Assembly (NCBI GenBank): GCA_037431425.1
Contig: GCA_037431425.1_4129.1
Length of the DNA stretch: 64,000 nt
Reading direction: 5' to 3' (one strand)
Origin: a phage
Shown here: positions 1 through 64,000 of the stretch, piece by piece
How positions within the stretch are numbered: position 1 is the first letter of the stretch
Layout: the number at the start of each line of letters is the position of its first letter
Position numbers and translations under genes: made by a program
Notes under the pieces: generated by a model
What the model saw: only the letters and a program-made list of their open reading frames with translations
Databases searched by the model: none
What the model was told of the DNA's origin: nothing

Positions 1-31
1 TTATGTATTATATGCATATTGAGGACTGATT

Positions 32-862
32 ATGTCATTGGAAAAATTAATCATTTCCGAATTCCGAAAGTACATCATGGATTGTGATAGAGATATCCAG
101 CGTAAATTCAATGAGTATCTTGACAAATATCCATATTTGATGTTTAATCCATTTGAAACTCAAACCGATGTCAAACTTGGATTTTACATTGGGTTTACTC
201 AACGAATTCTACAACAATATGAGATGAAACAAGCAGAGGTTTGGGTAGAAACTGATTCGAATGAGACGAATGTTTTTTACCTGTACTCTTATTATGCGGA
301 AATTGTTAGTTCAATGACACTAGAAGGGTATCTATTCGTCAAAACATCTGATATTGAAAAAATATACATAGAACCTGTATCTTTGGATATGGTTGCCCAG
401 CTTCCAACTATCCAGCAAATGGATGCGAATGAATTAACATATTCAGTATTTGAGTACCTTAATAGAGATGATTTAACTCAAGAAATTGAGAATATGGTTG
501 CATCATATACTTCAACTCTTATATCTAATGGTTCACTTAGAATAGAACTGATTTACGACGATACTAGTACTAATGCAGTACGAGGTACTCGAATTGGAAA
601 AGTTACTATACGTGTTGTCCACAATGATGTAGTACTTGGTTATATTTCGAAACGTGGTCATGACTTGTGTATGATTAACGCATATGTTATTGACCGAAAA
701 GAATGGAACGATTTAATGCAAAAAATCGTAGACGGAAGTGGAATTCGTGATATAATGAGTAATGAAACAGTGATAATTAATCCTGATATTGACTGTGATG
801 TATATTTTCCAGTTCCTGGATTTACACTACGTAATTTTGGTAAATTAAAGGATACAAAATGA
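32..862 (+). CDS. hypothetical protein (276 aa)
   Basis: Long track ORF; stop overlaps next start at 859. Confidence 0.6.
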   Translation: MSLEKLIISEFRKYIMDCDRDIQRKFNEYLDKYPYLMFNPFETQTDVKLGFYIGFTQRILQQYEMKQAEVWVETDSNETNVFYLYSYYAEIVSSMTLEGYLFVKTSDIEKIYIEPVSLDMVAQLPTIQQMDANELTYSVFEYLNRDDLTQEIENMVASYTSTLISNGSLRIELIYDDTSTNAVRGTRIGKVTIRVVHNDVVLGYISKRGHDLCMINAYVIDRKEWNDLMQKIVDGSGIRDIMSNETVIINPDIDCDVYFPVPGFTLRNFGKLKDTK

Positions 863-1149
863 AAATTTTAGAAGTTTTACTTGAAAAAGATGCATCTGGT
901 ACTCTTTATGTTGGTAATGATTTCAGTCCTGATCCAATTGATATGATGCAGCGTATTCAATCACTGACCCAATCAATTTCAGTTAAACAACCTTTCCTAA
1001 AAGAATTGGAAATTCATTGCGATAAAGACATGGAGCAGCATGATAATGTTATTTCTGATATCAAAAATCTGTTGACAAAGAACGGATATGTGGAGTATAA
1101 TCCTCCTATCGTAATCGTTATCCCTGGCTTCATGAGAGGAACATTGTAA
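859..1149 (+). CDS. hypothetical protein
   Basis: Track ORF; ATG at 859 after aaagga; co-oriented compact array. Confidence 0.55.
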   Translation: MKILEVLLEKDASGTLYVGNDFSPDPIDMMQRIQSLTQSISVKQPFLKELEIHCDKDMEQHDNVISDIKNLLTKNGYVEYNPPIVIVIPGFMRGTL

Positions 1150-1418
1150 TGACGAAAGAAGAAATGAAATCTCGCTTAAGCGAACTGAAGAAAGAACGCA
1201 AACTAGTCCGTTTGGACTGGGACATTCTTAACAAAAAAGATGAGCAATCATATGCTAATTGGAGTTCTGATAAAGTTCGCAATGAACGTAGTAAAGAAGA
1301 CAACAAACAGTTTATGGCACTGTCCAAGCGTTTATCTGCATTAAATAGTGAAATTACAGGTCTACAGAAAGAAATTATTTCGATTTTACGAGATGAGATT
1401 AAATCACTATATGAATAA
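1149..1418 (+). CDS. hypothetical protein, charged/coiled-coil-like
   Basis: Track ORF; start overlaps previous stop. Confidence 0.55.
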   Translation: MTKEEMKSRLSELKKERKLVRLDWDILNKKDEQSYANWSSDKVRNERSKEDNKQFMALSKRLSALNSEITGLQKEIISILRDEIKSLYE

Positions 1419-1707
1419 ACATGAAGTATTAGTATTAGATAATAAATTCTATGTACCAAATAATGATAGTACTGAAACATATTATCTAATTAATAAAATT
1501 ATGACTGAAACTAATACTTGTTGTCGTCAAATCCCAGGAAAATATGAGTTCAGTCAGTCTATTGGCTATTATCGTTATAATCCATTGGAATCATTTACAA
1601 TTGACGTGTTGAAAGTTATTGACATTCTTGTACAGAATGGGTATAATGAAAAACATGTAAATAACTCAGAATTACCAGTTTCAAAAATCGTTATTTCTAA
1701 TAATTAG
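1411..1707 (+). CDS. hypothetical protein
   Basis: Track ORF 1348..1707; start moved to in-frame ATG 1411 (ATGAATAA overlap with upstream stop). Confidence 0.5.
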   Translation: MNKHEVLVLDNKFYVPNNDSTETYYLINKIMTETNTCCRQIPGKYEFSQSIGYYRYNPLESFTIDVLKVIDILVQNGYNEKHVNNSELPVSKIVISNN

Positions 1708-1709
1708 AG

Positions 1710-1738
1710 TTGGATAATAACAGATGATGTGATATAAT
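1710..1738 (+). promoter_or_regulatory. sigma70-type promoter (TTGGAT-N17-TATAAT)
   Basis: Read directly from sequence; precedes ORF 1821. Confidence 0.5.
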
Positions 1739-1820
1739 GTTTTTATCGGCAGATGTTAAAATGCAAACCATTCCTCAATGATGAGGGTTTTTCATTAAAA
1801 AGAAATAAAAGGGTATTAAA

Positions 1821-2030
1821 ATGGCTAAAGAAATTCACGCACAAGTACTAGATATCACCGACTTCGACCGCACTGTGAACTACATTCAATTCCAGATTCA
1901 TCAAGCTGAAGAAGCTCTTGCTGCATTCCATGGTACTGGTGCAAGGCCAATCCGTTTTGCTCACCTAGTTGCATGGAAGAAAAGTCTACAAGAAGAACTG
2001 TCTGAAATGCGTAAAGCAAATCGTAAGTAA
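1821..2030 (+). CDS. hypothetical small protein
   Basis: Track ORF between promoter at 1710 and terminator hairpin at 2039. Confidence 0.55.
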   Translation: MAKEIHAQVLDITDFDRTVNYIQFQIHQAEEALAAFHGTGARPIRFAHLVAWKKSLQEELSEMRKANRK

Positions 2031-2038
2031 TCTGTTTT

Positions 2039-2067
2039 CGCCCCATCAATTCTGGTGGGGCATTTTA
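2039..2067 (+). terminator. rho-independent terminator
   Basis: GCCCCATCAATTCTGGTGGGGC hairpin followed by ATTTT. Confidence 0.6.
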
Positions 2068-2093
2068 ATCACATAAATCAAGAGGATTAACAC

Positions 2094-2600
2094 ATGAGTA
2101 TCGAGTATTGGTTTTTGTTTGTGTGTATTGGAACACTTGCATTAATTACAATTGGATTAATTTTTAATACAATGATTACTGGAAGTAAGTACTTTAAAAC
2201 ATTCCAGCTTTTAATGTCAGCTATGCCATATAGTGCAGAAGCCGAAAAAACAATTTCTCTAATTTTAGATAAGTTCGATGCAAATCTGTTAGTTGCGAAA
2301 ATTTCGGATTGTGATACAAATATGGTATTTTATTCTACCGTCGATGAATCAGGTTCAAAATATGACAAATGTACATCTCCTATAGTTGCTGAAATTTTTA
2401 TTGGTTCAAAATATTATGCTTACGGGTATGTAAGAAAATATTATTCCGAAGCAAAAGCTGAGTTGACGAAGAAACGCCCATCGGTAAAAACATTAAAACG
2501 TATCATTGCGTTGGAAAATAAACTTCGTGGAGAAATTAATACAAATGAACCACCATCAGTAATTAAATCAAAAAATAATATTGTCGTGGAGTTAGAATGA
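2094..2600 (+). CDS. hypothetical membrane protein
   Basis: Track ORF; hydrophobic N-terminus; SD aagagga upstream. Confidence 0.55.
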   Translation: MSIEYWFLFVCIGTLALITIGLIFNTMITGSKYFKTFQLLMSAMPYSAEAEKTISLILDKFDANLLVAKISDCDTNMVFYSTVDESGSKYDKCTSPIVAEIFIGSKYYAYGYVRKYYSEAKAELTKKRPSVKTLKRIIALENKLRGEINTNEPPSVIKSKNNIVVELE

Positions 2601-2601
2601 G

Positions 2602-2889
2602 ATGCAGCCTGAAAAATCAAAACAGATCCTTATTGATGTACAAGCTAAATTATTAGATGTTATGAAAATCATCGATGAGTTACCACAGGGTTATAAGTTC
2701 AAAGTTCGTGAGATGTTATCGTGTGCCGAAACTGTTGTTTCTATGTATGATGATGTGCAGAACGGAGTTATTCCTGATATTTTAAACGATGATGTAAATA
2801 ATACCGAAGTGGAAGAGACGATCTCAGAAACAGAAAATGTATCTAATAAAAAAGTACTTGATATTAGTGGTATAAAAATTAATATCTAA
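2602..2889 (+). CDS. hypothetical protein
   Basis: Track ORF, tightly abutting previous gene. Confidence 0.5.
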   Translation: MQPEKSKQILIDVQAKLLDVMKIIDELPQGYKFKVREMLSCAETVVSMYDDVQNGVIPDILNDDVNNTEVEETISETENVSNKKVLDISGIKINI

Positions 2890-2967
2890 AATATTCAATA
2901 AGAGAATTAATGAGTTATTAAATAGTTAGAGATCAAAACACATACATTCGCAGTTACGTCAAAAATC

Positions 2968-3003
2968 ACTTTATATTACCCAGTACTAGTACTGGGTATT
3001 TTT
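2968..3003 (+). terminator. terminator-like hairpin
   Basis: CCCAGTACTAGTACTGGG palindrome followed by TATTTTTAT. Confidence 0.5.
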
Positions 3004-3016
3004 ATAAGGATATAAA

Positions 3017-3409
3017 ATGACTAAATCTGAACTATATGAAATGATAGATTTCATTTATGAAATGGTACAGGATGAAAAACACATCAATACTATTGGATCA
3101 GGTCCAAGACAAATTGGTAACCAAATGACATATTCTTTGTCCTTATGGTTACACCAACAATTCAATGTTGATTGTTTGTATTTCCGTCCTGATATTGGTG
3201 CATATTATTTTGTCAATTATGATGCACTAATGAAACAAAGCAAGCGACCAGTTGATGAATCATTTGTTACATACCCATTTTACCTTGCTGAATCAGAGGA
3301 AGATGAATTTCAAAAAGAAACCGTTTTAAGCAAAGGCGAAATTTGTATCCCTTACGCACTTAAAGATAAAATGATTTACATCACAGAAGTTATGAAAACA
3401 TGCTGGTAA
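3017..3409 (+). CDS. hypothetical protein with C-terminal EExFQxxTV module
   Basis: Track ORF; C-terminal EDEFQKETV motif shared with about 9 other ORFs here. Confidence 0.55.
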   Translation: MTKSELYEMIDFIYEMVQDEKHINTIGSGPRQIGNQMTYSLSLWLHQQFNVDCLYFRPDIGAYYFVNYDALMKQSKRPVDESFVTYPFYLAESEEDEFQKETVLSKGEICIPYALKDKMIYITEVMKTCW

Positions 3410-3456
3410 GTGCAATGAAACTCAGATATAATACTATGACTTACTAAGGAGAACAT

Positions 3457-4026
3457 ATGAACTTTATTAAATTCAACACATCTGAGTCAGAAGCATACTT
3501 TAATACAAATAATAAATTTAATATTATTCTTAAAGACGGAACGGTTGTTATCGGAGTATCATTGCTTTCATTTGATGGCGAAAAACTCGAAACTGTTTAT
3601 AAATTCACCAATCTTGATGGTGATTATTGGGATACATCAGATGTATCTAAAATTTGCACACATTATGTATTTGAATCTATTGAAGTTGGTGATGGCTGGG
3701 CATTGACCTGCAATGGTAATAAAGTATTTTCTGGTAACATATTTGGGGTAATTTCCAGTAAAGAAATAGTAGACCATCATCTTCATGTTCTCAATAATAA
3801 CGCCAACACTTATACACCTGATAATATCAAAATTCACGATATTGTAACATATATTGATTATAATGGTTTCAGACATAAAGCAATTGTAACTGAAATTAAA
3901 AAACCAAAAAATTATTTCGATCACGGTTTGATTGAAGTATATATGGTAGGTGGCGAAAAACAATACTTTGAACATTTCACTTATACTGGTTGGGATAGAT
4001 TCCTAACCGTTATTGAGGAATACTAA
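3457..4026 (+). CDS. hypothetical protein
   Basis: Track ORF; SD aaggaga upstream. Confidence 0.55.
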   Translation: MNFIKFNTSESEAYFNTNNKFNIILKDGTVVIGVSLLSFDGEKLETVYKFTNLDGDYWDTSDVSKICTHYVFESIEVGDGWALTCNGNKVFSGNIFGVISSKEIVDHHLHVLNNNANTYTPDNIKIHDIVTYIDYNGFRHKAIVTEIKKPKNYFDHGLIEVYMVGGEKQYFEHFTYTGWDRFLTVIEEY

Positions 4027-4027
4027 C

Positions 4028-4516
4028 ATGCCGATTCGTGGTGTACCAGACCCAATACGTGAAATTCTTAAGCACATTCGCATTGAAACACTAGAAGTTA
4101 ACATGCGTCGTTATAATATATATTACTTTAAAACTTCCGAAATGAGTTCTGTACAGATTGTCATTGGTACATCTATTAAGATTACTCGTGTACTTGATGG
4201 CAGTACTGACTTTGTTGAATACAACGTACTTACTAATAAAGTAACACATACATATAAATGGAGTGGATATAAAACTATTAAATATGAGTTTGACTTAGCT
4301 AGAACCGAAGAAGAACGATTCATGTTGAGTACTATAAATCCAGAAAACTATCCTGACATTGATACATTTTTGCTAATTTTAAAATTGTATAATAAAGCAA
4401 ATGAGAAAGCTAAAGAGTACAATAGAATCATGTATGAACGCAAAAAAGAACGTGTACAAAAAAGTTATGATCTGTATGATAACCCATACGTGAAATATAG
4501 TAAGGGAAAGAAATGA
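4028..4516 (+). CDS. hypothetical protein
   Basis: Track ORF 4013..4516 begins with TTG; ATG at 4028 preceded by GAGGA is the better start. Confidence 0.5.
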   Translation: MPIRGVPDPIREILKHIRIETLEVNMRRYNIYYFKTSEMSSVQIVIGTSIKITRVLDGSTDFVEYNVLTNKVTHTYKWSGYKTIKYEFDLARTEEERFMLSTINPENYPDIDTFLLILKLYNKANEKAKEYNRIMYERKKERVQKSYDLYDNPYVKYSKGKK

Positions 4517-4917
4517 ATAATGAAGTTCAAATTATCATTACTCCACCTATACAAAGTCTGGATGTAACCATTAGTGATTTTTTGGAAAAATACTATGAAT
4601 GGTTTAATGAAGATTCAGTCATTTATAACCATTCATTACCTGATGGTTTCGTTGAGCTTATTGAATTAAATGCCAAATCACTATACTTCTGTGTTGAATA
4701 CAATGATTATATGACAGATGAAGCATATCGTTTTCGTTGTACATTGTATCCTAACCATTTTTCCATTGGTTATAAAGACTATCAGTACTGCACCACAAAC
4801 TATAGTGTAGAGGAAGAATTTCAGTACAATTTACTTTATCCTGATTTAGATTATACGATTGCAGTACTGTTGACTAAAATCATGGATTTTTATAAAGATA
4901 AATATAATGCAGCCTAA
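4513..4917 (+). CDS. hypothetical protein
   Basis: Track ORF; overlapping start/stop with neighbours. Confidence 0.5.
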   Translation: MNNEVQIIITPPIQSLDVTISDFLEKYYEWFNEDSVIYNHSLPDGFVELIELNAKSLYFCVEYNDYMTDEAYRFRCTLYPNHFSIGYKDYQYCTTNYSVEEEFQYNLLYPDLDYTIAVLLTKIMDFYKDKYNAA

Positions 4918-5092
4918 GACATTCGATGAGTGGTATCAAATACATTACAATATAAATGCAGCAGATATATACTATTTTAAGCTTGAATTGTATATATCAT
5001 TGCGTGACCCAGTTGAGTACTATAACAACATTATCAATTGTGATGATTTTGGTACATATTTTAGTATTGCAGTTATGGATAAAATAAGATGA
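4907..5092 (+). CDS. hypothetical small protein
   Basis: Track ORF. Confidence 0.45.
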   Translation: MQPKTFDEWYQIHYNINAADIYYFKLELYISLRDPVEYYNNIINCDDFGTYFSIAVMDKIR

Positions 5093-5259
5093 CACACAAA
5101 GAATGGTTAGATGAACTAAAGTTCAAACATGATCATTTTGGCCTTGGTATACGCCAGAGTCATTATGATGTGTTAAAAGATAAACAACTTTTCAAATCAT
5201 TAGTACTTGATGAGGATAGTAATCACTGGTACATCTATGAGCTTGCGGTTAGAGATTAG
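5089..5259 (+). CDS. small protein of the MTHxEW family (56 aa)
   Basis: Manually found ORF below track cutoff; ATGA overlap at 5089; N-terminus MTHKEWLDE resembles the tandem ORFs at 6345-6831. Confidence 0.4.
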   Translation: MTHKEWLDELKFKHDHFGLGIRQSHYDVLKDKQLFKSLVLDEDSNHWYIYELAVRD

Positions 5260-5269
5260 AAGATATAGT

Positions 5270-5562
<293 letters not shown>

Positions 5563-5569
5563 TTTTTCA

Positions 5570-5597
5570 TTGACAACCTCAGTATATTTGCTATAAT
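5570..5597 (+). promoter_or_regulatory. sigma70-type promoter (TTGACA-N16-TATAAT)
   Basis: Consensus hexamers; precedes ORF 5632. Confidence 0.65.
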
Positions 5598-5631
5598 CAC
5601 TTCAGATGAATAAATCCACGAGGTATCCAAA

Positions 5632-5832
5632 ATGACAAAAGCAGAACTTGTTGCATTATTGGAATCATACCCTGATGATGCATGTATTGAAATTGTACAT
5701 ACTACACGACATTTTGACATTGAAGATGTAGTACGTTATAATGATAAAGGTGTACTAATCATGGAACTGTGTATTGGTGAAGTGAAAACTGTACCTGAAT
5801 CAGAAAAACGTAAAAAAATTAATCAGGAGTAA
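5632..5832 (+). CDS. hypothetical small protein
   Basis: Track ORF downstream of promoter at 5570; SD-like sequence upstream. Confidence 0.55.
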   Translation: MTKAELVALLESYPDDACIEIVHTTRHFDIEDVVRYNDKGVLIMELCIGEVKTVPESEKRKKINQE

Positions 5833-5836
5833 TATT

Positions 5837-6109
5837 ATGCATTTTGAAAAATTCAACACAAGTCGTGACACACGCATTGATGCTCTTTATGAAACCCAAG
5901 ACTCAATTAGTATTCGTACACGTAGTGGTGATGTATATCATGACTGTACTATTGGTTGGGAACAGGGAAGAACACGTAGTGCAGAATTCGATAACTATCG
6001 CTTCTACCAAGGGGACATCACAATCTGGCCTGAAGACGTAGAAGATATTGCAATTGAAGATGAACATAAAGATGAATTTATCAAATTTAATCCCGAAACC
6101 GAATCATAA
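5837..6109 (+). CDS. hypothetical small protein
   Basis: Track ORF; SD aggag upstream. Confidence 0.55.
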   Translation: MHFEKFNTSRDTRIDALYETQDSISIRTRSGDVYHDCTIGWEQGRTRSAEFDNYRFYQGDITIWPEDVEDIAIEDEHKDEFIKFNPETES

Positions 6110-6114
6110 ATAAC

Positions 6115-6239
<125 letters not shown>

Positions 6240-6246
6240 CAAAAGA

Positions 6247-6320
6247 CGGGGTATAGCACAATTGGATAGTGCAAGAGAATTCTAATCTCTAGGTTGGGGG
6301 TTCAAGTCCCTCTACCTCGG
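6247..6320 (+). tRNA. tRNA-Arg (anticodon UCU)
   Basis: Hand-folded: acceptor CGGGGTA/TACCTCG (one GU), D-stem GCAC/GTGC, anticodon stem AGAGA/TCTCT loop ATTCTAA, T-loop TTCAAGT. Confidence 0.75.
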
Positions 6321-6344
6321 CCTACTTCAATTAAAGGTTAAACC

Positions 6345-6509
6345 ATGACGCATGAAGAATGGATGAATGACATTAATTTTAGATATGCAGGTATCGGTAA
6401 CTGGAGAAAGTATCATTGGGAAATCATATCAGACCCAGCAGAATACGATAAACTTATGAATCATGAAGTGTATCCGTGGTTCTTTATTGAAATAATGGTA
6501 CGATTATGA
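6345..6509 (+). CDS. small protein, MTHEEWMNDINFRY family, copy 1 (54 aa)
   Basis: Manually found; SD aaaggtta; ATGA overlap with copy 2; near-identical N-terminus across three tandem copies. Confidence 0.5.
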   Translation: MTHEEWMNDINFRYAGIGNWRKYHWEIISDPAEYDKLMNHEVYPWFFIEIMVRL

Positions 6510-6666
6510 CACATGAAGAATGGATGAATGACATTAATTTTAGATATTCGGGTATCGGTAAATGGCTAAAGTATCATTGGGAATTCATTTCAGAGCCACA
6601 TCTGTATGATAAACTTATCAACGATTCTGCATATAAAATGTACTTAATTGAACTACTGGTACGAAC

Positions 6667-6670
<4 letters not shown>
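6506..6670 (+). CDS. small protein, MTHEEWMNDINFRY family, copy 2 (54 aa)
   Basis: Tandem paralog; ATGA overlaps on both sides. Confidence 0.5.
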
Positions 6671-6839
<169 letters not shown>

Positions 6840-6843
6840 AATC

Positions 6844-7284
<441 letters not shown>

Positions 7285-7312
7285 GTATCTTAACAACAGA
7301 AGGTATATTGAA

Positions 7313-7552
7313 ATGGGTAAGTATTTTGTGAGTTATAGTTATAATGTATCACGAAAGATTCCACGCGGTGACGGAATGGGATGGTCTTATGATGCATATA
7401 CTTTAAATGAGTCATGTATCATCGAATTACAAGAAAAAGACCTTGACATTTTAAAAATCAAACAATATATTCTTGATGTTGAATTGGCACATCGTACTGA
7501 TACCTATCCAGATGTAAACAACATCAGCATCTTAGTACTAACCAAAGTATAA
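7313..7552 (+). CDS. hypothetical small protein
   Basis: Track ORF 7283..7552 starts with TTG inside the promoter; ATG at 7313 with SD agaaggta is preferred. Confidence 0.5.
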   Translation: MGKYFVSYSYNVSRKIPRGDGMGWSYDAYTLNESCIIELQEKDLDILKIKQYILDVELAHRTDTYPDVNNISILVLTKV

Positions 7553-7622
7553 GATAAAAAGAACTTTACTAAATAATTCCACTGGAGATTAATATGTTTA
7601 AAGATGAACGTCCAGATTTGTA

Positions 7623-7661
<39 letters not shown>

Positions 7662-7667
7662 GAATTC

Positions 7668-8002
7668 CACAATCAGACGTATATGGTGTAAGTTACGTCG
7701 ATGCTATCCAGAACAAGATCTCTGGTACTCTAGGAAGTGGTGAATGTTAACCTAGACGGGTTTGATAATTGGACGATAGGCAATTATTACTTGACTAGCA
7801 GGTTGAAACTAGAGGTGACAGTCCTTCACCAAACTGGAAAGCCGGATGGACTTTTATTTAAAAGGGTAAGGCGTGGAAATATGTTTACTGTAGTTGCTTT
7901 TAGTAGCCTGTACGCCCCACGTCAAGGTAGTCGAAAGGCAAGTTAAAACGGGTGGTTATAAAGCTGAATTAACAGCGGCGTTTAAAAGCGTCACCATCCA
8001 TT
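7668..8002 (+). ncRNA. candidate structured non-coding transcript (or small basic protein)
   Basis: Promoter 7633..7661 upstream, T8 run at the end; locally GC-richer; track ORF 7737..7946 inside has a GTG start and unconvincing composition. Confidence 0.3.
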
Positions 8003-8023
8003 TTTTTAATTAAAGTTGGCTAT

Positions 8024-8390
<367 letters not shown>

Positions 8391-8401
<11 letters not shown>

Positions 8402-8420
8402 TATTCAGTACTGATATAAT
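8391..8420 (+). promoter_or_regulatory. sigma70-type promoter (TGGACA-N18-TATAAT) upstream of tRNA-Ser(GCU)
   Basis: CAGTACTG then TATAAT, 7 nt before the tRNA 5' end. Confidence 0.55.
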
Positions 8421-8426
8421 TAATTT

Positions 8427-8513
<87 letters not shown>

Positions 8514-8525
8514 TAAATTGTTCCA

Positions 8526-8612
<87 letters not shown>

Positions 8613-8662
8613 CTGATATTGTTATTATATGAGTTCTAACGATAATGAAACACTAGGAACAT

Positions 8663-8833
<171 letters not shown>

Positions 8834-8857
8834 ACGAAATTACAATAGGAAATTAAA

Positions 8858-9043
8858 ATGCAACTTTTAATTCTTTCAATATTGTATATTATTATAATGG
8901 TTCCGATATCAATACGTTTAATTACAGTTGAACGATTTTTATCGAAACATGGAAATAGATCTATGATATTTGTACCAATCGGGTTGATATTGTTTGGTAT
9001 ATTTTCATTTATAATGGGAATTAACGCTACATTCATTTCATAG
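8858..9043 (+). CDS. hypothetical small membrane protein
   Basis: Track ORF; hydrophobic; agga upstream; immediately after the tRNA cluster. Confidence 0.45.
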   Translation: MQLLILSILYIIIMVPISIRLITVERFLSKHGNRSMIFVPIGLILFGIFSFIMGINATFIS

Positions 9044-9052
9044 GAAACAAAT

Positions 9053-9310
<258 letters not shown>

Positions 9311-9412
9311 ATAAAAAGAACGAAAAGTAGACGGTCGTATTCAGTACTGAATCACCAGGGGAGGTTGTGATTCCCGATTCAGTAGCTTAAAAGCAGACCC
9401 GTATGTGCCTAA

Positions 9413-9465
<53 letters not shown>

Positions 9466-9466
9466 T

Positions 9467-9512
<46 letters not shown>

Positions 9513-9513
9513 T

Positions 9514-9647
<134 letters not shown>

Positions 9648-9649
9648 TA

Positions 9650-9833
<184 letters not shown>

Positions 9834-9913
9834 TAAATAATACAGTAAGATGGCCTCCCCTCCATATCATGAGAGTATAGAGACTTGTTGGTTATCTTAC
9901 TTTTAAACAAACT

Positions 9914-9987
9914 GCCTCAATAGCAAAATTGGTAATGCACACGTTTTGTAAGCGTGAGATTTTTCCGTTCGAGTCGGAATTGGGGCA
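9914..9987 (+). tRNA. tRNA-Thr (anticodon UGU), tentative
   Basis: Hand-folded: acceptor GCCTCAA/TTGGGGC (one GU), anticodon stem CACGT/GCGTG loop TTTGTAA, T-arm TTCCG-TTCGAGT-CGGAA; D-arm and variable loop slightly irregular. Confidence 0.55.
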
Positions 9988-10004
9988 CAAAATAAAGGCA
10001 CACT

Positions 10005-10421
10005 ATGACATACAATATTGTTAAAATGGTGAACTATGTATTAAAAAACAACTCATGGTCACTGCATGATGTACAATTAGAAGATATTGGTGAAGTTAGA
10101 GTATTTTGCTATGATGACGATTTGAACGAAACCACTGATTTGAGTAAATGTTTTAATATTTTTCTTGGTTATGAAATCAATAATCATTTTTATTCATTTG
10201 ATGTGTATTTTGAACGAGTTAAAATCAGAATTGCTAATGTAAATAGTGATTATTATGACACTAGAATTGAATTGAATTTTGATGATATAGATACTGAAGA
10301 AAAATTCTTTCAGTACTGTCTCGTAAACGATCTAAATGGATTGACATTTGAGGACATTAAAGCTATACTTAAAGTTCAAAGATTGATACCAGAAGAGGTT
10401 CTAAATCCCTTTAATGACTAG
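10005..10421 (+). CDS. hypothetical protein with C-terminal EEKFFQY module
   Basis: Track ORF; paralog-like to 10414..10779. Confidence 0.55.
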   Translation: MTYNIVKMVNYVLKNNSWSLHDVQLEDIGEVRVFCYDDDLNETTDLSKCFNIFLGYEINNHFYSFDVYFERVKIRIANVNSDYYDTRIELNFDDIDTEEKFFQYCLVNDLNGLTFEDIKAILKVQRLIPEEVLNPFND

Positions 10422-10779
10422 TTTAATAACTCGTATAATGCAAGATGTTCGTAAGAATCTTTATACTGGTAATTTTGATGATCCTAACATAAAAATATTA
10501 TGTTATGATGGATTCACACTGGTACATCCATCAGAATCTAATAATATATACATAGCATATACTTCTCCTAATCTTTTGTATCAATTTGATTTATATAGTA
10601 CATTAGCGAAAGTAATCTTAGATGTTTCAAAGGAGCCAATTTTTATAGCAGTACGTGATATTGAGTACACAGAAGAATCATTATTCCAGTACTCAACGAT
10701 AAATGACATTGGTGGGTTGACATTGGATGAGGTTAATGCTATAATAGCAGTCTCACGTTTGATTGATACTCACAATTAG
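10414..10779 (+). CDS. hypothetical protein with C-terminal EESLFQYSTI module
   Basis: Track ORF; C-terminus alignable with 10005..10421. Confidence 0.55.
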   Translation: MTSLITRIMQDVRKNLYTGNFDDPNIKILCYDGFTLVHPSESNNIYIAYTSPNLLYQFDLYSTLAKVILDVSKEPIFIAVRDIEYTEESLFQYSTINDIGGLTLDEVNAIIAVSRLIDTHN

Positions 10780-10788
10780 GAGATTCAT

Positions 10789-10980
10789 ATGTTCTGGAAT
10801 TTATTATGCTTGTTTGGTCGTACATTAGTTCTTGCAATTATTCATACACCTGGCATTCGTAATTATGTTTCTTATGAATTTAAGAAAAATTATCACAACA
10901 ATACTGAAGATCGTGCAACTAAGATGTGCAAAGACTTCAATGTAGATGTTCCACCATTCAAGAAGTACGAGGATGAATAA
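10789..10980 (+). CDS. hypothetical small membrane protein
   Basis: Track ORF; SD aggag upstream. Confidence 0.5.
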   Translation: MFWNLLCLFGRTLVLAIIHTPGIRNYVSYEFKKNYHNNTEDRATKMCKDFNVDVPPFKKYEDE

Positions 10981-11264
10981 TGGAATTTATTGTTGCACCT
11001 GATGAACTAAAAACATTCACGTTCCGAGACAATAACAATTATCCTTATACAAATCATTCATTGAATTCATTACATGTTATTTCAATCATTGCATCTGAAT
11101 ACAGAGACAATCCATGTATTGATTTTAAAACCACTGATGGTGAATATACATGGGTGATCCCAAAAGATAAATATAGTTATCAAGGGGCAGTAGAAATTCG
11201 CGACTCGATTCTACAGCAAATTGAAGATGGACATACTCATCCTAAACTAAACATTCAGTACTGA
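10980..11264 (+). CDS. hypothetical protein
   Basis: Track ORF; ATAATGG overlap with upstream stop. Confidence 0.5.
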   Translation: MEFIVAPDELKTFTFRDNNNYPYTNHSLNSLHVISIIASEYRDNPCIDFKTTDGEYTWVIPKDKYSYQGAVEIRDSILQQIEDGHTHPKLNIQY

Positions 11265-11380
11265 AATCGCTTATCAGAATAACTTCTAATAATAATTATT
11301 TTTCTCTACTATCTAACAGTATTTTACAAGAATTCTGTATTTTTGAAGTTGATTTTTGAACTTCTTATATGTTATACTTA

Positions 11381-11411
11381 CGGCTGATTCAATTATGAAT
11401 CAGCCTTTTTT
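11381..11411 (+). terminator. rho-independent terminator
   Basis: GGCTGATTCA-ATTATG-AATCAGCC followed by T6. Confidence 0.65.
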
Positions 11412-11429
11412 CTTATGAGGATTAATATA

Positions 11430-11846
11430 ATGAACAGAGAAGTTATTAGTTTAATGGATGAGTATATAAACCAAACGCATCGTTTGATATTTTTAAATGA
11501 ATTCGAGTCCAGAACAACGTATCATTCTGGAGAATATGAGATAACGACTGGATCATTTCTGAACGGATATATGGAGTTTTTTGAACAAAGCGATAATGTT
11601 TTTATTTCCATATCTGAAAAACATGGTGATGGTTGTGTTATTGATGTATGGCCCAATAAAGTAGAGATTGATACTTCACACAAAATTGTAATTGATGTAG
11701 ACGAATCATTATATGATTTAACTGAAGATATGTATATGCAGCTAAATTTTGTATATGACCTAACTAATATAAGTTATTGTAATTTAAGTAAATTATTTTA
11801 TATTTGTGGTGTATTACATAATAATACACAACAAAATAAAGGATAA
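11430..11846 (+). CDS. hypothetical protein with C-terminal EDMYMQL module
   Basis: Track ORF 11415..11846; ATG at 11430 preceded by gagga is preferred. Confidence 0.5.
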   Translation: MNREVISLMDEYINQTHRLIFLNEFESRTTYHSGEYEITTGSFLNGYMEFFEQSDNVFISISEKHGDGCVIDVWPNKVEIDTSHKIVIDVDESLYDLTEDMYMQLNFVYDLTNISYCNLSKLFYICGVLHNNTQQNKG

Positions 11847-11854
11847 ACATTTAA

Positions 11855-12259
11855 ATGTTGAAAATTCCACAACAGGCATTATCTATACTAATTGAAAATG
11901 GTGTAATATTTTCTGAAGGATGTAGTTCATTCTATACATGTGATGTGGACCAGTACACATTTGAATACCGTTCATTTAAAAATACATTGAGTGTTTCGTG
12001 TGAAGCTTCTGACAACATTGTACTTGTTGTTTCTTTCTATGGTGTACCAAAATTCTTCATTGATATATATTATGATTCTTTTAAGATACAAACATACGAC
12101 CATTTTCTTGGTGAAGTGCTCTTGCAAATGCCAATTGAACATGTTACTATAAATGAAGATATGTTCTTTCAGCTATCTACGGTATATGATATGTGTGGTT
12201 TGACATTTGACAACATTAATGGTATTTTTGAAATTGCCAGAACCCTACGAGGAAGATGA
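11855..12259 (+). CDS. hypothetical protein with C-terminal EDMFFQLSTV module
   Basis: Track ORF. Confidence 0.55.
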   Translation: MLKIPQQALSILIENGVIFSEGCSSFYTCDVDQYTFEYRSFKNTLSVSCEASDNIVLVVSFYGVPKFFIDIYYDSFKIQTYDHFLGEVLLQMPIEHVTINEDMFFQLSTVYDMCGLTFDNINGIFEIARTLRGR

Positions 12260-12260
12260 T

Positions 12261-12668
12261 ATGGTCAAAATTTTAAGTGACAATACAGTTGATATTGTTA
12301 TTGATGTACTTGAAAACAGTAATACATTTGAGAAGAAACACAGTACTGTATACTTCGGTAAAGATTGTTGGCTGAACTATACATCTGATAGTTCATTTAT
12401 AATTCATGTTGAAAAGGGTGATATTGGATTAACGATACATGCTTCCTATAATAAAACAATCACTGTTATTGCCAACAAGCCAAGTTCTTCTGATTTCTGG
12501 GATATTATTGATGATTGTGATCATTTCATGTCAACATTCTATAAAACAGAAGAAGAACATTTCATGGATAGTACTGTTCGAGAATTACAAATTCCATTTA
12601 AATTAATGAAAGCGGCAAGGGATTTTATTTCAAAATACAAAAAAACAGGAGTATGTGATGCAATTTAA
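12261..12668 (+). CDS. hypothetical protein with C-terminal EEEHFMDSTV module
   Basis: Track ORF 12207..12668; ATG 12261 after gaggaag is preferred. Confidence 0.5.
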   Translation: MVKILSDNTVDIVIDVLENSNTFEKKHSTVYFGKDCWLNYTSDSSFIIHVEKGDIGLTIHASYNKTITVIANKPSSSDFWDIIDDCDHFMSTFYKTEEEHFMDSTVRELQIPFKLMKAARDFISKYKKTGVCDAI

Positions 12669-13119
12669 TGGTAATGTTTCTAAAGTTGCTTTAGTATTTG
12701 AAAATTGTGAGTGTGTGTATATTGATGTAAAGGATGTTTTATGGATGCATATTGGTGATGAGAAGACACTTTGTAGTCGTTTTTCGAATGGACTGACAAT
12801 TAGTACTGGTATTGGTGAGTTTGGAATTGCGTTACGTAGTAATACTCCAGCGGATTTTATGGACAATACCACACTGTTGGAACGTTTAAAAATGCGTGAC
12901 GTTACACATGTTTATCTATATGATAATCAAGACGTAGAACGTCATTATGTTGTTGAATGGGCTGATTATAACATGAATGGGCAATATTCCGTAAACCAGC
13001 GTGTACAAATTACACCAGGTGGTAATATTGTATTTGTTAGTACAACAGGTAAATTAATCAACGTAGATGATAAAAATATCGATCTATTTACGTCATACGA
13101 TAGTTATAATTTGAGGTGA
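12655..13119 (+). CDS. hypothetical protein
   Basis: Track ORF. Confidence 0.5.
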   Translation: MMQFNGNVSKVALVFENCECVYIDVKDVLWMHIGDEKTLCSRFSNGLTISTGIGEFGIALRSNTPADFMDNTTLLERLKMRDVTHVYLYDNQDVERHYVVEWADYNMNGQYSVNQRVQITPGGNIVFVSTTGKLINVDDKNIDLFTSYDSYNLR

Positions 13120-13123
13120 TATT

Positions 13124-13486
13124 ATGAACTTGTGGATATTTACACTTATTTGTTGTATTACTATTGTACTTTGTCGTCTAATTCATGTATACTCATATCA
13201 TAAAGCGTTACGTATTGAGCAAGAGACTTACTTAAAAAAACAGCCACCGAAGAAGTTACCATCACCGTATGGGTTGAAACGTGAAATGCACTCCAAAAGC
13301 AAAGAGTGGGGATATGCAATCACAAAAAATGGGTATATTTACACAGCGAGTAATGGTTATTTTCAAATTCACCACAAATTAGAGGTAGCAGTTAAGATTT
13401 TGTGGGAAATGGAGGATATTGGTGGTTATGAGCGTACTAAGTTTGAATACATATCAGATGATCCAGGAACTTCGCGAGAAACATGA
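13124..13486 (+). CDS. hypothetical protein with N-terminal membrane helix
   Basis: Track ORF. Confidence 0.5.
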   Translation: MNLWIFTLICCITIVLCRLIHVYSYHKALRIEQETYLKKQPPKKLPSPYGLKREMHSKSKEWGYAITKNGYIYTASNGYFQIHHKLEVAVKILWEMEDIGGYERTKFEYISDDPGTSRET

Positions 13487-13631
13487 TATAATTATCGATG
13501 TTGAGAAGAAGGAAGTTGTTATGAAAAAGCAAGAATATCGCATATTAGATAACTTCCGTCTAAAATCATTTATAATGAAGTTCTGTACAGATGAACATCT
13601 TACTGGACGAGCAATACGTAAGGAGTTGTAA
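13458..13631 (+). CDS. hypothetical small protein, start uncertain
   Basis: Track ORF 13419..13631 overlaps upstream gene; internal in-frame ATG chosen. Confidence 0.3.
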   Translation: MIQELREKHDIIIDVEKKEVVMKKQEYRILDNFRLKSFIMKFCTDEHLTGRAIRKEL

Positions 13632-13632
13632 A

Positions 13633-13974
13633 ATGAACTTAAGTTCAACAATTCAGTTTTTGAGCAATAACTTTGATAGGATCATATCTCGCGGTGGGAT
13701 GATTGTACATCCAGATACAGACGAAATGTATATCATTGGATTTGATAAAAATTCTTATGATCAAGTGCTTGTAATTTCAAAGTTAGAAAGTTATAATGAA
13801 GTCGTTCAGTTTTGTTGTACCGAATTTGGTATATACATTAAAGATGCTGAAACAAATACGATTTCACATTATTTTTATCACACACTGATGGGTACTAAAG
13901 ACTTCGGATTAAAGTTTGATGATTTAGTACAATGTCATTATATGTTTAAAACCTTCCCTGTTAGTGGACACTAA
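13633..13974 (+). CDS. hypothetical protein
   Basis: Track ORF 13591..13974; ATG 13633 preceded by aaggag is preferred. Confidence 0.5.
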   Translation: MNLSSTIQFLSNNFDRIISRGGMIVHPDTDEMYIIGFDKNSYDQVLVISKLESYNEVVQFCCTEFGIYIKDAETNTISHYFYHTLMGTKDFGLKFDDLVQCHYMFKTFPVSGH

Positions 13975-13988
13975 GGAGTGTATCAAAT

Positions 13989-14774
13989 ATGAACAACATT
14001 TTCTTCAAAACTATTTCTTTCAAAAAAGAATCTTACTCATATTCCTATGTTGATGGTAATGTGCTTAATATTGTTCTGAATGGGGTAGATGTTCCTGTGA
14101 AATTCGACTCACATGAAGAAGCAGTCGATGGGGCAAAAGAATTGAATTCAATTCTCAATGGTGAAGATAGTCAAAAACAAAAGGTAAAATCCGATTTAGA
14201 TGCACTTTTGGAAAAAATCAAAAGTGGTGAAGTTCTTGAAATTTTAGAAAACTGTAATGAAAAACTACGTAAAGTAGTCAATGATGTTCATGACCAGATT
14301 CAAGAAAAAGCACTAGACCAAGCCTTTAAACATGTATCTAAAAAAGCTGAATCACGTATTGATAATATGGTCAAAAACATTGATGATGTACTTTCACATC
14401 TCTTTACCAAAGAATACGAATGTAACACAGACGAGCCAGTTACTGAATCTAAAAAAGAAAAACGCAACTTTGGTTCAAGTGATGATGTATTTGGTTTTTC
14501 TAATGTACGAACAAGTGCAGATGAACCAAAGGAAATCAGTGAGATGCTCATTGGTGACATGACAACAAAACAACTTCGTAATGAAATTGACAAGTTTGTT
14601 ACTACATCTATCAAATCTGAACGTGCACAAAATATGTTCAAAAGTATCAGTGCTAATTTTGGTACTGAAGCCACCGAACAAGCACTAAATGCATTTAAAG
14701 AATTGATTTATAATGTTGCCATTCGCAATCCAGAAAAAACACTCGAAGAAGTCCTACGAGAAAATTTCAAATAA
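13989..14774 (+). CDS. hypothetical acidic protein (261 aa)
   Basis: Track ORF; followed by bidirectional terminator. Confidence 0.6.
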   Translation: MNNIFFKTISFKKESYSYSYVDGNVLNIVLNGVDVPVKFDSHEEAVDGAKELNSILNGEDSQKQKVKSDLDALLEKIKSGEVLEILENCNEKLRKVVNDVHDQIQEKALDQAFKHVSKKAESRIDNMVKNIDDVLSHLFTKEYECNTDEPVTESKKEKRNFGSSDDVFGFSNVRTSADEPKEISEMLIGDMTTKQLRNEIDKFVTTSIKSERAQNMFKSISANFGTEATEQALNAFKELIYNVAIRNPEKTLEEVLRENFK

Positions 14775-14788
14775 TTAGATAAAAGTAA

Positions 14789-14815
14789 AGCCACTACTTT
14801 CGTAGTGGCTTTTTT
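14789..14815. terminator. bidirectional terminator between convergent genes
   Basis: AAGCCACTAC-TTTC-GTAGTGGCTT flanked by A-run and T-run. Confidence 0.65.
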
Positions 14816-14816
14816 A

Positions 14817-15971
14817 TTATGCGTTATAACCAACAATAACGACAGTACAATCAATTGGATTTACTACTTTAACAGTTACGTTATCATCTTCATCAAACTG
14901 TATTTCGCTATGAACTACCTGTTTGGTTGAAGAATACAATTGAACTTGTGGTAATACTTTACCATGTTCAGTAACTGGAATAGATAGTGAATACATAGAG
15001 TCTTCATCTTCTACCCAATCACTCTCCACATATTCCTTATGGAATGGGGTGGTGTGTAGTGTTTTGCCCATAATACGCAAAGACACAGGCGAATTATCGC
15101 TTTGGTTCACTGTAATATCACCTTTATCATCAACAGACATATCAACACCTATTTGGTGTAAATCATCGCTATATGCTTGGAGAACTAATTTATTACCACG
15201 TTTATGAACATCATATGGTACGACCGCAGAAAAAACTCCATCACCTGATGGTTGGAATTGCGTCAATTGAACCGGAGTAACATAATCAACATCCTCGCCG
15301 TGTTCTTGAACATCAAATTCAACAACTTTAGTGTTATAATATGGGGAAGTTAATGTGGCAGTACCTTTGCCTTTTTGTTGAATAGCATCTACTTGAATCG
15401 TAAACTCATCATCAACAATTTGTTTAGTGACGTATTCTTTCCCTTCTGGTAATACAAATTTAATTTCCATGCCATTGGTATCAATTTCAGAACCAGCATT
15501 GAATAGTTTACCACTAATTGATTTATCACCAACAAATACTGGTGAAATAATAATATTATCAATATCCCTATCAATAATACTACATTCTGGGGTATACATA
15601 TTATAAAGAGATTTTGAATTTCCTAAAATAGTTTTGTGTAGTAGGAATTTATAAACAAATCCAGTATCTGCCTCTTGCTGCTCATTAGTGTGTCCACGAA
15701 CAAAGAAACTGTTTCTATTAATTTCACTTAATAGTTCATCATTAGATTTACTATAATTTAGCAGATAACCTTTATTATCTTTAGTTGTTAGTTGGACTTT
15801 ACGGTAAATTATATTAGTTCTTGGGTCAACCAAATCATATAATTTGTGACTTCTCTGACGATAGATTCTAATATTTTTAAGTTTAGTTCCGTCATTAAGT
15901 ATCGCTCCATCAACGACATAACCACATTCGCCAAACTTGTATCTACCTGCTGACGCTATAGACCTTGACAT
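14817..15971 (-). CDS. hypothetical protein (384 aa); isolated minus-strand gene
   Basis: Long track ORF convergent with 13989..14774, sharing the hairpin at 14789..14815. Confidence 0.65.
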   Translation of the reverse strand: MSRSIASAGRYKFGECGYVVDGAILNDGTKLKNIRIYRQRSHKLYDLVDPRTNIIYRKVQLTTKDNKGYLLNYSKSNDELLSEINRNSFFVRGHTNEQQEADTGFVYKFLLHKTILGNSKSLYNMYTPECSIIDRDIDNIIISPVFVGDKSISGKLFNAGSEIDTNGMEIKFVLPEGKEYVTKQIVDDEFTIQVDAIQQKGKGTATLTSPYYNTKVVEFDVQEHGEDVDYVTPVQLTQFQPSGDGVFSAVVPYDVHKRGNKLVLQAYSDDLHQIGVDMSVDDKGDITVNQSDNSPVSLRIMGKTLHTTPFHKEYVESDWVEDEDSMYSLSIPVTEHGKVLPQVQLYSSTKQVVHSEIQFDEDDNVTVKVVNPIDCTVVIVGYNA

Positions 15972-16029
15972 TTATCCTTCCTTTGTTATAATTATTATAA
16001 CATATTTATTGTATAGATTAAAAAAATGA

Positions 16030-16058
16030 TTGACACGTGTAAGAAAAACTGATACTAT
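16030..16058 (+). promoter_or_regulatory. sigma70-type promoter (TTGACA-N17-TACTAT)
   Basis: Precedes ORF 16089 in the divergent intergenic region. Confidence 0.5.
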
Positions 16059-16088
16059 AACATTTAATTATTAAGTGAGGATTTTTGT

Positions 16089-16673
16089 ATGAATGTTATT
16101 GAAGATAGATTAGTACTGAAAAATGGAAAAATGACTGTTAAGTTATATAAAGACGAAGCTGATTCATTCATGGCAAAAGCTATTGAAAAATCAGAACGAT
16201 ATAAATTATTAGCACCTGCTAGTAAATCACCGTATGGTTTTAATCATGCCCATAGTCATTTTGTAGGAATGGTTTGTGAACATGCATCTTTAGTTCTTTT
16301 TAATGAAATTGAAAATAATACTGGTATTAAACTTAATATTGATCCTGCATTTCAAAATGATGCACGCGATGGGGAGTGTGATATTAAGGTAAACAACCTT
16401 CGTATAGAAGTAAAAGGTATTAAGTATAAATCATGGACCGACTTTGGACCGTGTGTCAGCACTCGACAGTTGAAAAATATCCAAAAAAAAGCTGACGTAA
16501 TACTATGGGTATTGTATAATGAGAAAAAACAAGAGTTCACGTTTGAGGGTTTCAACTATGTGAAAGATATTAGTTCTATCCCAGTTGTGCTCACGGGTGT
16601 CCCAGGGCGACCAATGATTGAAAATCATCCAGTACTGAGTATTATCAAACCACTTCAGGAGTTACCGTTATGA
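16089..16673 (+). CDS. hypothetical protein; weak PD-(D/E)xK-like motif (DGECDIK...EVK)
   Basis: Track ORF downstream of promoter at 16030; nuclease assignment is speculative. Confidence 0.5.
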   Translation: MNVIEDRLVLKNGKMTVKLYKDEADSFMAKAIEKSERYKLLAPASKSPYGFNHAHSHFVGMVCEHASLVLFNEIENNTGIKLNIDPAFQNDARDGECDIKVNNLRIEVKGIKYKSWTDFGPCVSTRQLKNIQKKADVILWVLYNEKKQEFTFEGFNYVKDISSIPVVLTGVPGRPMIENHPVLSIIKPLQELPL

Positions 16674-16897
16674 TTACAGCCACTGTATACCAAGATATCA
16701 ATGAAGAGTTTAATTCCAAAATTGCATTTTTACAATTCCCAGTTATCCCACCAGTTGGGGCAACATTAAATCTAACCATTTGTGGGTTTGAAAAATATTA
16801 CGAAATTCTAGATATTGAGTACTGTGCTGATGTGTATTCATGTAATAGTGAATTTGCCATTCCGGTATCAATCGATATTATCGTTAAAGAGGTTTAA
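16670..16897 (+). CDS. hypothetical small protein
   Basis: Track ORF; ATGA overlap. Confidence 0.45.
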   Translation: MITATVYQDINEEFNSKIAFLQFPVIPPVGATLNLTICGFEKYYEILDIEYCADVYSCNSEFAIPVSIDIIVKEV

Positions 16898-16900
16898 AAT

Positions 16901-17356
16901 ATGTTTAAAAATTTTATTGTTATTGTAGCAGTACTGTTTGGTGCATCATGTTTTATTACACCAGTACATGCAGAAGAACAACGTCAAACTATTAAAACTA
17001 TTGGTACTGGTAAAACACCACCTAAACGTACTGCGGAAGAATACATGCCGGAAATCCGTGAGCGTTATCGCCAGACATACAGGGAAAAACATGCAAATGA
17101 CAAACCAATCAAAAAGCACAAATGGGAAGTAGTTAAATCCCCTTCATTTTGTGCTGGTTATGCGAAGGTAAAGGTTGAACAACACAACAACCAGTACTAT
17201 AAGGATATGTATTACTTCTATGACTCCAGAATTTCTGACACTGATTTGATGGCAGGGAAGGTTGATAAAGAAGAATTTCTTCAAGGTTATGATATGATGG
17301 ACGATGCTAAGATCATGGAGTGTGTAGATGTGTATGAAAAATATAGAGGGTTCTAA
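16901..17356 (+). CDS. putative secreted protein
   Basis: Track ORF; N-terminus MFKNFIVIVAVLFGASCFITPVHA looks like a signal peptide. Confidence 0.55.
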   Translation: MFKNFIVIVAVLFGASCFITPVHAEEQRQTIKTIGTGKTPPKRTAEEYMPEIRERYRQTYREKHANDKPIKKHKWEVVKSPSFCAGYAKVKVEQHNNQYYKDMYYFYDSRISDTDLMAGKVDKEEFLQGYDMMDDAKIMECVDVYEKYRGF

Positions 17357-17817
17357 TGATACTACTAGTATTATTATCAAGCCCGTTTGCTTATTTTATT
17401 CTGTATAATATTTTTAGTAATGCTCATCATTTTAAATACGCACAAACAATTGCAAAACATGAAGGATGGTGGCATTTTTTTCCAGCACTACTGTGTTCAT
17501 ATATGTTCAATGAACGCTATTTTATTTTTCCAGAATATACAAAGTACTATTATGATACTAAAATAAATGGCATAATTGAGTACTGTCTACGTAATTATCT
17601 GAACAATACAGATAATGTTAAAGTGAATTTATTAAATGGAAATTCACCAAGAATAGTCTTTACATCTTACATAGAAGACCCCATTTACTTATATCTATAT
17701 GATTATAGTATTTCGGTTCGTTGTTCTATGCGTAGTAGTTGTGAGTACTTTATCTTACTACCTACACAAATAAGATTAATAGAAAAATACTTGAAATTGA
17801 TTGACAAAAAAGATTAG
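17356..17817 (+). CDS. hypothetical membrane protein
   Basis: Track ORF; hydrophobic N-terminus. Confidence 0.5.
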   Translation: MILLVLLSSPFAYFILYNIFSNAHHFKYAQTIAKHEGWWHFFPALLCSYMFNERYFIFPEYTKYYYDTKINGIIEYCLRNYLNNTDNVKVNLLNGNSPRIVFTSYIEDPIYLYLYDYSISVRCSMRSSCEYFILLPTQIRLIEKYLKLIDKKD

Positions 17818-17829
17818 TAGGGTTATAAT
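17801..17829 (+). promoter_or_regulatory. sigma70-type promoter (TTGACA-N17-TATAAT)
   Basis: Consensus hexamers; precedes ORF 17862. Confidence 0.65.
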
Positions 17830-17861
17830 CATAAGACTAACCGACAAAAGAGGAACTGAAA

Positions 17862-18320
17862 ATGGACGTATTGGCTACCAATTTCAAACGTAACACAGAA
17901 GAGCGTGAAGGATACCTTAGTATTAGCGATGTAGTTGATGATAACTTCAAACAATACATTTTTAATAGTGCGATTAAGTTAAAATGCACAAAGGATGCAC
18001 CAGACCGTAGTTTTACTAAATGGATTGCATATTGGGAAGATTCACCAATTGCAATTGAAATGACAGTTATTACAACAGTTCTGGAAACGGGATATATCAA
18101 AGCTATTGTAGTTGATAAGAAAGTCAGATCTCTTGATGAAATTAACCCATATCCAGCCCGAAATTCTAAAGTTTTTGGGTTTTTGGTTGAAGGTAAGTTT
18201 ATGATTGAAAAAGATGCAAAAGAATATGTAATTAATATGCTACAAACACCAACCGAGAAAAAAAAGGTCGTTGACCAGAATGCTATTGATTCCATCAAGA
18301 AAGCATGGGGACTTAAGTAA
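17862..18320 (+). CDS. hypothetical protein
   Basis: Track ORF downstream of promoter 17801..17829; SD aagaggaa. Confidence 0.6.
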   Translation: MDVLATNFKRNTEEREGYLSISDVVDDNFKQYIFNSAIKLKCTKDAPDRSFTKWIAYWEDSPIAIEMTVITTVLETGYIKAIVVDKKVRSLDEINPYPARNSKVFGFLVEGKFMIEKDAKEYVINMLQTPTEKKKVVDQNAIDSIKKAWGLK

Positions 18321-18321
18321 C

Positions 18322-18744
18322 ATGTTCACACTAAGTAATACAAAATATCTTTTTCTTATTAGTATTATTGGTTGGGTTATGGCTCCAGTGCTTAATGCAC
18401 TGGGGATTCCAGAGGAACACAAACTTGTCAATATTTCAGGTTTAATCCAAGCTATTTCGTGGTATTCATTAATCATATTTTTTGTGTGTATTAACACATT
18501 TGCACGCGAGTATCGACGCTTACTTTATTTTAAAGTTTTCGGAACCACATACTATAGTTTTCTTTATACATTTATTTTAGTTCCATGTGTAGTATATGCC
18601 TTTGTTTTTGATTACTATACATATATGTGGGTGTGTAGTACAATGTTTGTTATGTTAGAATATACAAGAACTATTCAAAACTCATATGCAGAAGAGTTTC
18701 ATGATCAAGAAGTCAAACGCAAATTAACGGAGCTAAACAAATGA
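18322..18744 (+). CDS. hypothetical multi-pass membrane protein
   Basis: Track ORF 18271..18744; ATG 18322 directly after upstream stop is preferred. Confidence 0.5.
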   Translation: MFTLSNTKYLFLISIIGWVMAPVLNALGIPEEHKLVNISGLIQAISWYSLIIFFVCINTFAREYRRLLYFKVFGTTYYSFLYTFILVPCVVYAFVFDYYTYMWVCSTMFVMLEYTRTIQNSYAEEFHDQEVKRKLTELNK

Positions 18745-19166
18745 GAGTATATAATAAAATTTGTATTTTTGTATTTTTAGTTTGTGCGTTCAATTCCTTT
18801 GGCTACTACTGCAACGAAAACAATATTTCATATGGATTAAATCCTTTGTGGTTTTCAATTTCAAATGTAGCTCAAACTGGTATTGCTATTATGTCTGCCC
18901 TTATGTTCTTTCCAATAGTTACGATGGATACTGATTATGAAAGGCTTGGATTTATCCGTGATACTGGTGACGAACCTTACAGTAGATTGATTGTGTTGTA
19001 TCCATTTATTGTTATATTAGGTACTAATATCCAACTTGGGTCTTTATCTAATAGTCTTACTTCAGCAGTCATTACCATCTTTGCATTCATATTTTTTATG
19101 GTACACAAATCAGTACTTAAATGGCACATCACTCAATTGGCAGAGAAGGGTACAGAAATCAGTTGA
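18741..19166 (+). CDS. hypothetical multi-pass membrane protein
   Basis: Track ORF; ATGA overlap. Confidence 0.5.
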   Translation: MRVYNKICIFVFLVCAFNSFGYYCNENNISYGLNPLWFSISNVAQTGIAIMSALMFFPIVTMDTDYERLGFIRDTGDEPYSRLIVLYPFIVILGTNIQLGSLSNSLTSAVITIFAFIFFMVHKSVLKWHITQLAEKGTEIS

Positions 19167-19225
19167 CGTGATGTATCGAGTCATATATAATTATTACATC
19201 AAAACGATCAAATGGTAAGGAACTT

Positions 19226-19477
19226 ATGAACATTGATAAGGTCAAAGAACTTAGTGCAGCACTAATTAAGAACGAAGAAGTATGTGAAGAACTTCGCAGT
19301 ACTATCAAAGTGGAGTATGCACGTCTTCAAGCTATGCTTCAGGAGTCAGAATGGGTTGTAACGAAATCTATCGAATCCATCTATAAGGATATCGAATCTC
19401 TTTTTAACAAGAAAAGTAAAATCGAATCTGATTCATATAACAAACGCAAAGAATTAAATTCAGTACTTGGAATCTAA
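19226..19477 (+). CDS. hypothetical small protein
   Basis: Track ORF; SD aaggaa upstream. Confidence 0.5.
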   Translation: MNIDKVKELSAALIKNEEVCEELRSTIKVEYARLQAMLQESEWVVTKSIESIYKDIESLFNKKSKIESDSYNKRKELNSVLGI

Positions 19478-19554
19478 AAAAAAGTATTTGACATAAAACA
19501 AAATATGGAGTACAGTGTGCTCCATATTTAATTATAAGATAAAAGGAAACCGTT

Positions 19555-19824
19555 ATGAAATCTATTCTCGTTGCAGTTAACCAGATTGCTTCTCCATCTT
19601 TCAACTTCAAACAAGCTGTTGCTGATAAATTGAAGAAAATCTGCCCCAACGCTGAATTAACGTTCTGTGTGTTTGATTCTGAAAAAGTATCAACGGTTGA
19701 TCTAAACTATATCATCAACGACATTAAAAGCATTTCAGGCGAAAGTAATTTAAACTTACTAAATGAGATTGCTGATGATTATGATCATACACTAGTAATT
19801 TCGGAGAAATATTCAATCAAATGA
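19555..19824 (+). CDS. hypothetical small protein
   Basis: Track ORF; SD aaaggaaa upstream. Confidence 0.5.
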   Translation: MKSILVAVNQIASPSFNFKQAVADKLKKICPNAELTFCVFDSEKVSTVDLNYIINDIKSISGESNLNLLNEIADDYDHTLVISEKYSIK

Positions 19825-20240
19825 TTAGATTACTTCAGTACTTAATCATTAAATTTTTTGGCTGTCATACAATTGAAGGAAAAGCTACACTTGCACATAA
19901 AATTTTTGTAGCATTGTGTACAGGTGATTATGACGTATTGAATAAGTACTGTAAATCTCAAGCATGTATTGATATAATGGCACTTCGTATCTATGAGTGT
20001 CAATTCAATAGATATAATTTTTACCAGTACAGATATGATAAACAAGAATTTGATAGTTTTGGAATGTTAAAAAATTTATGCAACAATAAAAAGAATATGC
20101 ATATATCTGAATTTATTGCTTTGTATTTTTATTTAAAAAGTTCATTGTTCATGAACACGAGTCAACTTTTTGATACTAGATTTAATGCATTCAAAGGTGA
20201 AGAATTTTACATATATAATAAATTCTTAGATAAGGTTTAA
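19821..20240 (+). CDS. hypothetical Cys-rich protein
   Basis: Track ORF. Confidence 0.5.
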   Translation: MIRLLQYLIIKFFGCHTIEGKATLAHKIFVALCTGDYDVLNKYCKSQACIDIMALRIYECQFNRYNFYQYRYDKQEFDSFGMLKNLCNNKKNMHISEFIALYFYLKSSLFMNTSQLFDTRFNAFKGEEFYIYNKFLDKV

Positions 20241-20241
20241 T

Positions 20242-20739
20242 ATGACAACAGTTTACATTGATAAACGATTAAATTTATTGATTACTGATTCTAGAGTTAC
20301 ATTAACCATACCACGAAACTTATTTGGTATTTTCCCACTAAAACCAAAATATCAATATGAAGTTGTTAATCAAAAAACTTTATATGTACATGACCGTTTA
20401 TTCAGTGCTAGTGGGACAATAAGTGAAATTGATAAAGTACTGAATTGGTTAATTAACAAAGAACCTGTTATACCGCACAAAAAACTAGGTTGTCATTGTG
20501 TTCTACTATCCAAAGATTATATCATTCACATGAATATATCTAATGGTAAGTTCACTAAGAAACTTCAATATCTTCATGAAGACTATACATTCTTTATGGG
20601 AAGTGGTGGAGAGTATATGGTAGATGCAGCAATACATGAAGACACTACGACTTTATGTAATAAAGTTTTTAGTACATTCATGGACGTTCATAACCATGAT
20701 TCTTTTACAGATAGTAATATTAATGTGTATAAATTTTAA
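20242..20739 (+). CDS. hypothetical protein
   Basis: Track ORF. Confidence 0.5.
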   Translation: MTTVYIDKRLNLLITDSRVTLTIPRNLFGIFPLKPKYQYEVVNQKTLYVHDRLFSASGTISEIDKVLNWLINKEPVIPHKKLGCHCVLLSKDYIIHMNISNGKFTKKLQYLHEDYTFFMGSGGEYMVDAAIHEDTTTLCNKVFSTFMDVHNHDSFTDSNINVYKF

Positions 20740-20760
20740 TTTCGTCAATAGGAGAAGTAG

Positions 20761-21726
20761 GTGAAAAAACTTGATTTGAATACAATTGCAGATGAAGTTC
20801 TGGATGAATGCTTTGGTAATGAAGAAGTGAATACGCTGGATGCGTTAGAACCAGTTCAAGAAAAAGATAACATTGACGAGAAAAATAATGGTAATTTCAA
20901 GTTTAATATTAGTCTTAAGCGACCAGCAAATGTAACAAATGAAGATATTATTCGTGATATTCAAGCAGGTATTAACGTAAAGAAAAATACTGAACTATTA
21001 GTTCGTTATAATTACGGTTTGATTATTGATGTTGCAAGTAAATGCACGTGTTATATTCCATTTGAAGATAAGATTTCATATGGCATTGAGGGATTCATGC
21101 GAGCATTAAAAACATTTGACCTTAGTAAGAATGTAAAGTTCGCTACGTATGCATCGTCAAGTATCTATATGACTGTATACAATGAAAGCTCAGATGCTAA
21201 TCATCTGGTCCACTTCCCTCGTTACATGAGTGTTAATAAGATACAAGTGAAACGCTTCTGTCATAATTATGAGCGTCAGCATGGTTGTCGTCCTACACCT
21301 GAAATTATTTCTGAAGAGACTGGTATTGAAATCCAGCACGTTAAGAATTGTTTATTATTCCAAAGTGAATATACTTCACTGGATGCACCATTGGATGGTG
21401 TTTCTGATGGGACGATGAGTGATATTCTGCATTCATCTGAAGGTGATTATAATCTTAATGTTGACAGTATTCGTGCACCGTTGCGTTATACCATCAACGA
21501 ACTAACTAATGAGTTGAGTGCTAAGGAATGTGAGATTATTCAACGTGTTCATGGATTAGGTGAATTTAATCCTGAAACACTACGTGAAATTGCTGATAGT
21601 GGTTTTATTGATGACAATGGTAAGTGTGTAAAATCCAGATCTTCGGTTCATCGTAAATACAGTGATGCTCTTAAGAAACTCAAGAAATTAGTGCTCGCTA
21701 AAGGGTACGAATACGAAGATTTCTAA
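20761..21726 (+). CDS. sigma70-family RNA polymerase sigma factor
   Basis: Region-2-like stretch LLVRYNYGLIIDVASK...GIEGFMRALKTFD...KFATYASSSI and region-4-like HTH near the C-terminus (ECEIIQRVHGL...TLREIA...KYSDALKKLKK); GTG start with strong SD aggagaag; terminator follows. Confidence 0.75.
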   Translation: MKKLDLNTIADEVLDECFGNEEVNTLDALEPVQEKDNIDEKNNGNFKFNISLKRPANVTNEDIIRDIQAGINVKKNTELLVRYNYGLIIDVASKCTCYIPFEDKISYGIEGFMRALKTFDLSKNVKFATYASSSIYMTVYNESSDANHLVHFPRYMSVNKIQVKRFCHNYERQHGCRPTPEIISEETGIEIQHVKNCLLFQSEYTSLDAPLDGVSDGTMSDILHSSEGDYNLNVDSIRAPLRYTINELTNELSAKECEIIQRVHGLGEFNPETLREIADSGFIDDNGKCVKSRSSVHRKYSDALKKLKKLVLAKGYEYEDF

Positions 21727-21733
21727 ATTGTAA

Positions 21734-21762
21734 AGGTTGGCATATGCCAACCTTTTTTATTG
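21734..21762 (+). terminator. rho-independent terminator after the sigma factor gene
   Basis: AAGGTTGGCATATGCCAACCTT followed by T-run. Confidence 0.65.
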
Positions 21763-22314
21763 GGACACAGAATAAATATATGATATAATAATTATGTACA
21801 ATCCTGTTGAATGCAGAAATGCATATAAATTAGAACCTGATCCTATCGAAAACGTAGATGGCAGATGAGCAGTTCAGCAGTGCGATGAGCAGAAGAAACC
21901 CGTCAGAAGTGGGCATAGTTTGAACCCCTCACGGCAATGCGGCTCAATAAAGAACTCCGATAAGCATACAGAGAGTTCCTAGATAGACATATAAGGAATC
22001 ACACCTTACCAGATTTGCTAAGGGAGTCTTGAAATAAGACAGCTTGAGCTTTGATTGTATAGAGTTTCAAGTGAGTGCTGGGATGAAAAGACCAGTGACC
22101 GTTGCATATGACCGTGATAGGGAGAAACAGAGCAACCCGCTTCCGTTTGTGATTGATCATTTTAACAATATAGATCCGTCCAAAATTCACGATACAATAA
22201 TATCCGATGCCATCAGCGTCAAGAAGAGACTTAATTGTCTCTTTTTTATTACTTTCATTCCCCTGTGGGGGGATGAAATAGTCCTCAACAAATCCCGTCA
22301 AGTATTAAAAGTCC

Positions 22315-22343
22315 TAGACAGTTATGAAACATTCGCGTATAAT
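22315..22343 (+). promoter_or_regulatory. sigma70-type promoter (TAGACA-N17-TATAAT)
   Basis: Precedes ORF 22408. Confidence 0.5.
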
Positions 22344-22407
22344 ACGTAGTATTAGAAGCGAACAGACATCTCGAAGAGATGGATGATTAACTATTAAGGA
22401 ATATCCA

Positions 22408-22617
22408 ATGAATTCAATCATATTTTTAGTAGTAGCTTTCTCTGTTAATTCCGGTGTACAAATAACCCCAATGAATTCCATGAATCAATGTATAGCAGTT
22501 CGTGATAGTACATACGAACAAGTAAACAAAAATATTAGAATGACAGTTAGTAAAGAACAAATGTGGTGTTACAATAGTAATACTAACGCAAAGCTTATTG
22601 TAGGACAAACTCAATGA
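22408..22617 (+). CDS. putative small secreted protein
   Basis: Track ORF downstream of promoter 22315..22343; signal-peptide-like N-terminus. Confidence 0.5.
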   Translation: MNSIIFLVVAFSVNSGVQITPMNSMNQCIAVRDSTYEQVNKNIRMTVSKEQMWCYNSNTNAKLIVGQTQ

Positions 22618-22844
22618 GTTATGGTGTTCGTTTTGAGATTCGCTCTATTGTTATTAATGATGATAAGAAAGCATCGTTAGATAGTGATATACGTGAAATT
22701 TATCTATCATGTATCCGTGCAAAATCTGAAGCAGATGCATTAGCACAAATGTATAGTTTTAACTTTTCAAACGGATTTAATTTGGAACGAGTTATTGAAG
22801 TGAAAAAAGTACTTATAGGTTGTAGCATAGAAGGAATCATGTAA
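22614..22844 (+). CDS. hypothetical small protein
   Basis: Track ORF; ATGA overlap. Confidence 0.5.
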   Translation: MSYGVRFEIRSIVINDDKKASLDSDIREIYLSCIRAKSEADALAQMYSFNFSNGFNLERVIEVKKVLIGCSIEGIM

Positions 22845-22845
22845 A

Positions 22846-23634
22846 ATGTGCACTATAGATGAACTGATTCGACGGAATTCAAAATATTACAAACCATCAG
22901 AAATTGTAGATAACATTACTAAATCAGAGTTCGGACCAAATACACGAAAACTAATTCATGTAATGTTACGTGATGGCTTTAAATGTGATTGTTGTGGTGA
23001 ATCCAATGTGGTATTCACTTTACATAAGCACAGTACTAAAGAACGTTATAAATTCAGACCTTATGTACTTAAAGGGAAACGCCTTGTACGCATGACGTTA
23101 GACCATAATGTACTGGACTGTCTTCAGGGCGGTAATGATAAAGAAAACATGACTGCACTGTGTGAGGATTGCAATGCATTACGCCAGCATAAATTTGCTG
23201 AGTACAGCGAGTTTAAGTTCTGGTATCATAATGCAGATCGTTCTATTGAACCTGACGTTAACTACTGCTTTATCGAGTACATTAAGAATGCAAAAGATAC
23301 ATACATTCTTAAATCTATGGAACCAATTACCGTGTTTCCAATGAACCTATACACTACATTAAAGAATAGTTTTATGGTAGGTGATATTGATGCATTCAAG
23401 TATTTTGACAAAGGTGCAAAACATTTTGAAGTTCAATGTCTTAGTACTGCACTATGTGAACTTATTAAAATTTACATAAAAGATTATTTGGGTATTGACA
23501 ATGTACGCGTACCAGAGTATACTTTTTCTATTGATTTCGATTGTGAATCAATCAAAGAGTTTGGGATTCTTTTCAATAAACAAATAGAACTTGCAATTCA
23601 AAACGAAATCAAGTACTATAATACTAACATTTAA
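22846..23634 (+). CDS. HNH endonuclease-like protein
   Basis: Track ORF; CxxC pair and LDHNVLDCLQGGNDKENMTALCEDCNALRQH fit the HNH motif. Confidence 0.6.
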   Translation: MCTIDELIRRNSKYYKPSEIVDNITKSEFGPNTRKLIHVMLRDGFKCDCCGESNVVFTLHKHSTKERYKFRPYVLKGKRLVRMTLDHNVLDCLQGGNDKENMTALCEDCNALRQHKFAEYSEFKFWYHNADRSIEPDVNYCFIEYIKNAKDTYILKSMEPITVFPMNLYTTLKNSFMVGDIDAFKYFDKGAKHFEVQCLSTALCELIKIYIKDYLGIDNVRVPEYTFSIDFDCESIKEFGILFNKQIELAIQNEIKYYNTNI

Positions 23635-23649
23635 TCAGAGGAAATTATT

Positions 23650-23832
23650 ATGCAAATCATCATTCTTATCGTAGGTATCATTCTTGGTGTATATGGTCAC
23701 TCCTGGATGAACGAGAAGTTCCCTAATACCCGTCCTGAGTATTGCAGTACGAATGTATACCAGAATGGTGAGAAACCAAAGGAAAGTATTGGTAAAAAGC
23801 TGGACAAAGTACTTGACGTTATCAACGAATAA
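23650..23832 (+). CDS. hypothetical small membrane protein
   Basis: Track ORF; SD gagga upstream. Confidence 0.5.
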   Translation: MQIIILIVGIILGVYGHSWMNEKFPNTRPEYCSTNVYQNGEKPKESIGKKLDKVLDVINE

Positions 23833-23841
23833 GGGTAAAGT

Positions 23842-24042
23842 ATGTTTAAATCAAATACAAATGTTGGTAAGAAGGTTAAATTACTTGAGGATGTATCCAC
23901 CTTGAGTGGAATTTTCCCAAGAGGTCACATCATGACTATTATTGCAGAAACATCCCGTGGGTGGGATTTGGAAGATGCTGATGGTAATCGCATCCTTGAG
24001 GCTGGATTCTATGGTCATCGTGAATATAAAATCATTGATTAA
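23842..24042 (+). CDS. hypothetical small protein
   Basis: Track ORF. Confidence 0.5.
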   Translation: MFKSNTNVGKKVKLLEDVSTLSGIFPRGHIMTIIAETSRGWDLEDADGNRILEAGFYGHREYKIID

Positions 24043-24051
24043 GGATGTAAC

Positions 24052-24135
24052 ATGACTTTAGAGATTGTCTTTGGTATTGTTAGCTTAGTCGTCTGTGTGG
24101 GTTGGTTTGGGTATCTGATGATTTTTGGTGATTAA
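24052..24135 (+). CDS. hydrophobic peptide (27 aa), tentative
   Basis: Manually found; SD aaggatg; entirely hydrophobic. Confidence 0.3.
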   Translation: MTLEIVFGIVSLVVCVGWFGYLMIFGD

Positions 24136-24138
24136 TAC

Positions 24139-24166
24139 TTGACATAAGATATCAGTACTGTATAAT
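24139..24166 (+). promoter_or_regulatory. sigma70-type promoter (TTGACA-N16-TATAAT)
   Basis: Consensus; CAGTACTG immediately upstream of -10. Confidence 0.7.
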
Positions 24167-24259
24167 GTTTATATCAAAGGGAATGCAGTGAAAGGAAAGA
24201 CAGCATAATCGTACTCGTCACTGTGTTCCTTTACTTTTAAATTAAATGAGGAATTAACT

Positions 24260-24568
24260 ATGTTTCAAACTAACACTCAAGGTTTTGTAATCATTGATTT
24301 GAATCAAAACAGCGGTAATTGGATGAAACCTACTGACGCATGTATGCAGTTTGATTTCTTAGGTTACAGAATTAGTGTAAGCACTGGTGCTTCTGTACTG
24401 AGGGGTGGTTGTATTGTTGAACATCTGGTAACTGATCCAGAAGGTCGTGAGTATGAAATCGCAGGTTCAGTACAAGATGCCATTATGTTTGTATGTCAGC
24501 GTGAAATGAATGGTTCGAATTCAAATGCACTGACTCATGCTCTTTCTCAAGAAGTGGAGATTCGTTAA
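24260..24568 (+). CDS. hypothetical protein
   Basis: Track ORF downstream of promoter 24139..24166; SD gagga. Confidence 0.6.
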   Translation: MFQTNTQGFVIIDLNQNSGNWMKPTDACMQFDFLGYRISVSTGASVLRGGCIVEHLVTDPEGREYEIAGSVQDAIMFVCQREMNGSNSNALTHALSQEVEIR

Positions 24569-24819
24569 TGAAATACATTGTAGCAGTACTCGTCGCATTT
24601 TTACTCACTGCATGTGATGCTTCAACCAAAGAACGCACAAGTGATTTTATTCTCCCGACTGAATTAAAAGAAGCCGGATGTAAGATTTATCGTATGCAAA
24701 AGGACGGTGCTGATGTAACCTTGTATACAGTTTATTGCCCTAATGCAAATACCAGTACTGGATACACTAGCGGTAAAACACGAGTCAATACTTCAGTGAT
24801 TAATGGAGTACAACAATGA
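24568..24819 (+). CDS. putative lipoprotein
   Basis: Track ORF; N-terminus MKYIVAVLVAFLLTAC carries a lipobox-like LTAC. Confidence 0.55.
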   Translation: MKYIVAVLVAFLLTACDASTKERTSDFILPTELKEAGCKIYRMQKDGADVTLYTVYCPNANTSTGYTSGKTRVNTSVINGVQQ

Positions 24820-25184
24820 GCCTTGATACAACCCGTGCAACAGATTTATTAACTCGTCTGAATGATGAAGAATATCTTGCTGAAATAAAGTACAAGCTTG
24901 ACAAACTGGTTCGAAGTGCTGAAGTAATTGAAGTTGAAGGTCACTTACCAATGGATCAATTCCATACGTTCAACGAAGAGATGGTTTATTATCCTAATGA
25001 AATTTGGATTGAGTGGCAACATTGGACTGGTAAAACACTACGTATTGAAGGGTATTGTGTGAAGTATGAACGTGATCCTGGTTATGTGACAAAAACTTTG
25101 TCAATTTGGTGTACAAAAACACATGAACTCGTTGAGGTGAATTTGAATTATATGAATGGCTTCCGTTGGGGTGATGTTAAATGA
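24816..25184 (+). CDS. hypothetical protein
   Basis: Track ORF. Confidence 0.5.
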   Translation: MSLDTTRATDLLTRLNDEEYLAEIKYKLDKLVRSAEVIEVEGHLPMDQFHTFNEEMVYYPNEIWIEWQHWTGKTLRIEGYCVKYERDPGYVTKTLSIWCTKTHELVEVNLNYMNGFRWGDVK

Positions 25185-25456
25185 TTAAAAAACTCTTGAC
25201 GGTGTTCTTTGTATTCAGTACAATGTTTCTTACAGCATGTAACGATGACGGCAGGTTAAGTGCAAAAGACTTAGCTCGATTAGATTGTGCATACACAGGT
25301 AAGTCTTTTATTAACGAGTATGAGGTATGCACACAATCAGGTCGTATCTGTGGTGGTTGGGAGAAACGTCAGGAGCGATTGTATGTATATGAATGTCCTG
25401 GACAACTCAACAAAGTACTAAGCACACAAAAACTTGTTTATGATAAGGTTGAATAA
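25181..25456 (+). CDS. putative lipoprotein
   Basis: Track ORF; N-terminus MIKKLLTVFFVFSTMFLTAC carries a lipobox-like LTAC. Confidence 0.55.
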   Translation: MIKKLLTVFFVFSTMFLTACNDDGRLSAKDLARLDCAYTGKSFINEYEVCTQSGRICGGWEKRQERLYVYECPGQLNKVLSTQKLVYDKVE

Positions 25457-25671
25457 TGACTACTAATGAAATGATGCAGGTTATTTGGGATAAAGGTTGT
25501 GATATTAAAATCACTAGTACTGATGTTCGTGTATTCAAAACTGAATACCTGGAGTACTTGGACCTTGATACTTATAATAATATTGTATCAATTGAACATA
25601 AAGGTGCAGTACTTGAAACTATTGATGTGGTTCTGAAGAAAGCAACAGACCTATTAGGTGCGTCAGTGTGA
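25456..25671 (+). CDS. hypothetical small protein
   Basis: Track ORF. Confidence 0.5.
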   Translation: MTTNEMMQVIWDKGCDIKITSTDVRVFKTEYLEYLDLDTYNNIVSIEHKGAVLETIDVVLKKATDLLGASV

Positions 25672-25822
25672 ATAATAAAGAGTGGGAAGAATACCGAAAA
25701 AAATGCCGAGAGTTTGATAAAGAACTAACTGGTACTATTAATGCAGTAATGGGTGTATCTGTTTTTATTGCAGTTGTGTCATTATTTGCTGTTATTATTA
25801 ATAAATTTTTATAGGAACTCCC

Positions 25823-26020
25823 ATGTTTACTTTATATCTCGCAGTGGTTCTTACTAATGGTGAAATCACTCGTACTATTGGTGAAGGTGTATATAAAACG
25901 CCTGAGCAATGTTACTCTGCTACACATTGGCCTCGTGATAGTGATGATACTCGTACCGAATTTAAATGCATGAAAGTAAAAGGTGATTTTGTTAACCTTA
26001 AAGTTATTGAGGATAAATGA
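25823..26020 (+). CDS. hypothetical small protein
   Basis: Track ORF; SD aggaa. Confidence 0.5.
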   Translation: MFTLYLAVVLTNGEITRTIGEGVYKTPEQCYSATHWPRDSDDTRTEFKCMKVKGDFVNLKVIEDK

Positions 26021-26535
26021 TGAATATTAATGAGTTGTTAATATTATTGTTTAATCGTGGAAATGATGTAAGACGTACTATCTATCAAGACAAAATACAC
26101 ATTGAAACTGATAAATGTTATGGTAAAACAACTCATGAGATTTTAAAACCGAACGGTAAACGATATGCCGACGTATGTTTTCATGAAAGAAGTGATGGTA
26201 GTGACATAATCAGTACTGATATTGTGTTTTATGCTAGATCATCGGCAGAATCGTATGAAATCGAACTTGTATATTGCCCTAGTTCAAAAGCACACAATAA
26301 GCGTCAGATATTGTATGATGTTTATTCACCACCAGGTGTAGCTGAACATTTTGTTATCGATTACAGTACTGAAGAAAGTGTGTTTCAACAGAGTTTGATT
26401 CATAACTTCCAGTTGAACGATCCAAATGTACCAAAGATGTTCAAACTACTCGATGTAATTGATGTTGATTTTGAATTTGTTATGTGCATCAGAACTTCTT
26501 TAATCGATGAATTTATGGAATTACTTAATATATGA
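26017..26535 (+). CDS. hypothetical protein
   Basis: Track ORF. Confidence 0.5.
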   Translation: MMNINELLILLFNRGNDVRRTIYQDKIHIETDKCYGKTTHEILKPNGKRYADVCFHERSDGSDIISTDIVFYARSSAESYEIELVYCPSSKAHNKRQILYDVYSPPGVAEHFVIDYSTEESVFQQSLIHNFQLNDPNVPKMFKLLDVIDVDFEFVMCIRTSLIDEFMELLNI

Positions 26536-26753
26536 ATCGTTACTACATTGTTTATGAGCATGTATCTGAGTTTAATAATATACGTGGATATAAGAAAGAA
26601 GTTCAGAAGATTGATGTATTTGTACATGCTTTTAATCCTACTCATGCACTAATGAAACTGTTTGATGAAGTAACTAAGTACAACACACCAAAAACACAAC
26701 GCTATGTTGGAACTGTACATAGTGTAATGCTTACTGAATATGATGGAGAATGA
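26532..26753 (+). CDS. hypothetical small protein
   Basis: Track ORF. Confidence 0.5.
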   Translation: MNRYYIVYEHVSEFNNIRGYKKEVQKIDVFVHAFNPTHALMKLFDEVTKYNTPKTQRYVGTVHSVMLTEYDGE

Positions 26754-26756
26754 CAA

Positions 26757-26975
26757 ATGAATTTATATCTTGTTGAAGGGTCAGTGCAAGTGTGCACCGT
26801 AGATGGTGAAGGTTATCGCTTTTCACATGTAGAAGATTTTAAGTACGTTGTACATGCGGAAGGTCAGTATGACGCAGAAATTCAGGTTAAAGAATCATTC
26901 CGTAATAAGAATGCCATTGGAAAATTCAAATACCAGAACTTACAATTCATTGTATGGCCCAGCATTAATGACTAA
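26757..26975 (+). CDS. hypothetical small protein
   Basis: Track ORF. Confidence 0.5.
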   Translation: MNLYLVEGSVQVCTVDGEGYRFSHVEDFKYVVHAEGQYDAEIQVKESFRNKNAIGKFKYQNLQFIVWPSIND

Positions 26976-26976
26976 G

Positions 26977-27183
26977 ATGTGGTGGTGTCATGGTGTCTAC
27001 AATGTCTATGAATATGGTAGATTCAAAATGAGCAGTACATATGCCAGACGTGTAAATGCGAAAAACCAAGTTGATGCTGCTTGTGAGATTGTAGAGTGGT
27101 ATGCAGAGTTCAATGCAATTGAATATATGTACGAAATAGTCACAATAAATGTTGTACAAATTGACACTTCTTTGATACAATAA
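26977..27183 (+). CDS. hypothetical small protein
   Basis: Track ORF 26848..27183; ATG 26977 right after upstream stop is preferred. Confidence 0.4.
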   Translation: MWWCHGVYNVYEYGRFKMSSTYARRVNAKNQVDAACEIVEWYAEFNAIEYMYEIVTINVVQIDTSLIQ

Positions 27184-27214
27184 CTTTATCAAAACAACTT
27201 CATCTGAGGATTTT

Positions 27215-27877
27215 ATGTTAGTAAATCTCAACTTTATCACTTCTCCTGATTGGGCATTGCGTGGTGTTTCTTTGAACTTTAAAGAAACTCATTTTGAACA
27301 CATTGGTGATTGTACTTTAGTTAATGCTACATTTGATCCACATCATCCTTTTTGGGCTAAAATTCACGATCCAAATGTAAACAATAGTACATCAGTCATG
27401 ACTATTGTTCAAACGAAACATCCTGGTATTCTTGCAGGCTACCGTCCTGAACATGCAATTGAACACTTCACTGATTACGATGTGGTTGATGAATATCCAA
27501 TGATCCATAAAGATGGAAGTTTATACACATCTGAAGACGTTCGTGCTATCTTTAATAGTACTGATGATATTCTACCAAGTGGACGAGCACGTCCTAAGTC
27601 TTATCTTATGCATTCATCTTATGGTGTAGCAGACACACTTGAGCAGATTATGAAGAAGTTCAAGAACCTAATTGAAGGTCCAGAAGAAATTGTTTTATGC
27701 TATCATCCAGTACTGAAATCTGACCAACCAGAGAGTGGTGGGTGGCGTTGGCATAAGAATGGTGAGTACATCGGAACTAAGCGTAGTAAAGAACGCTTTG
27801 AGTACTTGTATGATGAGCCAGATGTTGATGTTGTTTTGTGTTATAATTTTCTTAAGGTGAAAAAGAAATGTATCTAG
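27215..27877 (+). CDS. hypothetical protein (220 aa)
   Basis: Track ORF; SD gagga. Confidence 0.6.
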   Translation: MLVNLNFITSPDWALRGVSLNFKETHFEHIGDCTLVNATFDPHHPFWAKIHDPNVNNSTSVMTIVQTKHPGILAGYRPEHAIEHFTDYDVVDEYPMIHKDGSLYTSEDVRAIFNSTDDILPSGRARPKSYLMHSSYGVADTLEQIMKKFKNLIEGPEEIVLCYHPVLKSDQPESGGWRWHKNGEYIGTKRSKERFEYLYDEPDVDVVLCYNFLKVKKKCI

Positions 27878-28110
27878 TATTGAATTTTGTAGTTGTGTTT
27901 TTGTTTATGTTATATCCTACACTTGTAGCATTAGCCACTAAACGAACATGGACACACATTATTACTGTTTTCTTTCTTAACGTTGTTCTTGTATTTGTGT
28001 CTATTATTATTCCAATAAGCTTTACATATACTGACATTGTATTTGTATTACTCTTTGTGTTCAGTTATCTTATGCTCATTGATGAAAATAATATTGACAA
28101 ACGTTCTTAG
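27868..28110 (+). CDS. hypothetical membrane protein
   Basis: Track ORF; two hydrophobic helices. Confidence 0.5.
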   Translation: MYLVLNFVVVFLFMLYPTLVALATKRTWTHIITVFFLNVVLVFVSIIIPISFTYTDIVFVLLFVFSYLMLIDENNIDKRS

Positions 28111-28121
28111 AACTGTATAAT
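28094..28121 (+). promoter_or_regulatory. sigma70-type promoter (TTGACA-N16-TATAAT)
   Basis: Consensus hexamers with extended TG. Confidence 0.65.
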
Positions 28122-28164
28122 AGTTACTGTAGTTTAAAAACACTTTATTTTGAGGATATGAAAT

Positions 28165-28485
28165 ATGTTATCAGTATTGTTTTCGATTCCATCCCTAGTT
28201 CTGATTTGGCTTATTGTTTACGAATTCTTTATCACTGATGTTAATGATAAAAAAGAGTTTGTACAGTTGTTTCTGCTAGATTCACCGATTGTCCGAATTT
28301 ATTATACTATCGTTTGTGTTTCAGTACTTGTATGGATTGTGAGTTTTATTTTTCCATTGGGATCATTAGTATATACATTGAATTTTATGGAAAATGTAGT
28401 GGCTATTCTATGGCTAATTGCAGCATGGTATGCAGGTAATGTTAGTATTTGGATTGATATTTTAAAATCTAAATTCACAAAATAA
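28165..28485 (+). CDS. hypothetical membrane protein
   Basis: Track ORF downstream of promoter 28094..28121; SD gagga. Confidence 0.55.
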   Translation: MLSVLFSIPSLVLIWLIVYEFFITDVNDKKEFVQLFLLDSPIVRIYYTIVCVSVLVWIVSFIFPLGSLVYTLNFMENVVAILWLIAAWYAGNVSIWIDILKSKFTK

Positions 28486-28568
28486 TATTTAATAGTAAAA
28501 AAATACCCCTATGATATTAAATACTTGTATACTATATGTACAAATGTATTTTTCTATAGGGGTTTGTT

Positions 28569-28928
28569 ATGGGTAGATATATAAAATTAATAGCATTTGC
28601 TTGCTTATTATTTTCATGTTTTAGTTATGGTTCGTCATCTGTAACACAATGTCGTAGTTCGAATGGAACTATATATTCATTGACAAACGATCCGAATAAT
28701 GGTAAAAACATTGTTATCAATGGTGTAACTTATCGTGTTAAAGCTCAGAGTACCATCGGTAATAAAAAGATAACGACTTATGTAAATGATTCTGGAACAA
28801 TTGCGAATGTTATATTAATCGTTAACCCAATAACAGGTAATGGTGATATCTATATTGTGATTTATTTGGATACAGCATTACAACGAGAACTAAATTTGGA
28901 TGAATTAAATCTGCACTGCAAAATATAG
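28569..28928 (+). CDS. putative secreted protein
   Basis: Track ORF; signal-peptide-like N-terminus. Confidence 0.5.
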   Translation: MGRYIKLIAFACLLFSCFSYGSSSVTQCRSSNGTIYSLTNDPNNGKNIVINGVTYRVKAQSTIGNKKITTYVNDSGTIANVILIVNPITGNGDIYIVIYLDTALQRELNLDELNLHCKI

Positions 28929-28938
28929 GATATAATAT

Positions 28939-29316
28939 ATGCTCAATTCTATTGTGATTTGGTTTTTAAGTATTCCAATTATTTTATCTTTTGTAATTTC
29001 TATTTGTATGATTTTATATTTTATTTTTGCTGGGGTGTATTTTATTTTTACAAACAAAGATATTTTTATTTCTAAACTTGATTCTATATTTGCTTGTGAG
29101 TCGTTAGCTTATAATTTGTGGATAATTTGTTCTTGTATCATGGGTATGGCATTCCTACTACACGAATTTAATGTCATTGATGATAATGTTGTATATATTA
29201 GTACTGGGTTAGCATTATATCCAGCTACATGGTACTTGATTTATGTTGTCGATATATGGTATAGTACTTACAAAGAATACCAGTGTAAAAAGTCATCAAA
29301 AGTTGAGAGGAAATGA
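28939..29316 (+). CDS. hypothetical multi-pass membrane protein
   Basis: Track ORF. Confidence 0.5.
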   Translation: MLNSIVIWFLSIPIILSFVISICMILYFIFAGVYFIFTNKDIFISKLDSIFACESLAYNLWIICSCIMGMAFLLHEFNVIDDNVVYISTGLALYPATWYLIYVVDIWYSTYKEYQCKKSSKVERK

Positions 29317-29669
29317 TTATGAAAATTATCTTGTTTTTTGTATCTATGTTAGTTTGTGGTTTAGTGTCAGCAGAACCGTTGGAAGGTGTTGTTTGTACAG
29401 ATGGAAATACCAAACACACATATCAAGGTGATAGCTATGACCGCGATATCGTTTATATTGATGGTCAACAATACAGCTTTGTTAAAGAACATACCATTGG
29501 TGACATTAGTTTTACTGAGTTCGCGAAAGATGAGAATCCGAAGGAATTGGCATTTATTGAAGTTGATTTGTATGAAGACAGTAATGGCTCTCAATATGCT
29601 AAACTTGTATTGATGCGTCGTGGTGCAAAAGAAACAAGTTTTGGTGGTTTATGTAAATACAAGGACTAA
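29313..29669 (+). CDS. putative secreted protein
   Basis: Track ORF; signal-peptide-like MIMKIILFFVSMLVCGLVSAEP. Confidence 0.55.
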   Translation: MIMKIILFFVSMLVCGLVSAEPLEGVVCTDGNTKHTYQGDSYDRDIVYIDGQQYSFVKEHTIGDISFTEFAKDENPKELAFIEVDLYEDSNGSQYAKLVLMRRGAKETSFGGLCKYKD

Positions 29670-29674
29670 ATTTT

Positions 29675-29866
29675 ATGTTGATTTATCAATGTGACGGTAT
29701 TCGTGTTCTACAACATCCTTATCTTCAAATCTTTCATGTTCAGATGTTTATGGAAGGTGATAATCCGAGAACTTATGAACGCACATATGATTATTTCACG
29801 GTCAAAGAGTGCGACAACATCGATGAAGTACGACGATTAGTACATGAACTCCAAAACAAAGGTTGA
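29675..29866 (+). CDS. hypothetical small protein
   Basis: Track ORF ending inside the first PeSL-like module. Confidence 0.5.
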   Translation: MLIYQCDGIRVLQHPYLQIFHVQMFMEGDNPRTYERTYDYFTVKECDNIDEVRRLVHELQNKG

Positions 29867-29892
29867 CTTCGGTCAGCCTTTTTTGTTATAAT
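29858..29892 (+). promoter_or_regulatory. PeSL-like module 1: terminator hairpin with embedded -35 TTGACT plus downstream -10
   Basis: GGTTGAC-TTCG-GTCAGCC stem-loop, T-run, then TATAAT 18 nt after TTGACT. Confidence 0.65.
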
Positions 29893-29920
29893 TATTTTAT
29901 ATTCTAATGGAGTTTAAATT

Positions 29921-30361
29921 ATGTTAGTATATCGTTTTGAACTTAAATTTAGTTACATTGAACCTGATTTGAAACCAGCAACAAATGTTGGTCCATTTGC
30001 ACGGTATTCTTCAAAATATAGTACTAAAAATGGTTTTGACCGTTTGTATATGTCTACGCCTACGCAGTTCCAACCTGAACCAACTGATGATGGGATCTAT
30101 TCAATCAAATATGGATGGGCATTTGGCTGTCAAAGTTTGAATGATTTGTTTCGGTTCTTTACTATGGACTTGGGTAAATTACATCGTGCTGGGTTTGCTA
30201 TTTCCGTATATGACGTACCTGATAATCACGTTGATATTGGACGAAACCAGGTTCAGTTCCATTATAGGAGTGCAACTTTGGTTCGTATTATGTCTATTAA
30301 GGAAGCAAAGGATGAGTACCGCCATAGTAAAAGAATAATACATGAGGCTGTATATGGATAA
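29921..30361 (+). CDS. hypothetical protein
   Basis: Track ORF downstream of PeSL-like promoter; SD ggag. Confidence 0.55.
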   Translation: MLVYRFELKFSYIEPDLKPATNVGPFARYSSKYSTKNGFDRLYMSTPTQFQPEPTDDGIYSIKYGWAFGCQSLNDLFRFFTMDLGKLHRAGFAISVYDVPDNHVDIGRNQVQFHYRSATLVRIMSIKEAKDEYRHSKRIIHEAVYG

Positions 30362-30698
30362 GACTCAAATAGAATTAAAAAAATTTGTATCGTTCTATCT
30401 ACCAAATGATCCACGTAATTCACAAAAAGATTTTGAATATTATAATATCCTAAGTAAACAGTTAATGAGAAAGTTTCAACAGTGTTTAAGTATATTCAAT
30501 ACTGATGGTAGACGTAGATACCGAATCATTTCAATGAATGATGAAAACGCAAACTACTTTGATTATGATGTTGTTTTTAGAGCATATAATGATGACCGAA
30601 TTAAATTAAATTATGATCAAATAATATTTGATCTAAGTGCTATATCTGTTATAATTACTCACATCGCCGAGATTAATGGTTTTAAAGAGTGGTATTGA
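30354..30698 (+). CDS. hypothetical protein
   Basis: Track ORF 30342..30698; ATG 30354 is an alternative start. Confidence 0.45.
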   Translation: MDKTQIELKKFVSFYLPNDPRNSQKDFEYYNILSKQLMRKFQQCLSIFNTDGRRRYRIISMNDENANYFDYDVVFRAYNDDRIKLNYDQIIFDLSAISVIITHIAEINGFKEWY

Positions 30699-30712
30699 AT
30701 AGAGGACAATAT

Positions 30713-30979
30713 ATGAAGCTTAAATTGCAATATAATGGATTTACTTTACGTAATGATACTGAGTTTGTCAATCGTTCACCTGGTGCTGAACTTTTTTTGC
30801 GAGAGATGAACATTCCTTTCATCATCACTACTGTAGGAGATCGTGAAGTTTTACAATACGCAGAGCATCCTATTATTGATGTTCCTTGGTACTCTGAACA
30901 TATGTACATGGATATGGCACGTCGCTACAACTGTAAGTTCATAGTAGAAGGTGATAAAATTACAGTACAATTTAAATGA
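30713..30979 (+). CDS. hypothetical protein
   Basis: Track ORF 30689..30979; ATG 30713 after agagga is preferred. Confidence 0.5.
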   Translation: MKLKLQYNGFTLRNDTEFVNRSPGAELFLREMNIPFIITTVGDREVLQYAEHPIIDVPWYSEHMYMDMARRYNCKFIVEGDKITVQFK

Positions 30980-31120
30980 TGTGAATTGAAATGATCATTT
31001 AAGCATCATTGTAAATGTAGAAATGGTGTACATGAAGTATAATATAAAAAGGGAAATCATATATGGTTTCCCCTTTTTCTTATTACGTACAATTAAGGAC
31101 ATATATTAATTGAGGAAATT

Positions 31121-31693
31121 ATGAATCGTAAAGGTCGTTTTAAGGTATCAAAGAAGAACAAAAGTTCTAGATTTAAGCCTATAGTTTTAACCGTTAAAGC
31201 CAAAGCGGAATTAACTGCACTTAGTAAAAAGATCATTTCATCTAAGATTAAAGTATCATACGTAAATTCGGTAAAATATCGAAAGGTTAAACCACAAGAC
31301 CTACTCATTTCACTTATATTTGAACGTAATGATTTTGAGATATCAGTGGATGATTATAGAGCCTATAATGCTGGTTTCATTAATGTTACTTGTACTACAG
31401 AACTAACTGAATTAGAACATTTGTCATGTATAGTAAATCTCGATAAAGGTGTAGTGAAATACCACTTTGTACATTTTACTAATATTAATGATGGAAAGGG
31501 TGTACAATCCAGAACTATAGTACCTACATGTGATGTGACTAAATTATCAAAGCTCAATGACGAAGAATATTTTCAAGAAAGTACTGTAACTGAATATATA
31601 GATGAAATTATAGCAACTTACAAAGAATGTATATGGGTTTTAAATGCAATGAAGCCTAAATTATGTTTGATGAATATTGTACGTGATTTATGA
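31121..31693 (+). CDS. hypothetical basic protein with C-terminal DEEYFQESTV module
   Basis: Track ORF; SD gaggaaa. Confidence 0.55.
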   Translation: MNRKGRFKVSKKNKSSRFKPIVLTVKAKAELTALSKKIISSKIKVSYVNSVKYRKVKPQDLLISLIFERNDFEISVDDYRAYNAGFINVTCTTELTELEHLSCIVNLDKGVVKYHFVHFTNINDGKGVQSRTIVPTCDVTKLSKLNDEEYFQESTVTEYIDEIIATYKECIWVLNAMKPKLCLMNIVRDL

Positions 31694-31706
31694 ATAAGGA
31701 ATTGAA

Positions 31707-32150
31707 ATGTGTTGGGTAAATGTAAACAGTATTGAGCTTAATGAAAAAGATATTTTTGCATTTGTAAATTTAACAAATAATACAGTTCTAAAAGGTCGAT
31801 TGTTCAGTTCCAGCACTGGTGAAAAATGGATTTCATTGATGAATGATTGTGGTGAGATTTATAATGTGATGTCGTTACCACAATGGGTCTATAGTAACAC
31901 TGCGGATGATGTTCTTGCAGCAGTTATGCGTGAGTTTGAAAAACTTCCCGGTGGTGATATCAAAAACAAAGTTTTTAATGCCGAGCGTAAAAATTATACA
32001 GCACAGCAATTAGAATCACTCGCTATTGCTGCATATCAAGCTGCTATTAAGAAGCCAGAATGTGTTATTCTTAAGTATATTCCAGACTTAAAACTCACAT
32101 TGGAAGATATGGATGCATTCATTTTTACATCTGAACTTGAACAGTACTGA
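31707..32150 (+). CDS. hypothetical protein
   Basis: Track ORF; SD aaggaa. Confidence 0.55.
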   Translation: MCWVNVNSIELNEKDIFAFVNLTNNTVLKGRLFSSSTGEKWISLMNDCGEIYNVMSLPQWVYSNTADDVLAAVMREFEKLPGGDIKNKVFNAERKNYTAQQLESLAIAAYQAAIKKPECVILKYIPDLKLTLEDMDAFIFTSELEQY

Positions 32151-32263
32151 TTTAACTTTGGGACAAACCTTCCTATAATGATATAATTTTTTTGTCAGTT
32201 TATTTAAATGACATATGAAATATAAATATTATTGTAAAGTTTATCTCTTATAGGAGTTATAAA

Positions 32264-32647
32264 ATGGTTGATAAATGGAATAAGAAAGAACCATCTCATG
32301 ATGTGGATATTTCTGACCTAGATAATGAACATAAACACAAGTACCTAGATTCACTAGGACTACTAAAGCCGGACCAAAGTATTGCACATGATCGTCCTTC
32401 ACGTGAAAAAGCATTCAGTCTGGAATCTCTAGGTCATGAGCTAAATCGTGTGTTTGAAGAACACCCAATCTATGTACGTGATATTATTGAGAAACTTAAA
32501 GTAACTCCTAAAGAGCACTTTAAAGCAACTGTACACTCTGCATTCAATGCATTACATGAAGCACTTAAGAAAACTCACAACCTTCGTAAGATTCATGATG
32601 ATATTGTAAATGCAATTGAAAGTGAAAAGCATAAGTTCAAAAAGTAA
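32264..32647 (+). CDS. hypothetical charged protein
   Basis: Track ORF; SD aggag; followed by PeSL-like module. Confidence 0.55.
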   Translation: MVDKWNKKEPSHDVDISDLDNEHKHKYLDSLGLLKPDQSIAHDRPSREKAFSLESLGHELNRVFEEHPIYVRDIIEKLKVTPKEHFKATVHSAFNALHEALKKTHNLRKIHDDIVNAIESEKHKFKK

Positions 32648-32653
32648 TAGAAA

Positions 32654-32686
32654 GGGTTGACTTCGGTCAGCCTTTTTTTATATACT
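32654..32686 (+). promoter_or_regulatory. PeSL-like module 2
   Basis: GGGTTGACTTCGGTCAGCC + T7 + TATACT. Confidence 0.6.
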
Positions 32687-32711
32687 ATAAATATAATCAT
32701 AGAGAAAAAAC

Positions 32712-33983
32712 ATGAAATCTATGGAGAGAAATCAAATGCCAAGTAATTTTACTGATAAAAATGGTGGTAACATGGCAGGTCACTCGGATAAATGGAGTGA
32801 ACGCAACCGCCGCCCAAATAGTTACCAAGCAGGCCAAGGTTCCCGTGGCTCCAGAAACCAAGGAACGGGACTTGCTGGCAAGGCAAACGCAGAAGCAGGT
32901 GAAGTTAAGAGTACTGAGAACATGACTGAGCTAGAAAAGCTACGTTATGTTAATTCATTAGGACTTCTTAATGCTACACAAAAACAACGTCTAGCTGATA
33001 TGGAACGCGAAGAAAAAGAAAAAACAACTACTAAAGAAGAATCAAAACAGGAAGCACCGAAGCCGTCTAACCCTGTCAAAGAACTGTCTGATAAGTTAGG
33101 TAAGATCTTTGCAAATAAACCCCAACTTATTCAAGGTATTGTCAAAGAATTACAATCTGTACCTAAAGAAGAATTAAAAGTCAAAGCACAAGCTGTTCTG
33201 GATGCAATGAAAGGAAATACCAGTACTGAACCAACTGAAGTGTTCAGTACTATTATGCGTGCACTGGAAGGTAAACAACAAGGTGAAGAACGTGGTGATG
33301 AAGTAAGTCTTGAACGTATTCTTAAAACATTTGATAGTATTGGGAAAGAAGATCGTGTTAATGCACAACAGGTTAAAAATGTTCTAGCAAAATTGGAAAA
33401 CCGTCTAGAAGGTAAAGATGATAAGATTAAATTGGTATCTGATGTAGTTGACAATGCACTTAAATCTTATGTACAAGGTGAAAAGAGTCGTTTTGTGACC
33501 GCGATGGATGCAGCATTCAATACTATGAAAAAGTACGAAGCTGACCATGGTGAGAAGGTTACACCTGATGGTTATCTGATGCGTGATGATGAAGAAGGTG
33601 CAGTAGAACAGAATGATGTTCATTCTGACGAAGATATTGATGACATGGAAGCTGAACTGTCACAAGATCGCCAAATGACTGAAAAATCACACAACGAACT
33701 AAAGAAATTAATGCAGTGGGTCGCTGATGTTGGAGAAAAAGCGGGTGCTGATAAGAAAAGTATAAACCGAAATCTTAGTTGGATTAAAGATAAAGTAGGT
33801 AACAACGCTCGCAAACTACAAAAAGCATGGACTGATGTAGTGAATGGTGCAGTAGATATTGACGTTGAATCTGGTGAAGCATATGATTATGCATTGACTA
33901 CACTTGATGATTCTTTTCGTGACTACGAAAAAGGAAACGTGACTCCTTGGGAAAAGGACATAATGAGCAAATACGGCAAATGA
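32712..33983 (+). CDS. hypothetical highly charged, low-complexity protein (about 420 aa)
   Basis: Long track ORF flanked by PeSL-like modules; N-terminal start ambiguous (ATGs at 32712, 32721, 32736). Confidence 0.6.
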   Translation: MKSMERNQMPSNFTDKNGGNMAGHSDKWSERNRRPNSYQAGQGSRGSRNQGTGLAGKANAEAGEVKSTENMTELEKLRYVNSLGLLNATQKQRLADMEREEKEKTTTKEESKQEAPKPSNPVKELSDKLGKIFANKPQLIQGIVKELQSVPKEELKVKAQAVLDAMKGNTSTEPTEVFSTIMRALEGKQQGEERGDEVSLERILKTFDSIGKEDRVNAQQVKNVLAKLENRLEGKDDKIKLVSDVVDNALKSYVQGEKSRFVTAMDAAFNTMKKYEADHGEKVTPDGYLMRDDEEGAVEQNDVHSDEDIDDMEAELSQDRQMTEKSHNELKKLMQWVADVGEKAGADKKSINRNLSWIKDKVGNNARKLQKAWTDVVNGAVDIDVESGEAYDYALTTLDDSFRDYEKGNVTPWEKDIMSKYGK

Positions 33984-33991
33984 TAACAAAA

Positions 33992-34024
33992 AGGTTGACT
34001 TCGGTCAGCCTTTTTTGTTATGAT
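33992..34024 (+). promoter_or_regulatory. PeSL-like module 3
   Basis: GGTTGACTTCGGTCAGCC + T6 + TATGAT. Confidence 0.6.
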
Positions 34025-34052
34025 AGTGCTATCCACTATTGAGGCCAGAGAG

Positions 34053-34694
34053 ATGACAAAGCAAGAAATATTCAAAACTTTAATTGACATATTACGTCCA
34101 TCTAAATTACGGTGTGCAATGGAGTTTGATATTCCTTATGCTGAACAGGTAATCTTTCCACAAGTGAAATCGGCAGGACTTACGTTACTTGGTATGGGAA
34201 TGTACTCTGTAGTAGTTGAACATAAAAACTATCCAGGTCGTGCATTTAAAGTAACCACGTCACGATGGGATGGTTTTCGTGCTTATGCAAAGTACTGCAT
34301 TGAAAACGCAGGAACTAAATTTCTTCCTGTTATATACAGTGCAAATGAGCAAGGAAACTTCGGCTGGTATGAGATGGATAAGTATTACCCTATAATTAAA
34401 CAAAAAAATAATTACGATGATTTTGTGAGTACTAAAATTGGTGATTTATATTCGTATGCACATGCTGGACAATATGCTTCATCAATATCTAATATGCGTG
34501 GTAGTCCAGAAGAAATTGCTATTGCAACAGTTGTTGCGAACATAATGAAAGAGTTTCATGGTCGTTTTGTACCAGACATTCATTCCAGAAATGTAATGAT
34601 GGACAAAGATGGTAACGTATATATCACAGATCCTATTTCATGTGATGTACGGAGAGAAATACCAATCACACAAGAAGACCCAGTTTTTTATTGA
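34053..34694 (+). CDS. putative protein kinase-like protein
   Basis: Track ORF 34020..34694 (start inside promoter -10; ATG 34053 preferred); DIHSRNVMMDKDGNVYITDP resembles a kinase catalytic loop plus DFG-like segment; GRAFKV resembles the VAIK lysine strand. Confidence 0.55.
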   Translation: MTKQEIFKTLIDILRPSKLRCAMEFDIPYAEQVIFPQVKSAGLTLLGMGMYSVVVEHKNYPGRAFKVTTSRWDGFRAYAKYCIENAGTKFLPVIYSANEQGNFGWYEMDKYYPIIKQKNNYDDFVSTKIGDLYSYAHAGQYASSISNMRGSPEEIAIATVVANIMKEFHGRFVPDIHSRNVMMDKDGNVYITDPISCDVRREIPITQEDPVFY

Positions 34695-34757
34695 CAGAAC
34701 TTTAATACTGTTATATTATTTAAAAATGATAAACGAATTGCATCTAAGGGTAAAATC

Positions 34758-35039
34758 ATGCGTTCATTTGAAAACTTAATCGGAAAAAACCGTTTAGCAG
34801 AAATTGAAGCAGATGTAAAAGAATTGTCACAATCAAAAAGTTATATCCACTTAGATGAACTTTTTATTAAGTACGGTGAAATTGGATTTAAGACACTATT
34901 TGTTTTTACTTTGAAAGTACACAGTTTAAAGTACTTCGATTTAAGTTATAAAAATGGTCAACCGAATCTATATCATATGTATTATCTCAAGAATATAGAA
35001 GAAGCTCATTCCTTATTTTCTGAATATCTGAAGGTATAA
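34758..35039 (+). CDS. hypothetical small protein
   Basis: Track ORF. Confidence 0.5.
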   Translation: MRSFENLIGKNRLAEIEADVKELSQSKSYIHLDELFIKYGEIGFKTLFVFTLKVHSLKYFDLSYKNGQPNLYHMYYLKNIEEAHSLFSEYLKV

Positions 35040-35040
35040 A

Positions 35041-35379
35041 ATGGAACAATATTTTGAATTAATTAATAAAGTGTCATTCTATGTAGTGTCATTGACGTGG
35101 GTTTATTTCATGTTTTGCTACATTATTGCATTCTTCCGATATACTACTTTATATGAACGTATCTATTATGATGCACCAATTTCATTCTTGGTGTTCTGTG
35201 CATGTACGTGGGGAATATTAGAAGTACTGATATGTGGATATAGAACTGATGAATTAAATCTGGTATCGGTATTGACTGGGTTATCACTTGGTGTTATGAT
35301 ATCTTTCTTTCCAGTATGGTTGTTCTTTGAACTGATCCATCGCATTGATGTATGGCGTTCTAATATCCCTGAAAAATAA
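35041..35379 (+). CDS. small two-helix membrane protein, RxxIPE family, copy A1
   Basis: Track ORF; hydrophobic segments; C-terminal WRSNIPEK. Confidence 0.55.
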   Translation: MEQYFELINKVSFYVVSLTWVYFMFCYIIAFFRYTTLYERIYYDAPISFLVFCACTWGILEVLICGYRTDELNLVSVLTGLSLGVMISFFPVWLFFELIHRIDVWRSNIPEK

Positions 35380-35388
35380 GGATTGATA

Positions 35389-35730
35389 ATGATTTTCTAT
35401 ACTAATGCGTTTGCTTATGCTATTGCATCAATCTACATTGTGTACTTCTTATTTGGTGGAGTACTGTACTTCTTTAAGTACAAAACATTGTTTAACCGAA
35501 TGTATCCAAATCACCCAATTGTAGTAGTACTTTTGATAATTTCTGTTGCTCATATCATTGTAGAAACAATAATGGGTATCAGTGCAGTACATTACAGTCT
35601 AGGTACTATTGTAATTATTACTATGATCATAGCATACATTTTAGTAATGGGTTCTGGTTTATTTGGGAATGTAGCAATGAAAATGTATAATCGAATCAAA
35701 ACATTACGTGATAATCTACCGGAGCGTTGA
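35389..35730 (+). CDS. small two-helix membrane protein, RxxIPE family, copy A2
   Basis: Track ORF 35383..35730; ATG 35389 after aagga; C-terminal LRDNLPER. Confidence 0.55.
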   Translation: MIFYTNAFAYAIASIYIVYFLFGGVLYFFKYKTLFNRMYPNHPIVVVLLIISVAHIIVETIMGISAVHYSLGTIVIITMIIAYILVMGSGLFGNVAMKMYNRIKTLRDNLPER

Positions 35731-35731
35731 G

Positions 35732-36076
35732 TTGTATAATTTAAATTTAATATCATATATCATAACAACAATGTTTACTTTCTATGCCTTTGTTGGTATA
35801 ATCCTACTGTACTTTAAATTTTATAAAGTCTTTGACCGTTTATTTCCATCATTGGAACATGAATTCTTAGTGGTGATGTACATATGTTTAACGTGTATGT
35901 CTACATTTTTCACTGTATTTGATGGTATCATCGGTATTAAAGCTGAAGATCCAAATGGAAGTACACTTGTTGCCTTTATCCTGGTAGGATTCTTCGGCAC
36001 TTATATCACTTTCATTTCAACATGGTCTGTGGTTGATTATCTCATTAGATTACGAGATAAAATGCCAAATCGATAG
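35732..36076 (+). CDS. small two-helix membrane protein, RxxIPE family, copy A3
   Basis: Track ORF 35708..36076; TTG start at 35732 inferred from paralog alignment and ggag SD; C-terminal LRDKMPNR. Confidence 0.45.
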   Translation: MYNLNLISYIITTMFTFYAFVGIILLYFKFYKVFDRLFPSLEHEFLVVMYICLTCMSTFFTVFDGIIGIKAEDPNGSTLVAFILVGFFGTYITFISTWSVVDYLIRLRDKMPNR

Positions 36077-36085
36077 GGGATTGCT

Positions 36086-36343
36086 ATGTTTGCATTGCGT
36101 AATAAAAATACAAAAGAGATTCTATGTATCTCAGCAGTATGGGATTGTGCAGGAAGTGAAATGATCCTCGAAGAAGGTTCAGGTGATTGTGTTTATGTTG
36201 TTCAGGATCGTCGTGAACTTGAATCATTACTTGATGAATTTAATGCTGGTGGTAATCCTAAAAGTACTGAATTCCCTGTGATTATTAATCCAGCACCACC
36301 TGGTTCTTATGAAATTCTACAACTGTGGGAGATGGATAAGTAA
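36086..36343 (+). CDS. hypothetical small protein
   Basis: Track ORF. Confidence 0.5.
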   Translation: MFALRNKNTKEILCISAVWDCAGSEMILEEGSGDCVYVVQDRRELESLLDEFNAGGNPKSTEFPVIINPAPPGSYEILQLWEMDK

Positions 36344-36723
36344 TGCGTCAAATGTACAAAGTAACCGAGCTAAACAAGCGTCTGATTAAACAATCAATGT
36401 TCGAGGACAAAGAGTCTTATTATAACTTTAAACGTGCTGTAGAGGCTGCTATCCATATCCAGAAGCTTAAAGATAGTGGTTGTATTATTCTCGAAAATGG
36501 TTCTGATGTTGTAACGGATGACTTTAGTGTAGCGTTTGATGTTTCACCAGATGGTATACTATCAATGCCACGATTAGGAACTGGAAACATGACTGTTTGG
36601 GTCGGCTTCACTATGGGTAATGTACCAGACACGGTGTATGTAGATGATATTGAGTTGAAAGAAAGCTTCAAAAACTTATCTTATCTTGAACCACAATACG
36701 CACATGAAATGAATTTATTTTGA
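36343..36723 (+). CDS. hypothetical protein
   Basis: Track ORF; ATGA-type overlap. Confidence 0.5.
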   Translation: MRQMYKVTELNKRLIKQSMFEDKESYYNFKRAVEAAIHIQKLKDSGCIILENGSDVVTDDFSVAFDVSPDGILSMPRLGTGNMTVWVGFTMGNVPDTVYVDDIELKESFKNLSYLEPQYAHEMNLF

Positions 36724-36724
36724 G

Positions 36725-36752
36725 TTGACAAACAGATTTAGTACTGTATAAT
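36725..36752 (+). promoter_or_regulatory. sigma70-type promoter (TTGACA-N16-TATAAT)
   Basis: Consensus; TAGTACTG immediately upstream of -10. Confidence 0.7.
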
Positions 36753-36799
36753 GTTTACCAACGGGATGAATTTCCCATCCCTACTATCGAGGAATTACC

Positions 36800-37354
36800 A
36801 TGATTACTTTTAAGAAAACAGCTAACCATATCCATGAAATTTACATTAACGGTCATAAAGCTGGGCTTCTTCGCTTACTGGCACATCATCCTAATGTAGA
36901 CGTATCTGATAATGAACCTAAAGATTGGCGTGTCTTTTTCTTTGGAAAGTACAGTGATTTTCAAGTATCAAATCTGAAGAAGATTCGTTCAGTATGCACG
37001 TTAACTGAAATTAAAGAAAAGTTAGCAGAAGCACTGAAAACCAATCCAGATGGAATCCTTCCTCCTGATAACTTTGTAGATAAAGGTTATGCTTTAGCTC
37101 ATTTCAAAGATGGTACTATTCAATCTATTAGTACTGAATATGAATATCAATGGACTGAGTACTTCACTTATGGCTCACCTAATACATTGATGGCTTCACG
37201 TAGTAAATTGGAAGAAGTACTGACACGTATTAATGAACGCGAGCGTCAGTTCTATGACAAACCAGAAATGTGGAGTTCAACTCACATTGACCGTATTGAC
37301 TATGTTATTATGACTCCAATCTTTAACACTGCTTACTATGATTCTTTGAAATAA
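36800..37354 (+). CDS. hypothetical protein
   Basis: Track ORF downstream of promoter 36725..36752; SD gaggaa. Confidence 0.6.
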   Translation: MITFKKTANHIHEIYINGHKAGLLRLLAHHPNVDVSDNEPKDWRVFFFGKYSDFQVSNLKKIRSVCTLTEIKEKLAEALKTNPDGILPPDNFVDKGYALAHFKDGTIQSISTEYEYQWTEYFTYGSPNTLMASRSKLEEVLTRINERERQFYDKPEMWSSTHIDRIDYVIMTPIFNTAYYDSLK

Positions 37355-37365
37355 GGATAACTTAT

Positions 37366-37542
37366 ATGAAACTACGTACTCGTAATCGCCTGATGGATGC
37401 ACTGTACCATGAACAGTATTCATTAAATGAAGTAAAGAGACAGTTAATGTATACATATCAGTTACCTGCCCGTGCTGCGAAACAACGTGCTAAAGAATTA
37501 CTGAAAGAAGCTATCGAGTACTGGGAGTCTGATTCGTATTAA
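37366..37542 (+). CDS. hypothetical small protein (58 aa)
   Basis: Manually found; SD aaggata upstream. Confidence 0.4.
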   Translation: MKLRTRNRLMDALYHEQYSLNEVKRQLMYTYQLPARAAKQRAKELLKEAIEYWESDSY

Positions 37543-37581
37543 TATTACGTGATATGTCACATTAATTAAGTGAGACGATAA

Positions 37582-37833
37582 ATGAAAATTTTATTAGTTC
37601 TAATACTACTAATTGTTTTACCATTTACTTTAGTATCTCCTGAACTTGCATGGAATGTGTTTGTGTACTTGGTATGTACTATTGCGGTAAATGGTATCTT
37701 GTTCTTAGTTCTATTCATAAATGGAATAGGACACGGTGGTGGATGGACCAGTACTGCTAATATTGTACATAAAACCACTATGTCTTTATTTGTAGTGTGG
37801 AATTTATTCTGGACTTGGTTTGTGTTCTTCTAA
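37582..37833 (+). CDS. hypothetical membrane protein
   Basis: Track ORF; hydrophobic throughout. Confidence 0.5.
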   Translation: MKILLVLILLIVLPFTLVSPELAWNVFVYLVCTIAVNGILFLVLFINGIGHGGGWTSTANIVHKTTMSLFVVWNLFWTWFVFF

Positions 37834-37841
37834 TTAAAAAT

Positions 37842-38213
37842 ATGAATATAGATTTGAAAGGTTCAACACGAACTGTTATCCTTATTGGTGATTATGCTAT
37901 TAAGATTCCAACCTTTAAAAGTTGGAAGTTATTCCTAACTGGAATGATAGCGAACCTCAATGAACGTTCATGGATGCAGTACTCCAATCGTAGTGATAGT
38001 GGAATATCCCCTACGCTGTGGTCCTCTCGTACTGGTTTAATAACAATACAGAAACGTTGTAAACCTGTACAACATAGGGGTTTATTTTGGGTTGAGTTGT
38101 GTGCGTTGGCATCAAAATCAGAGTTGAATACTGACTTCTTCTATTCAGATGCGAAGCCAGAAAACTTTGGGTATCTGTGTGGTAAGTTGGTTAAACTTGA
38201 TTATGGAGATTAA
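37842..38213 (+). CDS. putative small protein kinase-like protein
   Basis: Track ORF 37797..38213 trimmed to ATG 37842; SDAKPENFG...LVKLDYGD resembles a kinase catalytic loop plus DFG; IGDYAIKIP is VAIK-like. Confidence 0.5.
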   Translation: MNIDLKGSTRTVILIGDYAIKIPTFKSWKLFLTGMIANLNERSWMQYSNRSDSGISPTLWSSRTGLITIQKRCKPVQHRGLFWVELCALASKSELNTDFFYSDAKPENFGYLCGKLVKLDYGD

Positions 38214-38214
38214 T

Positions 38215-38484
38215 ATGTACGCATTGTATAATAAAGAAAAGAAACGATTTGCTAAGGTTGAAATTTCGATTGATACATTTGACATGTTGGAGTACTGTAT
38301 TGTAACGGATTTATATGCTAACTTGTATTACGTTCTTGATGACGTATCAGTACTGCAACGATTGCTTGAGAATTCCAAAAGTCAATGCCAGGGCATCTAT
38401 GATGGTTCATCTTATGAAACACCTGAGTGTTCCTACGGCTATCTGGACGGGTATGAGATTGTGAAGTTGGGGATTGTTGAATAA
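38215..38484 (+). CDS. hypothetical small protein
   Basis: Track ORF 38149..38484; ATG 38215 after ggagatt is preferred. Confidence 0.45.
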   Translation: MYALYNKEKKRFAKVEISIDTFDMLEYCIVTDLYANLYYVLDDVSVLQRLLENSKSQCQGIYDGSSYETPECSYGYLDGYEIVKLGIVE

Positions 38485-38496
38485 ATGGATTAAACA

Positions 38497-38910
38497 ATGA
38501 AGAAGTGTATCACGTGTAATATTGAAAAAGACATTAGTGAATTTGGTATAAGAAAAGATACTGGGAAACATAGAAATACATGCAAAGGTTGTAGTAATAT
38601 TACCAGTAAGAAAACCAGAAATAAAAAAACTGATGTCAAAAAACTTGAAGAAATCAAAAGAAAAAATAAAGATTTCATGTCCAGAGTTAAATCATTTTAT
38701 GGTTGTAGTATTTGTATGATGAAGTATCCAGAATGTTTAGACTTTCATCATCTTGATCCGAATATCAAAGAACATACACCAAGTTCTATGTTCAGTAAAA
38801 GTCGAGATGCTATCAAAGATGAAATTCGAAAGTGTATGATTCTTTGTTCTAATCATCATCGCATGGTCCATTCTGGAAGACTATGCTTAATTGAAAGAAA
38901 AAAGGGTTGA
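38497..38910 (+). CDS. HNH endonuclease-like protein (homing-endonuclease-like)
   Basis: Track ORF; CxxC...CxxC and DFHHLDP...CSNHHRMVH fit an HNH/zinc-finger motif. Confidence 0.6.
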   Translation: MKKCITCNIEKDISEFGIRKDTGKHRNTCKGCSNITSKKTRNKKTDVKKLEEIKRKNKDFMSRVKSFYGCSICMMKYPECLDFHHLDPNIKEHTPSSMFSKSRDAIKDEIRKCMILCSNHHRMVHSGRLCLIERKKG

Positions 38911-38936
38911 CTTCTGTCAGCCCTTTTTGCTATAAT
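38904..38936 (+). promoter_or_regulatory. PeSL-like module 4
   Basis: GGGTTGACTTCTGTCAGCCC + T5 + GCTATAAT; downstream roughly 25 bp identical to module 6. Confidence 0.65.
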
Positions 38937-38966
38937 CATTTCATCGAAGCTTGAGGATATTAAAAA

Positions 38967-39449
38967 ATGAACTACTTAGATTTGATTAACTCATATGTAA
39001 TTAGCCCATATATTAACGATGAAAGTATTAAATGTGTAGTATCAGTTGAGGATCACCCAACTGGTGCATTAAAACTATTTGGTGCAGGTCAAATTAACAA
39101 CCGCAACGGGTATACATTTGAATATTTACCATCAAGTGATAAGTTTGGATGTTATGACCACGAAACAAATAAGGGATATATTTGGGGAACACACTTAAGT
39201 ATTGCACAATCTTCGCTTTTCGAAGACCATAATGGGTATATGTGGCGATATTTAGGTGCAGTACTGCTTGATATCGCCCGTAGGTATAAGAAGTGTATAA
39301 CATTAACTTATACTCATACAAATGAATATAAAAACGAAGTTCAAGTTATTGATGAGGATTTTTTTAAAAATATTCCTTATATTGATTTTAACTGTCAAAA
39401 TGGTTATGCTACATACCCAGCAAGTTTTGAAGGTGAAAGATACTTTTAA
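38967..39449 (+). CDS. hypothetical protein
   Basis: Track ORF downstream of PeSL-like promoter; SD gagga. Confidence 0.6.
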   Translation: MNYLDLINSYVISPYINDESIKCVVSVEDHPTGALKLFGAGQINNRNGYTFEYLPSSDKFGCYDHETNKGYIWGTHLSIAQSSLFEDHNGYMWRYLGAVLLDIARRYKKCITLTYTHTNEYKNEVQVIDEDFFKNIPYIDFNCQNGYATYPASFEGERYF

Positions 39450-39541
39450 AAAGAGTTGATTTAAAATGTATAAGTGATATACTTATCATATCAAGACGAA
39501 ACAACAACCAACATGTAAACGCTACTAATTAGGAGACACAC

Positions 39542-39952
39542 ATGATCAACAAACATTTCGCAGTTTCCAAAACTGTAACCATCGATAATGAATGGGAAAT
39601 TACCATTCTAAATGATACGGCTCGTGGACTACTGGCAGAGAATATTCTCCAGAAGTATATTGACTGTGAATCTGAGTTGATCATTCATGAACGCACTAAA
39701 TTTCTTCTAATTGGTGGAAAGAAATGTAAAGTTCTGGTATTCACCGACAAAATGACTCGTGCAGATATCATTACTAAATTGGTTAGTTCTTCACGTCATC
39801 GTCCGGGTGTTAATAGATCAATTGATGAGATTAAAGAAATGAAGCCAGGTGATTTATTCATTGTTGCAGGGTTTGATTCAAAAACAAGAAAAATGAGTAT
39901 TTCAGAAATGTATACTAATGCTGAAATGCGTAACAAATTCTTTTCTAACTAA
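39542..39952 (+). CDS. hypothetical protein
   Basis: Track ORF; SD aggaga. Confidence 0.55.
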   Translation: MINKHFAVSKTVTIDNEWEITILNDTARGLLAENILQKYIDCESELIIHERTKFLLIGGKKCKVLVFTDKMTRADIITKLVSSSRHRPGVNRSIDEIKEMKPGDLFIVAGFDSKTRKMSISEMYTNAEMRNKFFSN

Positions 39953-39987
39953 TCAACCCATGTAGTGTAATCTTATACACATTTTAG

Positions 39988-41205
39988 ATGGATAAAAATA
40001 TGATCTTCGAAACTGAAAAAACATTACTTGAAACTTACACTTTGGATAATCTAGTTAAACTTAACCTTGAACGACCAGATATCCAACGCAATTGGCAATG
40101 GAAAAATAATAACCAAAACAATCTTATTATTTCCATTCTAAAGAATTCTCCAATTGGTCAATTTTTAGTATGGAATGAAACTAGTTCAAATACGATGTAC
40201 ATCACTGATGGTCGTCATCGCTATACAGTAATTTCAAACTTCATGAACAATAAATTCCCAGTCACTGTTAGAACTGAAGATGGGACTAAGGATTATTATT
40301 ATGGTTCTGATGATCCAGTAGAAGAAGAAAGCATTTCACTGAAACTTGGTGGAAAGCGTAAAACATGGGATTTTTTATCTAAAGAAGAGCGTGATGCTTT
40401 TCGTGCAAAGGAAGTATCAGTAACATTCGTTCATACAGACGATGCTGAAAAGATTTCAGATATGTTTATTGCAATTAATACTGCATCATCTAATCTATGT
40501 AAAGTTGATTTGTTAGTATGTAAGCACCACACAAATACATATATGAAACGTATTGATAAGCTATTTTCAATTGAGTTTGGCAAAGATGAACCCATGGCAG
40601 CATTAGTGAGTGATTTTTACCGTGCAATCGGTCATTGTTGTGTTAATGGTAATCATGAGAAACACTTATCGAAGCTTAAAGCTAACCCTAAAGTACAGAA
40701 GCGTGAATTTTTTGAAATGTTCTTTATGGTCAAAGCGTTCGCGAAATTATGTGCTAGTGCACTAGATGGTAAGCTAAACTCATACCGTATGCCAAAGATG
40801 AACCAACAAATTGAAGAAGCAATTATTAGTACTGAATCTCTTAGTGAGAAACATGCTGATGCTGATTTTGTTCAGTTTGTTAATGCAGTTCGTGAGATGA
40901 ATTTGGTATCACCTGTAAAATCTGCACAAAAATTTCAATTTATCCATGAAGATATGAAGAATACCTTTAATAAGAGACTCTTTTGTATTTTGATGGGATT
41001 GTTTTATGCTTATGGTACAAGATTGCCATTACATTTTCGTGATGTATGGGGTGACATTTATAATGAAATGTCAGAAAAAAGTTCAGAACTACCTACTAAT
41101 GGAACCGATAGTCCTTCCGCAATTTTAGCTGGCATTGAAATGATTGAACCATACTTTAGTTCAGCATTTAATAATATTCCATTGAGTGCTTACGTGGGAA
41201 AGTGA
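39988..41205 (+). CDS. DUF262/ParB-like nuclease-domain protein (GmrSD N-terminal-like)
   Basis: N-terminal PDIQRNWQW and DGRHR motifs resemble the DUF262 signature (QR..W and DGQQR); stop overlaps the GTG start of the next HNH ORF. Confidence 0.6.
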   Translation: MDKNMIFETEKTLLETYTLDNLVKLNLERPDIQRNWQWKNNNQNNLIISILKNSPIGQFLVWNETSSNTMYITDGRHRYTVISNFMNNKFPVTVRTEDGTKDYYYGSDDPVEEESISLKLGGKRKTWDFLSKEERDAFRAKEVSVTFVHTDDAEKISDMFIAINTASSNLCKVDLLVCKHHTNTYMKRIDKLFSIEFGKDEPMAALVSDFYRAIGHCCVNGNHEKHLSKLKANPKVQKREFFEMFFMVKAFAKLCASALDGKLNSYRMPKMNQQIEEAIISTESLSEKHADADFVQFVNAVREMNLVSPVKSAQKFQFIHEDMKNTFNKRLFCILMGLFYAYGTRLPLHFRDVWGDIYNEMSEKSSELPTNGTDSPSAILAGIEMIEPYFSSAFNNIPLSAYVGK

Positions 41206-41414
41206 AAAAACGTGGTGTACTAAATACACCACAAAAACAATATCTTTTGAAAAGATATTCTTTGTGTTATCTTTGTGGACAGAAGATATCGGATTCAGAT
41301 ATACTACATTTTGACCATGTTCAATCATTAAAAGATGGTGGTAGTAATGAATTAAGTAATATACGACCAACGCACTCCATTTGTAATTTACGTAAAGGTG
41401 CTAAGAGTATGTAA
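41202..41414 (+). CDS. small HNH endonuclease
   Basis: CxxC followed by HFDHVQSLKDGGSNELSNIRPTHSICNLRKG (HNH); GTGA overlap with upstream stop suggests translational coupling. Confidence 0.65.
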   Translation: MKKRGVLNTPQKQYLLKRYSLCYLCGQKISDSDILHFDHVQSLKDGGSNELSNIRPTHSICNLRKGAKSM

Positions 41415-41463
41415 AGCTAATACTCCCCAAAGATGGGGAGTATATATAATTAAAGGGATTTAT

Positions 41464-42300
41464 ATGAGTATTAAAAATAAATTAGATCAGTATTATACAA
41501 ATCCAGAGTATGCTAAAAAATGTTATACTAAATCATTAGAGTTTATTTCGTCTCGAATGGACATTAATTCATCTTATTATATGGAGCCTTGTGTTGGGAC
41601 TGGTTCGTTTTATCTACAGTTTCCTGAATCCCGTCGATTTGGGTGTGACATTGATCCGGTACATCTTGATGAAAATGTTATCCATTCCGATTTTTTACTT
41701 GAATTTGGTATCAATGCAAGAAGTAAAGGTGAACCAATACTTGTTATAAGTAATCCACCTTTTGGGAAAATTTCTTCTTTAGCCATTAAGTTTTTTAATA
41801 AATGTGCATCAATGCCTGAAGTGAAATATATTTGTTTTATTGTCCCTATGACATTTCGAAAAGCAGCAACACAAAATAAACTCAATGAGATGTTTCACCT
41901 GGTATTAGATGAAGATTCACCAAATGACGCTTTTATACTGCACGGAGAACCACATCATGTACCATGCGTATTTCAGATATGGGAACGTAGGGATACAGTT
42001 CGTGAGAAACATGAGATTAAGAACAAATCAGACTATTTCGACTATTGTACTAAGGAAGAGGCTGATGTTTTTATAAAACGTGTAGGAACCAAAGCAGGTG
42101 AGTATGCCGAGCCAGGGAAAGAACACAAAGATGCAAGTATGTACTACATTAAAACTAAGTATGTTGATGAAATCATTAAGGTTTTGAAAAGTAAAGATTA
42201 CCTTGATGAGATAAAACGTATACGTAAAACCACAGCAGGGGTATACTGTGTGTCCAAATCTGAAATCGTTCTTAATATTGAAAAACGTTTGAATCTTTGA
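41464..42300 (+). CDS. N6-adenine DNA methyltransferase (NPPF-type)
   Basis: Track ORF 41398..42300 trimmed to ATG 41464 with SD aaaggga; motif I EPCVGTGSF and motif IV SNPPFGK. Confidence 0.7.
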   Translation: MSIKNKLDQYYTNPEYAKKCYTKSLEFISSRMDINSSYYMEPCVGTGSFYLQFPESRRFGCDIDPVHLDENVIHSDFLLEFGINARSKGEPILVISNPPFGKISSLAIKFFNKCASMPEVKYICFIVPMTFRKAATQNKLNEMFHLVLDEDSPNDAFILHGEPHHVPCVFQIWERRDTVREKHEIKNKSDYFDYCTKEEADVFIKRVGTKAGEYAEPGKEHKDASMYYIKTKYVDEIIKVLKSKDYLDEIKRIRKTTAGVYCVSKSEIVLNIEKRLNL

Positions 42301-42308
42301 AAATTATA

Positions 42309-42340
42309 GGTTGACTTCGGTCAGCCTTTATTGTTATAAT
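42309..42340 (+). promoter_or_regulatory. PeSL-like module 5 (upstream of denV)
   Basis: GGTTGACTTCGGTCAGCC + TTTATTG + TTATAAT. Confidence 0.6.
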
Positions 42341-42368
42341 CATTTTATATAACCAAGAGGATGATTAC

Positions 42369-42872
42369 ATGACACGCATTAATTTAGTACACGTTAAAGA
42401 ACTTGCTGACCAACATTTGATGGCTGAATATCGTGAACTTCCACGGGTGTTCGGTGCTGTACAAAAACACGTTCAAGCACGTAAGCGTGTCCGTGATTTT
42501 AAAATTAACAGTACTTATCTGTTAGGTTCAGGCCATGTGACATTCTTCTACGACAAGTTACTGTACTTACAAAAGCGTCATGTTGAGATTGTTAACGAAT
42601 GTTTGCGTCGTGGTATGAAGATTCAAAACACGGAAGTAAACGACATCAGCGGCTTCCCTGATGAGTTTTGTAATGACTACGTACCATCGGAGTCAGAGAT
42701 TAAAATGTCTCGTGACCGTTTGATTGAGAAGCTCCAGATGAAGCCTAAGTGGTATAAGTTTACTGCTGTTGAAATTCCACAGTACGTTAAAGATATGCAG
42801 AACGTAAAATCTAGTACTGATATGTTCGAAGAAATTGAAGAGCAAATCAAAGATGAAATGAATAATTATTAA
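42369..42872 (+). CDS. denV: endonuclease V, pyrimidine-dimer DNA glycosylase/AP lyase
   Basis: N-terminal half [35 protein letters not shown]...[10 protein letters not shown] closely matches T4 DenV as recalled; flanked by PeSL-like modules. Confidence 0.9.
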
Positions 42873-42876
42873 AGGT

Positions 42877-42911
42877 AAGGGTTGACTTCGGTCAACCCTT
42901 TTTGCTATAAT
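42877..42911 (+). promoter_or_regulatory. PeSL-like module 6 (downstream of denV)
   Basis: AAGGGTTGACTTCGGTCAACCCTT perfect 10-bp stem + T-run + GCTATAAT. Confidence 0.65.
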
Positions 42912-42939
42912 CATTTCATCAACTACAGAGGGTAACGAA

Positions 42940-43713
42940 ATGAACCGTACAGAAAAAGCACTTCAAATCGAAAAAAACTTCAACTCCATGATGGCAGCAC
43001 TGGAATGTCTTCTGGATACGCAAACTAACTCCATCAATTCTTTGATTGTATCAGGAAAAGGTGGTGTTGGTAAAACTTACAACGTTGACCAGCGTTTACG
43101 GAAAGCGGATGATAACTTTGAAATTGACTACAAAAAAATCAGTGGTAAAGTAACTACTGTGGGTCTGTACGAAGCACTGTATCGTTCACGTCATGCTGCT
43201 TCTGTACTGTTGCTGGATGATGTTGATATCTTCTCTGATGAGACTAACATTGACTTACTCAAAGCTGTATTGGATACATCTGAAAAGCGTGTAGTATCAT
43301 ATGCAACATCTGCTAAGTACCTTGAACAGCAGGGTATTCCTAAGCAGTTTGAATTCCGTGGTAAGGTTATTTTCCTGACGAACAAAAACCTGTCACAGAT
43401 TGCTAAAGGTAAAAGTAGTTTAGCACCACACATCGATGCACTGATTACTCGTAGCATCTTTGTTGATCTGCAACTGTTTACAAATGAAGAAGTAATGATT
43501 CACATTGAAAATATTATGAACAAAACAAACATCCTTGAAAACAATGGTGTTAACAAAAATGGTTGCAAAGCAATTCTGAATTGGATGCTGAACAATGAAG
43601 ATCGTCTGCGTAGCCCATCACTGCGTATGCCAGTACTGATCGCTGGTTTGTATAATAAATTTCCATACGACTGGGAGTCTATGGCAGAGAATATGTTCCT
43701 TGAGAAAATTTAA
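42940..43713 (+). CDS. P-loop NTPase
   Basis: Walker A SGKGGVGKT and Walker B-like VLLLDDVD; SD gagggtaa. Confidence 0.6.
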   Translation: MNRTEKALQIEKNFNSMMAALECLLDTQTNSINSLIVSGKGGVGKTYNVDQRLRKADDNFEIDYKKISGKVTTVGLYEALYRSRHAASVLLLDDVDIFSDETNIDLLKAVLDTSEKRVVSYATSAKYLEQQGIPKQFEFRGKVIFLTNKNLSQIAKGKSSLAPHIDALITRSIFVDLQLFTNEEVMIHIENIMNKTNILENNGVNKNGCKAILNWMLNNEDRLRSPSLRMPVLIAGLYNKFPYDWESMAENMFLEKI

Positions 43714-43775
43714 TTATATGTGTTGACGATTCTACTATAGTGTAGTTCTATAATACTTCATACTGGAGATACGAT

Positions 43776-44117
43776 ATGCTTGAGTTTTTTAATTCAAATA
43801 CAATGCTTGGTATTACTTTAATTTACATGTTTGTATTTTTGTTTTATCATTCAATTGTAATTAGTCTGTGGTATTTTAAAAGGAAAGTTGTTTTTAAATT
43901 GTATTCGTATGATAATGTATTCTTAGTTGTATATAGTATTGTACAAGGTGGGTTTATTTTATTTGGTATTATGACTTATTTCATTTATCGATTGGAAATT
44001 GATAATACACCACACATTACACAATATGTTGTGTTTTCGGGACTAATCGTGTGGTTGTTGACATGTGTCGTGTACTTTATTATTAAAGCTCGTGACAAAA
44101 TTAAAGGGGAATTCTAA
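43776..44117 (+). CDS. small two-helix membrane protein, RxKI family, copy B1
   Basis: Track ORF; first of eight tandem paralogs; C-terminal ARDKIKGEF. Confidence 0.55.
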   Translation: MLEFFNSNTMLGITLIYMFVFLFYHSIVISLWYFKRKVVFKLYSYDNVFLVVYSIVQGGFILFGIMTYFIYRLEIDNTPHITQYVVFSGLIVWLLTCVVYFIIKARDKIKGEF

Positions 44118-44455
44118 TGTTAACATTTTTTCAGTCAGATACAATGATTAGTATTACGTTGATTTATCTGTTTGGATTTTTCTTTTATCATGCACTAGTT
44201 GTAGTACTATGGTATTTTAAAAAGAATATAGTTTTCAAACTGTATCCTAAAGGAAACGTTTCATTACTTCTTTTCACTATTATCCAAGGTATCTTTGCAA
44301 TTTTTGGTATTACTGCACATTTAATTTATTGTGCTAATCCACATTTGAACTCAATATCACAATACATTGTATTTTTTGGATTACTAATTTGGGTACTAAT
44401 ATACGTAACTAATCTCATCATTAATGGTAGAGCTAAAATTCACGGGGACTTTTAA
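44117..44455 (+). CDS. small two-helix membrane protein, copy B2
   Basis: Tandem paralog; N-terminus nearly identical to B1; ATGA-type junction. Confidence 0.55.
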   Translation: MLTFFQSDTMISITLIYLFGFFFYHALVVVLWYFKKNIVFKLYPKGNVSLLLFTIIQGIFAIFGITAHLIYCANPHLNSISQYIVFFGLLIWVLIYVTNLIINGRAKIHGDF

Positions 44456-44802
44456 TGTTTGAATCTTATCTTGACTTTTTAAGGAATAGTCCAGTAGCAC
44501 ACTCACTTGCTGGGATTGTTCTATCAGGCTATATCACATTTTGGGTAGTTATGTTTCTAGGATGGTATTTTAAACGACAATTCTATAAGCGTAACGGTGA
44601 AGATTTTATGAATTCTGCTATTAATCAATCGTTGTTTGCATCAACATTGATAGCATCAATTGTAGCAACACTCACTGGTGCAGTTCTACCAGCATTCGCC
44701 GCAGTTTACGGCACACTTGGAGTGGTATGTTTATCTTTTATATTGATCATTAAACTTTGTTGTGTTATGATTGAACTTCGAAATAAGATACCGGAGGAAT
44801 GA
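44455..44802 (+). CDS. small membrane protein, copy B3
   Basis: Tandem paralog; C-terminal LRNKIPEE. Confidence 0.55.
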   Translation: MFESYLDFLRNSPVAHSLAGIVLSGYITFWVVMFLGWYFKRQFYKRNGEDFMNSAINQSLFASTLIASIVATLTGAVLPAFAAVYGTLGVVCLSFILIIKLCCVMIELRNKIPEE

Positions 44803-45137
44803 TGGAGTATTTTATTGATTTACTGCCGTGGTATATGAAAGTGAGTATTTTATACTATATTATTAGTACTGGATTCTACTTCCTGATGTGGTTTTTTAAA
44901 CGACCAATTTCAGTGTACATCGCTGATAACATGCTGCAATTAAAATTACAAGCATGGTTTTATATGGCGATGTTTATGCCTATTATTCACTACTCAATGA
45001 TTAGTCTAGGTTTACGTTCTAATGGTGAACCAATTGTATTAGTATTCTATTGGGCTTCAACTCTAGTATATGTCGGTTTGTTGTTATACCCAATCGTTCA
45101 TATATTACGTGCTAAAGTTCCTGATGCGAGGTACTAA
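44799..45137 (+). CDS. small membrane protein, copy B4
   Basis: Tandem paralog; C-terminal LRAKVPDARY. Confidence 0.55.
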   Translation: MMEYFIDLLPWYMKVSILYYIISTGFYFLMWFFKRPISVYIADNMLQLKLQAWFYMAMFMPIIHYSMISLGLRSNGEPIVLVFYWASTLVYVGLLLYPIVHILRAKVPDARY

Positions 45138-45451
45138 TGGATATAGTAACATTGATTTACACGTTGTATTCATTCTATTTTATTATGTGTTGGATTGGAT
45201 TTTTATTTGTACTGAAGACGTTTGATTATGTTGAAAGACAGATAAAAGAATTTTGTATTCCTTTTATTGGGTCAACCATAATTAGTATTACTTGTTTGTA
45301 TTATTTGGTATGTGATCCACCAGATAACACTGCAATGATTGACTTTATGTTAGCACCAACTACTGTTATTTTTTTATGTAGTCTGCTGCCACCTATTAGT
45401 CGTGGGTTAGCAGAATTTAGACGCAAACAAAAGCTTAAACGAGGGATGTAA
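45137..45451 (+). CDS. small membrane protein, copy B5
   Basis: Tandem paralog; overlapping start/stop. Confidence 0.5.
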   Translation: MDIVTLIYTLYSFYFIMCWIGFLFVLKTFDYVERQIKEFCIPFIGSTIISITCLYYLVCDPPDNTAMIDFMLAPTTVIFLCSLLPPISRGLAEFRRKQKLKRGM

Positions 45452-45819
45452 TGGAAATCACACTTATTATATTAACTTCTATGTTGTTTATTAGTACAGT
45501 TGTTATTATTGGCAAGTTCTTCTGTGTATCCTTCTTGGAAACCGTATATGATGAAATTGCAGATGATTATGAATTAGAAGCAGGATTTTTTATTACGTAT
45601 TGGGTTAGTTTATTACTGCTTATCACAGTATGGGTTTTGCATATATTCCAATGGGGTATGGTTGGTGATGATCCATTACTGGGAATTATTTGTGCGACAT
45701 TTGGGCTACTGACTGGTGCTGCCCACAATCTGATAGTAATTGTGCAAACTATAAAATGCGTATTAGTTCCACATTTTCAGAGAATGCACCAAAACATTAA
45801 ACGCCGCAAACGAGGTTAA
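45451..45819 (+). CDS. small membrane protein, copy B6
   Basis: Tandem paralog. Confidence 0.5.
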   Translation: MEITLIILTSMLFISTVVIIGKFFCVSFLETVYDEIADDYELEAGFFITYWVSLLLLITVWVLHIFQWGMVGDDPLLGIICATFGLLTGAAHNLIVIVQTIKCVLVPHFQRMHQNIKRRKRG

Positions 45820-45820
45820 T

Positions 45821-46183
45821 ATGAACGGGATAGAGTTATCTGTGTTTGGTCAATCGCTAATAATTATTAATACTTTCTTTTTCTCACTTAATGCATTTAT
45901 GTGTATTGGGAAGTATTTTCATAAACGACCATTATCAAATATATATGATGTAATTCAAACGAGATATAGTCCAGCATATACTATAGTTATTAGCAGTTTC
46001 AATTTTGGTTTTGTTTTATTAGTAATTGGAATGTTAACATCAACGTTGAATATCATCACATTCGGTCTTATGATATGTTCATTGGCATTAACATTAGTTA
46101 TATGTTGTTTAGTACTACACCTTATGGTTCTATTATATTTAAAGATATATGCAATTCACCACCGCTTAGGTACGAGGAAATGA
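45821..46183 (+). CDS. small membrane protein, copy B7
   Basis: Tandem paralog. Confidence 0.5.
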   Translation: MNGIELSVFGQSLIIINTFFFSLNAFMCIGKYFHKRPLSNIYDVIQTRYSPAYTIVISSFNFGFVLLVIGMLTSTLNIITFGLMICSLALTLVICCLVLHLMVLLYLKIYAIHHRLGTRK

Positions 46184-46184
46184 T

Positions 46185-46556
46185 ATGAGTTATCGTGAAG
46201 TATTTTCTATAATTTCAATTATTATGTTCAGTGCTGGGACATTGATTTGGTTATTATACTTTTTCTGTATTAATCCAGTGTATAATATGTTATGCAATAT
46301 TAAATCAAGTACTGGCTATATGACCTTTATGATCTTTATGGGATATTATTGTCTAAGCATTTTAGGTGTTTTTTTGGTTGTTATATTTGATCTAGGACCA
46401 AACAGGGACGGTCTGCAAATGTATGAGTTAATAACTATGTTTGGGTGTATGATACCAACTGCACTAATGTTTGTAGCTATTGGTGCTGGATGTATAAAGT
46501 TATACAATTATTTAAAATCCATTCATCATTACATTCATAATAAACGTATGTCCTAA
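46185..46556 (+). CDS. small membrane protein, copy B8
   Basis: Tandem paralog. Confidence 0.5.
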   Translation: MSYREVFSIISIIMFSAGTLIWLLYFFCINPVYNMLCNIKSSTGYMTFMIFMGYYCLSILGVFLVVIFDLGPNRDGLQMYELITMFGCMIPTALMFVAIGAGCIKLYNYLKSIHHYIHNKRMS

Positions 46557-46601
46557 TAAAAATCCAGTACTATTAAGTACTGGATTATTTGAGGTAGAGC
46601 A

Positions 46602-47249
46602 ATGAAATCGAAATTAGGTTTGTTTTACAGTAATTATTTTGTTAAGCAGCGTAAATTTATAAAGAAATACTTCTCTACAGAGAAGTCCGGTCCTATAATT
46701 TTTAAAAGATCAAAATATTATACTTACTTAGCTGGTGTTAAACAGTCTAAAAAATTTATTGCTCTATTAAATAAAAATAAAGTGAAAGCTTCTTATGTTG
46801 AAACCAGAAAAAATTCCCCTATAACTCCTAGTGATTTTATTGAGTACGGGTGTTTTTATATTGAGAATAATGGTAACACCTATTTTATGGATATTGATTG
46901 TAATACATCGAATCTTTTTAACATTGTAATAAAACCATCAAAACAATATAATGTTTATGGTGATGCTAATATAAAATTGATCAAAAACAAAGATTGGTTT
47001 GATTTTGAAATAAATGTTTTAGATGAAAATTTTGATGAAGTGCCCAGTAAACCTGAAATATGTGATATTCTAAATAGTTTAAAAGGTAGTAGCTACAATA
47101 TACCATCTGATTTAATGTTTCAGTACTCTTTAATAGATAAAGATATTGAAGATTATATTGCGTGTGCTAAAATCTTGAATTATCTGTATGATGAATTTAA
47201 AAAGAGTTCTAAAATCACAGCATTCACACTTTATAATATTTCTATATAA
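46602..47249 (+). CDS. hypothetical protein (215 aa)
   Basis: Track ORF; SD gaggtaga; followed by bidirectional terminator. Confidence 0.6.
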   Translation: MKSKLGLFYSNYFVKQRKFIKKYFSTEKSGPIIFKRSKYYTYLAGVKQSKKFIALLNKNKVKASYVETRKNSPITPSDFIEYGCFYIENNGNTYFMDIDCNTSNLFNIVIKPSKQYNVYGDANIKLIKNKDWFDFEINVLDENFDEVPSKPEICDILNSLKGSSYNIPSDLMFQYSLIDKDIEDYIACAKILNYLYDEFKKSSKITAFTLYNISI

Positions 47250-47259
47250 TTTAAAATAT

Positions 47260-47290
47260 TAAAGCCAGTTCTCTCGTACTGGCTTTAATA
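47260..47290. terminator. bidirectional terminator between 46602..47249 (+) and the RCC1-like array (-)
   Basis: AAAGCCAGT-TCTCTCG-TACTGGCTTT with flanking A/T runs. Confidence 0.6.
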
Positions 47291-48436
47291 TTATTTTTTC
47301 CAAGGAAGTAACGAAGTTGGTATTTTGATAGGTATATTTGATGAAACAACATCAGGAAAATTTGCATCCCCACAAACATACAAATTATCGTCTTCGTCTA
47401 TCAATAATATATAGTTGTAACTTCTACAAAACCCATTTAAACCTCTTCCCTCTAATGCAGATAAATTTATTTCAGTGAATTGTGTTATATATGTTTCATT
47501 TGAACCAACACCACATTGACCATTAGCATTTATACCACAAGTAAGCAATTTATTATTGTTTTGAATTATACATGATGGTCCAGCAAGGTTTGTACCTAGT
47601 TCACCTACAACGTTGACCTCACCTTGTAATGATAAATTTGGAATCACTGTACTCATTGGGACACGAGATGTATTTCCAACACCTGCTTGTCCTGAACCAT
47701 TAGTGGATGCTACTTTAACAGTACCGTCATTAAGAAAAATATAAGATGTTTCGATTGTATTAACTGCTTGAGTAGCTGATGTTATTGACGTATCCTGTTT
47801 GAATTTGAGTACATTTGTTGTTGTCGAACCAGAGATATATGTAGCACCTGCGTACCAATATGTTCCATCCTGGAGTACTAAACCAGTACTTCTAATTGAA
47901 CACCCAGCACTTCGAACATTTTCTATATGACTATATGTAAAGGTTGATACAATTGAAGATTCACCATTACCAAATACCCCACCAGTACCTGCACCACAGA
48001 AAAACCATTTACCGTTTTTCAAAAATACACGCATACAAGCAGAAATAACCACACTATCAATATCACTTGCAGTTACACCAAAATCGGTAAAGAAATGAGT
48101 TATATCAATCCAATTGCCACCAGTATTTGATGGGAGATGTGGAATTACAACTCTAGTCCCTGTGTACCAGATTGTATCATCATCTTTAATAACAAGCGTA
48201 CCTTGAACACCCCCCCAATACCTGGTTACATTAGTATTAACAAGTGTCCACTCATTAGATGATTCCGTTGAGCCATTACCACCTTGACCATATGATGATG
48301 AACCGCACCAGTATAAATTGCCATTTTTATTTAAATAAAATTTTGCATCAGCCGAACATTGTAATCTGTATTTGAATACAGTTTTTGGTGCTGGTGCAAT
48401 ATTTGCATACTTAATCATTCTTCCAAAAGGTAACAT
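47291..48436 (-). CDS. RCC1-like repeat (beta-propeller-type) protein, paralog 1
   Basis: N-terminus MLPFGRMIKYANIAP shared by all seven; Gly/Ser/Thr/Asn-rich with GxNxxGQxG-type repeats; own SD gagggag and TATAAT upstream. Confidence 0.7.
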   Translation of the reverse strand: MLPFGRMIKYANIAPAPKTVFKYRLQCSADAKFYLNKNGNLYWCGSSSYGQGGNGSTESSNEWTLVNTNVTRYWGGVQGTLVIKDDDTIWYTGTRVVIPHLPSNTGGNWIDITHFFTDFGVTASDIDSVVISACMRVFLKNGKWFFCGAGTGGVFGNGESSIVSTFTYSHIENVRSAGCSIRSTGLVLQDGTYWYAGATYISGSTTTNVLKFKQDTSITSATQAVNTIETSYIFLNDGTVKVASTNGSGQAGVGNTSRVPMSTVIPNLSLQGEVNVVGELGTNLAGPSCIIQNNNKLLTCGINANGQCGVGSNETYITQFTEINLSALEGRGLNGFCRSYNYILLIDEDDNLYVCGDANFPDVVSSNIPIKIPTSLLPWKK

Positions 48437-48484
48437 AATTTCTCTCCCTCATTCATTATACTGTATTTAACCCAATTAAGAAAA

Positions 48485-48503
48485 GCCAGTATCAAGTACT
48501 GGT
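48485..48503 (-). terminator. intergenic hairpin between RCC1-like paralogs
   Basis: CCAGTA-TCAAG-TACTGG preceded by A-run on + (T-run on - strand). Confidence 0.55.
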
Positions 48504-48509
48504 ATTTTA

Positions 48510-49859
48510 TTATTGTAATGGAATTTCAGTGAGTGTTTTATATGTACTTCCGTTATACACCCCTCTCCAATATACTTTACCATCAGTACTAACCACTAAT
48601 AATCCATATGTTGTAAACCCAAGAGTACCACCAACATACATAGCATCTTTGATTCTAATACCAATGTCTTCATATGTAAATGACGCGACTGCACCCGCTT
48701 GCCATGAAGGACTAGCGTAGTAATCACTATAAACACCATGTGCTTTATATATTGATGTTGTTCCTGGTTCAAAAATGACAGTTCCACAGTAGTTCATTCG
48801 TATTTTAGTACTGGATGAAGTTGGTACATTTATACCTACATCATCTTTTATCCCTGTGGTTAGGACGTTAAAACCACCCGCCACACGGTTGACGTCATTC
48901 GCACCGATTAAATACATACCAACGTTGTAGCCCATATAAAACACACTAGAGCTTCCATTCCAGAAAGAAAAACCACCACCATTCCCACAGCGATATAGTT
49001 GTGAATTTGAGCAGTACATCATACCTTCGTTTGTCGCATCAAATTCATCTGCTTTTCCTATTGTAGCTACAGTAGTCCAAGTTTTAATTACTTGGTTTGT
49101 ACTAGCTGGTGTTTGTATACCATATCGTATATTATACCCTTTACCGACTATTGTACCATCTTCTAATTTGGCATAAAGTACAGGTCTATTACCAACAAAA
49201 TACATATTATTGTGTGACATGTCTATTGTGCATCTTAATGAAACTACTTTTTGTTTCAATTGATTATCTTTAGTAAAAGAAGTAAAGTAGTAATCTGATG
49301 TTGAGTTGTTTATTAAACCTTGTATTGACAACCCCATATACCAGATTTCTCCCTTACTATTCAAAGCTGCCAAAATACAACTATATTTTGAAGTGTATGT
49401 TGGGTTTACTGAAGTTGCTGGTCCTTTGTCATATCCACCACAGAATACCATCTCCACAACTTCACCTACGTTAGCAAAATAAGAAGATACATTGATAAAA
49501 CCATTTGTTATAAAAGGTGCTGTATTTATACTTGAATGTGTGAATATCCCATTTGCATATACACCACAAAAATGATATGAACCATCATTATCTTGGACTA
49601 TTATTCCATTTGATAGTAACCAAAAATTGTTTACATTTTTTCTTACTAATTCGATTCCTGCCCCATTAGTTGGCGTTATACCAAAAGAAACATATTTTGT
49701 TTGACCAATTCCATATAAATTTCCATTTGATGCTAATATTGCACCAAACCAATTACCACCACCATTCTTGTTATGACCCATACCTATAGAATCAAATTTC
49801 TTAACAGTAGGAGCTTGTACTTTGTTCCCATAATTCACCATTCTTCCAAAAGGTAACAT
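48510..49859 (-). CDS. RCC1-like repeat protein, paralog 2 (449 aa)
   Basis: Conserved N-terminus MLPFGRMVNYGN; upstream aaggaggg SD and TATAAT; terminator hairpin. Confidence 0.7.
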   Translation of the reverse strand: MLPFGRMVNYGNKVQAPTVKKFDSIGMGHNKNGGGNWFGAILASNGNLYGIGQTKYVSFGITPTNGAGIELVRKNVNNFWLLSNGIIVQDNDGSYHFCGVYANGIFTHSSINTAPFITNGFINVSSYFANVGEVVEMVFCGGYDKGPATSVNPTYTSKYSCILAALNSKGEIWYMGLSIQGLINNSTSDYYFTSFTKDNQLKQKVVSLRCTIDMSHNNMYFVGNRPVLYAKLEDGTIVGKGYNIRYGIQTPASTNQVIKTWTTVATIGKADEFDATNEGMMYCSNSQLYRCGNGGGFSFWNGSSSVFYMGYNVGMYLIGANDVNRVAGGFNVLTTGIKDDVGINVPTSSSTKIRMNYCGTVIFEPGTTSIYKAHGVYSDYYASPSWQAGAVASFTYEDIGIRIKDAMYVGGTLGFTTYGLLVVSTDGKVYWRGVYNGSTYKTLTEIPLQ

Positions 49860-49906
49860 ATTTCCCTCCTTTATTCATTATACTATATTTAATACTAAAA
49901 GAAAAA

Positions 49907-49925
49907 GCCAGTACAGAGTACTGGC
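49907..49925 (-). terminator. intergenic hairpin between RCC1-like paralogs
   Basis: GCCAGTAC-AGA-GTACTGGC; T-run on - strand. Confidence 0.6.
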
Positions 49926-49931
49926 ATTATT

Positions 49932-51083
49932 TTAAATTGGTGAATCTTCAACAAATATAGTACTAGCAGTACCACCTGATACTGGGTTAGTACCACTTGA
50001 ATATATTTTGTTTCCATCTGTCATATATGTTTTACCATAGCAACTTTGGATTTTAACATCTTTGAAATTCAAATCAGGAGTAATAGATTTAGTGTAAGTT
50101 AATACGTTAGTAGTTGAACCTGTACTTAATTGTCCATAGTATGAAGTTGCAGAGTTATTACCAGCAACGTATACGCCAGTATCAGTAATAACAAAGTTCG
50201 AGTAATATCCGTACCCATATCCTATATCTAATATATTTCCTTGTGGTTGATTTACCACTGCTGTTGTCAATATTTGGGTTGTAGCCCCAGTACCAGTCGC
50301 TGCCTGACCATATGTTTGGTCACCACCTGTGTACACTGAAACAACTGACGTGCTTTTGTTTCTTGCAATACCTTGCACCATTCCATTAATTGTACTTATA
50401 AATGCAATAGTGTTAACAGTTGCTGGTAATCTGGATGACAATGTGAAGAATTTATAAGAAGTAGGACCGTCAGTGTTCCCATAAACTTCACCTGTGTAAT
50501 ATAATCTACCACTTTCAGCAATAAATGAACACATGTTTATACCTGCAATAATCCTTTTCGGTATCGCACCAGTTGGTATAATTGATTGTACTAAAGTAGA
50601 AAAACTACTAGTATAAGAATAATTACCAAGCTGTCCTCTTGTGTTATAACCACCACACCAAATGGTCCCATTACTCATAAGTATTGAAATGAAGTTATTT
50701 CCTAGTGATATTTCTGTAATTGTTCCTTGTGATTTGACTTGGTTAATAACGGTTTGCATAGAAGTCCATGCATTAACAGATGACGTACCCATACACACAT
50801 TGTATTGTTGTCCTGTGTATTGATATGTCCCATCTGACTTGTGAATCATTGTAGCATACTGACCACACCATACATCAGTGACATCAGATGCAGTTACAGT
50901 CCATGATGATCTGGCTATATTGTCACCTAAACCCAACTGACCATTTGAATTGTTACCACGGGTGTATAACTTACCATTACTACCCAATACCATAACCCAG
51001 TTATACCCTGCAACTAATTTTTTAATGGCAGCAGGGGATGGTGCAACATTCCCATAATCAAACATTCTAACAAAAGGTAACAT
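49932..51083 (-). CDS. RCC1-like repeat protein, paralog 3
   Basis: N-terminus MLPFVRMFDYGNVAP; repeats such as GNNSNGQLGLGDN. Confidence 0.7.
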   Translation of the reverse strand: MLPFVRMFDYGNVAPSPAAIKKLVAGYNWVMVLGSNGKLYTRGNNSNGQLGLGDNIARSSWTVTASDVTDVWCGQYATMIHKSDGTYQYTGQQYNVCMGTSSVNAWTSMQTVINQVKSQGTITEISLGNNFISILMSNGTIWCGGYNTRGQLGNYSYTSSFSTLVQSIIPTGAIPKRIIAGINMCSFIAESGRLYYTGEVYGNTDGPTSYKFFTLSSRLPATVNTIAFISTINGMVQGIARNKSTSVVSVYTGGDQTYGQAATGTGATTQILTTAVVNQPQGNILDIGYGYGYYSNFVITDTGVYVAGNNSATSYYGQLSTGSTTNVLTYTKSITPDLNFKDVKIQSCYGKTYMTDGNKIYSSGTNPVSGGTASTIFVEDSPI

Positions 51084-51130
51084 ATTTCCCTCCTTTATTC
51101 ATTATACTATATTTAATACTAAAAGAAAAA

Positions 51131-51150
51131 GCCAGTACTTGAGTACTGGC
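51131..51150 (-). terminator. intergenic hairpin between RCC1-like paralogs
   Basis: GCCAGTACTTGAGTACTGGC; T-run on - strand. Confidence 0.6.
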
Positions 51151-51157
51151 TTTCTTA

Positions 51158-52348
51158 TTACAATTTTCTAGGTGTATCCAGAACATATCTATTTGTTTTA
51201 GGGCCACCATCATCATAAGTTCCGGTTGAATATATATTTTTCATATCAGCAGTTAGGAAAGTACGCAACGAACCGCGATATATTTTTATTTTATCATACA
51301 TAGAATATGTTATTTCTGACGGCAATGGACATGCAGTAAATTTACCAATGGTAGCATCATAACCAACACCCAATGTACCAGCATAACTACTCGCATTTAA
51401 ACCAGTTGCATATACACCTGCACTCGTAACTAGTATACTAGATTGTGCTGGGTATCCAGTATGGATTGAATAATAAGTACCAGGTGGCAATGTGGCACTA
51501 TTATTTCCTAAAACTCCATTAACATTGCTAGATGTAGTTTTATTTCCCCATGCTCCATTATTAGCTAATCCACCAACTAGAAACTGACGTGCTCCTGTAC
51601 TTGGATTCTCTACTAAAGCACTGACAGCACCAAATGAACAAACAGTATATTGTAATGTTTTTGTATATGTGGTACTTGGCTGATATAAAGTATATTCATT
51701 AAATGGTGTCCATGTGGTACTAGTACTTATGCCAGATGTAATACCACCAATATATAAATTATTTTGTTTATCAAACAACATTACACAGTTATATGTTGAC
51801 ATTATTTGTGCAATATCAACATCTGGTGTTACAGCTTTAACAAATGAGCCATCGGTTATTTGTTGAGTTTTTCCAGTACCATCTGCGAATTGTCTAGCAC
51901 TATTCCACCCTGTACTCCATATTGTATTATTATCCATTAAGAAAGTAAACCACGTAGTACCTGCATACATTTGTTTAATTGAAGTACTTGAACTTTGTTT
52001 GTACAAATTTTCAATATATTGGTTATAACTTAAAAACGTAGTAGTACTAGTTTCTAAACCAATATGACTACCATATCCACAATAAAAATAATTTAAGTCA
52101 TTATCTTGAACTAACAAAGTTCCTTGTGTCATCCAGCAATCTTTGATATTTTCTCTAATTAATGTCCACGACCTTACTGCATTATTATTTCCTCTACCAA
52201 ACTTCCCCCAACTATTACTGCCTCGTGCGTATAGTTGACCGTCGGTATAAAGTACAACAACCTCAGTATCAGTTGGTATTATTTTCTTAATTTGAAGTGG
52301 GACGGGTACAATATTCCCGTACTTAACTATTCTTCCAAAAGGTAACAT
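51158..52348 (-). CDS. RCC1-like repeat protein, paralog 4
   Basis: N-terminus MLPFGRIVKYGNIVP; repeat GSNSWGKFGRGNN. Confidence 0.7.
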   Translation of the reverse strand: MLPFGRIVKYGNIVPVPLQIKKIIPTDTEVVVLYTDGQLYARGSNSWGKFGRGNNNAVRSWTLIRENIKDCWMTQGTLLVQDNDLNYFYCGYGSHIGLETSTTTFLSYNQYIENLYKQSSSTSIKQMYAGTTWFTFLMDNNTIWSTGWNSARQFADGTGKTQQITDGSFVKAVTPDVDIAQIMSTYNCVMLFDKQNNLYIGGITSGISTSTTWTPFNEYTLYQPSTTYTKTLQYTVCSFGAVSALVENPSTGARQFLVGGLANNGAWGNKTTSSNVNGVLGNNSATLPPGTYYSIHTGYPAQSSILVTSAGVYATGLNASSYAGTLGVGYDATIGKFTACPLPSEITYSMYDKIKIYRGSLRTFLTADMKNIYSTGTYDDGGPKTNRYVLDTPRKL

Positions 52349-52391
52349 ATCCCCTCCTTATTCATTATACTATATTTAATCAAAAATAAAA

Positions 52392-52410
52392 GCCAGTATC
52401 AAGTACTGGC
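52392..52410 (-). terminator. intergenic hairpin between RCC1-like paralogs
   Basis: GCCAGTATCAAGTACTGGC. Confidence 0.6.
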
Positions 52411-52424
52411 ATAGTTTTATAATA

Positions 52425-53531
52425 TTATTTCGGCATCGTAATTGCAGACCATGAATTTGTAGTAATTGGACCTGGTATGTACACTAAAGAACCACATGCA
52501 TAAATTTGTCTATTCCCATCATACACAACACTAAAGTTAGTACAAGTAAACAATGACGAATTTAATGGATTGTAAGTATCTAATGTTAGTGTATTCACCC
52601 ACTTATTTGAACCTAGACCACCTGACCTACCAAATGCACCAGTACTGTATATCTTACCTTCAGTTGTTGCATATATATTAACATATGAAGTTGAACTGGA
52701 TTTAGCTATTTTATGTATCTTACTATCAATAGCACTGGAGTTAAATGTAAAAGGATATATTTCTACGTTAGTTGATGAACCATTACCGAGTTGACCAGAA
52801 TACTGCAAGCCAGCGACGTATGTACCACCACCTGAATATGCTATAGTACTAGTACTGTTACCTCCCATTATTTTAACACTAGTTAAACGACTTACTAAAG
52901 TAGTGTACTGACCTTTACTAACACCTAGTGAACCATAACTACTAGTACCACATCCAATAAGGTTACCGTTGGATGTTAAGATTAATGTGTTGTTTTGTGT
53001 ACCATATATATCAGCAACTTCATTTGTACCAGTATTCAGTACTAACACAAAAGCACTCTGTGAATTAGGATATCCACCACCGAGTGAATAGTTACTGTTC
53101 ATGCCTCTTCCATAAACCTTTGTACCACTAGCATCTACGTAGTGCATCGTATCTGAACCAATTGATATCATTTTAATATTAGATATGTGTGGAAATGAAG
53201 AAGTAACATCTAAACCACCCAAGGGGATTGCAGTATTACCCGTACCTAACTGAGAAGTAACTCCGTGCATTCTGAACTCTTCTCCTTTGAGATACAGAAG
53301 ATTGTACCCACCAGCCCATGCATCAGAAACACCCTCTGCAACTAATATCCAATTATTTTTTTCCGCTGTACCAACGGCATTCAACTGCCAATATGAATTA
53401 TCTCCACATCCATATAATGTACCATCACTATATAGTACGTACAAATTATTGGTTCCACAAAATACTTTCTTGATCGTTATACCTTCTGGAGCTATATTTC
53501 CATAGGTCATTATTCTTGCAAAAGGTAACAT
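52425..53531 (-). CDS. RCC1-like repeat protein, paralog 5
   Basis: N-terminus MLPFARIMTYGNIAP; repeat GDNSYWQLN. Confidence 0.7.
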   Translation of the reverse strand: MLPFARIMTYGNIAPEGITIKKVFCGTNNLYVLYSDGTLYGCGDNSYWQLNAVGTAEKNNWILVAEGVSDAWAGGYNLLYLKGEEFRMHGVTSQLGTGNTAIPLGGLDVTSSFPHISNIKMISIGSDTMHYVDASGTKVYGRGMNSNYSLGGGYPNSQSAFVLVLNTGTNEVADIYGTQNNTLILTSNGNLIGCGTSSYGSLGVSKGQYTTLVSRLTSVKIMGGNSTSTIAYSGGGTYVAGLQYSGQLGNGSSTNVEIYPFTFNSSAIDSKIHKIAKSSSTSYVNIYATTEGKIYSTGAFGRSGGLGSNKWVNTLTLDTYNPLNSSLFTCTNFSVVYDGNRQIYACGSLVYIPGPITTNSWSAITMPK

Positions 53532-53576
53532 ATCCCCTCCTTATTCATTATACTATATTTAATACAAATAAGAAAA

Positions 53577-53595
53577 GCCAGTATCAAGTACTGGC
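53577..53595 (-). terminator. intergenic hairpin between RCC1-like paralogs
   Basis: GCCAGTATCAAGTACTGGC. Confidence 0.6.
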
Positions 53596-53601
53596 CTATA
53601 T

Positions 53602-54771
53602 TTAAACTGGCGAATCTAATATAAATTCTAAACTACTAATGCCACCATATGTGACATCTGTTCCCGTGCTATATACAAAATTACCATCAGTTATATAAGT
53701 TCGGTTATAACTACCTGCCATCTGTGACTTACTATAATCAAACCCATCAGGTACGATTGCTTTGGTATATACTAATGCATTAGTAGATGTACCAATACCT
53801 AACATACCAGCTTGTGTAGATTGATTGTAGCCGCAACAATATATACCATCTGTTGTAGCAATAACTTGGTTATAATATGAAGTATTGTTAGCAATGCTTA
53901 CTACATCACCAGGTGGCATTAGTGATGCTGTTTGTACCTCAAATGCTCTATAATCTTTGAGAGAACCATCTTTCCCATCTGCTTGTGCACCAAATATTCT
54001 TGAACCACCATTTGCGATGATAGTTTTACCAGTAGGATCAGTGCCTATTGCCATTGCCATTGAAGTACCATTATTCACATAGTACTTTATATTAATTGTA
54101 TTACTTAAGCTGGTAGGAGCACCATAATATATATTATATAACTTACTTCCTGAACTTGTAACTGCATTGACTCTTCCTGTATAAAATAACCATCCTTGGT
54201 TTGTAACATAACCGTGCATTAAATTACTTGCAAACAATTTAACAGGTAATTGATTTGCTACGGTAGGAACAGTACTTTTGACGAATCTACCAGAAACATA
54301 GTTAATTGTTGTTCCATCACCCAACTGACCATCCGACCCTACTCCAGTACTCCATATTGTTTGGTCTGATAGTAACACACTTGTAGTCTGATAACTAATG
54401 GCTATATCTAATATTGGTAATGTTAATGTATTGAATATAGGCATAGCAGATGTCCATATTGATACTCCTGACCCTTTCATACCAACAGTTGTTGAACTTC
54501 CACTGTACCATATTTCATTATTGCTTTTCTTAACAACTATCGACGTGGCTCCCATCCAAAAATCTTCAACACCAGAAGTACTAAAAGTCCATGTAGTAAC
54601 AGTATTTTTGTGACCTAAACCCAAAATACCATATGCATTATCACCACGCACATATAAATCACCACTGTTTGTTAAAACAGCAACATTATCGTTGTTAGCA
54701 AGTATTTTTTTAATATTTGGTTTAGCAGGTGCAATATTCCCGTACTTAACCATCCTCGCAAAAGGTAACAA
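53602..54771 (-). CDS. RCC1-like repeat protein, paralog 6
   Basis: N-terminus MLPFARMVKYGNIAP; repeat GDNAYGILGLGHKN. Confidence 0.7.
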   Translation of the reverse strand: MLPFARMVKYGNIAPAKPNIKKILANNDNVAVLTNSGDLYVRGDNAYGILGLGHKNTVTTWTFSTSGVEDFWMGATSIVVKKSNNEIWYSGSSTTVGMKGSGVSIWTSAMPIFNTLTLPILDIAISYQTTSVLLSDQTIWSTGVGSDGQLGDGTTINYVSGRFVKSTVPTVANQLPVKLFASNLMHGYVTNQGWLFYTGRVNAVTSSGSKLYNIYYGAPTSLSNTINIKYYVNNGTSMAMAIGTDPTGKTIIANGGSRIFGAQADGKDGSLKDYRAFEVQTASLMPPGDVVSIANNTSYYNQVIATTDGIYCCGYNQSTQAGMLGIGTSTNALVYTKAIVPDGFDYSKSQMAGSYNRTYITDGNFVYSTGTDVTYGGISSLEFILDSPV

Positions 54772-54816
54772 AATTAAATCTCCAAAATTAAAATAATTAT
54801 ATAGTATTTACAAAAA

Positions 54817-54842
54817 TACCAGTACATATTTCAGTACTGGTA
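54817..54842 (-). terminator. intergenic hairpin between RCC1-like paralogs
   Basis: TACCAGTAC-ATATTTCA-GTACTGGTA. Confidence 0.55.
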
Positions 54843-54847
54843 TATTA

Positions 54848-55969
54848 TTAAAAGGGCAACGGTAACTCAGTAAAAGAACTTACGTCCGGTAAACCATACA
54901 TTGAATTAGCATCACCACAGTAATACCACTTCGTAGAATCATGTACCACCGATAAACGCAGTGCACATAACACTTCCTGTATGTCATTAAACACCATCGG
55001 GACTAACTCATATGTATCTGCAAATGAAGATACACCACCACTCGCATGAAAAGTATTTGTCCCAGCATAAAATAACTGATTAGTGTTCTTACCCACAGCA
55101 AATGTAATCAAATTCCCATCATTCTCCCATAAAGAAGAAAACTTATCAACACTACCAGAAAGCTCTGTGTAAGTACTCGTAATGGCATTAACCGCCGCCG
55201 CATTACCCATCTGTTTATTCAAGTTCTGCCCAGCAATAAAATATCTCGTTCGTGCACTAGAATCAGTATATAATAACCCAGTGTTCGTGGTCATCATTCC
55301 AATGTCCTTAATCGTCATACCAGGCTGTGAATAACTTAGATACGAAGTTAAATTAACATTATTACCCAACGAACCGTTAGAACTCATGCCACAACGATGT
55401 AATATACCACTTGTATCAACGTAGATAGTACTAACACCACTCGTATACAACTCTTGTACATTATTCGCAATAAACACAGCAGTCGCCTTATTACTAACCC
55501 CACCAAATGATAGGTTATTATCAAATCCCTTAGCGTATAATTGATTATTAGTAGTCAATAATCCAATCGTGTAATAAGACATTTTCATATCCCTTACTGT
55601 ACTCAAATCTACTGCCCCAAATTGATACGTAACATCTGTCCATTTGAAAATCTGTGCACTACCAACACCACCCGTTTCAAACCATTTGTCACCACAGTAC
55701 AATATGCGATTATCCTTAGTAAAGATAACTGTTAACGCTCCACTACCACACGCAAACTTTACATCACTTCTAACCTTCGTCCAATCACGTACATAGGTAG
55801 TGGTGTTATTACCTATACCTAACTTGCCATAACGGTTATAACCACGCACCCATAAATCACCACTCTTAGTAATTAATAGTAATGCGTCTCCTGTACTTAT
55901 TATTCGAAATCCCGATCTAGGATCAGGTACAATATTCCCGTACTTAACCATTCTCCCAAAAGGTAACAT
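54848..55969 (-). CDS. RCC1-like repeat protein, paralog 7
   Basis: N-terminus MLPFGRMVKYGNIVP; repeat GYNRYGKLGIGNN; first gene of the minus-strand array. Confidence 0.7.
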   Translation of the reverse strand: MLPFGRMVKYGNIVPDPRSGFRIISTGDALLLITKSGDLWVRGYNRYGKLGIGNNTTTYVRDWTKVRSDVKFACGSGALTVIFTKDNRILYCGDKWFETGGVGSAQIFKWTDVTYQFGAVDLSTVRDMKMSYYTIGLLTTNNQLYAKGFDNNLSFGGVSNKATAVFIANNVQELYTSGVSTIYVDTSGILHRCGMSSNGSLGNNVNLTSYLSYSQPGMTIKDIGMMTTNTGLLYTDSSARTRYFIAGQNLNKQMGNAAAVNAITSTYTELSGSVDKFSSLWENDGNLITFAVGKNTNQLFYAGTNTFHASGGVSSFADTYELVPMVFNDIQEVLCALRLSVVHDSTKWYYCGDANSMYGLPDVSSFTELPLPF

Positions 55970-56013
55970 AATTCCCTCCTTTATTCATTATATCATATTT
56001 ACCCAAAAAACAC

Positions 56014-56042
56014 TTGACACCCTTTCAGTACTGTTGTACGAT
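56014..56042 (+). promoter_or_regulatory. sigma70-type promoter (TTGACA-N17-TACGAT) at the head of the small-ORF array
   Basis: Lies in the divergent region between the RCC1-like array and the small-ORF array; contains CAGTACTG. Confidence 0.5.
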
Positions 56043-56067
56043 AGAAGGAATATTAGGAGAACTACAC

Positions 56068-56295
56068 ATGACAAATACCCTTAAGTACTACCTCAATACT
56101 CTGCCCGACCTAGAGTACGGGAAGTTTCTCGCAGATAGTTCGTGGCTGATTGAGCTAAAAACACATAACAGCCCTGGATGCACCCTTATGATGAACAATG
56201 CTATTGATACCCTTATAGTGAGTATTTTACATAGCAATATCTACAAGGATAACAATAAACAATTAACAAAAATATTAGTACTGCTATCTCTATGA
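56068..56295 (+). CDS. small protein, first member of tandem small-ORF array
   Basis: Track ORF 56014..56295 trimmed to ATG 56068 with SD taggaga, downstream of promoter 56014..56042. Confidence 0.5.
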   Translation: MTNTLKYYLNTLPDLEYGKFLADSSWLIELKTHNSPGCTLMMNNAIDTLIVSILHSNIYKDNNKQLTKILVLLSL

Positions 56296-56495
56296 ATATC
56301 GAACAGTTCTACATCAATGCACTACCAACTAAAAGTCTTCAAGAAAGCCTACTGTATACACAAAAGAATTTTAAAAACTTCAAACGTTGCCCTAAACTAC
56401 TGAACTCGTACATGAATAATATCATAAGAAATGTTTTACAAGGAGAAGAAAGTATGCAATACTATCACATCATTATCCTTATATTGGAGTACTAA
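56292..56495 (+). CDS. small array protein (about 67 aa)
   Basis: Track ORF; ATGA junction; hydrophobic C-terminus YHIIILILEY. Confidence 0.5.
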   Translation: MNIEQFYINALPTKSLQESLLYTQKNFKNFKRCPKLLNSYMNNIIRNVLQGEESMQYYHIIILILEY

Positions 56496-56496
56496 T

Positions 56497-56706
56497 ATGA
56501 ATACCGAACATAAAGAATTCTACACCAAATACCTCAGCAACGAAGAACAATTGTTTCTAAGAAGTGTATCACCTTTACGTATAGATACACCACACGCCAG
56601 AGAATGCTTTAATAATTGTATACGTAGTACCCTAGAAGCAATCGAATATAATAACAAAAATATTATGTACTCCAGTTTAATCGGACTAATATACTTCTAT
56701 GAATAA
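56497..56706 (+). CDS. small array protein (HKEFY...LIYFYE type)
   Basis: Track ORF 56431..56706 trimmed to ATG 56497 after upstream stop; near-paralog of 59716..59925. Confidence 0.5.
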   Translation: MNTEHKEFYTKYLSNEEQLFLRSVSPLRIDTPHARECFNNCIRSTLEAIEYNNKNIMYSSLIGLIYFYE

Positions 56707-56890
56707 TCATAAAGATTTCTATTGCAGTAAACTACACAAACAATACAGAGATTCATTTCCCAATGAACCTATGGATATGAATAGTCCCTTTTATAACTTT
56801 GACTTCAGACTGGAGACACGTTATGCAATAGAACATCAATTTCCTGAAACTAAGTACTTATCTATCATGAACCTCATCTTTAAGTTCTAA
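56699..56890 (+). CDS. small array protein
   Basis: Track ORF; HKDFY N-terminal motif. Confidence 0.45.
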   Translation: MNNHKDFYCSKLHKQYRDSFPNEPMDMNSPFYNFDFRLETRYAIEHQFPETKYLSIMNLIFKF

Positions 56891-56942
56891 AAGGTGCACC
56901 AAGGACAGAGTATTTTAATATAGTAAGGCTAATTACACTACC

Positions 56943-57128
56943 ATGAATCACATAAGCTACTACTACCAACAACTATCCGACAGAGACAAGTACAGTCACA
57001 ACTCCCATGTGTGGTACTACAAACGCGGCAGTATAAGAGACAAACATCATTACTTCAGTGCTGCTATAACAGAAGTACTAACAACTAAGTACACGTACAG
57101 AGCAGTACTGAAACTTATCTCTATATAA
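56943..57128 (+). CDS. small array protein, LKLISI subfamily
   Basis: Track ORF; C-terminal YTYRAVLKLISI. Confidence 0.5.
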   Translation: MNHISYYYQQLSDRDKYSHNSHVWYYKRGSIRDKHHYFSAAITEVLTTKYTYRAVLKLISI

Positions 57129-57136
57129 GGTACTAT

Positions 57137-57322
57137 ATGAATACATTTGAGTACTATACCAATAAACTATCTATGCCTGAAAGATCTCATCTCTATGTGT
57201 GGAGAAATGCGTATAAAAACGGAAATAAACTTATACAAAGAAATTCCCTTACAGTGTGTACCAATTTAATTAACGCAGAGTACCGCACATATATTGAAGT
57301 ACTGAAACTCATCTCTATCTAA
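57137..57322 (+). CDS. small array protein, LKLISI subfamily
   Basis: Track ORF; NTFEYY N-terminus; C-terminal YIEVLKLISI. Confidence 0.5.
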   Translation: MNTFEYYTNKLSMPERSHLYVWRNAYKNGNKLIQRNSLTVCTNLINAEYRTYIEVLKLISI

Positions 57323-57330
57323 GGTACTCT

Positions 57331-57510
57331 ATGCAAGAATTCTATATCTATAATCTCCAGCACAAAGATAGATACAACTATAATCAATTCCAAAGGTACT
57401 ACACCGTCGGGAACATCAAAGATAAAAAACGATACCTACTATCATGTACTGTAGATGCACAAAACAAAAAGTACACGTACAGAGAAGTACTGAAACTAAT
57501 TTCTATTTGA
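57331..57510 (+). CDS. small array protein, LKLISI subfamily (59 aa)
   Basis: Manually found, just under the track cutoff; C-terminal YTYREVLKLISI. Confidence 0.45.
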   Translation: MQEFYIYNLQHKDRYNYNQFQRYYTVGNIKDKKRYLLSCTVDAQNKKYTYREVLKLISI

Positions 57511-57518
57511 GGTAATAT

Positions 57519-57707
57519 ATGAATACTTTTGAGTACTACTTCAATAAACTAAATTCCATAGAACAAAATATGTACAATTCATATATTAAGTACTATCAAT
57601 CATCTGCACCTGGAATTAAAAATATATCAATAAAGATTATCACTAACCGTGTACTGACATCTGAACGTTATATGTATATGGATGCACTGAAACTCATCTC
57701 TATGTAA
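57519..57707 (+). CDS. small array protein, LKLISI subfamily
   Basis: Track ORF; NTFEYY N-terminus; C-terminal ALKLISM. Confidence 0.5.
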   Translation: MNTFEYYFNKLNSIEQNMYNSYIKYYQSSAPGIKNISIKIITNRVLTSERYMYMDALKLISM

Positions 57708-57717
57708 GGAATAAACT

Positions 57718-57897
57718 ATGAACAATTTCTATATAGAACACATAACCATAAAAGACCGTTTCATGTACGACACCTTCGTGAAGTACTACAACCTCGCAAC
57801 TAACAGTACTAAAAATATCAATCTCAATAGCTGCATACACCAAGCACTAACAAAAGAAAATCCCTTCAGGGAAATCCTTGCACTTGCATCTGTATAA
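57718..57897 (+). CDS. small array protein (59 aa)
   Basis: Manually found; C-terminal FREILALASV. Confidence 0.4.
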   Translation: MNNFYIEHITIKDRFMYDTFVKYYNLATNSTKNINLNSCIHQALTKENPFREILALASV

Positions 57898-57907
57898 AGG
57901 AATTCAA

Positions 57908-58573
57908 ATGAAACTTAATCCACAAAGTAAACAATACCTTAAGCACTTTAAGTACCTCAACAGTATTCAAGCAGAATCTATTACATCTTCTTATACTTAT
58001 CACCCGAATATACTAAAGAAACGAAATAAAAAGAATAAATCCAGTACAGATCTAGTATCAAAGAACCTCAAATCGTACTTGAAGAAAAATAATATCTCTA
58101 TTCATTGTGCGAATATCTATAATACTGATTTAAAAGCATTGAGTACTAATACCAGCACAAAAACACTAAAGAATACATCTATCTATATCTATATGCACCT
58201 GGATAATATCCCGTGCACTATAATTCTATCTTTCGGGAATGTATACTTCTTCGGGAATTGTAATACCACCCATGATATCCGTACAGCACAATTCCAAATC
58301 GGAGATATGTACTGCATGGGTTCAGAAAAAATACACGATAACATGCATTTCTTCCAACAGCAACGTACAGAAGAAACTAATACAGTACTAGAATTCCTCA
58401 AAGAACTTCAAAACAAAGAATTATCTCAAGAAGAACTATTCATGTACAGCACCGTAATCAATAATCCAGAACTCTACAAAAACGCGTACAATCTAACAAA
58501 ACATGTGCAGGAACTTATTAGTACTAATAAGAAAATTCATCACCTCATGACATATATTGCAAACTATGCATAA
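57908..58573 (+). CDS. hypothetical protein (about 221 aa) embedded in the small-ORF array
   Basis: Track ORF 57878..58573 trimmed to ATG 57908 with SD aaaggaa. Confidence 0.55.
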   Translation: MKLNPQSKQYLKHFKYLNSIQAESITSSYTYHPNILKKRNKKNKSSTDLVSKNLKSYLKKNNISIHCANIYNTDLKALSTNTSTKTLKNTSIYIYMHLDNIPCTIILSFGNVYFFGNCNTTHDIRTAQFQIGDMYCMGSEKIHDNMHFFQQQRTEETNTVLEFLKELQNKELSQEELFMYSTVINNPELYKNAYNLTKHVQELISTNKKIHHLMTYIANYA

Positions 58574-58751
58574 AGAATACTACCAAAATAAACTCCCAAT
58601 GCATCTACAACACCTTGTACCAACAGAACCATTGGGTATAGAAAAAGACTACGAAAAAGACTACTTCATTAAGTGCACCAAATCCTCAATAGATATTGAG
58701 GACTATAATCGAGTACTGTATCACATCCTTTTACTAATATATAAGTACTAA
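58566..58751 (+). CDS. small array protein, KEYYQNKLPM subfamily
   Basis: Track ORF 58557..58751 (TTG) trimmed to ATG 58566; C-terminal LLLIYKY. Confidence 0.5.
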   Translation: MHKEYYQNKLPMHLQHLVPTEPLGIEKDYEKDYFIKCTKSSIDIEDYNRVLYHILLLIYKY

Positions 58752-58752
58752 T

Positions 58753-58947
58753 ATGAATAATGAATACTATAAAGAATACTACCAAAATAAACTCCCTATG
58801 TATCTACAACACCTTATACCAACAAAACCTATTGGCATAAAAGATCATGAAAAAATAATGTTCCAACAATGTTCTAAGTACATCCTAATAGACGATCACA
58901 ATCCATATATGCTGTACTATATAATAATGCTAACATTCAGGTACTAA
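58753..58947 (+). CDS. small array protein, KEYYQNKLPM subfamily
   Basis: Track ORF; close paralog of 58566..58751. Confidence 0.55.
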   Translation: MNNEYYKEYYQNKLPMYLQHLIPTKPIGIKDHEKIMFQQCSKYILIDDHNPYMLYYIIMLTFRY

Positions 58948-58948
58948 T

Positions 58949-59131
58949 ATGCACAAAGAATACTACACACAATTTCTCCCCAGTATATTTGAACACTACG
59001 CCAGATATAAAGTCCCACTGGATAACGATTTGGCAGTACTCGGATTCAATAACTGCATAGAACGCAGTATAGAAAATAGTAGTTCATATGACCAACTATA
59101 TAACACTATCCTACTTATATTCAGGTACTAA
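58949..59131 (+). CDS. small array protein
   Basis: Track ORF; HKEYY N-terminus; C-terminal LLIFRY. Confidence 0.5.
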   Translation: MHKEYYTQFLPSIFEHYARYKVPLDNDLAVLGFNNCIERSIENSSSYDQLYNTILLIFRY

Positions 59132-59132
59132 T

Positions 59133-59321
59133 ATGTTTAAAGAATACTACGCAAAATATTTCCCAATGTATCTCAGAACTAATCTATTAGATAAACCTCG
59201 CGATATCAATGCTCAAAACGATAAAGTGTACTTTATTATGTGCACTAAAGCATGTATACTAGATCATGACAGCTACCATCGAGTACTCTATCATACACTG
59301 TACCTAACATTCGTGTACTAA
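59133..59321 (+). CDS. small array protein
   Basis: Track ORF 59088..59321 trimmed to ATG 59133; FKEYY N-terminus. Confidence 0.5.
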   Translation: MFKEYYAKYFPMYLRTNLLDKPRDINAQNDKVYFIMCTKACILDHDSYHRVLYHTLYLTFVY

Positions 59322-59331
59322 AGAGAACATT

Positions 59332-59526
59332 ATGCAACACAAGTTCAAAGAATTCTACTTAAGCCGCCTGGAACTAAACTCCCAAATGCTTATACCACTA
59401 AAACCAATAGATATCAAGGATAAGAAAAATACCCAACAATTCATCTACCATACACAGTGTGCTATCTCCCCAGATTATAATACATATAAATTGTACTATA
59501 TCATCGCCCTAATACTCAGGTACTAA
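59332..59526 (+). CDS. small array protein
   Basis: Track ORF; FKEFY N-terminus; C-terminal ALILRY. Confidence 0.5.
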   Translation: MQHKFKEFYLSRLELNSQMLIPLKPIDIKDKKNTQQFIYHTQCAISPDYNTYKLYYIIALILRY

Positions 59527-59528
59527 TC

Positions 59529-59714
59529 ATGTATAAAGAATACTACACACAATTTGTTAAAGAAAACTACAAATATGCCGTCCCCATAAAACCCTTAAAT
59601 GCTAATGACCCAAATACTATATTCCTGTTTAATGACGCAATACGTACAGTACTCAATACTAAAGATGAACAAGTGCAGTACGTATTCTTACTTTTACTTA
59701 TATACAGACACTAA
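59529..59714 (+). CDS. small array protein
   Basis: Track ORF; YKEYY N-terminus; C-terminal LLLIYRH. Confidence 0.5.
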   Translation: MYKEYYTQFVKENYKYAVPIKPLNANDPNTIFLFNDAIRTVLNTKDEQVQYVFLLLLIYRH

Positions 59715-59715
59715 T

Positions 59716-59925
59716 ATGAATAAAGTACATAAAGAATTCTATTCCAGATACCTCAGCCTATCAGAACAAATGTTTATAAGATCTACACCACCATTAAGTA
59801 CTGATACTTACTTCGGTAGAGTATGCTACAATAAATGTGTACAAATGACTTTAAACGCAAACGACAATAATAACAGTACTAACCTGTACTCAGGCATCAT
59901 AGGTATACTATTTCTATATGATTAA
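59716..59925 (+). CDS. small array protein
   Basis: Track ORF 59599..59925 trimmed to ATG 59716; near-paralog of 56497..56706. Confidence 0.5.
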   Translation: MNKVHKEFYSRYLSLSEQMFIRSTPPLSTDTYFGRVCYNKCVQMTLNANDNNNSTNLYSGIIGILFLYD

Positions 59926-60100
59926 AGAATATAAAGACTTCTACATAAGAAAACTAACATTCGTCCCCGTAAGAATATACAAAGAATGCGACCCAAGATT
60001 ATACCTATGGCACTTCAATGAGTGCATAAAAGATTCTATATACCCTAAGAACTATAAAGAACAATTGTGCTCAGTACTAACACTAGTACTATCATATTAA
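59918..60100 (+). CDS. small array protein
   Basis: Track ORF; IKEYKDFY N-terminus. Confidence 0.5.
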   Translation: MIKEYKDFYIRKLTFVPVRIYKECDPRLYLWHFNECIKDSIYPKNYKEQLCSVLTLVLSY

Positions 60101-60113
60101 TAGAGATAATACT

Positions 60114-60326
60114 ATGAATAAAGAACATAAAAACTTCTATATAAGTAAACTAAAAGAAAATGAACAAGTATGGATTAGATCTATAATAGAACTGGCATTT
60201 AATAGATACGCACTGAATAGATGTACACAGATTGCTATAGACCCTTATCCCATTGAAGAGGATGAAAAGGATGTACAGTACAATCAGTACTACTATATCT
60301 TAATGCTTATATATAGACCTATATAG
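60114..60326 (+). CDS. small array protein, last member
   Basis: Track ORF; NKEHKNFY N-terminus; C-terminal LMLIYRPI. Confidence 0.5.
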   Translation: MNKEHKNFYISKLKENEQVWIRSIIELAFNRYALNRCTQIAIDPYPIEEDEKDVQYNQYYYILMLIYRPI

Positions 60327-60340
60327 GAAACTACACAGGC

Positions 60341-60426
60341 GAATTGCTAAAATTCAGCCTGCTATACGTCTGAATTGTTAAAATTCAGCCTGCTATACGT
60401 CTGAATTGTTAAAATTCAGCCTGGAC
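60341..60426. repeat. tandem direct repeat, about 29-bp unit x 2.5
   Basis: AATTG(C/T)TAAAATTCAGCCTGCTATACGTCTG repeated head-to-tail. Confidence 0.8.
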
Positions 60427-60467
60427 AAATGCGATCACCAGGATTCTCTCCAGGCTAAACACCGTAG

Positions 60468-60535
60468 TCATAAGTAATCATAAGTAATCATATATAAACA
60501 TTTATATGAGCATTTATAAGCATTTATAAGCACCG
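60468..60535. repeat. short tandem repeats
   Basis: ATAAGTAATC x2 then ATTTATAAGC x2. Confidence 0.7.
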
Positions 60536-61027
60536 TAGAATCACAGAATGATTATATATGATTCAGTACTGCCCCAAAAGTATTCAGTACTGAAGAATTA
60601 CCCCTGAATGATTCAGTACTGATATGCCACTAAGTAGGCAGAGGAAGTCTGCCGTACTTTGTAGTTTCCAAGCTCCTTTTCCATTTTGCAAATTACATCA
60701 AATGTAATCAAAAGTAATCACGTAATGATTAGTACTGAAATATTAGTTTCATCTTTTTTCAAATACCTTTTTACCCTTCGGGGTAAATGTATTTTTACCC
60801 ATTTACCTTTGGGGTAAAATCCCATTACCCCTTGAGGCTCCAGCAAAAAGTTGGAAAGTACTCCATCCTAAATCTCGATCCTAAAAATTTTGGAGTACCT
60901 ATGAAATAAAAGTTGGATCTTCGAAAGTTGAAATTTACGTTGGGACGTTTATGATTTGTGGGATATAATGATGTTTGTAGTCGGGTAGTTCTCAAGAATA
61001 TCAGTACTGAATGGTGAAAGAAAGTTA

Positions 61028-61055
61028 TTGACATTATGATTCAGTACTGTATAAT
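61028..61055 (+). promoter_or_regulatory. sigma70-type promoter (TTGACA-N16-TATAAT) in the non-coding region
   Basis: Consensus; TTCAGTACTG immediately upstream of -10; no obvious ORF downstream. Confidence 0.55.
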
Positions 61056-61383
61056 GTTCTACATAGAGAGATGAGTTGCTGCGAACAATTCATTTACTCT
61101 ACCTCCTGTCGTGAGACAGTACAGAAAAGATAGTTCCTCCTGTGGTGGTACATCTTTTTGAACCTCATATGAAAATCGTAATAACAGTACTGGTATTAAC
61201 AGAATGGTATCAGTACTGACTTTAATCTAATACATTATACCACCAGCTTGTGCTGGTGGATTCCCTCTAACAGTATTCAGTACTACATGATAGTCTTCAT
61301 CCTCCTAGGGTAACATAGTGAGGGCTATTGTGGGAGTACTGAATACTCCTTTCAAAAGATAGAATAATGGTATAGTACCGACG

Positions 61384-62000
61384 GATTTTGGGCGTAGTTA
61401 CCCTGGGTGTATTTTGGACGTAGATATGTCTAGCCCTCCAGAAGTCTGGAAGTAAAGATGGCTATCTATCTAGACGGCTAAACGGCTAGATTTCTAGATG
61501 GCTGTATGGCTAGACGTTTGGATGGCTAAACGGCTAAACGGCTAGATGGTTACACGTCTGGAAGTATAGACGGCTAAATCAAAATTTTTATTTTGTTTTT
61601 CCAATAGTTCCCCTACCGCGTGAGGATATTTTTTCCCCGCAGTATCTGGAGTTAGATTTTTCTGAATCTGGAATCATTATCTAATAAACTGGGGGCAATG
61701 TCAACCGCCTGGATGAATATTTTTAAAAAATAATCTAGTACTAAATTTTGGGCGTAACTATGCACCCGGTGGGCTTGAGTCTTTCTCGACTTGATGAAAT
61801 AATTATATCAGTACTGAAAAAATAAAGCAATACCCTAAACGCAAAAAAAATTTAATTAATTTGCTTGCTATTCTGGGCCGTACTATGGTACTATTAATTC
61901 AGTACTGAGAAAGTGCTTTTACCTGCTAGGGTGCGGGAGTGTATCCTTTTTAAATTTTATGAATTTTGGGCAGATCTCCGCACCCTGTGGGTTAGTGCCT
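61384..62000. repeat. dispersed copies of ATTTTGGGCG...CACCC(G/T)GTGGG element
   Basis: Copies near 61384, 61745, 61958, with a partial copy at 63940. Confidence 0.55.
61441..61575. repeat. iteron-like cluster of degenerate short repeats
   Basis: At least 8 copies of GGCTA(A/G/T)ACGG / ATGGCT(A/G)T units bracketed by CCAGAAGTCTGGAAGTA and CACGTCTGGAAGTAT. Confidence 0.75.
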
Positions 62001-62204
62001 TGTGTCCGGCTTATGTAGTAATTATACGCTTTTTCAGTACTGAGTCAATACCTAAAAACAAAATAATTGAAAATAATTTAACGCGTTTAAACGGCCCGTA
62101 AAGCCCTGGAATGATTAGAATGGTGCAAATGTATAGCTTAGGTGTAATATCTCGTTAGAATGCGACTGAGGCCGTTTTACGGGGTATAGGGATGATTTAG
62201 TGGA

Positions 62205-62296
62205 TTGATTCAGTACTGAATAATAGTACTCCTATATAGAAAGATAGTTCCCCTGGATGGTTGCAGTACTGAATAATAGTACTCCTATATAGAAAG
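62205..62296. repeat. direct repeat pair, about 38 bp
   Basis: CAGTACTGAATAATAGTACTCCTATATAGAAAGA occurs twice about 50 bp apart. Confidence 0.8.
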
Positions 62297-62329
62297 AAAA
62301 CTATTTTAAAAAGTATTTGTAGAAAGTAC

Positions 62330-62358
62330 TTGCACCGTACTGATAAAAGCGTATAATG
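62330..62358 (+). promoter_or_regulatory. promoter (TTGCAC-N17-TATAAT) plus conserved leader hairpin
   Basis: Followed by GAGAGCGGGAGCACTTCCCGCT stem-loop before ORF 62356. Confidence 0.6.
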
Positions 62359-62775
62359 TTTTACATCGAGAGCGGGAGCACTTCCCGCTACACATTAAGA
62401 GAGATTAAAACGATGGCGACTCAAATCAATAAAATTATTGCTAACCTGGTTAACTTCCGTGAAGAGATGAAAGGTCTTCCGGCTGAAACGGTAAAAATTC
62501 ACATTTCAGCTTATCGGGAACTTATTGCAATGTTACCGCTTAAGCGTGAACAATACGCCGCTACCGTGATGCTTGATGCGATGATCAATAAGATGATCGC
62601 CAGTGATTTAACGATGGTTTATCAGTACATGGGCGAAAATTTCGCGGTGTCTGGTAAGCCAGTACCAGGGATGGCAACTACTGAGGAATTGCACGGTTTA
62701 AATTTAAAACAAGATGCATGGGATAATATGCCTCGTTTCCTGGTATGGGCTGACAGTGGCAAAATTTACAAATAA
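62356..62775 (+). CDS. hypothetical protein (139 aa)
   Basis: Track ORF with own promoter 62330..62358 and leader hairpin; more G/C-rich codons than the rest of the window. Confidence 0.6.
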   Translation: MFYIESGSTSRYTLREIKTMATQINKIIANLVNFREEMKGLPAETVKIHISAYRELIAMLPLKREQYAATVMLDAMINKMIASDLTMVYQYMGENFAVSGKPVPGMATTEELHGLNLKQDAWDNMPRFLVWADSGKIYK

Positions 62776-62790
62776 GTTTAATAAAGTACT

Positions 62791-62819
62791 TGCCAACTAA
62801 GTTTAAAAGCGTATAATAC
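62791..62819 (+). promoter_or_regulatory. promoter (TTGCCA-N17-TATAAT)
   Basis: Same AAGCGTATAAT core as 62330 and 63496; leader hairpin GGGAAGTTTAAAAACTTCCC. Confidence 0.6.
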
Positions 62820-62896
62820 TTTACATCAGGTGCAACGGGAAGTTTAAAAACTTCCCTATAGGGGAATAGTTCCCCACTATATAAGAGGATTAAAAA

Positions 62897-63136
62897 ATGG
62901 CTAAATCAAAAATGTTCTTAGGTCACAAAAACAAAACTCATTGGAATGTAAGCCTTTGGATTAATAACGATGAATCATTATACCGGTTGGCCCTGGACTT
63001 TATTGCCGCTAATACTAATCGCAATGATGCGGCCCGTCATATGATGTTATTTTTAGAACAGACTGGACAAGATAAAACACCGGACGGATTCAAATATAGC
63101 ACTACTGCGATCCGTGCGGCGATGGTTGGAATGTAA
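62897..63136 (+). CDS. hypothetical small protein
   Basis: Track ORF with own promoter 62791..62819; SD agagga. Confidence 0.6.
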   Translation: MAKSKMFLGHKNKTHWNVSLWINNDESLYRLALDFIAANTNRNDAARHMMLFLEQTGQDKTPDGFKYSTTAIRAAMVGM

Positions 63137-63150
63137 TAGAATTTATTTAA

Positions 63151-63184
63151 AGTACTATCGCAAAAAATGATAGTACTTTATAAT
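63151..63184 (+). promoter_or_regulatory. palindromic operator-like site (AGTACTATC-N9-GATAGTACT) overlapping a -10 TATAAT
   Basis: Perfect 9-bp inverted repeat flanking a 9-bp spacer, ending at the TATAAT at 63179. Confidence 0.45.
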
Positions 63185-63221
63185 AGTGTTTTATTCATAC
63201 ACCAACGATAAGGGCAATAGC

Positions 63222-63488
63222 ATGAATATTAAGTATTTTGCGACGCGTGAACAAGCTCGGAAGGCGGCGAAAGTGGAAGGTGCAACGTTTAAAGATATGG
63301 GCATACAATCGGAACGTGGTAAACGTTGGGCCATTGTAAAGCGTAGTACAGCCAGATCATTACAGTACTGGTTAGCGGCTTTAAAAAGTCCTGCTAGTGT
63401 ATCGCGTCGAGTGGTAGAAATAAAGCTCGACCGTAAGGGGAATCGTGTTACCGTGTACCGTACTAAAAAGATAGCAGTACTTGAATAA
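63222..63488 (+). CDS. hypothetical basic protein
   Basis: Track ORF 63186..63488 starts upstream of the predicted TSS; ATG 63222 after aaggg is preferred. Confidence 0.5.
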   Translation: MNIKYFATREQARKAAKVEGATFKDMGIQSERGKRWAIVKRSTARSLQYWLAALKSPASVSRRVVEIKLDRKGNRVTVYRTKKIAVLE

Positions 63489-63495
63489 AAAGAAC

Positions 63496-63523
63496 TTGCA
63501 AACTATGTTTAATGGCGTATAAT
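63496..63523 (+). promoter_or_regulatory. promoter (TTGCAA-N16-TATAAT) plus conserved leader hairpin
   Basis: Followed by GAGAGCGGGAACACTTCCCGCC, near-identical to the leader at 62370. Confidence 0.6.
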
Positions 63524-63575
63524 GTTTTACATCGAGAGCGGGAACACTTCCCGCCTATAAACTGGAGTAATAAAA

Positions 63576-63806
63576 ATGACTAATATGTATATGACTGAAG
63601 TTAAAACCGTAAAAGATACTACCACGAATAAAACTACTTACTTACAGCGGATCTGCGGTGTATGGCAACGTATCAGCAAATCAAAGTACTATAAATTAAC
63701 ATCATATGCCAATCGTTCGGATTCATTCAGTACTGAAATAAAAGGTAATAAAGTACACCAATACGGCACTTATTATTATTATAGCCTGGACGCGATTGCA
63801 GTATAA
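63576..63806 (+). CDS. hypothetical small protein
   Basis: Track ORF with own promoter 63496..63523 and leader hairpin. Confidence 0.55.
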   Translation: MTNMYMTEVKTVKDTTTNKTTYLQRICGVWQRISKSKYYKLTSYANRSDSFSTEIKGNKVHQYGTYYYYSLDAIAV

Positions 63807-63836
63807 GTAGTTTACAAATCTTTACAATTGCCGGTA

Positions 63837-63865
63837 TTGACTTAAAATGTCAGTACTGGCATAAT
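63837..63865 (+). promoter_or_regulatory. sigma70-type promoter (TTGACT-N17-CATAAT)
   Basis: Contains CAGTACTG; near the window end. Confidence 0.45.
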
Positions 63866-64000
63866 GTATCTATTGAAACGAACAATTTGGCCCACGGGGT
63901 GCGGGAGTGTATCTATAGCAAAATTAGTTTAGTATAATTACAATTGTGCACCCGGTGGGTTAGCTGTTGTCATGGGGTATATTATGCCAGTACTTGATAA

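What the first reader, a model, noticed from the sequence alone, without database searches (positions are those of the whole stretch)
56014..60326. Array of about 19 tandem small paralogous ORFs (59-70 aa)
From 56.0 to 60.3 kb the + strand is almost entirely small ORFs joined by TAATATG-type junctions, with recurring N-terminal motifs ((N/H/F)KE(Y/F)Y..KL) and hydrophobic C-terminal motifs (LLLIYKY / ILRY / LKLISI). Subfamilies are visible (KEYYQNKLPM pair at 58566-58947; LKLISI group at 56943-57707), and one larger gene (57908..58573) is embedded. Such extensive tandem amplification implies ongoing duplication and diversification of a small-protein family; anti-defence or host-takeover roles are one possibility.
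Basis: seen in the sequence. Interest (0 to 1): 0.8.

Follow-up and report, generated by a model that had tools for sequence, protein, structure and literature searches.

The report
Tandem small-protein gene family in jumbo phage
A giant E. coli phage carries one operon of 18 back-to-back genes for related ~60-residue helical proteins found only in this phage genus; the genes are real and the set is reshuffled between strains, but what the proteins do is unknown.

Summary
Window 56068-60326 (+) carries 18 abutting genes of 59-75 aa, plus one unrelated 221-aa gene.

- **Operon:** one promoter of the sigma-70 type, conserved in all 13 genomes compared, and mostly coupled stop/start junctions.
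- **One superfamily:** three subgroups (A, B, C) join at profile level, with hhalign scores of 26-39 against a shuffle null of about 9±2.
- **Real genes:** every small gene has pN/pS below 1 against its orthologs (pooled 0.33).
- **Structure:** AlphaFold gives a confident small helical fold (pLDDT 91) with no informative structural match.
- **Distribution:** the family occurs only in Asteriusvirus jumbo phages (121Q/PBECO4 group), as 36 clusters among 1.84 billion representative proteins. It is always a stand-alone protein.
- **Position:** the array ends about 300 bp before the point that aligns with the start of the ~21-kb terminal repeat.

"Ongoing duplication" is not supported. The closest paralogs are 57% identical, and no ortholog group occurs twice in a genome. 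Instead the array is a turnover hotspot. Against a phage 97-98% identical in the flanks it is about 88% identical and differs by whole-gene insertions, deletions and replacements, with one joint inside the shared 5' motif.

An early accessory (host-takeover or anti-defence) role is the likeliest function, but it is inferred, not shown.

The parts
56014..56042 (+). Promoter of the sigma-70 type, TTGACA-N17-TACGAT, with the palindrome CAGTACTG (56026-56033) in the spacer. It drives the array.
   Evidence: Consensus scan gives 10/12; sequence read. The -35 box, palindrome, -10 box (TACTAT in most genomes) and AGGAG are conserved in 13 genomes.
56055..56059 (+). AGGAG Shine-Dalgarno site for the first gene. 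It is the only strong SD in the array.
56068..56295 (+). m01, 75 aa, subgroup C
   Evidence: pN/pS 0.29
56292..56495 (+). m02, 67 aa, subgroup C; its start overlaps the m01 stop by 4 nt
   Evidence: pN/pS 0.63
56497..56706 (+). m03, 69 aa, subgroup B (phrog_11711). This slot is empty in the closest relative, ph0011.
56699..56890 (+). m04, 63 aa, subgroup B; 8-nt overlap with m03
56943..57128 (+). m05, 61 aa, subgroup A (C-terminal LKLISI)
57137..57322 (+). m06, 61 aa, subgroup A. A close match (at least 95% aa) is present in only 18 of the 36 Asteriusvirus records.
57331..57510 (+). m07, 59 aa, subgroup A
57519..57707 (+). m08, 62 aa, subgroup A
57718..57897 (+). m09, 59 aa, subgroup A
57908..58573 (+). 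m10, 221 aa (phrog_29152, unknown function). It sits at this position in 11 of the 13 arrays examined (not scored in CMSTMSU). It is not related to the small family and is restricted to Asteriusvirus.
   Evidence: AF2 pLDDT 44.7
58566..58751 (+). m11, 61 aa, subgroup B. The AF2 model was built for this member. ph0011 has a different B-type gene in this slot.
58753..58947 (+). m12, 64 aa, subgroup B; 57% identical to m11
58949..59131 (+). m13, 60 aa, subgroup B
59133..59321 (+). m14, 62 aa, subgroup B
59332..59526 (+). m15, 64 aa, subgroup B
59529..59714 (+). m16, 61 aa, subgroup B
59716..59925 (+). m17, 69 aa, subgroup B; 48% identical to m03
59918..60100 (+). m18, 60 aa, subgroup B
60114..60326 (+). 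m19, 70 aa, subgroup B; the last gene of the array
60327..60632 (.). Short repeat-rich spacer between the array and the point that aligns with base 1 of the fEgEco12 terminal repeat (about 60633)
   Evidence: Alignment with both ends of fEgEco12; DTR size from PMC13070987; tandem repeats

Best explanation
The region is one operon encoding a lineage-restricted multigene family of small soluble helical proteins. The steps below are marked as shown or inferred.

**Shown**
- A conserved promoter of the sigma-70 type (TTGACA-N17-TAC(T/G/A)AT) and one strong ribosome-binding site precede m01. Most later genes follow by stop/start overlap or gaps of 1-13 nt, which implies coupled translation. The exception is a 52-nt gap before m05.
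- All 18 small proteins descend from one ancestor.
- They share a hydrophobic core: Y6, and positions 5, 10, 34, 37, 42, 51, 54, 55, 57 and 58 in m11 numbering. Nearly every other position differs between paralogs.
- Each paralog is kept by purifying selection in its orthologs.
- Gene content changes by whole-gene units. One joint lies in the 5' motif shared by neighbouring genes, as expected of unequal homologous recombination. The array diverges several-fold faster than its flanks.

**Inferred**
- The operon is read early by host RNA polymerase. It belongs to the block of small accessory genes that lies next to and inside the terminal repeat.
- Its products act as a repertoire of small binders. 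Each would have its own host target: a host factor, a defence component or a competitor phage.
- Individual members are therefore dispensable, and the set is reshuffled between phage strains.
For: **Operon anatomy.** Promoter and SD. Junctions.

**One superfamily.**

**Coding.** pN/pS is 0.10-0.63, pooled 0.33. It is 0.18 at core positions and 0.38 at surface positions.

**Fold and properties.** AF2 gives pLDDT 90.9 and pTM 0.73, with four helices. Conserved positions are hydrophobic and the rest have entropy of about 3 bits. Mean hydropathy (GRAVY) is negative for 17 of the 18 small members. pI ranges from 5.5 to 9.6.

**Restricted and always stand-alone.**

**Dispensable and patchy.** 13-22 members per genome; about a third of the ortholog groups are patchy.

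**Hotspot and unit indels.** Flanks are 97.2-97.9% identical and the array 88%. The m03 indel is exactly one gene, with its joint inside ATG...ATAAAGA(A/T)TTCTA.

**Position.** The array ends 307 bp before the point aligned with base 1 of fEgEco12, whose DTR was verified by restriction digests.

**Relative phage CBB.** RpoD-like promoters cluster in the short-hypothetical-gene block just upstream of and inside the terminal repeat. That paper reads this block as early/host takeover, and finds that late genes use a T4-like ATAAATA motif (PMC5259590).

**Not in the virion.** No array gene is among the 62 virion proteins of phAPEC6, although a 4.7-kDa protein was detected there (PMC7247149).
Against: - There is no expression data for any Asteriusvirus. 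Timing rests only on promoter resemblance, and the window's -10 box (TACGAT) is imperfect.
- Surfaces are under purifying rather than positive selection between orthologs. There is no arms-race signature within ortholog lineages.
- Coupled translation of many paralogs would equally suit subunits of one assembly.
- The conserved back-to-back arrangement with seven RCC1-like genes could point to a functional link with those genes instead.
Confidence: 0.45

Rival explanations
1. The small proteins partner the adjacent RCC1-like beta-propeller paralogs, as chaperones, adaptors or regulators. The locus would then be two families that expanded together around a shared divergent control region.
For: - Seven tandem RCC1-like genes (47291-55969, - strand) abut the array head-to-head.
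- The arrangement and the ~100-bp intergenic region are conserved in all 13 genomes compared, including the metagenomic contig in that set.
- phAPEC6 has eleven RCC1-like genes, so both families are multi-copy.
- Coupled translation suits stoichiometric partners.
Against: - Two RCC1-like proteins are in the phAPEC6 virion, but no array protein is.
- The array has a -35 TTGACA promoter. The opposite strand shows only a weak 9/12 match, GTGTCA-17-TATGAT, so different timing is possible but not established.
- Copy numbers were not shown to co-vary.
- Chaperone genes normally lie downstream of their client on the same strand (general knowledge).
Confidence: 0.15
2. The proteins are packaged in the capsid and injected with the DNA, like the polymorphic internal-protein loci of T-even phages. 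The shared N-terminal motif would act as a capsid-targeting signal.
For: - This is a tandem, strain-polymorphic set of small ORFs with a conserved N-terminus, MN..KE(Y/F)Y.
- The parallel with the T4 internal proteins (IPI-III) is recalled from memory, not tested here.
Against: - None of gp540c-548c is in the phAPEC6 virion proteome.
- Conservation spans the whole fold, including the C-terminal helix, not just a leader.
- The residue three before the conserved Glu is H, Y or F, not the L or I of the T4 protease site (by eye). The protease specificity of this genus is unknown.
- The promoter looks like an early type, not a late one.
Confidence: 0.08
3. The proteins regulate the phage's own programme. 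For example, they might bind host RNA polymerase, the phage RpoD-like sigma factor, or nucleic acid.
For: - They are small helical proteins behind a promoter of the early type.
- Subgroup A is basic, with pI 9.3-9.6 for four of its five members.
- The phage encodes a sigma-70-family factor in the same large region (annotations).
Against: - There is no helix-turn-helix or other nucleic-acid-binding fold among the structural matches.
- Eighteen diversified and individually dispensable paralogs are hard to reconcile with a core regulatory role.
Confidence: 0.1
4. The region is not functional protein-coding DNA: either chance ORFs or non-coding repeats.
For: - The composition is unusual for + strand genes here, with GC skew of -0.20 to -0.27 and AT skew of +0.18 to +0.20.
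- Many public records leave some members unannotated.
Against: - 19 abutting same-strand ORFs in 33% GC DNA.
- pN/pS is below 1 for all 18 small genes.
- Reading frames and starts are conserved in all 13 genomes examined.
- The AF2 fold is confident.
- There are no gene-length DNA repeats and no Rfam match.
- The composition is explained by Tyr-rich (11%), Gly-poor (1.2%) proteins.
Confidence: 0.02

Closest known systems
PHROG family phrog_11711 (unknown function)
   Same: Eleven of the 18 members (all of subgroup B) match it over their full length, with E values from 1e-13 to 1e-27 for the four scored individually.
   Different: The seven subgroup A and C members fall in no PHROG. They join B only at profile-profile level. 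The PHROG carries no function, structure or description of the array.
Early host-takeover or accessory gene blocks next to or inside long terminal repeats of large virulent phages: the CBB early region (PMC5259590), and the T5 pre-early and SPO1 host-takeover modules (both from general knowledge)
   Same: Runs of short genes of unknown function behind sigma-70-like promoters, sited at the terminal-repeat boundary.
   Different: Those blocks are mostly unrelated genes. Here 18 of 19 genes are one family under a single promoter with coupled translation. Early timing is not demonstrated here.
Terminal multigene families of large eukaryotic DNA viruses: ASFV MGF110/360/505 and poxvirus terminal host-range families (general knowledge)
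   Same: Tandem diverged paralogs beside terminal repeats, with gene content that differs between isolates through unit-length gain and loss.
   Different: No sequence or structural relationship. The proteins here are much smaller and the host is bacterial. A role in host range or immune evasion is untested.
Polymorphic internal-protein (IP) loci of T-even phages (recalled from memory)
   Same: A strain-variable tandem set of small ORFs sharing an N-terminal motif.
   Different: The members were not detected in a related virion proteome. Homology covers the whole protein. No recognisable protease site; the promoter is of the early type.
Anti-CRISPR and anti-defence operons
   Same: Small, fast-turning-over, lineage-restricted proteins in one operon behind a strong promoter.
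   Different: No associated HTH (aca-type) regulator was found among the operon proteins scanned. There is no similarity to anything known. The operon holds one paralogous family rather than unrelated inhibitors. Activity is untested.

Membership tests
phrog_11711 | Full-length hmmscan match to the PHROG profile | tested here: met
   11 of 18 members match, all of subgroup B. E values are 1e-13 to 1e-27 for the four scored individually, and 1.1e-27 is the best among the 11.
phrog_11711 | The same match for subgroup A and C members | tested here: not met
   m01, m02 and m05-m09 match no PHROG at E of 0.1 or better, apart from scattered chance hits above 0.05.
Single A+B+C superfamily (defined here) | Full-length collinear profile-profile similarity above a composition-preserving null | tested here: met
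   hhalign scores are A-B 39.4 (E 1.6e-8), B-C 29.8 and A-C 26.5. The column-shuffle null is 8-9±2 with a maximum of 15, and 0 of 100 shuffles reach the observed score.
Single A+B+C superfamily (defined here) | The embedded 221-aa gene m10 contains a family domain | tested here: not met
   For the whole protein, the N-terminal 60 residues and the C-terminal 70 residues, hhalign probability is 1.4% or less. Scores do not stand clearly above the shuffle null.
Early genes of Rak2-like jumbo phages | RpoD/sigma-70-type promoter with a TTGACA -35 box | tested here: met
   TTGACA-N17-TAC(T/G/A)AT is conserved in 13 genomes. The class definition comes from PMC5259590.
Early genes of Rak2-like jumbo phages | Transcribed in the first minutes of infection | not testable with these tools
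   No Asteriusvirus transcriptome was found.
T4-type internal (injected) proteins | Presence in the virion | tested here: not met
   The phAPEC6 virion MS lists gp549 and gp551 but none of gp540c-548c. This comes from a related phage, not this one.
T4-type internal (injected) proteins | An N-terminal targeting leader ending in a prohead-protease site | tested here: inconclusive
   A conserved MN..KE(Y/F)Y exists but does not fit the T4 L/I-x-E rule. The protease specificity of this genus is unknown.
Anti-CRISPR / anti-defence operon | Associated HTH regulator (aca-like) in the operon | tested here: not met
   No Pfam domain was found in the 10 operon proteins scanned, which included m10.
Anti-CRISPR / anti-defence operon | Demonstrated inhibition of a defence system, or homology to a known inhibitor | not testable with these tools
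Terminal multigene family of a large DNA virus (functional analogy) | Tandem paralogs adjacent to the terminal repeat, with isolate-to-isolate variation in gene content | tested here: met
   The array ends 307 bp before the mapped DTR start. Genomes hold 13-22 members. Whole-gene differences exist against a relative 98% identical in the flanks.
Known bacterial defence-system proteins (PADLOC) | Match to a PADLOC model | tested here: not met
   Only isolated hits with E of 0.002 or weaker, each for a single member.

The most novel reading that the evidence does not exclude
This is a bacteriophage counterpart of the terminal multigene families of ASFV and poxviruses. It would be a cassette-type repertoire of ~60-residue helical binders on one conserved scaffold. 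Each would neutralise a different host defence or host factor, and strains would exchange them by unit-length recombination. That would define a new anti-defence protein family and fold.
Probability: 0.25. Interest if true: 0.7.

Novelty: new member of a known kind. Interest (0 to 1): 0.4.

Why it matters
Jumbo phages are mostly genes of unknown function, and this genus is being developed for therapy against pathogenic E. coli and Salmonella. An 18-gene single-family operon is an unusually clean target.

- It can be deleted as one block or gene by gene.
- Natural variants already differ by whole cassettes.
- A confident structural model exists.

If the proteins set host range or counter defence systems, the array would explain strain-specific plating differences among phages that are otherwise 98% identical. 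It would also supply a scaffold for new inhibitors. If not, it is still a clear case of how a tandem gene family evolves in a phage genome: old paralogs, purifying selection on each, and turnover by unequal recombination.

Tried and rejected
**Is m10 a fused or expanded family member?** By eye its C-terminus looks family-like. hhalign on the whole protein and on both ends does not stand clearly above the shuffle null, so this was rejected.

**Structure of m10.** AF2 gave pLDDT 44.7, which is unusable, so no fold search was run on it.

**Fold searches with the good m11 model.**
- Foldseek against PDB: nothing below E 5.
- BFVD: only family members match.
- afdb50 was unavailable.

**Sequence libraries.** Pfam, NCBIfam, PADLOC and a PDB profile search gave nothing meaningful.

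**Other checks.**
- Other copies in the window: none.
- Recent duplication: none.
- Positive selection on variable positions between orthologs: pN/pS 0.38, so not seen.
- ncRNA in 55800-62500: no Rfam hit.
- Presence in complete E. coli genomes: none.
- Literature on the array, its promoters or Asteriusvirus transcriptomes: nothing found. The CAGTACTG text search returned only unrelated primer sequences.

Full report
**Identity of the window.** The region is about 88% identical at nucleotide level to the 121Q/PBECO4 group of ~350-kb jumbo coliphages (genus Asteriusvirus), with 36 matching phage records. The closest relative is Escherichia phage ph0011, at 97.9% over window 20000-44000. A protein identical to the embedded 221-aa gene is annotated on a 126-kb contig of an NCBI "Escherichia coli" assembly, which is probably the source. 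No complete E. coli genome holds the array.

**Checking the observation.** The ORF listing and direct translation show 19 consecutive ATG-initiated ORFs on the + strand from 56068 to 60326.
- Eighteen are 59-75 aa and one (57908-58573) is 221 aa.
- Positive gaps sum to 126 nt of 4259, so about 97% is coding.
- Junctions are TAAtATG in five cases, one 4-nt overlap, three 8-nt overlaps, and spacers of 8-13 nt holding a weak AGG/GAGG. There is a single 52-nt gap before m05.
- Only m01 has a strong AGGAG ribosome-binding site.

**Are they paralogs?**
- BLASTP all-vs-all defines three subgroups. A is m05-m09 (C-terminal LKLISI). B is m03, m04 and m11-m19. C is the weak pair m01-m02.
- I collected 208 members from 12 genomes and built subgroup profiles.
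- hhalign links A-B (probability 95.5%, E 1.6e-8, score 39.4), B-C (87.6%, 3.5e-6, 29.8) and A-C (68.9%, 4.5e-5, 26.5). All three are full-length and collinear.
- Column-shuffled controls that keep composition score 8-9±2 with a maximum of 15, and reversed alignments score 12-14. None of 100 shuffles reaches the observed value.
- The 18 small genes are therefore one superfamily.
- The consensus is MNxKEYYxxxL...FNxC...YxxILxLIxxY, with M1 and Y6 invariant.
- The 221-aa gene is not related. The whole protein and its N- and C-terminal parts do not stand clearly above the null.

**Are they genes?**
- Against ungapped orthologs in up to nine relatives, every small member has pN/pS below 1 (range 0.10-0.63, pooled 0.33).
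- Core positions give 0.18 and variable positions 0.38.
- TRF finds no gene-length DNA repeat and Rfam finds nothing.
- The unusual strand composition (GC skew about -0.2 to -0.27, AT skew about +0.2) follows from the protein composition: Tyr 11% against 5.4% in the window's long ORFs, and Gly 1.2% against 7.6%.

**Protein properties.**
- AlphaFold2 on m11 with a 61-sequence family alignment gives pLDDT 90.9 and pTM 0.73. The helices are at residues 3-7, 12-15, 28-40 and 47-60.
- Conserved columns are almost all hydrophobic (5, 6, 10, 18, 34, 37, 42, 51, 54, 55, 57, 58). The rest have entropy of about 3 bits. This means a fixed core with a free surface.
- Mean hydropathy (GRAVY) is negative for 17 of the 18 small members, and pI ranges from 5.5 to 9.6.
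- Pfam, NCBIfam, PADLOC and a PDB profile search are empty.
- PHROGs places the 11 B members in phrog_11711 (unknown function) and A and C nowhere.

**Distribution.**
- tblastn finds the family only in the 36 Asteriusvirus records from E. coli and Salmonella.
- A profile search of 5.8 billion proteins gives 47 hits.
- An exhaustive HMMER scan of 1.84 billion representatives gives 36 clusters, all stand-alone proteins of 41-69 aa (all but one truncated 41-aa hit are 57-69 aa).
- The most divergent of these trace to Asteriusvirus JNE01 and A4, or to short unnamed contigs.
- A metagenomic contig shows the same synteny.

**Architecture and context.**
- In the genomes with complete arrays the order is: RCC1-like genes on the - strand, then a divergent intergenic region. 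Then come C and B genes, two to six A genes, the ~220-240-aa gene, and nine to twelve B genes. An ORF-poor ~2-kb stretch follows.
- The ~100-bp intergenic region is much better conserved than the genes. It carries TTGACA-N17-TAC(T/G/A)AT with the palindrome CAGTACTG in the spacer, then AGGAG and the ATG, in all 13 genomes.
- Base 1 of fEgEco12 aligns to window 60633, which is 307 bp after the last stop codon. That phage's 20,993-bp direct terminal repeat was verified by restriction digests (PMC13070987).
- In the related phage CBB, RpoD-like promoters cluster in the block of short hypothetical genes just upstream of and inside the terminal repeat. The authors read that block as early/host takeover, and report that late genes use a T4-like ATAAATA motif (PMC5259590).
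- The phAPEC6 virion proteome contains two adjacent RCC1-like proteins but no array protein (PMC7247149).

**Evolutionary dynamics.**
- At 70% aa identity or more the members fall into 46 ortholog-like groups. None occurs twice in a genome.
- Sixteen groups include a window member. Thirteen of these are in 9-11 of the 12 genomes, and many of the remaining groups are patchy.
- Totals run from 13 to 22 per genome.
- The closest in-window paralogs are 57% (m11-m12) and 48% (m03-m17) identical. The duplications are therefore old.
- The array is nonetheless a hotspot. Against ph0011 the left flank is 97.2% identical and the array body 88.1%.
- Gene content also differs from ph0011. The m03 slot is empty, and an m03-like gene sits between the m14 and m15 orthologs. 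There are extra C-type and A-type genes, and the m11 slot holds a different B-type gene.
- The m03 difference is exactly one gene. Its joint lies inside the 5' motif ATG...ATAAAGA(A/T)TTCTA shared by m03 and m04. That is what unequal homologous recombination between neighbours would leave.

**Interpretation.** Firmly established:
- a real, single-promoter, largely translationally coupled operon;
- an Asteriusvirus-restricted small helical protein superfamily;
- each paralog individually maintained;
- the set reshuffled by whole-gene recombination at the edge of the terminal repeat.

Inferred at moderate confidence (about 0.45): early expression by host RNA polymerase, and a role as a repertoire of accessory binders (host takeover, anti-defence or inter-phage competition). 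This rests on promoter type, position, dispensability and absence from the virion.

Against this inference: there are no expression data, no similarity to any characterised protein, and no positive-selection signal. The conserved pairing with the RCC1-like array could instead indicate a partnership with those proteins.

**Novelty.** No paper was found that describes the array. Its genes are deposited as hypothetical proteins, and only part of the family is catalogued, as a PHROG of unknown function. It is best filed as a new, uncharacterised member of a known kind: the lineage-specific small accessory gene blocks or multigene families at the termini of large viruses. It stands out for its size and for being a single family.

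Noticed in passing
whole window; e.g. 7267, 7647, 8406, 24153, 56026, 61042, 63851: The 8-bp palindrome CAGTACTG occurs 43 times, against 0.72 expected. A subset sits in the spacer of near-consensus promoters of the sigma-70 type (TTGACw-N8-TTCAGTACTG-TATAAT). These include sites upstream of tRNA genes, at the head of the array and in the terminal repeat. It may be a phage-specific promoter element or an operator.
   Followed up: partly
window 60327-62355: An ORF-poor ~2-kb stretch follows the array. The point aligned with base 1 of the fEgEco12 terminal repeat is about 60633, where a small stem-loop sits (60634-60653). From that point on the window matches fEgEco12 far more closely than the array does, judged by eye from the alignment (against ph0011, 60640-64000 is 95.8% identical). 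There is no Rfam match. The stretch may hold terminus or packaging signals and early promoters.
   Followed up: partly
window 60341-60532: Short tandem duplications lie immediately before the mapped terminus. A 31-bp unit is present in 2.7 copies (60341-60423; fEgEco12 has fewer copies), and 10-bp units lie at 60464-60532.
   Followed up: no
window 61458-61578: A tract with 8/16/24-bp periodicity (GGCTAAAC / GATGGCTA...), iteron-like, lies inside the terminal repeat.
   Followed up: no
window 47291-55969 (- strand): Seven tandem genes of 368-449 aa. The two scanned are RCC1-like/WD40_RLD beta-propellers. They form a second multigene array, back-to-back with the small-gene array. Orthologs gp549 and gp551 are virion proteins in phAPEC6.
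   Followed up: partly
window 57908-58573: A 221-aa gene (phrog_29152) is found at this position in 11 of the 13 arrays examined and is restricted to Asteriusvirus. It has no domain match, and the AF2 model is unusable (pLDDT 44.7). One metagenome source labels an ortholog 'prefoldin subunit 5', which nothing here supports.
   Followed up: partly
window 56000-60000: The coding strand of the array has negative GC skew (-0.20 to -0.27) and strongly positive AT skew (+0.18 to +0.20). Most of the + strand gene region of the window has positive GC skew. The difference is explained by Tyr/Asn/Lys/Ile-rich, Gly-poor proteins.
   Followed up: yes
window 62897-63136: A 79-aa protein of family DUF7249 lies in the terminal repeat. 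The metagenomic relative L013 carries two copies.
   Followed up: no
window 6153-9988: A cluster of six tRNA genes (Ser-TGA, Arg-TCT, Ser-GCT, Met, Asn, Thr), with CAGTACTG-type promoters nearby.
   Followed up: no
source of the window: A protein 100% identical to m10 is annotated as an Escherichia coli protein (WJW27_002794) on a 125,904-nt contig. This suggests a phage contig within a bacterial assembly. No complete E. coli genome in RefSeq carries the array.
   Followed up: partly

What the first reader, a model, noticed from the sequence alone, without database searches (positions are those of the whole stretch)
60330..62330. Roughly 2 kb non-coding region with tandem repeats, iteron-like units and clustered palindromes
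No convincing ORF lies between 60327 and 62355. The region contains a 29-bp tandem repeat (60341-60426), short tandem repeats (60468-60535), a dense GGCTAAACGG-type iteron cluster bracketed by inverted CCAGAAGTCTGG/CACGTCTGG (61441-61575), dispersed ATTTTGGGCG...CACCCGGTGGG elements, a duplicated 38-bp unit (62205-62296) and many TTCAGTACTGAA sites, plus one consensus promoter (61028). This looks like an origin of replication, packaging (pac) region, genome terminus or regulatory hub.
Basis: seen in the sequence. Interest (0 to 1): 0.75.

Follow-up and report, generated by a model that had tools for sequence, protein, structure and literature searches.

The report
Genome end of a jumbo phage
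This gene-free 2 kb is where the packaged chromosome of a giant E. coli virus begins (the edge of its ~21-kb terminal repeat), followed by a conserved control leader with a strong promoter and a row of twenty 8-bp boxes that look like binding sites for the host's methionine repressor.

Summary
In detail: no conserved ORF, and all listed repeats exist (the tandem period is 31 bp, not 29). The window comes from an Asteriusvirus (PBECO4/121Q-like jumbo coliphage).

In two relatives deposited with ~21-kb direct terminal repeats (DTRs), the record starts map to window base 60633. [quoted passage not shown] The finding is therefore about 300 bp of variable unique DNA, the left DTR boundary, and a 1.7-kb untranslated DTR leader.

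The cut-site signature (AGTACT…CTA|…AAGTC at +13) is shared by four genera. The right DTR boundary carries GCTA| on the opposite strand, which fits staggered nicking.

The "iterons" are 20 in-phase 8-bp units. The pooled consensus is AGACG[G/T]CT, the MetJ met-box. Similar arrays occur in Autographiviridae (at annotated genome ends) and in non-coding DNA of T5-like phages. Klebsiella relatives carry Fur-box arrays at the same place.

The genome-terminus reading is well supported. A replication origin is not supported. Host-repressor binding is an untested inference (about 0.4). The closest analogues are the untranslated injection-stop (iss) region of T5's left terminal repeat and the left-end leader of T7.

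The parts
60341..60433 (.). 31-bp tandem repeat (2.7 copies) on the unique side of the junction. It is variable: most relatives align only from about window 60403, i.e. only the last copy.
   Evidence: conservation of 60330-60611 is only 0.56
60464..60532 (.). 10-bp repeats (GTAATCATAA x2.9, TAAGCATTTA x4.6). GTAATCA units recur on the other side of the cut (60704-60720). They are candidate terminase-recognition repeats (inferred).
   Evidence: copy number varies (vB_Ec-M-J has an extra unit)
60564..60621 (.). Three CAGTACTG palindromes just left of the cut. The last one abuts the conserved junction block.
60612..60653 (+). DTR left boundary, the physical left end. The cut lies between 60632 and 60633: ...TTCAGTACTGATATGCCACTA | AGTAGGCAGAGGAAGTCTGCC. 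AAGTC lies at +13..+17 (60645-60649), and a 6-bp terminal hairpin lies at 60637-60653.
   Evidence: Record starts of fEgEco12 and vB_Ec-M-J map to 60633. The fEgEco12 ends were confirmed by PhageTerm and digests (PMC13070987). The same signature is found in RaK2/Muenster, CBB and Serratia BF.
60697..60727 (.). GTAATCA-type 10-bp repeats 65-95 bp inside the DTR
61028..61055 (+). Consensus sigma-70 promoter TTGACA-16-TATAAT with CAGTACTG in the spacer, 396 bp from the left end. The inferred transcription start is near 61062.
   Evidence: 12/12 match; conserved even in the divergent EJP2 and JNE01
61060..61272 (+). Structured untranslated transcript region. It has hairpins at 61070-61094 (covarying stem), 61106-61119 (CTGTC-GTGA-GACAG), 61125-61158 and 61185-61218, and three CCTCCT motifs.
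   Evidence: 52 pairs, 8 with compensatory changes, 7 sequences
61240..61259 (.). Palindrome CCACCAGC-TTGT-GCTGGTGG, which is the E. coli Chi sequence in both orientations, 608 bp from the left end. The loop is inverted (TTGT/ACAA) between relatives.
   Evidence: present in 8 of 10 phages and lost in A4 and EJP2 (A4 still keeps a hairpin)
61416..61575 (.). Array of 20 contiguous in-phase 8-bp units (AGACGGCT, AAACGGCT, AGATGGCT, ACACGTCT and others). They match the met-box AGACGTCT at 114 of 160 positions.
   Evidence: indels between phages come in 8-bp quanta; natural E. coli operators score the same
61576..61650 (.). T-rich tract followed by the block CCAATAGTTCCCCTACCGCGTGAGG. This block follows the array in Serratia BF too, and follows the Fur-box array in Klebsiella Muenster/RaK2.
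61677..61704 (-). Minus-strand promoter-like site TTGACA-17-GATAAT pointing towards the array (consensus match only)
   Evidence: 11/12 match; conservation about 0.9
61745..61776 (.). ATTTTGGGCGTA...GCACCCGGTGGGC element. Related copies lie at 61385, 61411 and 61963/61981, and outside the finding at 63942. Function unresolved.
   Evidence: conservation 0.95-0.98
61802..62045 (+). Module conserved across genera: a promoter-like site (61861-61898), then GAGAAAGTGCTTTT, then GGGTGCGG (61929-61936) pairing with CCGCACCC (61978-61985). In Muenster, RaK2 and Serratia BF a Fur-like box sits between the two arms.
   Evidence: 72-75% identity to Muenster 1156-1296, RaK2, K64-1
62201..62297 (.). Two 44-nt copies (93% identical, 53-bp spacing), each with CAGTACTG and AGTACT
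   Evidence: family D8
62330..62412 (+). First early-gene promoter (TTGCAC-16-TATAAT, 62330-62357) and 5' hairpin GCGGGA-GCAC-TTCCCGC (62372-62388). This unit is repeated before each downstream small gene. The gene starts at 62413.
   Evidence: family D2: 62320, 62780, 63486

Best explanation
The finding is the junction between the unique right end of an Asteriusvirus jumbo-phage genome and its ~21-kb direct terminal repeat (DTR), plus the untranslated leader of that repeat.

Shown:
- Base 60633 corresponds to the first base of the packaged chromosome in close relatives.
- The sequence around the cut is conserved in four genera.
- The leader is non-coding, yet it is more conserved than the neighbouring small genes.

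Inferred:
1. In replicative concatemers the packaging nuclease nicks the top strand after ...CCACTA at 60632. It nicks the bottom strand after GCTA at the other DTR boundary, ~21 kb downstream. Displacement synthesis then duplicates the repeat. This is the staggered-nick scheme proposed for T7, recalled from memory.
2. The left end enters the cell first, because every DTR gene and promoter points away from it. Host RNA polymerase fires from the consensus promoter at 61028 and makes a structured untranslated RNA.
3. The 20-box array, 784-943 bp from the end, is a landing pad for a host repressor of the MetJ type. I put the probability that MetJ itself binds at about 0.4. It would work at or just after DNA entry, as proposed for the DnaA boxes of the T5 injection-stop region. 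Possible roles are a hold or roadblock on the incoming DNA, or a sensor of host state. Titration of the repressor is the main alternative.

The confidence of 0.8 applies to the identification as the DTR boundary plus untranslated leader, not to the inferred steps.
For: Terminus:
- fEgEco12 has 20,993-bp DTRs confirmed by PhageTerm and restriction digests (PMC13070987).
- Its record and that of vB_Ec-M-J (annotated 21,525-bp DTR) both begin AGTAGGCAGAGGAAGTCTGCC, which is window 60633.
- BF17, CRJP21, ELP-22 and E9.1 have the array at the same ~750-bp offset from their record start.

Cut-site signature:
- Left of the cut, the alignment degenerates into indels (conservation 0.56). The junction block scores 0.85 and the leader 0.85, against 0.71 for the adjacent coding DNA.
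- The left-boundary signature is AGTACT, then N6-13, then C(A/G)CTA |, with AAGTC at +13-17. It is shared by the window, RaK2/Muenster (end from PhageTerm), CBB (end from read depth) and Serratia BF.
- Right DTR boundaries of fEgEco12, vB_Ec-M-J, Muenster and CBB all read GCTA|AG on the bottom strand.

Non-coding status: the ORFs are broken in relatives.

Promoter and RNA.

Array:
- In the 64-kb window, four tandem 8-mers scoring at least 20/32 against AGACGTCT occur only in the array. Shuffles reach at most 21.
- The same scan on E. coli metJ-metBL-metF picks only the known operators, which score 22-24 against up to 25 for the phage array.
- The pooled consensus of 81 units from four phages is AGACG[G/T]CT.
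- MetJ binds tandem 8-bp AGACGTCT boxes (PMC4239095, PMC3413123).
- Such arrays also occur in CBB, XbC2 and Serratia BF (about 650-810 bp from the record start or end), in Autographiviridae (PGT2 at 46-117 of its record; NNA-G4 at the first bases of its annotated LTR) and in non-coding DNA of Demerecviridae (AhSzw-1, Pontus).
- Hosts of the listed hits fall in orders reported to have MetJ regulons, with one exception (XbC2).
- No phage in the collection encodes a MetJ homologue.
- Klebsiella relatives carry Fur-box arrays at the same position: 12 strand-hits against 0.22 expected.
- The annotated T5 iss region has Fur-like and DnaA boxes.
Against: Terminus:
- No reads from this phage were available, so the terminus is transferred by homology.
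- Nothing here shows which end enters first, or the polarity of the nicks.

MetJ reading:
- Half of the window's units have G at box position 6 (10 of 20), against 1 of 12 natural E. coli boxes. This bias could mean the true binder is a different protein with related specificity.
- The arrays are 4-10 times longer than any natural operator and do not overlap a promoter.
- Xanthomonas phage XbC2 keeps a 16-unit array although Xanthomonadales are not among the listed MetJ-bearing groups.
- BLAST of the array against E. coli genomes found nothing.
- I thought of MetJ from memory. The match is to one candidate consensus, not the result of a blind screen of all regulators.
Confidence: 0.8

Rival explanations
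1. Replication origin: the 8-bp array acts as iterons for a phage initiator, and the adjacent T-rich tract acts as the unwinding element.
For: Cumulative GC skew has a local minimum at 60-61 kb. There is a repeat array next to a 25-bp T-rich tract (61576-61600). A strong promoter lies upstream and could prime an R-loop as at T4 origins (established T4 knowledge, from memory).
Against: The units are contiguous 8-mers, not 17-22-bp spaced iterons. There are no DnaA boxes or IHF sites in 60330-62355. The same array type occurs in T7-like, T5-like and jumbo phages with different replication machinery. Klebsiella relatives replace it with Fur-like boxes. The skew change coincides with a change in gene content and orientation.
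Confidence: 0.1
2. Repressor decoy: the array, two copies per genome and amplified by replication, titrates host MetJ (Fur in Klebsiella phages). This would derepress methionine/SAM (or iron-uptake) genes for the phage's benefit. The position near the end would then be incidental.
For: There are twenty boxes per copy, and they score like authentic operators. Fur-box arrays occupy the same place in RaK2 and Muenster. Multicopy Fur boxes are known to titrate Fur (the FURTA assay, from memory).
Against: Arrays sit at or near annotated or deposited ends in jumbo phages and Autographiviridae. A pure decoy does not require that. No expression data are available.
Confidence: 0.2
3. The array is bound by a phage protein, for example a ribbon-helix-helix protein or a terminase small subunit. 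It would serve in concatemer processing or packaging, like the short repeats that flank the T7 terminal repeat.
For: The array is close to the cut site in all lineages, and directly at the LTR start in NNA-G4. The systematic G at box position 6 differs from natural met boxes. T7 has short repeats next to its terminal repeat (from memory).
Against: The same consensus occurs in three families that share no obvious specific DNA-binding protein. No MetJ homologue is found in any phage record. In Klebsiella relatives the array is replaced by boxes matching a different host regulator.
Confidence: 0.2
4. Headful pac site: packaging starts here and ends are imprecise, as in P22 or SPP1.
For: Repeats cluster around a cleavage point.
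Against: Both DTR boundaries are at fixed, conserved sequences in independently sequenced relatives. Restriction digests of fEgEco12 fit a non-permuted linear genome.
Confidence: 0.02
5. Cluster of small regulatory RNA genes: the conserved blocks are sRNAs (with CCUCCU anti-Shine-Dalgarno motifs) and the DNA repeats are secondary.
For: There is a conserved consensus promoter, and the downstream hairpins show compensatory changes. Three CCTCCT motifs are present. A promoter-plus-inverted-repeat module is conserved across genera.
Against: No Rfam match at E<=1. Only 7 sequences were used and covariation is modest. This reading does not explain the 8-bp array or the terminus. It is compatible with, rather than alternative to, the main explanation.
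Confidence: 0.3

Closest known systems
Untranslated region / injection stop signal (iss) of the phage T5 left terminal repeat
   Same: It is a large gene-free stretch inside a long direct terminal repeat, crowded with direct repeats, inverted repeats and palindromes, and it carries clustered binding sites for a host DNA-binding protein (Davison preprint 10.1101/866236; T5 annotation). T5-like Aeromonas and Vibrio phages carry the same met-box-type arrays next to perfect DnaA boxes. The T5 iss also holds Fur-like boxes like those of the Klebsiella jumbo phages.
   Different: The T5 iss lies at the inner (distal) end of the repeat, ~9-10 kb from the end. Here the region starts at the end itself. 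There are no DnaA boxes here. T5 itself has no met-box array (maximum score 19). Two-step transfer has not been shown for this group.
Left end of phage T7 (terminal repeat, short repeats, early promoters A1-A3, untranslated ~900 bp)
   Same: It has a fixed end and a gene-free leader with short repeats. Strong host-polymerase promoters lie a few hundred bp from the end and point inward; here the promoter is at +396 (from memory for T7; for this phage).
   Different: The repeat is 21 kb rather than 160 bp. The leader lies inside the repeat. The repeats are an 8-bp phased array with a met-box consensus. The virus is a T4-like jumbo myovirus.
E. coli MetJ operators (metA, metF, metJ/metB)
   Same: They are tandem contiguous 8-bp boxes approximating AGACGTCT, with a TA step at the junctions. 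The per-box match is equal (71% here, 69-75% in natural operators). Individual stretches are nearly identical, e.g. metF GGACGTCTAAACGGATAGATG against the phage fEgEco12's GGACGGCTAAACGGCTAGATG.
   Different: There are 20 boxes instead of 2-5. The array does not overlap a promoter of a methionine gene. G is frequent at position 6. Binding has not been tested.
Published DTRs of Rak2-like jumbo phages (CBB 22,456 bp; Muenster 20,030 bp; fEgEco12 20,993 bp)
   Same: It is the same genome architecture, and the same boundary by homology.
   Different: In the passages I searched in the CBB and fEgEco12 papers, I found no description of the boundary sequence, the shared cut-site motif or the leader elements.

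Membership tests
Fixed genome end / boundary of a long direct terminal repeat | The position coincides with termini determined in close relatives | tested here: met
   Record starts of fEgEco12 (PhageTerm and digests) and vB_Ec-M-J map to 60633
Fixed genome end / boundary of a long direct terminal repeat | The cut-site sequence is conserved in related genera, and both repeat boundaries are fixed | tested here: met
   CTA| with AAGTC at +13-17 in four genera; GCTA|AG on the opposite strand at right boundaries
Fixed genome end / boundary of a long direct terminal repeat | Read-start pile-up and doubled coverage in this phage's own sequencing data | not testable with these tools
   No reads available
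T5-type injection stop region | Large untranslated, repeat- and palindrome-rich region inside the terminal repeat | tested here: met
   T5 description
T5-type injection stop region | Cluster of DnaA boxes | tested here: not met
   No TTATCCACA with up to 1 mismatch in 60330-62355
T5-type injection stop region | Located at the distal end of the first-transferred DNA; two-step transfer | tested here: not met
   The region starts at the end itself. The transfer mode is not testable here.
MetJ operator | Two or more contiguous 8-bp boxes approximating AGACGTCT | tested here: met
   20 boxes, 114/160 matches, unique in the 64-kb window; the control scan finds the real operators
MetJ operator | Base preferences like natural boxes at every position | tested here: inconclusive
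   The profile agrees except at position 6: G in 10 of 20 units against 1 of 12 natural boxes
MetJ operator | SAM-dependent binding by MetJ | not testable with these tools
   Needs EMSA, footprinting or ChIP
Iteron-type replication origin | Spaced iterons of about 17-22 bp, DnaA/IHF sites, and an adjacent initiator gene | tested here: not met
   Contiguous 8-mers; no DnaA/IHF consensus; the flanking genes are short and annotated only as hypothetical proteins
Headful pac site | One fixed start, imprecise downstream ends, permuted genomes | tested here: not met
   Both boundaries are fixed in relatives; digests fit a linear non-permuted map
Chi site | Exact GCTGGTGG, oriented to be met by RecBCD entering from the nearby end | tested here: met
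   CCACCAGC on the top strand at 61240 and GCTGGTGG at 61252. Present in only 8 of 10 relatives. Function not tested.

The most novel reading that the evidence does not exclude
Phages with direct terminal repeats (DTRs) from three unrelated families carry long arrays of binding sites for host regulators in non-coding DNA. The families are Rak2-like jumbo myoviruses, T5-like Demerecviridae and several Autographiviridae. The sites are MetJ-type boxes, swapped for Fur boxes in Klebsiella jumbo phages, and joined by DnaA boxes in T5-like phages. In the jumbo phages and Autographiviridae examined, the arrays lie at or near the annotated or deposited genome ends. The host proteins would be used as pre-existing hardware that grips, stalls or gates the incoming chromosome, or reads out host SAM or iron status, before any phage protein exists.
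Probability: 0.3. Interest if true: 0.8.

Novelty: new variant of a known kind. Interest (0 to 1): 0.62.

Why it matters
It pins the physical start of the chromosome for a whole group of therapeutic-candidate jumbo coliphages, most of whose database records are opened arbitrarily.

It gives a cut-site signature (…CTA| on opposite strands at the two repeat boundaries). With this, ends could be predicted from sequence alone, and a staggered-nick mechanism for making 21-kb repeats becomes testable.

It also suggests that the 'complicated' untranslated regions in terminal repeats, of which the T5 injection-stop signal is the only studied case, share a logic: arrays of sites for host DNA-binding proteins. 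That would turn an old open question, what stops or gates phage DNA entry, into simple experiments with metJ, fur and dnaA hosts.

Tried and rejected
- Rfam at gathering threshold (whole window) and at E<=1 (60000-64000) gave only tRNAs elsewhere.
- BLAST of the array against 5,426 E. coli genomes found no match. The array is therefore not copied from a host operator.
- Consensus scans for DnaA, IHF, LexA and Fur found none in the leader.
- Small ORFs in the leader were rejected, including those annotated in some records. They are broken in most relatives and annotated inconsistently.
- A phage-encoded MetJ was sought by tblastn. It found only bacterial or contaminant records.
- The total count of promoter-like hits is not above shuffles, so only conserved sites were retained.
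- Chi as an essential element is weakened by its loss in A4 and EJP2, although A4 keeps a hairpin.
- Literature searches for AGTACT plus jumbo phage promoters, and for MetJ plus phage terminal repeats or infection, returned nothing relevant.
- I did not resolve the ATTTTGGGCG / GCACCCNGTGGG elements or the role of CAGTACTG.
Full report
**1. What the window is**

The 2-kb stretch matches 43 phage records at 85-95% identity. Nearly all are Asteriusvirus jumbo coliphages such as PBECO4, 121Q, G17, phAPEC6 and fEgEco12. More sensitive BLAST reaches 78 records. In most records the stretch carries no annotation. Where 'hypothetical proteins' are annotated, they differ from record to record.

**2. 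Checking the observation**

- The tandem repeat at 60341-60423 has a period of 31 bp, not 29.
- The 'iteron cluster' is a strictly 8-bp-phased array that runs from 61416 to 61575.
- The duplicated unit is 44 nt with 53-bp spacing.
- CAGTACTG occurs 43 times in the window against 0.72 expected, and 12 of the 43 lie here. AGTACT (184 against 19 expected) and CAGTACTG are genome-wide motifs. Several copies sit in the spacer of a promoter class TTGAC-N-TTCAGTACTG-TATAAT.
- The promoter at 61028 matches the consensus 12/12.
- The region is non-coding. All ORFs of 32 aa or more are broken by stops or frameshifts in most of nine relatives, despite ~85-90% nucleotide identity. The first downstream gene really starts at 62413.

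**3. The decisive result: a genome end lies inside the finding**

The fEgEco12 paper reports a linear 374,733-bp genome with 20,993-bp direct terminal repeats (DTRs). These were found by PhageTerm and confirmed by restriction digests (PMC13070987). That record, and the record of vB_Ec-M-J (annotated 21,525-bp DTR), begin with the identical sequence AGTAGGCAGAGGAAGTCTGCCGTACTTTGTAG. This sequence is window 60633. Four further records that include a DTR have the array at the same ~750-bp offset from their first base.

The window therefore shows the concatemer-junction arrangement: unique right end, then the cut, then the DTR. The finding consists of ~300 bp of unique DNA, the cut site, and the first 1.7 kb of the DTR.

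Conservation changes at the boundary. It is 0.56 on the unique side (mostly indels), 0.85 for the 21 bp just left of the cut, and 0.85 for the leader. The neighbouring small genes score 0.71.

**4. A cut-site signature shared by four genera**

Junction sequences (record starts; RaK2):
- window: CAGTACTGATATGCCACTA|AGTAGGCAGAGGAAGTCTGCC
- RaK2, at the end PhageTerm found for Muenster: AAGTACTGATATGCCACTA|AGTCCGTTTATAAAGTCGCACCC
- CBB: CAGTACTGTTGACCCCTTCCGCTA|TATCCGTTCCTGAAGTCGAATG
- Serratia BF: CAGTACTACCCCCTGCCGCTA|TATCTTCTCCTGAAGTCGCATAG

In all four the cut follows CTA, an AGTACT lies 6-13 bp upstream, and AAGTC occupies +13 to +17.

The right DTR boundaries of fEgEco12, vB_Ec-M-J, Muenster and CBB all read GCTA|AG on the bottom strand. 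The same short motif thus faces into the repeat from both sides, on opposite strands.

From this I infer staggered nicks ~21 kb apart, followed by displacement synthesis. That is the scheme long proposed for T7, which I cite from memory. Only the sequence pattern is shown here; the mechanism is inferred.

GTAATCA-type 10-bp repeats lie on both sides of the cut (60474-60490 and 60704-60720) and vary in copy number. They are candidates for recognition repeats, which is also an inference.

**5. The leader**

*Promoter and RNA.* The consensus promoter lies 396 bp from the end and is conserved even in the divergent EJP2 and JNE01. CAGTACTG is invariant in its spacer. Downstream hairpins show compensatory changes: 8 of 52 predicted pairs, from 7 sequences. 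The second hairpin has a GTGA loop and is nearly invariant. Three CCTCCT motifs follow. Rfam has nothing at E<=1.

*Chi palindrome.* At 61240-61259 there is a palindrome made of the E. coli Chi octamer in both orientations. The top-strand CCACCAGC is the orientation a RecBCD enzyme entering at the left end would recognise. The palindrome is present in 8 of 10 phages, and its loop is inverted in some. A4 and EJP2 lack Chi here, so I treat this as a lead only.

*Early genes.* From 62330 onward, each small early gene has its own promoter plus a 5' hairpin unit.

**6. The '8-bp iterons'**

The array has twenty contiguous in-phase units. They match the palindrome AGACGTCT at 114 of 160 positions. 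[quoted passage not shown]

Controls:
- In the whole 64-kb window, four tandem 8-mers scoring at least 20/32 occur only in the array.
- Shuffles of the region reach at most 21.
- The same scan on 5.2 kb of E. coli K-12 (metJ-metBL-metF) picks only the two known operators, at 22-24. The phage array reaches 25.
- Natural operators read TTACATCT GGACGTCT AAACGGAT AGATGTGC (metF) and AGCTATCT GGATGTCT AAACGTAT (metA). These are strikingly like the phage units.

Comparison across phages:
- Pooling 81 units from this phage, EJP2, Serratia BF and XbC2 gives the consensus AGACG[G/T]CT.
- Between Asteriusviruses the array changes by 8-bp quanta while keeping the consensus.
- By my estimate, the chance that an arbitrary 8-bp repeat consensus falls within one mismatch of this one palindrome, in any phase, is about 0.003.

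Caveats:
- G replaces T at position 6 in half of the units, against 1 of 12 natural boxes.
- The array overlaps no promoter.
- BLAST against E. coli genomes finds nothing.
- I tested one remembered candidate, not all regulators.

**7. The array is a cross-family feature, often at genome ends**

Array-like sequences occur at the following places.
- About 650-810 bp from the start of the Serratia BF, Erwinia SNUABM, CBB (inside its annotated 'redundant repeat') and XbC2 records.
- At bases 46-117 of the Autographiviridae phage PGT2.
- At the very start of the annotated 256-bp long terminal repeat of Klebsiella phage NNA-G4.
- In gene-free regions of the T5-like phages AhSzw-1 (16 units) and Vibrio Pontus (17 units), next to perfect DnaA boxes.

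Hosts of the listed hits are Enterobacterales, Vibrio or Aeromonas. These orders are reported to have MetJ regulons. The Xanthomonas label of XbC2 is the exception. No phage record encodes a MetJ homologue.

At the position of the array, the Klebsiella jumbo phages Muenster and RaK2 instead carry repeated GATAATGATTCTCATT-type sequences. These give 12 strand-hits to the Fur-box consensus at 5 or fewer mismatches, against 0.22 expected. A similar box sits between the GGGTGC/GCACCC arms in Muenster, RaK2 and Serratia BF.

The annotated injection-stop region of T5 contains Fur-like boxes (9653-9700) as well as DnaA boxes, but no met-box array. The preprint that describes the T5 region and proposes that DnaA stops injection does not mention Fur or MetJ.

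**8. Interpretation**

*Secure.* This is the left DTR boundary plus the untranslated DTR leader of an Asteriusvirus. It is not a headful pac site, and nothing specifically supports a replication origin.

*Likely but inferred.* The left end enters first, the promoter at 61028 is among the first to fire, and the ends are made by motif-directed staggered nicks.

*Open.* I estimate about 0.4 that the array binds host MetJ, and about 0.2 each that it binds a phage protein or works chiefly as a repressor decoy. Whether it gates DNA entry as proposed for the T5 iss is also open.

**9. Novelty**

The DTRs of this group are published. In the library I could search, I found no description of the following:
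- the base-level cut-site signature;
- its inverted copy at the other boundary;
- the met-box-type arrays shared across phage families;
- the swap to Fur boxes in Klebsiella relatives.

I classify the finding as a new variant of a known kind, namely the terminal-repeat control region.

Noticed in passing
window 1-64000 (e.g. 7267, 7647, 24153, 61042, 63851): AGTACT is about 10-fold over-represented (184 against 19 expected) and CAGTACTG about 60-fold (43 against 0.72). A subset forms a promoter class TTGAC-N-TTCAGTACTG-TATAAT, and AAAGTACTTGAC/TTGCA forms the -35 side of early promoters. This also holds in Serratia BF and Klebsiella Muenster. The binder or role of the palindrome is unknown.
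   Followed up: partly
window 61240-61259: A palindrome made of the E. coli Chi octamer in both orientations lies 608 bp from the genome end. Its 4-nt loop is inverted (TTGT/ACAA) between relatives. EJP2 and JNE01 have another GCTGGTGG at the position aligned to ~61140. It may protect against RecBCD.
   Followed up: partly
L010 (Muenster) 787-905, 1073-1097, 1306-1324; L025 (RaK2) 1299-1418, 1585-1609, 1817-1835; L028 (T5) 9653-9718; L008 (Serratia BF) 1034-1052: Fur-box-like sequences (GATAATGAGAATCATT type) are clustered in the DTR leaders of Klebsiella jumbo phages, at the place where E. coli and Serratia phages have the met-box array. They also occur inside the annotated T5 injection-stop signal.
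   Followed up: partly
L006 (fEgEco12) around 20993; L007, L029, L030: The right DTR boundary in three genera reads GCTA|AG on the bottom strand. This is the same core as the left cut on the top strand. It lies outside the window, ~21 kb downstream of 60633.
   Followed up: yes
window 56014-60326: About 20 consecutive small plus-strand ORFs (59-93 aa) fill this stretch. At least two neighbours share an obviously similar N-terminus (MIKEYKDFYIRKL / MNKEHKNFYISKL), which suggests a paralogous family. The region has strongly negative GC skew (-0.2 to -0.28) and positive AT skew although the ORFs are on the plus strand, unlike other plus-strand genes of the window.
   Followed up: no
window 47291-55969 (minus strand) and 43776-46556 (plus strand): There are seven tandem minus-strand genes of 368-449 aa. 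In fEgEco12 and Serratia BF the genes just upstream of the terminus are annotated as RCC1 / 'chromosome condensation regulator' and Ig-domain proteins. There are also eight tandem plus-strand ORFs of 104-123 aa. Both sets look like paralogue arrays next to the genome end.
   Followed up: no
window 62320-62388, 62780-62848, 63486-63554: A repeated unit of promoter plus 5' stem-loop (GCGGGA-GCAC-TTCCCGC) stands before each small early gene of the DTR. It suggests a common post-transcriptional signal, such as processing or stability.
   Followed up: no
window 61929-61985 and 63893-63951; L008 970-1080; L010 1280-1345: A conserved long-range inverted repeat GGGTGC(GG)...(CC)GCACCC is followed by a CACCCNGTGGG mini-palindrome. 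It is present twice in the window and also in Serratia and Klebsiella phages. A GCACCCAGTGGGC copy also sits 17 bp from the Muenster genome end. Function unknown.
   Followed up: partly
window 6153-9988: Cluster of six tRNA genes (Ser x2, Arg, Met, Asn, Thr).
   Followed up: no

What the first reader, a model, noticed from the sequence alone, without database searches (positions are those of the whole stretch)
62300..64000. Four G/C-richer genes, each with its own promoter and a conserved 5' leader hairpin
ORFs 62356, 62897, 63222 and 63576 each have a TTGC(A/C)-N16-17-(GCG)TATAAT promoter. Two leaders share the stem-loop GAGAGCGGGA(G/A)CACTTCCCGC and a third has GGGAAGTTTAAAAACTTCCC. The promoter at 63179 is overlapped by a perfect palindrome AGTACTATC-N9-GATAGTACT. 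Codons look more G/C-rich than elsewhere, suggesting a distinct regulon or recent acquisition; the leader hairpins may be RNA-level regulatory elements.
Basis: seen in the sequence. Interest (0 to 1): 0.5.

Follow-up and report, generated by a model that had tools for sequence, protein, structure and literature searches.

The report
Phage early promoter-hairpin gene cassettes
These four small genes are the first of about fifty in the terminal repeat of a jumbo E. coli phage. Each sits on a stereotyped, swappable cassette of host-type promoter, short leader hairpin and ribosome site, which is a known kind of phage gene-shuffling module seen here in a new phage group and a new layout.

Summary
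The window comes from an Asteriusvirus (121Q/PBECO4-like jumbo coliphage). Window position 60633 aligns with the experimentally mapped left genome end of fEgEco12, so the four ORFs are g01-g04, the first genes of the ~21-kb direct terminal repeat (DTR).

- **Promoters.** Three of the four genes (P1 62330, P2 62790, P4 63496) have a stereotyped cassette: UP-like AAAAAGTAC, TTGCAA, N16, TATAAT, GTTTTACATC, a G-run/C-run hairpin, an A-rich spacer, SD and ATG. Gene 3 has only a -10 box plus the palindrome.
- **Start of gene 1.** ORF "62356" starts at the ATG inside TATAATG; the real start is 62413.
- **Extent.** The cassette is a DTR-wide family. In fEgEco12, 26 covariance-model hits all lie at 1.7-20.2 kb and none at 21-45 kb. 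There are none in the other 60 kb of this window.
- **Hairpin.** Its structure is conserved, with compensatory changes across 45 sequence variants, and it has no U-tract.
- **Composition.** Higher GC and host-like codons (few AGA/ATA/CTA) characterise the whole DTR, not just these four genes.
- **Exchange.** The genes and cassettes are shared and shuffled with unrelated 140-150-kb coliphages, and one indel is bounded by cassettes.

The closest known kind is the PeSL cassette of T4-type phages, but here the stem-loop lies in the transcribed leader. The hairpin's mechanism remains inferred.

The parts
60633..60633 (.). Position matching the physical left end of the genome and the start of the direct terminal repeat
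   Evidence: fEgEco12 record position 1 (termini set by PhageTerm and restriction digests, PMC13070987) aligns here. The alignment is 91.5% identical over 3375 columns up to window 64000.
62320..62412 (+). Cassette P1. UP-like AAAGTAC 62324-62329; -35 TTGCAC 62330-62335; -10 TATAAT 62352-62357; predicted TSS ~62364; hairpin AGCGGGA-GCACT-TCCCGCT 62371-62389; SD AAGAGAGA 62397-62404.
   Evidence: The leader folds with MFE -12.3 kcal/mol (z -3.0) and leaves the SD and ATG unpaired. Covariance-model R1 hit of 63 bits.
62413..62775 (+). Gene 1 (120 aa; fEgEco12 g01, 121Q gp266); function unknown
   Evidence: The start was reassigned from 62356. It matches phrog_7352 (unknown function) and has no Pfam, NCBIfam or PDB match. 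A homologue exists in Justusliebigvirus JLBYU50.
62780..62896 (+). Cassette P2 with a two-hairpin leader. -35 TTGCCA 62790-62795; -10 TATAAT 62812-62817; hairpin 2a 62837-62856; hairpin 2b 62861-62875; SD AAGAGGA.
   Evidence: MFE -19.9 kcal/mol. R1 hit of 27.7 bits. The same two-hairpin subtype occurs at ph0011 L008:14035.
62897..63136 (+). Gene 2 (79 aa, DUF7249 / phrog_871); function unknown
   Evidence: Pfam E = 1.8e-10. It has 340 homologues. The AF2 model has pLDDT 86 and four helices, with no significant structural match. The segment is 82-89% nucleotide-identical to 130-155-kb coliphages.
63151..63184 (+). Doubtful promoter P3. The palindrome AGTACTATC-N9-GATAGTACT (63151-63177) directly abuts TATAAT (63179-63184). 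There is no -35 box and no leader hairpin.
   Evidence: The 9-nt spacer is the reverse complement of the spacer in five relatives. Paralogous promoters with an intact TTGACA occur at L008:18474 and upstream of L008:11552.
63222..63488 (+). Gene 3 (88 aa, phrog_8127); function unknown
63486..63575 (+). Cassette P4. -35 TTGCAA 63496-63501; -10 TATAAT 63518-63523; predicted TSS ~63530; hairpin GCGGGA-ACACT-TCCCGC 63538-63554; SD GGAG.
   Evidence: R1 hit of 62.8 bits. As a 93-nt BLAST query it finds 536 places in 119 phage records.
63576..63806 (+). Gene 4 (76 aa, phrog_5293); function unknown
   Evidence: It is 89.9% nucleotide-identical over 296 nt to Justusliebigvirus JLBYU50, and that homology begins at the -10 box.
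63837..63865 (+). Next promoter of the array (TTGACT-17-CATAAT, with AGTACT just upstream of the -10). The array continues beyond the window end.
   Evidence: The continuation is seen in ph0011 and fEgEco12.

Best explanation
The four ORFs are the first genes of the immediate-early ('host-takeover'-type) gene array that fills the ~21-kb direct terminal repeat of an Asteriusvirus jumbo coliphage.

**Cassette layout.** Almost every small gene in that repeat sits on a stereotyped cassette of about 100 nt:
- a proximal-UP-like A-tract (AAAAAGTAC);
- a -35 box TTGCAA, a 16-nt spacer and a -10 box TATAAT;
- a conserved initial transcribed sequence, GTTTTACATC;
- a 6-10-bp G-run/C-run hairpin starting about +4 to +8;
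- an A-rich spacer of about 20 nt, then the SD and the ATG.

**Inferred mechanism.**
- Host sigma-70 RNA polymerase fires all these promoters as soon as a genome end enters the cell.
- No intrinsic terminators separate the cassettes, so transcripts overlap.
- The hairpin acts in the RNA as a structure-only element. It would give each message a folded 5' region and, in read-through transcripts, form an intercistronic block to exonucleases and to interference from upstream folding, while leaving the A-rich ribosome-binding region open.
- At the DNA level, the conserved cassette serves as portable homology through which small genes are inserted, deleted, swapped and exchanged between unrelated coliphages.

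**Composition.** The higher GC and host-like codon usage fit one or both of two things. The genes may be translated before phage tRNAs are available, or they may come from a gene pool shared with GC-richer phages.
For: **Shown: location**
- The window is 96% identical to ph0011 and 93% to fEgEco12.
- fEgEco12 position 1 aligns with window 60633. Its termini and 20,993-bp DTR were determined experimentally (PMC13070987).

**Shown: the cassette family**
- The consensus of 95 distinct copies is tttaAaAAAGtacTTGcaa-N16-TATAATgtTTTAcATcgag.gggGgaa. In 48 of 95 copies, at least 8 of 9 positions match the proximal UP subsite AAAAAARNR (consensus from PMC4132738).
- Of 84 distinct leaders, 76% carry a perfect hairpin of dG <= -6 kcal/mol. 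The figure is 11% for dinucleotide shuffles and 4.5% for random genome windows.
- The hairpin starts 10-14 nt after the -10 box in 58 of 64 cases, with a 7-9-bp stem and a 3-5-nt loop.
- The distance from the -10 box to the ATG is 50-52 nt in 34 of the 61 cassettes where a start codon was assigned, and the tract after the hairpin is 50% A.

**Shown: structure conservation**
- There are 45 distinct hairpin sequences.
- Compensatory pairs are seen: GC 41 / UA 8 / CG 7 / AU 2 at one position and GC 40 / CG 17 at another. No shuffle out of 500 reaches the observed covariation score or the observed fraction of paired cells.

**Shown: restriction to the DTR**
- Covariance model R1 gives 26 hits in fEgEco12, all on the + strand at 1685-20154, and none at 21-45 kb. 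GC falls there from 0.38-0.40 to 0.29-0.34, and the genes become 4-nt-overlapping.
- In this window there are three hits, all beyond 62.3 kb.

**Shown: codon usage (bulk genes against DTR genes)**
- AGA 25% against 5-8%; ATA 24% against 7-19%; CTA 14% against 0-6%; ACA 39% against 10-14%; CCG 9% against 30-43%.
- The window encodes tRNA-Arg(TCT) and tRNA-Thr(TGT).

**Shown: shuffling**
- The gene families of genes 1, 2 and 4, and at least nine further DTR families, recur in a different order in Justusliebigvirus JLBYU50, in phage A5-4 (Vequintavirinae) and in Vequintavirus FFH2.
- The gene-4 homology with JLBYU50 (90%) starts inside the cassette, at the -10 box.
- PBECO4 has an extra ORF between genes 1 and 2, flanked by two direct-repeat cassettes of about 65 nt, and the junction lies inside the cassette.

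**Shown: not a terminator and not an SD trap**
- 63 of 64 hairpins have at most 3 T in the following 8 nt.
- No + strand terminator is predicted in 62.3-64 kb.
- The SD and ATG are unpaired in the predicted folds.
Against: - No transcription start site, timing or RNA-stability data exist for any Asteriusvirus that I could find. Early expression and the TSS positions are therefore inferred from sequence.
- With the usual TSS 7 nt after the -10 box, 3-7 nt would be unpaired 5' of the stem. From memory of Emory, Bouvet and Belasco (1992), classic 5'-terminal stabilisers tolerate fewer unpaired nucleotides than that.
- The preference for the transcribed strand is weak. Mean hairpin dG is -11.3 on the sense strand against -10.4 on the antisense strand, and G-U pairs number 36/428 against 20/392. 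The Wilcoxon p of 0.018 comes from non-independent copies.
- 'G-arm first' carries no strand information, because the complement of such a hairpin reads the same way.
- Loop flips (ACACT/AGTGT, ACTCT/AGAGT) show DNA-level hairpin or inverted-repeat events.
- Many copies are related by descent and gene conversion, which inflates the covariation statistics.
- Some annotators' software labels these hairpins as terminators (G17 record; ASO2A record).
- Gene 3 does not follow the cassette pattern.
Confidence: 0.6

Rival explanations
1. The stem-loop is a transcription attenuator or terminator, as proposed and partly shown for PeSL stem-loops in RB49/phi1. It would damp read-through from upstream cassettes so that each gene is driven mainly by its own promoter.
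For: - PeSL stem-loops are also poly-G followed by poly-C, and one reduced lacZ expression as strongly as rrnB T1 (PMC2839356).
- ARNOLD-based annotation in the G17 record labels one such leader hairpin a terminator (L002 5431-5450), and the ASO2A record does the same.
- About 26 same-direction strong promoters in 20 kb would otherwise sum their transcription.
Against: - The hairpin lies downstream of its own predicted TSS, so it would equally attenuate its own transcripts.
- 63 of 64 hairpins have at most 3 T in the 8 nt after the stem.
- The terminator scan finds none on the + strand in 62.3-64 kb.
- True terminator-promoter composites with T-runs do exist elsewhere in the same window (29863, 38907, 42311, 42882), so this phage uses canonical terminators where it needs them.
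Confidence: 0.15
2. The hairpin is the recognition site of a trans-acting factor (a phage or host RNA-binding protein or RNase) that co-ordinately controls translation or decay of all immediate-early messages. That would make it an RNA-level early-shut-off regulon.
For: - One element sits at a fixed position in about 26 leaders of a single temporal class.
- The flank ACATC(G/A)AG and the core GGGGA...TCCCC are conserved.
- T4 uses RegA and RegB on early mRNAs (general knowledge).
Against: - Loops vary in length (3-5 nt, sometimes more) and in sequence, and they even flip orientation. That argues against loop-specific recognition of the boxB or MS2 kind.
- No boxA-like element is apparent on inspection.
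- There is no Rfam match.
- No candidate factor was identified.
Confidence: 0.12
3. The palindrome matters only as DNA, as a recombination or replication-slippage hotspot or as a passive relic of cassette duplication, and has no role in the RNA.
For: - Loop flips occur in hairpins, and the P3 palindrome spacer is also flipped.
- Indel junctions and homology junctions lie inside cassettes.
- Strand asymmetry is only weak.
Against: - The position relative to the -10 box and the ATG is fixed.
- Compensatory changes maintain the pairing across 45 variants.
- Every copy is co-oriented with its promoter and gene.
- G-U pairs are commoner on the sense strand.
- Homology for recombination would not need a stem.
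Confidence: 0.1
4. One reading: these four genes are a recently acquired, compositionally foreign islet with its own regulon.
For: - Genes 1-3 are among the most GC-rich ORFs of the window.
- Gene 2 and gene 4 are 85-90% nucleotide-identical to genes in unrelated phage subfamilies.
Against: - The four genes occur in the same order and place in most of the nine Asteriusvirus genomes examined (window plus eight relatives).
- The GC and codon shift covers the whole 21-kb repeat.
- The window simply ends four genes into the array.
Confidence: 0.03

Closest known systems
PeSL (promoter-early stem-loop) cassettes of T4-type phages RB49/phi1, PST/T4 and nt-1/KVP40 (Arbiol et al. 2010, PMC2839356; Comeau et al. 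2014, PMC4122927)
   Same: - Both are repeated intergenic composites of about 70-100 nt: an AT-rich upstream region, a strong sigma-70-type -35/-10, a stable stem-loop of poly-G followed by poly-C, then the SD and start codon.
- Both are concentrated in regions full of small ORFans.
- In both, indels between close relatives are flanked by cassettes, and the cassettes act as homologous linkers for module shuffling.
   Different: - PeSL stem-loops lie upstream of or at the transcription start (in the upstream AT-rich region, over the -35, between the boxes, over the -10, or just before +1) and are described as terminators.
- Here the stem-loop is always 10-14 nt downstream of the -10 box, in the predicted leader, and lacks a U-tract.
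- The hosts of the element are Asteriusvirus jumbo phages plus Stephanstirmvirinae and Vequintavirinae, not Straboviridae.
- The array coincides with a long direct terminal repeat.
- Mini-circles have not been examined.
[quoted passage not shown] 1998, as summarised in PMC6873191); the pre-early region in the terminal repeat of T5 (from memory)
   Same: Both are clusters of small early genes located in the terminal repeat, with many host-type strong promoters and strong ribosome-binding sites.
   Different: - SPO1 has 12 operons for 24-26 genes. A repeated promoter-plus-hairpin cassette is not a described feature there.
- The host and the sigma factor differ.
- No functions are known for the genes in this window.
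Morons of lambdoid phages (Hendrix and colleagues; discussed in PMC2839356)
   Same: Both are single genes that travel with their own promoter.
   Different: Morons are not flanked by a conserved, repeated linker sequence, and they usually carry their own terminator. Here the regulatory cassette is itself the repeated homology.
5'-proximal stabilising stem-loops (ompA 5' UTR; the GGGAGACCACAACGGTTTCCC stem-loop at the start of the T7 phi10 leader; from memory)
   Same: Both are short GC-rich hairpins near the 5' end, followed by an open A/U-rich translation-initiation region. The stem design is strikingly similar (compare GGGGAAACGGTTTCCCC here).
   Different: - Those hairpins start within 0-4 nt of the 5' end, whereas here 3-7 unpaired nucleotides are predicted.
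- No stability data exist for this hairpin.
RpoD-like promoters with UP-like elements predicted in the early region and terminal repeat of the Rak2-like jumbo phage CBB (PMC5259590)
   Same: It belongs to the same broad phage group, and sigma-70 promoters with UP-like elements are concentrated before short hypothetical ORFs, including in the terminal repeat.
   Different: That paper mentions no stem-loop and does not treat the promoters as repeated mobile cassettes (0 occurrences of 'stem-loop').

Membership tests
PeSL cassettes | Intergenic sigma-70-type -35/-10 with an AT-rich upstream region | tested here: met
   P1, P2 and P4 qualify. The consensus of 95 copies includes an AAAAAARNR-like A-tract. 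P3 does not qualify.
PeSL cassettes | An adjacent stable stem-loop, typically poly-G followed by poly-C | tested here: met
   76% of 84 leaders have such a hairpin, against 11% of shuffles. The 5' arm has G:C = 232:23.
PeSL cassettes | SD and start codon of the downstream small ORF at the 3' end of the element | tested here: met
   The -10-to-ATG distance is 50-52 nt in 34 of the 61 cassettes where a start codon was assigned.
PeSL cassettes | Many copies concentrated in a hyperplastic region of small ORFans | tested here: met
   There are 26 hits within fEgEco12 1.7-20.2 kb and none at 21-45 kb. In this window there are three hits, all in the last 1.7 kb.
PeSL cassettes | Indels or replacements between close relatives bounded by cassettes | tested here: met
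   The extra ORF in PBECO4 is flanked by two direct-repeat cassettes of about 65 nt. The JLBYU50 homology junction lies at the -10 box. Only a few junctions were examined.
PeSL cassettes | Stem-loop placed upstream of or at the transcription start and acting as a terminator or attenuator | tested here: not met
   The stem begins 10-14 nt after the -10 box, and 63 of 64 have at most 3 T in the next 8 nt. Actual termination could not be tested.
PeSL cassettes | Formation of encapsidated mini-circles by recombination between cassettes | not testable with these tools
   This needs inverse PCR on phage DNA.
Intrinsic (Rho-independent) terminator | GC-rich hairpin immediately followed by a U-tract | tested here: not met
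Lambda-type nut site (boxA + boxB) | A conserved loop of fixed length and sequence for N binding, and a boxA element | tested here: not met
   Loops are 3-5 nt or longer, variable, and flip orientation. No boxA-like motif appears in the cassette consensus, though that was checked by inspection only. There is no Rfam hit.
5'-terminal mRNA-stabilising stem-loop (ompA type) | Hairpin within a few nucleotides of the 5' end that prolongs half-life | tested here: inconclusive
   A predicted 3-7 nt lie unpaired upstream of the stem. The TSS and half-lives are unknown.
Terminal-repeat early / host-takeover module (SPO1, T5 type) | A cluster of small genes with host-type promoters lying inside the direct terminal repeat | tested here: met
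   The DTR is inferred for this phage by collinearity with fEgEco12.
Terminal-repeat early / host-takeover module (SPO1, T5 type) | Expression immediately after infection, and host shut-off functions | not testable with these tools
   No transcriptome was found. The four proteins have no assignable function.
Any Rfam family | Covariance-model match | tested here: not met
   No hit at E <= 1 in 60300-64000. Only tRNAs reach the gathering threshold in the whole window.

The most novel reading that the evidence does not exclude
The leader hairpin and the AGTACT palindromes that straddle these promoters are cis-elements of dedicated phage factors. AGTACT sits on the edge of the -35 box in 62 of 95 cassettes and just before the -10 box in 27 of 95, and it is 8-fold over-represented genome-wide in all reading frames. 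In this reading, an RNA-binding or RNase activity switches all ~26 immediate-early messages off (or protects them) through the hairpin. A DNA-binding or DNA-modifying protein reads AGTACT genome-wide and occludes the early promoters. Together they would form a two-layer early-to-middle switch not described for any phage group.
Probability: 0.12. Interest if true: 0.65.

Novelty: new variant of a known kind. Interest (0 to 1): 0.4.

Why it matters
**Wider reach of a known concept.** The finding extends the 'mobile regulatory cassette' (PeSL) idea beyond T4-type phages. It now covers Asteriusvirus jumbo coliphages and two subfamilies of 140-150-kb coliphages. These unrelated phages draw on one common pool of small early genes, each pre-packaged with a promoter, a leader and a ribosome site.

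**Practical uses.**
- It gives a rule for finding the immediate-early (probably host-takeover or anti-defence) genes of these therapeutic-candidate phages.
- It explains a recurrent annotation error: ORFs started at the ATG inside TATAATG, which gives a spurious N-terminal 'MFYIESG...'.
- It supplies a compact set of natural promoter-leader parts.

**A specific testable point.** The terminal repeat forms a compositionally and organisationally distinct compartment with host-like codon usage. That makes it possible to test whether early genes avoid the codons served by the phage's own tRNAs.

Tried and rejected
- **Known RNA families.** Rfam at gathering threshold over the whole window found only six tRNAs. 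At E <= 1 over 60.3-64 kb it found nothing.
- **Protein function for the four genes.**
  - Pfam matched only DUF7249, for gene 2. PHROGs families were all of unknown function. NCBIfam gave nothing, and PDB sequence search gave nothing meaningful.
  - The protein queries for gene 1 started at 62404, three residues upstream of the true ATG. This does not affect the results.
- **Terminator reading.** Rejected on the absence of T-tracts.
- **SD sequestration, thermometer or riboswitch reading.** Rejected because the SD and ATG are unpaired in all predicted folds.
- **'G-rich arm first' as evidence for the RNA strand.** Rejected on reflection, because the complement of such a hairpin has the same polarity. 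A symmetric sense/antisense comparison gave only a weak bias.
- **Paired spacing of AGTACT sites genome-wide.** There is only a slight excess at 20-21 bp.
- **Distant DUF7249 loci.** Pseudomonas phage M1 and a GC-rich metagenomic contig do not carry the cassette, so it does not travel with that gene everywhere.
- **Literature.** I found no description of leader hairpins, PeSLs or AGTACT enrichment in Asteriusvirus, Rak2-like or rV5-like phages. The searched library is incomplete.


Full report
**Where the window comes from**

Megablast of 62300-64000 finds 150 phage records. Full-length matches are to Asteriusvirus jumbo coliphages: ph0011 at 96%; JP4, G17 and fEgEco12 at about 93-94%; 121Q at 89%. 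In fEgEco12 the match lies at record positions 1634-3306. That record is laid out from its physical termini, which were determined by PhageTerm and confirmed by restriction digests, with 20,993-bp direct terminal repeats (PMC13070987). Its position 1 aligns with window 60633, and the alignment is 91.5% identical and collinear to the window end. The four ORFs are therefore g01-g04. They are the first genes inside the direct terminal repeat (DTR), 1.8-3.2 kb from the left genome end, and they follow a 1.7-kb non-coding, repeat-rich stretch.

**Check of the observation**

- P1: TTGCAC 62330-35, N16, TATAAT 62352-57.
- P2: TTGCCA 62790-95, N16, TATAAT 62812-17.
- P4: TTGCAA 63496-501, N16, TATAAT 63518-23.

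The other sequence features also check out:
- The 21-nt hairpin motif occurs exactly twice, against 0 expected.
- The -10 box plus initial transcribed motif GCGTATAATRYTTTACATC occurs three times, against 0.11 expected.
- P1 and P4 are 83% identical over 69 nt.
- The P2 leader has two hairpins, at 62837-56 and 62861-75.
- All leaders fold as predicted and leave the SD and ATG unpaired.
- The palindrome AGTACTATC-N9-GATAGTACT (63151-77) abuts TATAAT 63179-84.

Three corrections are needed. No -35 box better than 3/6 exists for the gene-3 promoter, and its leader has no hairpin, so P3 is doubtful. ORF '62356' starts at the ATG inside TATAATG; the real start is 62413, with an SD at 62397-404 and a 120-aa product, as annotated in ph0011 and 121Q. 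The same artefact produces N-terminal 'MFYIESG...' in fEgEco12 g01 and in database homologues of gene 2.

On composition, genes 1-3 rank 3rd, 4th and 1st of 139 ORFs for GC, with GC3 of 0.36-0.45 against about 0.26. Gene 4 is average.

**The cassette is a family, not a four-gene peculiarity**

Scanning the relatives shows that nearly every small gene of the DTR is preceded by the same element. The consensus of 95 distinct copies is tttaAaAAAGtac-TTGcaa-N16-TATAAT-gtTTTAcATcgag-gggGgaa.... The A-tract matches the proximal UP subsite AAAAAARNR (PMC4132738) at 8 or more of 9 positions in 48 of 95 copies.

Hairpin statistics:
- Of 84 distinct leaders, 76% contain a perfect hairpin of dG <= -6 kcal/mol. 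The figure is 11% for dinucleotide shuffles of the same leaders and 4.5% for random 48-nt pieces of the window.
- The stem starts 10-14 nt after the -10 box in 58 of 64 cases, is 7-9 bp long in 57 of 64, and has a 3-5-nt loop in 60 of 64.
- The -10-to-ATG distance is 50-52 nt in 34 of the 61 cassettes where a start codon was assigned. The tract between hairpin and ATG is 50% A.
- There are 45 distinct hairpin sequences.

On a MAFFT alignment and on a covariance-model alignment, three to five stem positions show compensatory changes. One pair is GC 41 / UA 8 / CG 7 / AU 2 and another is GC 40 / CG 17. None of 500 column shuffles reaches the observed covariation score or the observed fraction of paired cells. 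The relatedness of the copies inflates such statistics.

The covariance model (R1) finds 90 copies in the window plus 11 loci, all on the gene strand. Only three are in this window, at 62352, 62812 and 63518.

In fEgEco12 it finds 26 copies, all at 1,685-20,154, inside the DTR (1-20,993), and none at 21-45 kb. At that boundary GC falls from 0.38-0.40 to 0.29-0.34. Gene organisation also switches there, from intergenic gaps of about 85 nt to 4-nt overlaps.

**Composition**

The 36 DTR genes of ph0011 average GC 0.39 and GC3 0.35. Codon usage in the four genes and in 32 further DTR genes departs from the bulk of the window in the same direction:

| Codon | Bulk genes | DTR genes |
|---|---|---|
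| AGA (Arg) | 25% | 5-8% |
| CGA (Arg) | 15% | 2-5% |
| ATA (Ile) | 24% | 7-19% |
| CTA (Leu) | 14% | 0-6% |
| ACA (Thr) | 39% | 10-14% |
| CCG (Pro) | 9% | 30-43% |
| GGC (Gly) | 7% | 24-29% |

From general knowledge, these DTR values are close to E. coli's own preferences. The window itself encodes tRNA-Arg(TCT), tRNA-Thr(TGT) and tRNA-Ser(TGA). Two non-exclusive inferences follow. The genes may be translated before phage tRNAs accumulate, and they may come from a pool shared with GC-richer phages.

**Exchange and shuffling**

- Window 62862-63141 (hairpin 2b, SD and gene 2) is 82-89% identical to more than 100 records of 130-155-kb coliphages, including Phapecoctavirus, Justusliebigvirus and Vequintavirus.
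- Clustering the small ORFs shows that the families of genes 1, 2 and 4, and at least nine other DTR families, recur in a different order in JLBYU50, A5-4 and FFH2.
- Gene 4 is 89.9% identical over 296 nt to JLBYU50, and the homology begins at the -10 box.
- The 93-nt P4 cassette finds 536 places in 119 records, up to 24 per Asteriusvirus record. Its promoter half is also found in other Rak2-like jumbo phages, including inside the annotated DTR of Klebsiella phage fENko-Kae01.
- PBECO4 and A4 carry an extra 77-aa ORF between genes 1 and 2. In PBECO4 it is flanked by two cassettes that form direct repeats of about 65 nt, and the junction relative to this window lies inside the cassette.
- Orthologous genes carry different hairpin variants in different phages, as expected from recombination or gene conversion among cassettes.
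- Hairpin loops flip between copies (ACACT/AGTGT, ACTCT/AGAGT). The 9-nt spacer of the P3 palindrome is inverted relative to five relatives (gcaaaaaat against attttttgc). Inverted repeats therefore do undergo DNA-level events here, and loop orientation is not constrained.
- Distant DUF7249 genes in a Pseudomonas phage and in a GC-rich contig lack the cassette.

**How it most likely works**

Shown:
- the location in the DTR;
- the repeated architecture;
- conservation of pairing;
- the absence of U-tracts (63 of 64 hairpins have at most 3 T in the next 8 nt) and of predicted + strand terminators;
- an accessible SD and ATG;
- cassette-bounded rearrangement.

Inferred:
- Host sigma-70 polymerase transcribes these genes immediately after entry. 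Whichever end enters first carries a copy.
- Transcripts read through neighbouring cassettes.
- The hairpin is a structure-only RNA element that stabilises or insulates each message.
- The cassette DNA is the homology that lets genes be shuffled.

The strand test gives only weak support for an RNA role (sense -11.3 against antisense -10.4 kcal/mol; G-U pairs 36/428 against 20/392). The predicted 3-7 unpaired 5' nucleotides are more than classic 5'-terminal stabilisers tolerate (from memory). I therefore hold the identity of the element with high confidence and the hairpin's mechanism with moderate to low confidence. The rivals are listed separately in this report: an attenuator, a factor-binding site, and a DNA-only role.

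**Comparison with what is known**

The closest described kind is the PeSL cassette of T4-type phages (PMC2839356, PMC4122927). It shares the AT-rich upstream region, a strong sigma-70 promoter, a poly-G/poly-C stem-loop, the SD and ATG, clustering among ORFans, and the flanking of indels. The difference is position and form. PeSL stem-loops lie upstream of or at the start site and behave as terminators. Here the stem-loop is always in the predicted leader and has no U-tract.

The window also contains true PeSL-style composites, in which the -35 box lies inside a terminator stem (GGGTTGACTtcggTCAACCC-TTTTT-gc-TATAAT at 29863, 38907, 42311 and 42882). The two designs therefore coexist in one genome.

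[quoted passage not shown] Sigma-70 promoters with UP-like elements in the early region and terminal repeat were predicted for the Rak2-like phage CBB, without mention of a stem-loop (PMC5259590). I found no description of this cassette or hairpin in Asteriusvirus, rV5-like or phAPEC8-like phages.

**The proteins**

None of the four proteins has an assignable function. Gene 2 (DUF7249) is a well-conserved four-helix protein with invariant GHKN..WNVSLWINNDE and TPDG..YS..IRAAM motifs. Its confident model has no significant structural neighbour. Other DTR genes are annotated in fEgEco12 as spackle, DksA-like and GNAT. Those labels are the record's own and were not checked.

**Verdict**

The element is a new variant of a known kind of phage regulatory and recombination cassette, in new lineages. 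It is of moderate interest.

Noticed in passing
whole window; for example 7628-7653, 24154, 36740, 51134-51147, 60565-62283: AGTACT (usually CAGTACTG) is the most over-represented word in the window, with 184 copies against 21.8 expected. CAGTAC, GTACTG and AGTACT are the top three of all 4096 hexamers, and CAGTACTG occurs 43 times against 0.7 expected. In genes it falls equally in all three reading frames (41/37/41). Density reaches 7.8 per kb near the genome end and is about 20-fold above expectation in all Asteriusvirus DTR loci, but the word is not enriched in the Justusliebigvirus and Vequintavirinae loci. It sits on the edge of the -35 box (62 of 95 cassettes) and just before the -10 box (27 of 95), and it builds the stems of minus-strand terminators. 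This suggests a DNA-level signal such as a protein-binding or modification site. I found no literature on it.
   Followed up: partly
63151-63177: The 9-nt spacer of the P3 palindrome (gcaaaaaat) is the exact reverse complement of the spacer in fEgEco12, G17, PBECO4, WPEC3 and ph0011 (attttttgc). It is a 'flip' between the inverted-repeat arms. Leader-hairpin loops show the same kind of flip (ACACT/AGTGT, ACTCT/AGAGT).
   Followed up: partly
60633-62412: A 1.7-kb non-coding stretch lies between the inferred genome end and gene 1. It holds a perfect 12/12 sigma-70 promoter (61028-61055) driving a strongly structured non-coding leader (dG -20.7 kcal/mol, z -3.1). It also has an iteron-like array with 8-nt periodicity (ACGGCTAR/ATGGCTAR, 61458-61578) and a 53-bp direct duplication (62201-62297). 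Three copies of a GC-rich element lie at 61744-61783, 61962-62001 and 63942-63960; at least the 61962 copy lies within a long hairpin (GGGTGCGGGAG...CTCCGCACCC, 61929-61987). Divergent minus-strand promoters lie at 62048 and 61830. These may be small RNAs, an origin, or packaging signals.
   Followed up: partly
29863, 38907, 42311, 42882 (+ strand): Composite terminator-promoters in which the -35 hexamer lies inside a terminator stem: GGGTTGACTtcggTCAACCC-TTTTT-gc-TATAAT. This is the classic PeSL layout, and it is distinct from the leader-hairpin class of the DTR.
   Followed up: no
47291-55969 (- strand): Seven tandem paralogous genes of 368-449 aa; the three I tested have RCC1-like beta-propeller repeats. 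Most, and probably all, are followed by a terminator whose stem is built from AGTACT words (aagCCAGTACTtgAGTACTGGctt). They form the only long minus-strand block in the window, and the GC skew reverses there.
   Followed up: partly
56068-60326 (+ strand): At least 15 tandem paralogous ORFs of about 60 aa (M.KEYY / KEFY... N-termini), tightly packed just upstream of the DTR boundary. They have negative GC skew although they are on the + strand. There is no Pfam match.
   Followed up: no
62356; also fEgEco12 g01 and DUF7249 homologues P0055/P0056: Gene callers often start these genes at the ATG inside TATAATG. This gives a spurious N-terminal extension, 'MFYIESG...', which is simply the translated promoter and leader cassette.
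   Followed up: yes
L012 (fEgEco12) 20993-24000: At the inner DTR boundary, gene organisation changes abruptly from one promoter cassette per gene (gaps of about 85 nt) to long runs of genes overlapping by 4 nt. GC drops from 0.38-0.40 to 0.29-0.34 there.
   Followed up: yes
L001 3362-3480 and equivalents (ph0011 L008 6694-6812 and 17317-17433): Some cassettes are followed not by an ORF but by a structured non-coding stretch of about 110 nt (GACGGGGAACGAAATAAGTAACTTCCCGTT...CCAGGAGTAAGG...) and then a second promoter. This may be a small RNA gene present at least twice per DTR. It lies just beyond the end of this window.
   Followed up: no
6153-9988: A cluster of six tRNA genes: Ser-TGA, Arg-TCT, Ser-GCT, Met-CAT, Asn-GTT and Thr-TGT. 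Two of them, Arg-TCT and Thr-TGT, read codons (AGA, ACA) that are common in the bulk genes but avoided in the DTR genes; TCA (Ser-TGA) shows no such difference.
   Followed up: partly
60341-60423: A 31-bp tandem repeat of 2.7 copies at 98% identity (GAATTGTTAAAATTCAGCCTGCTATACGTCT), immediately before the inferred genome end.
   Followed up: no
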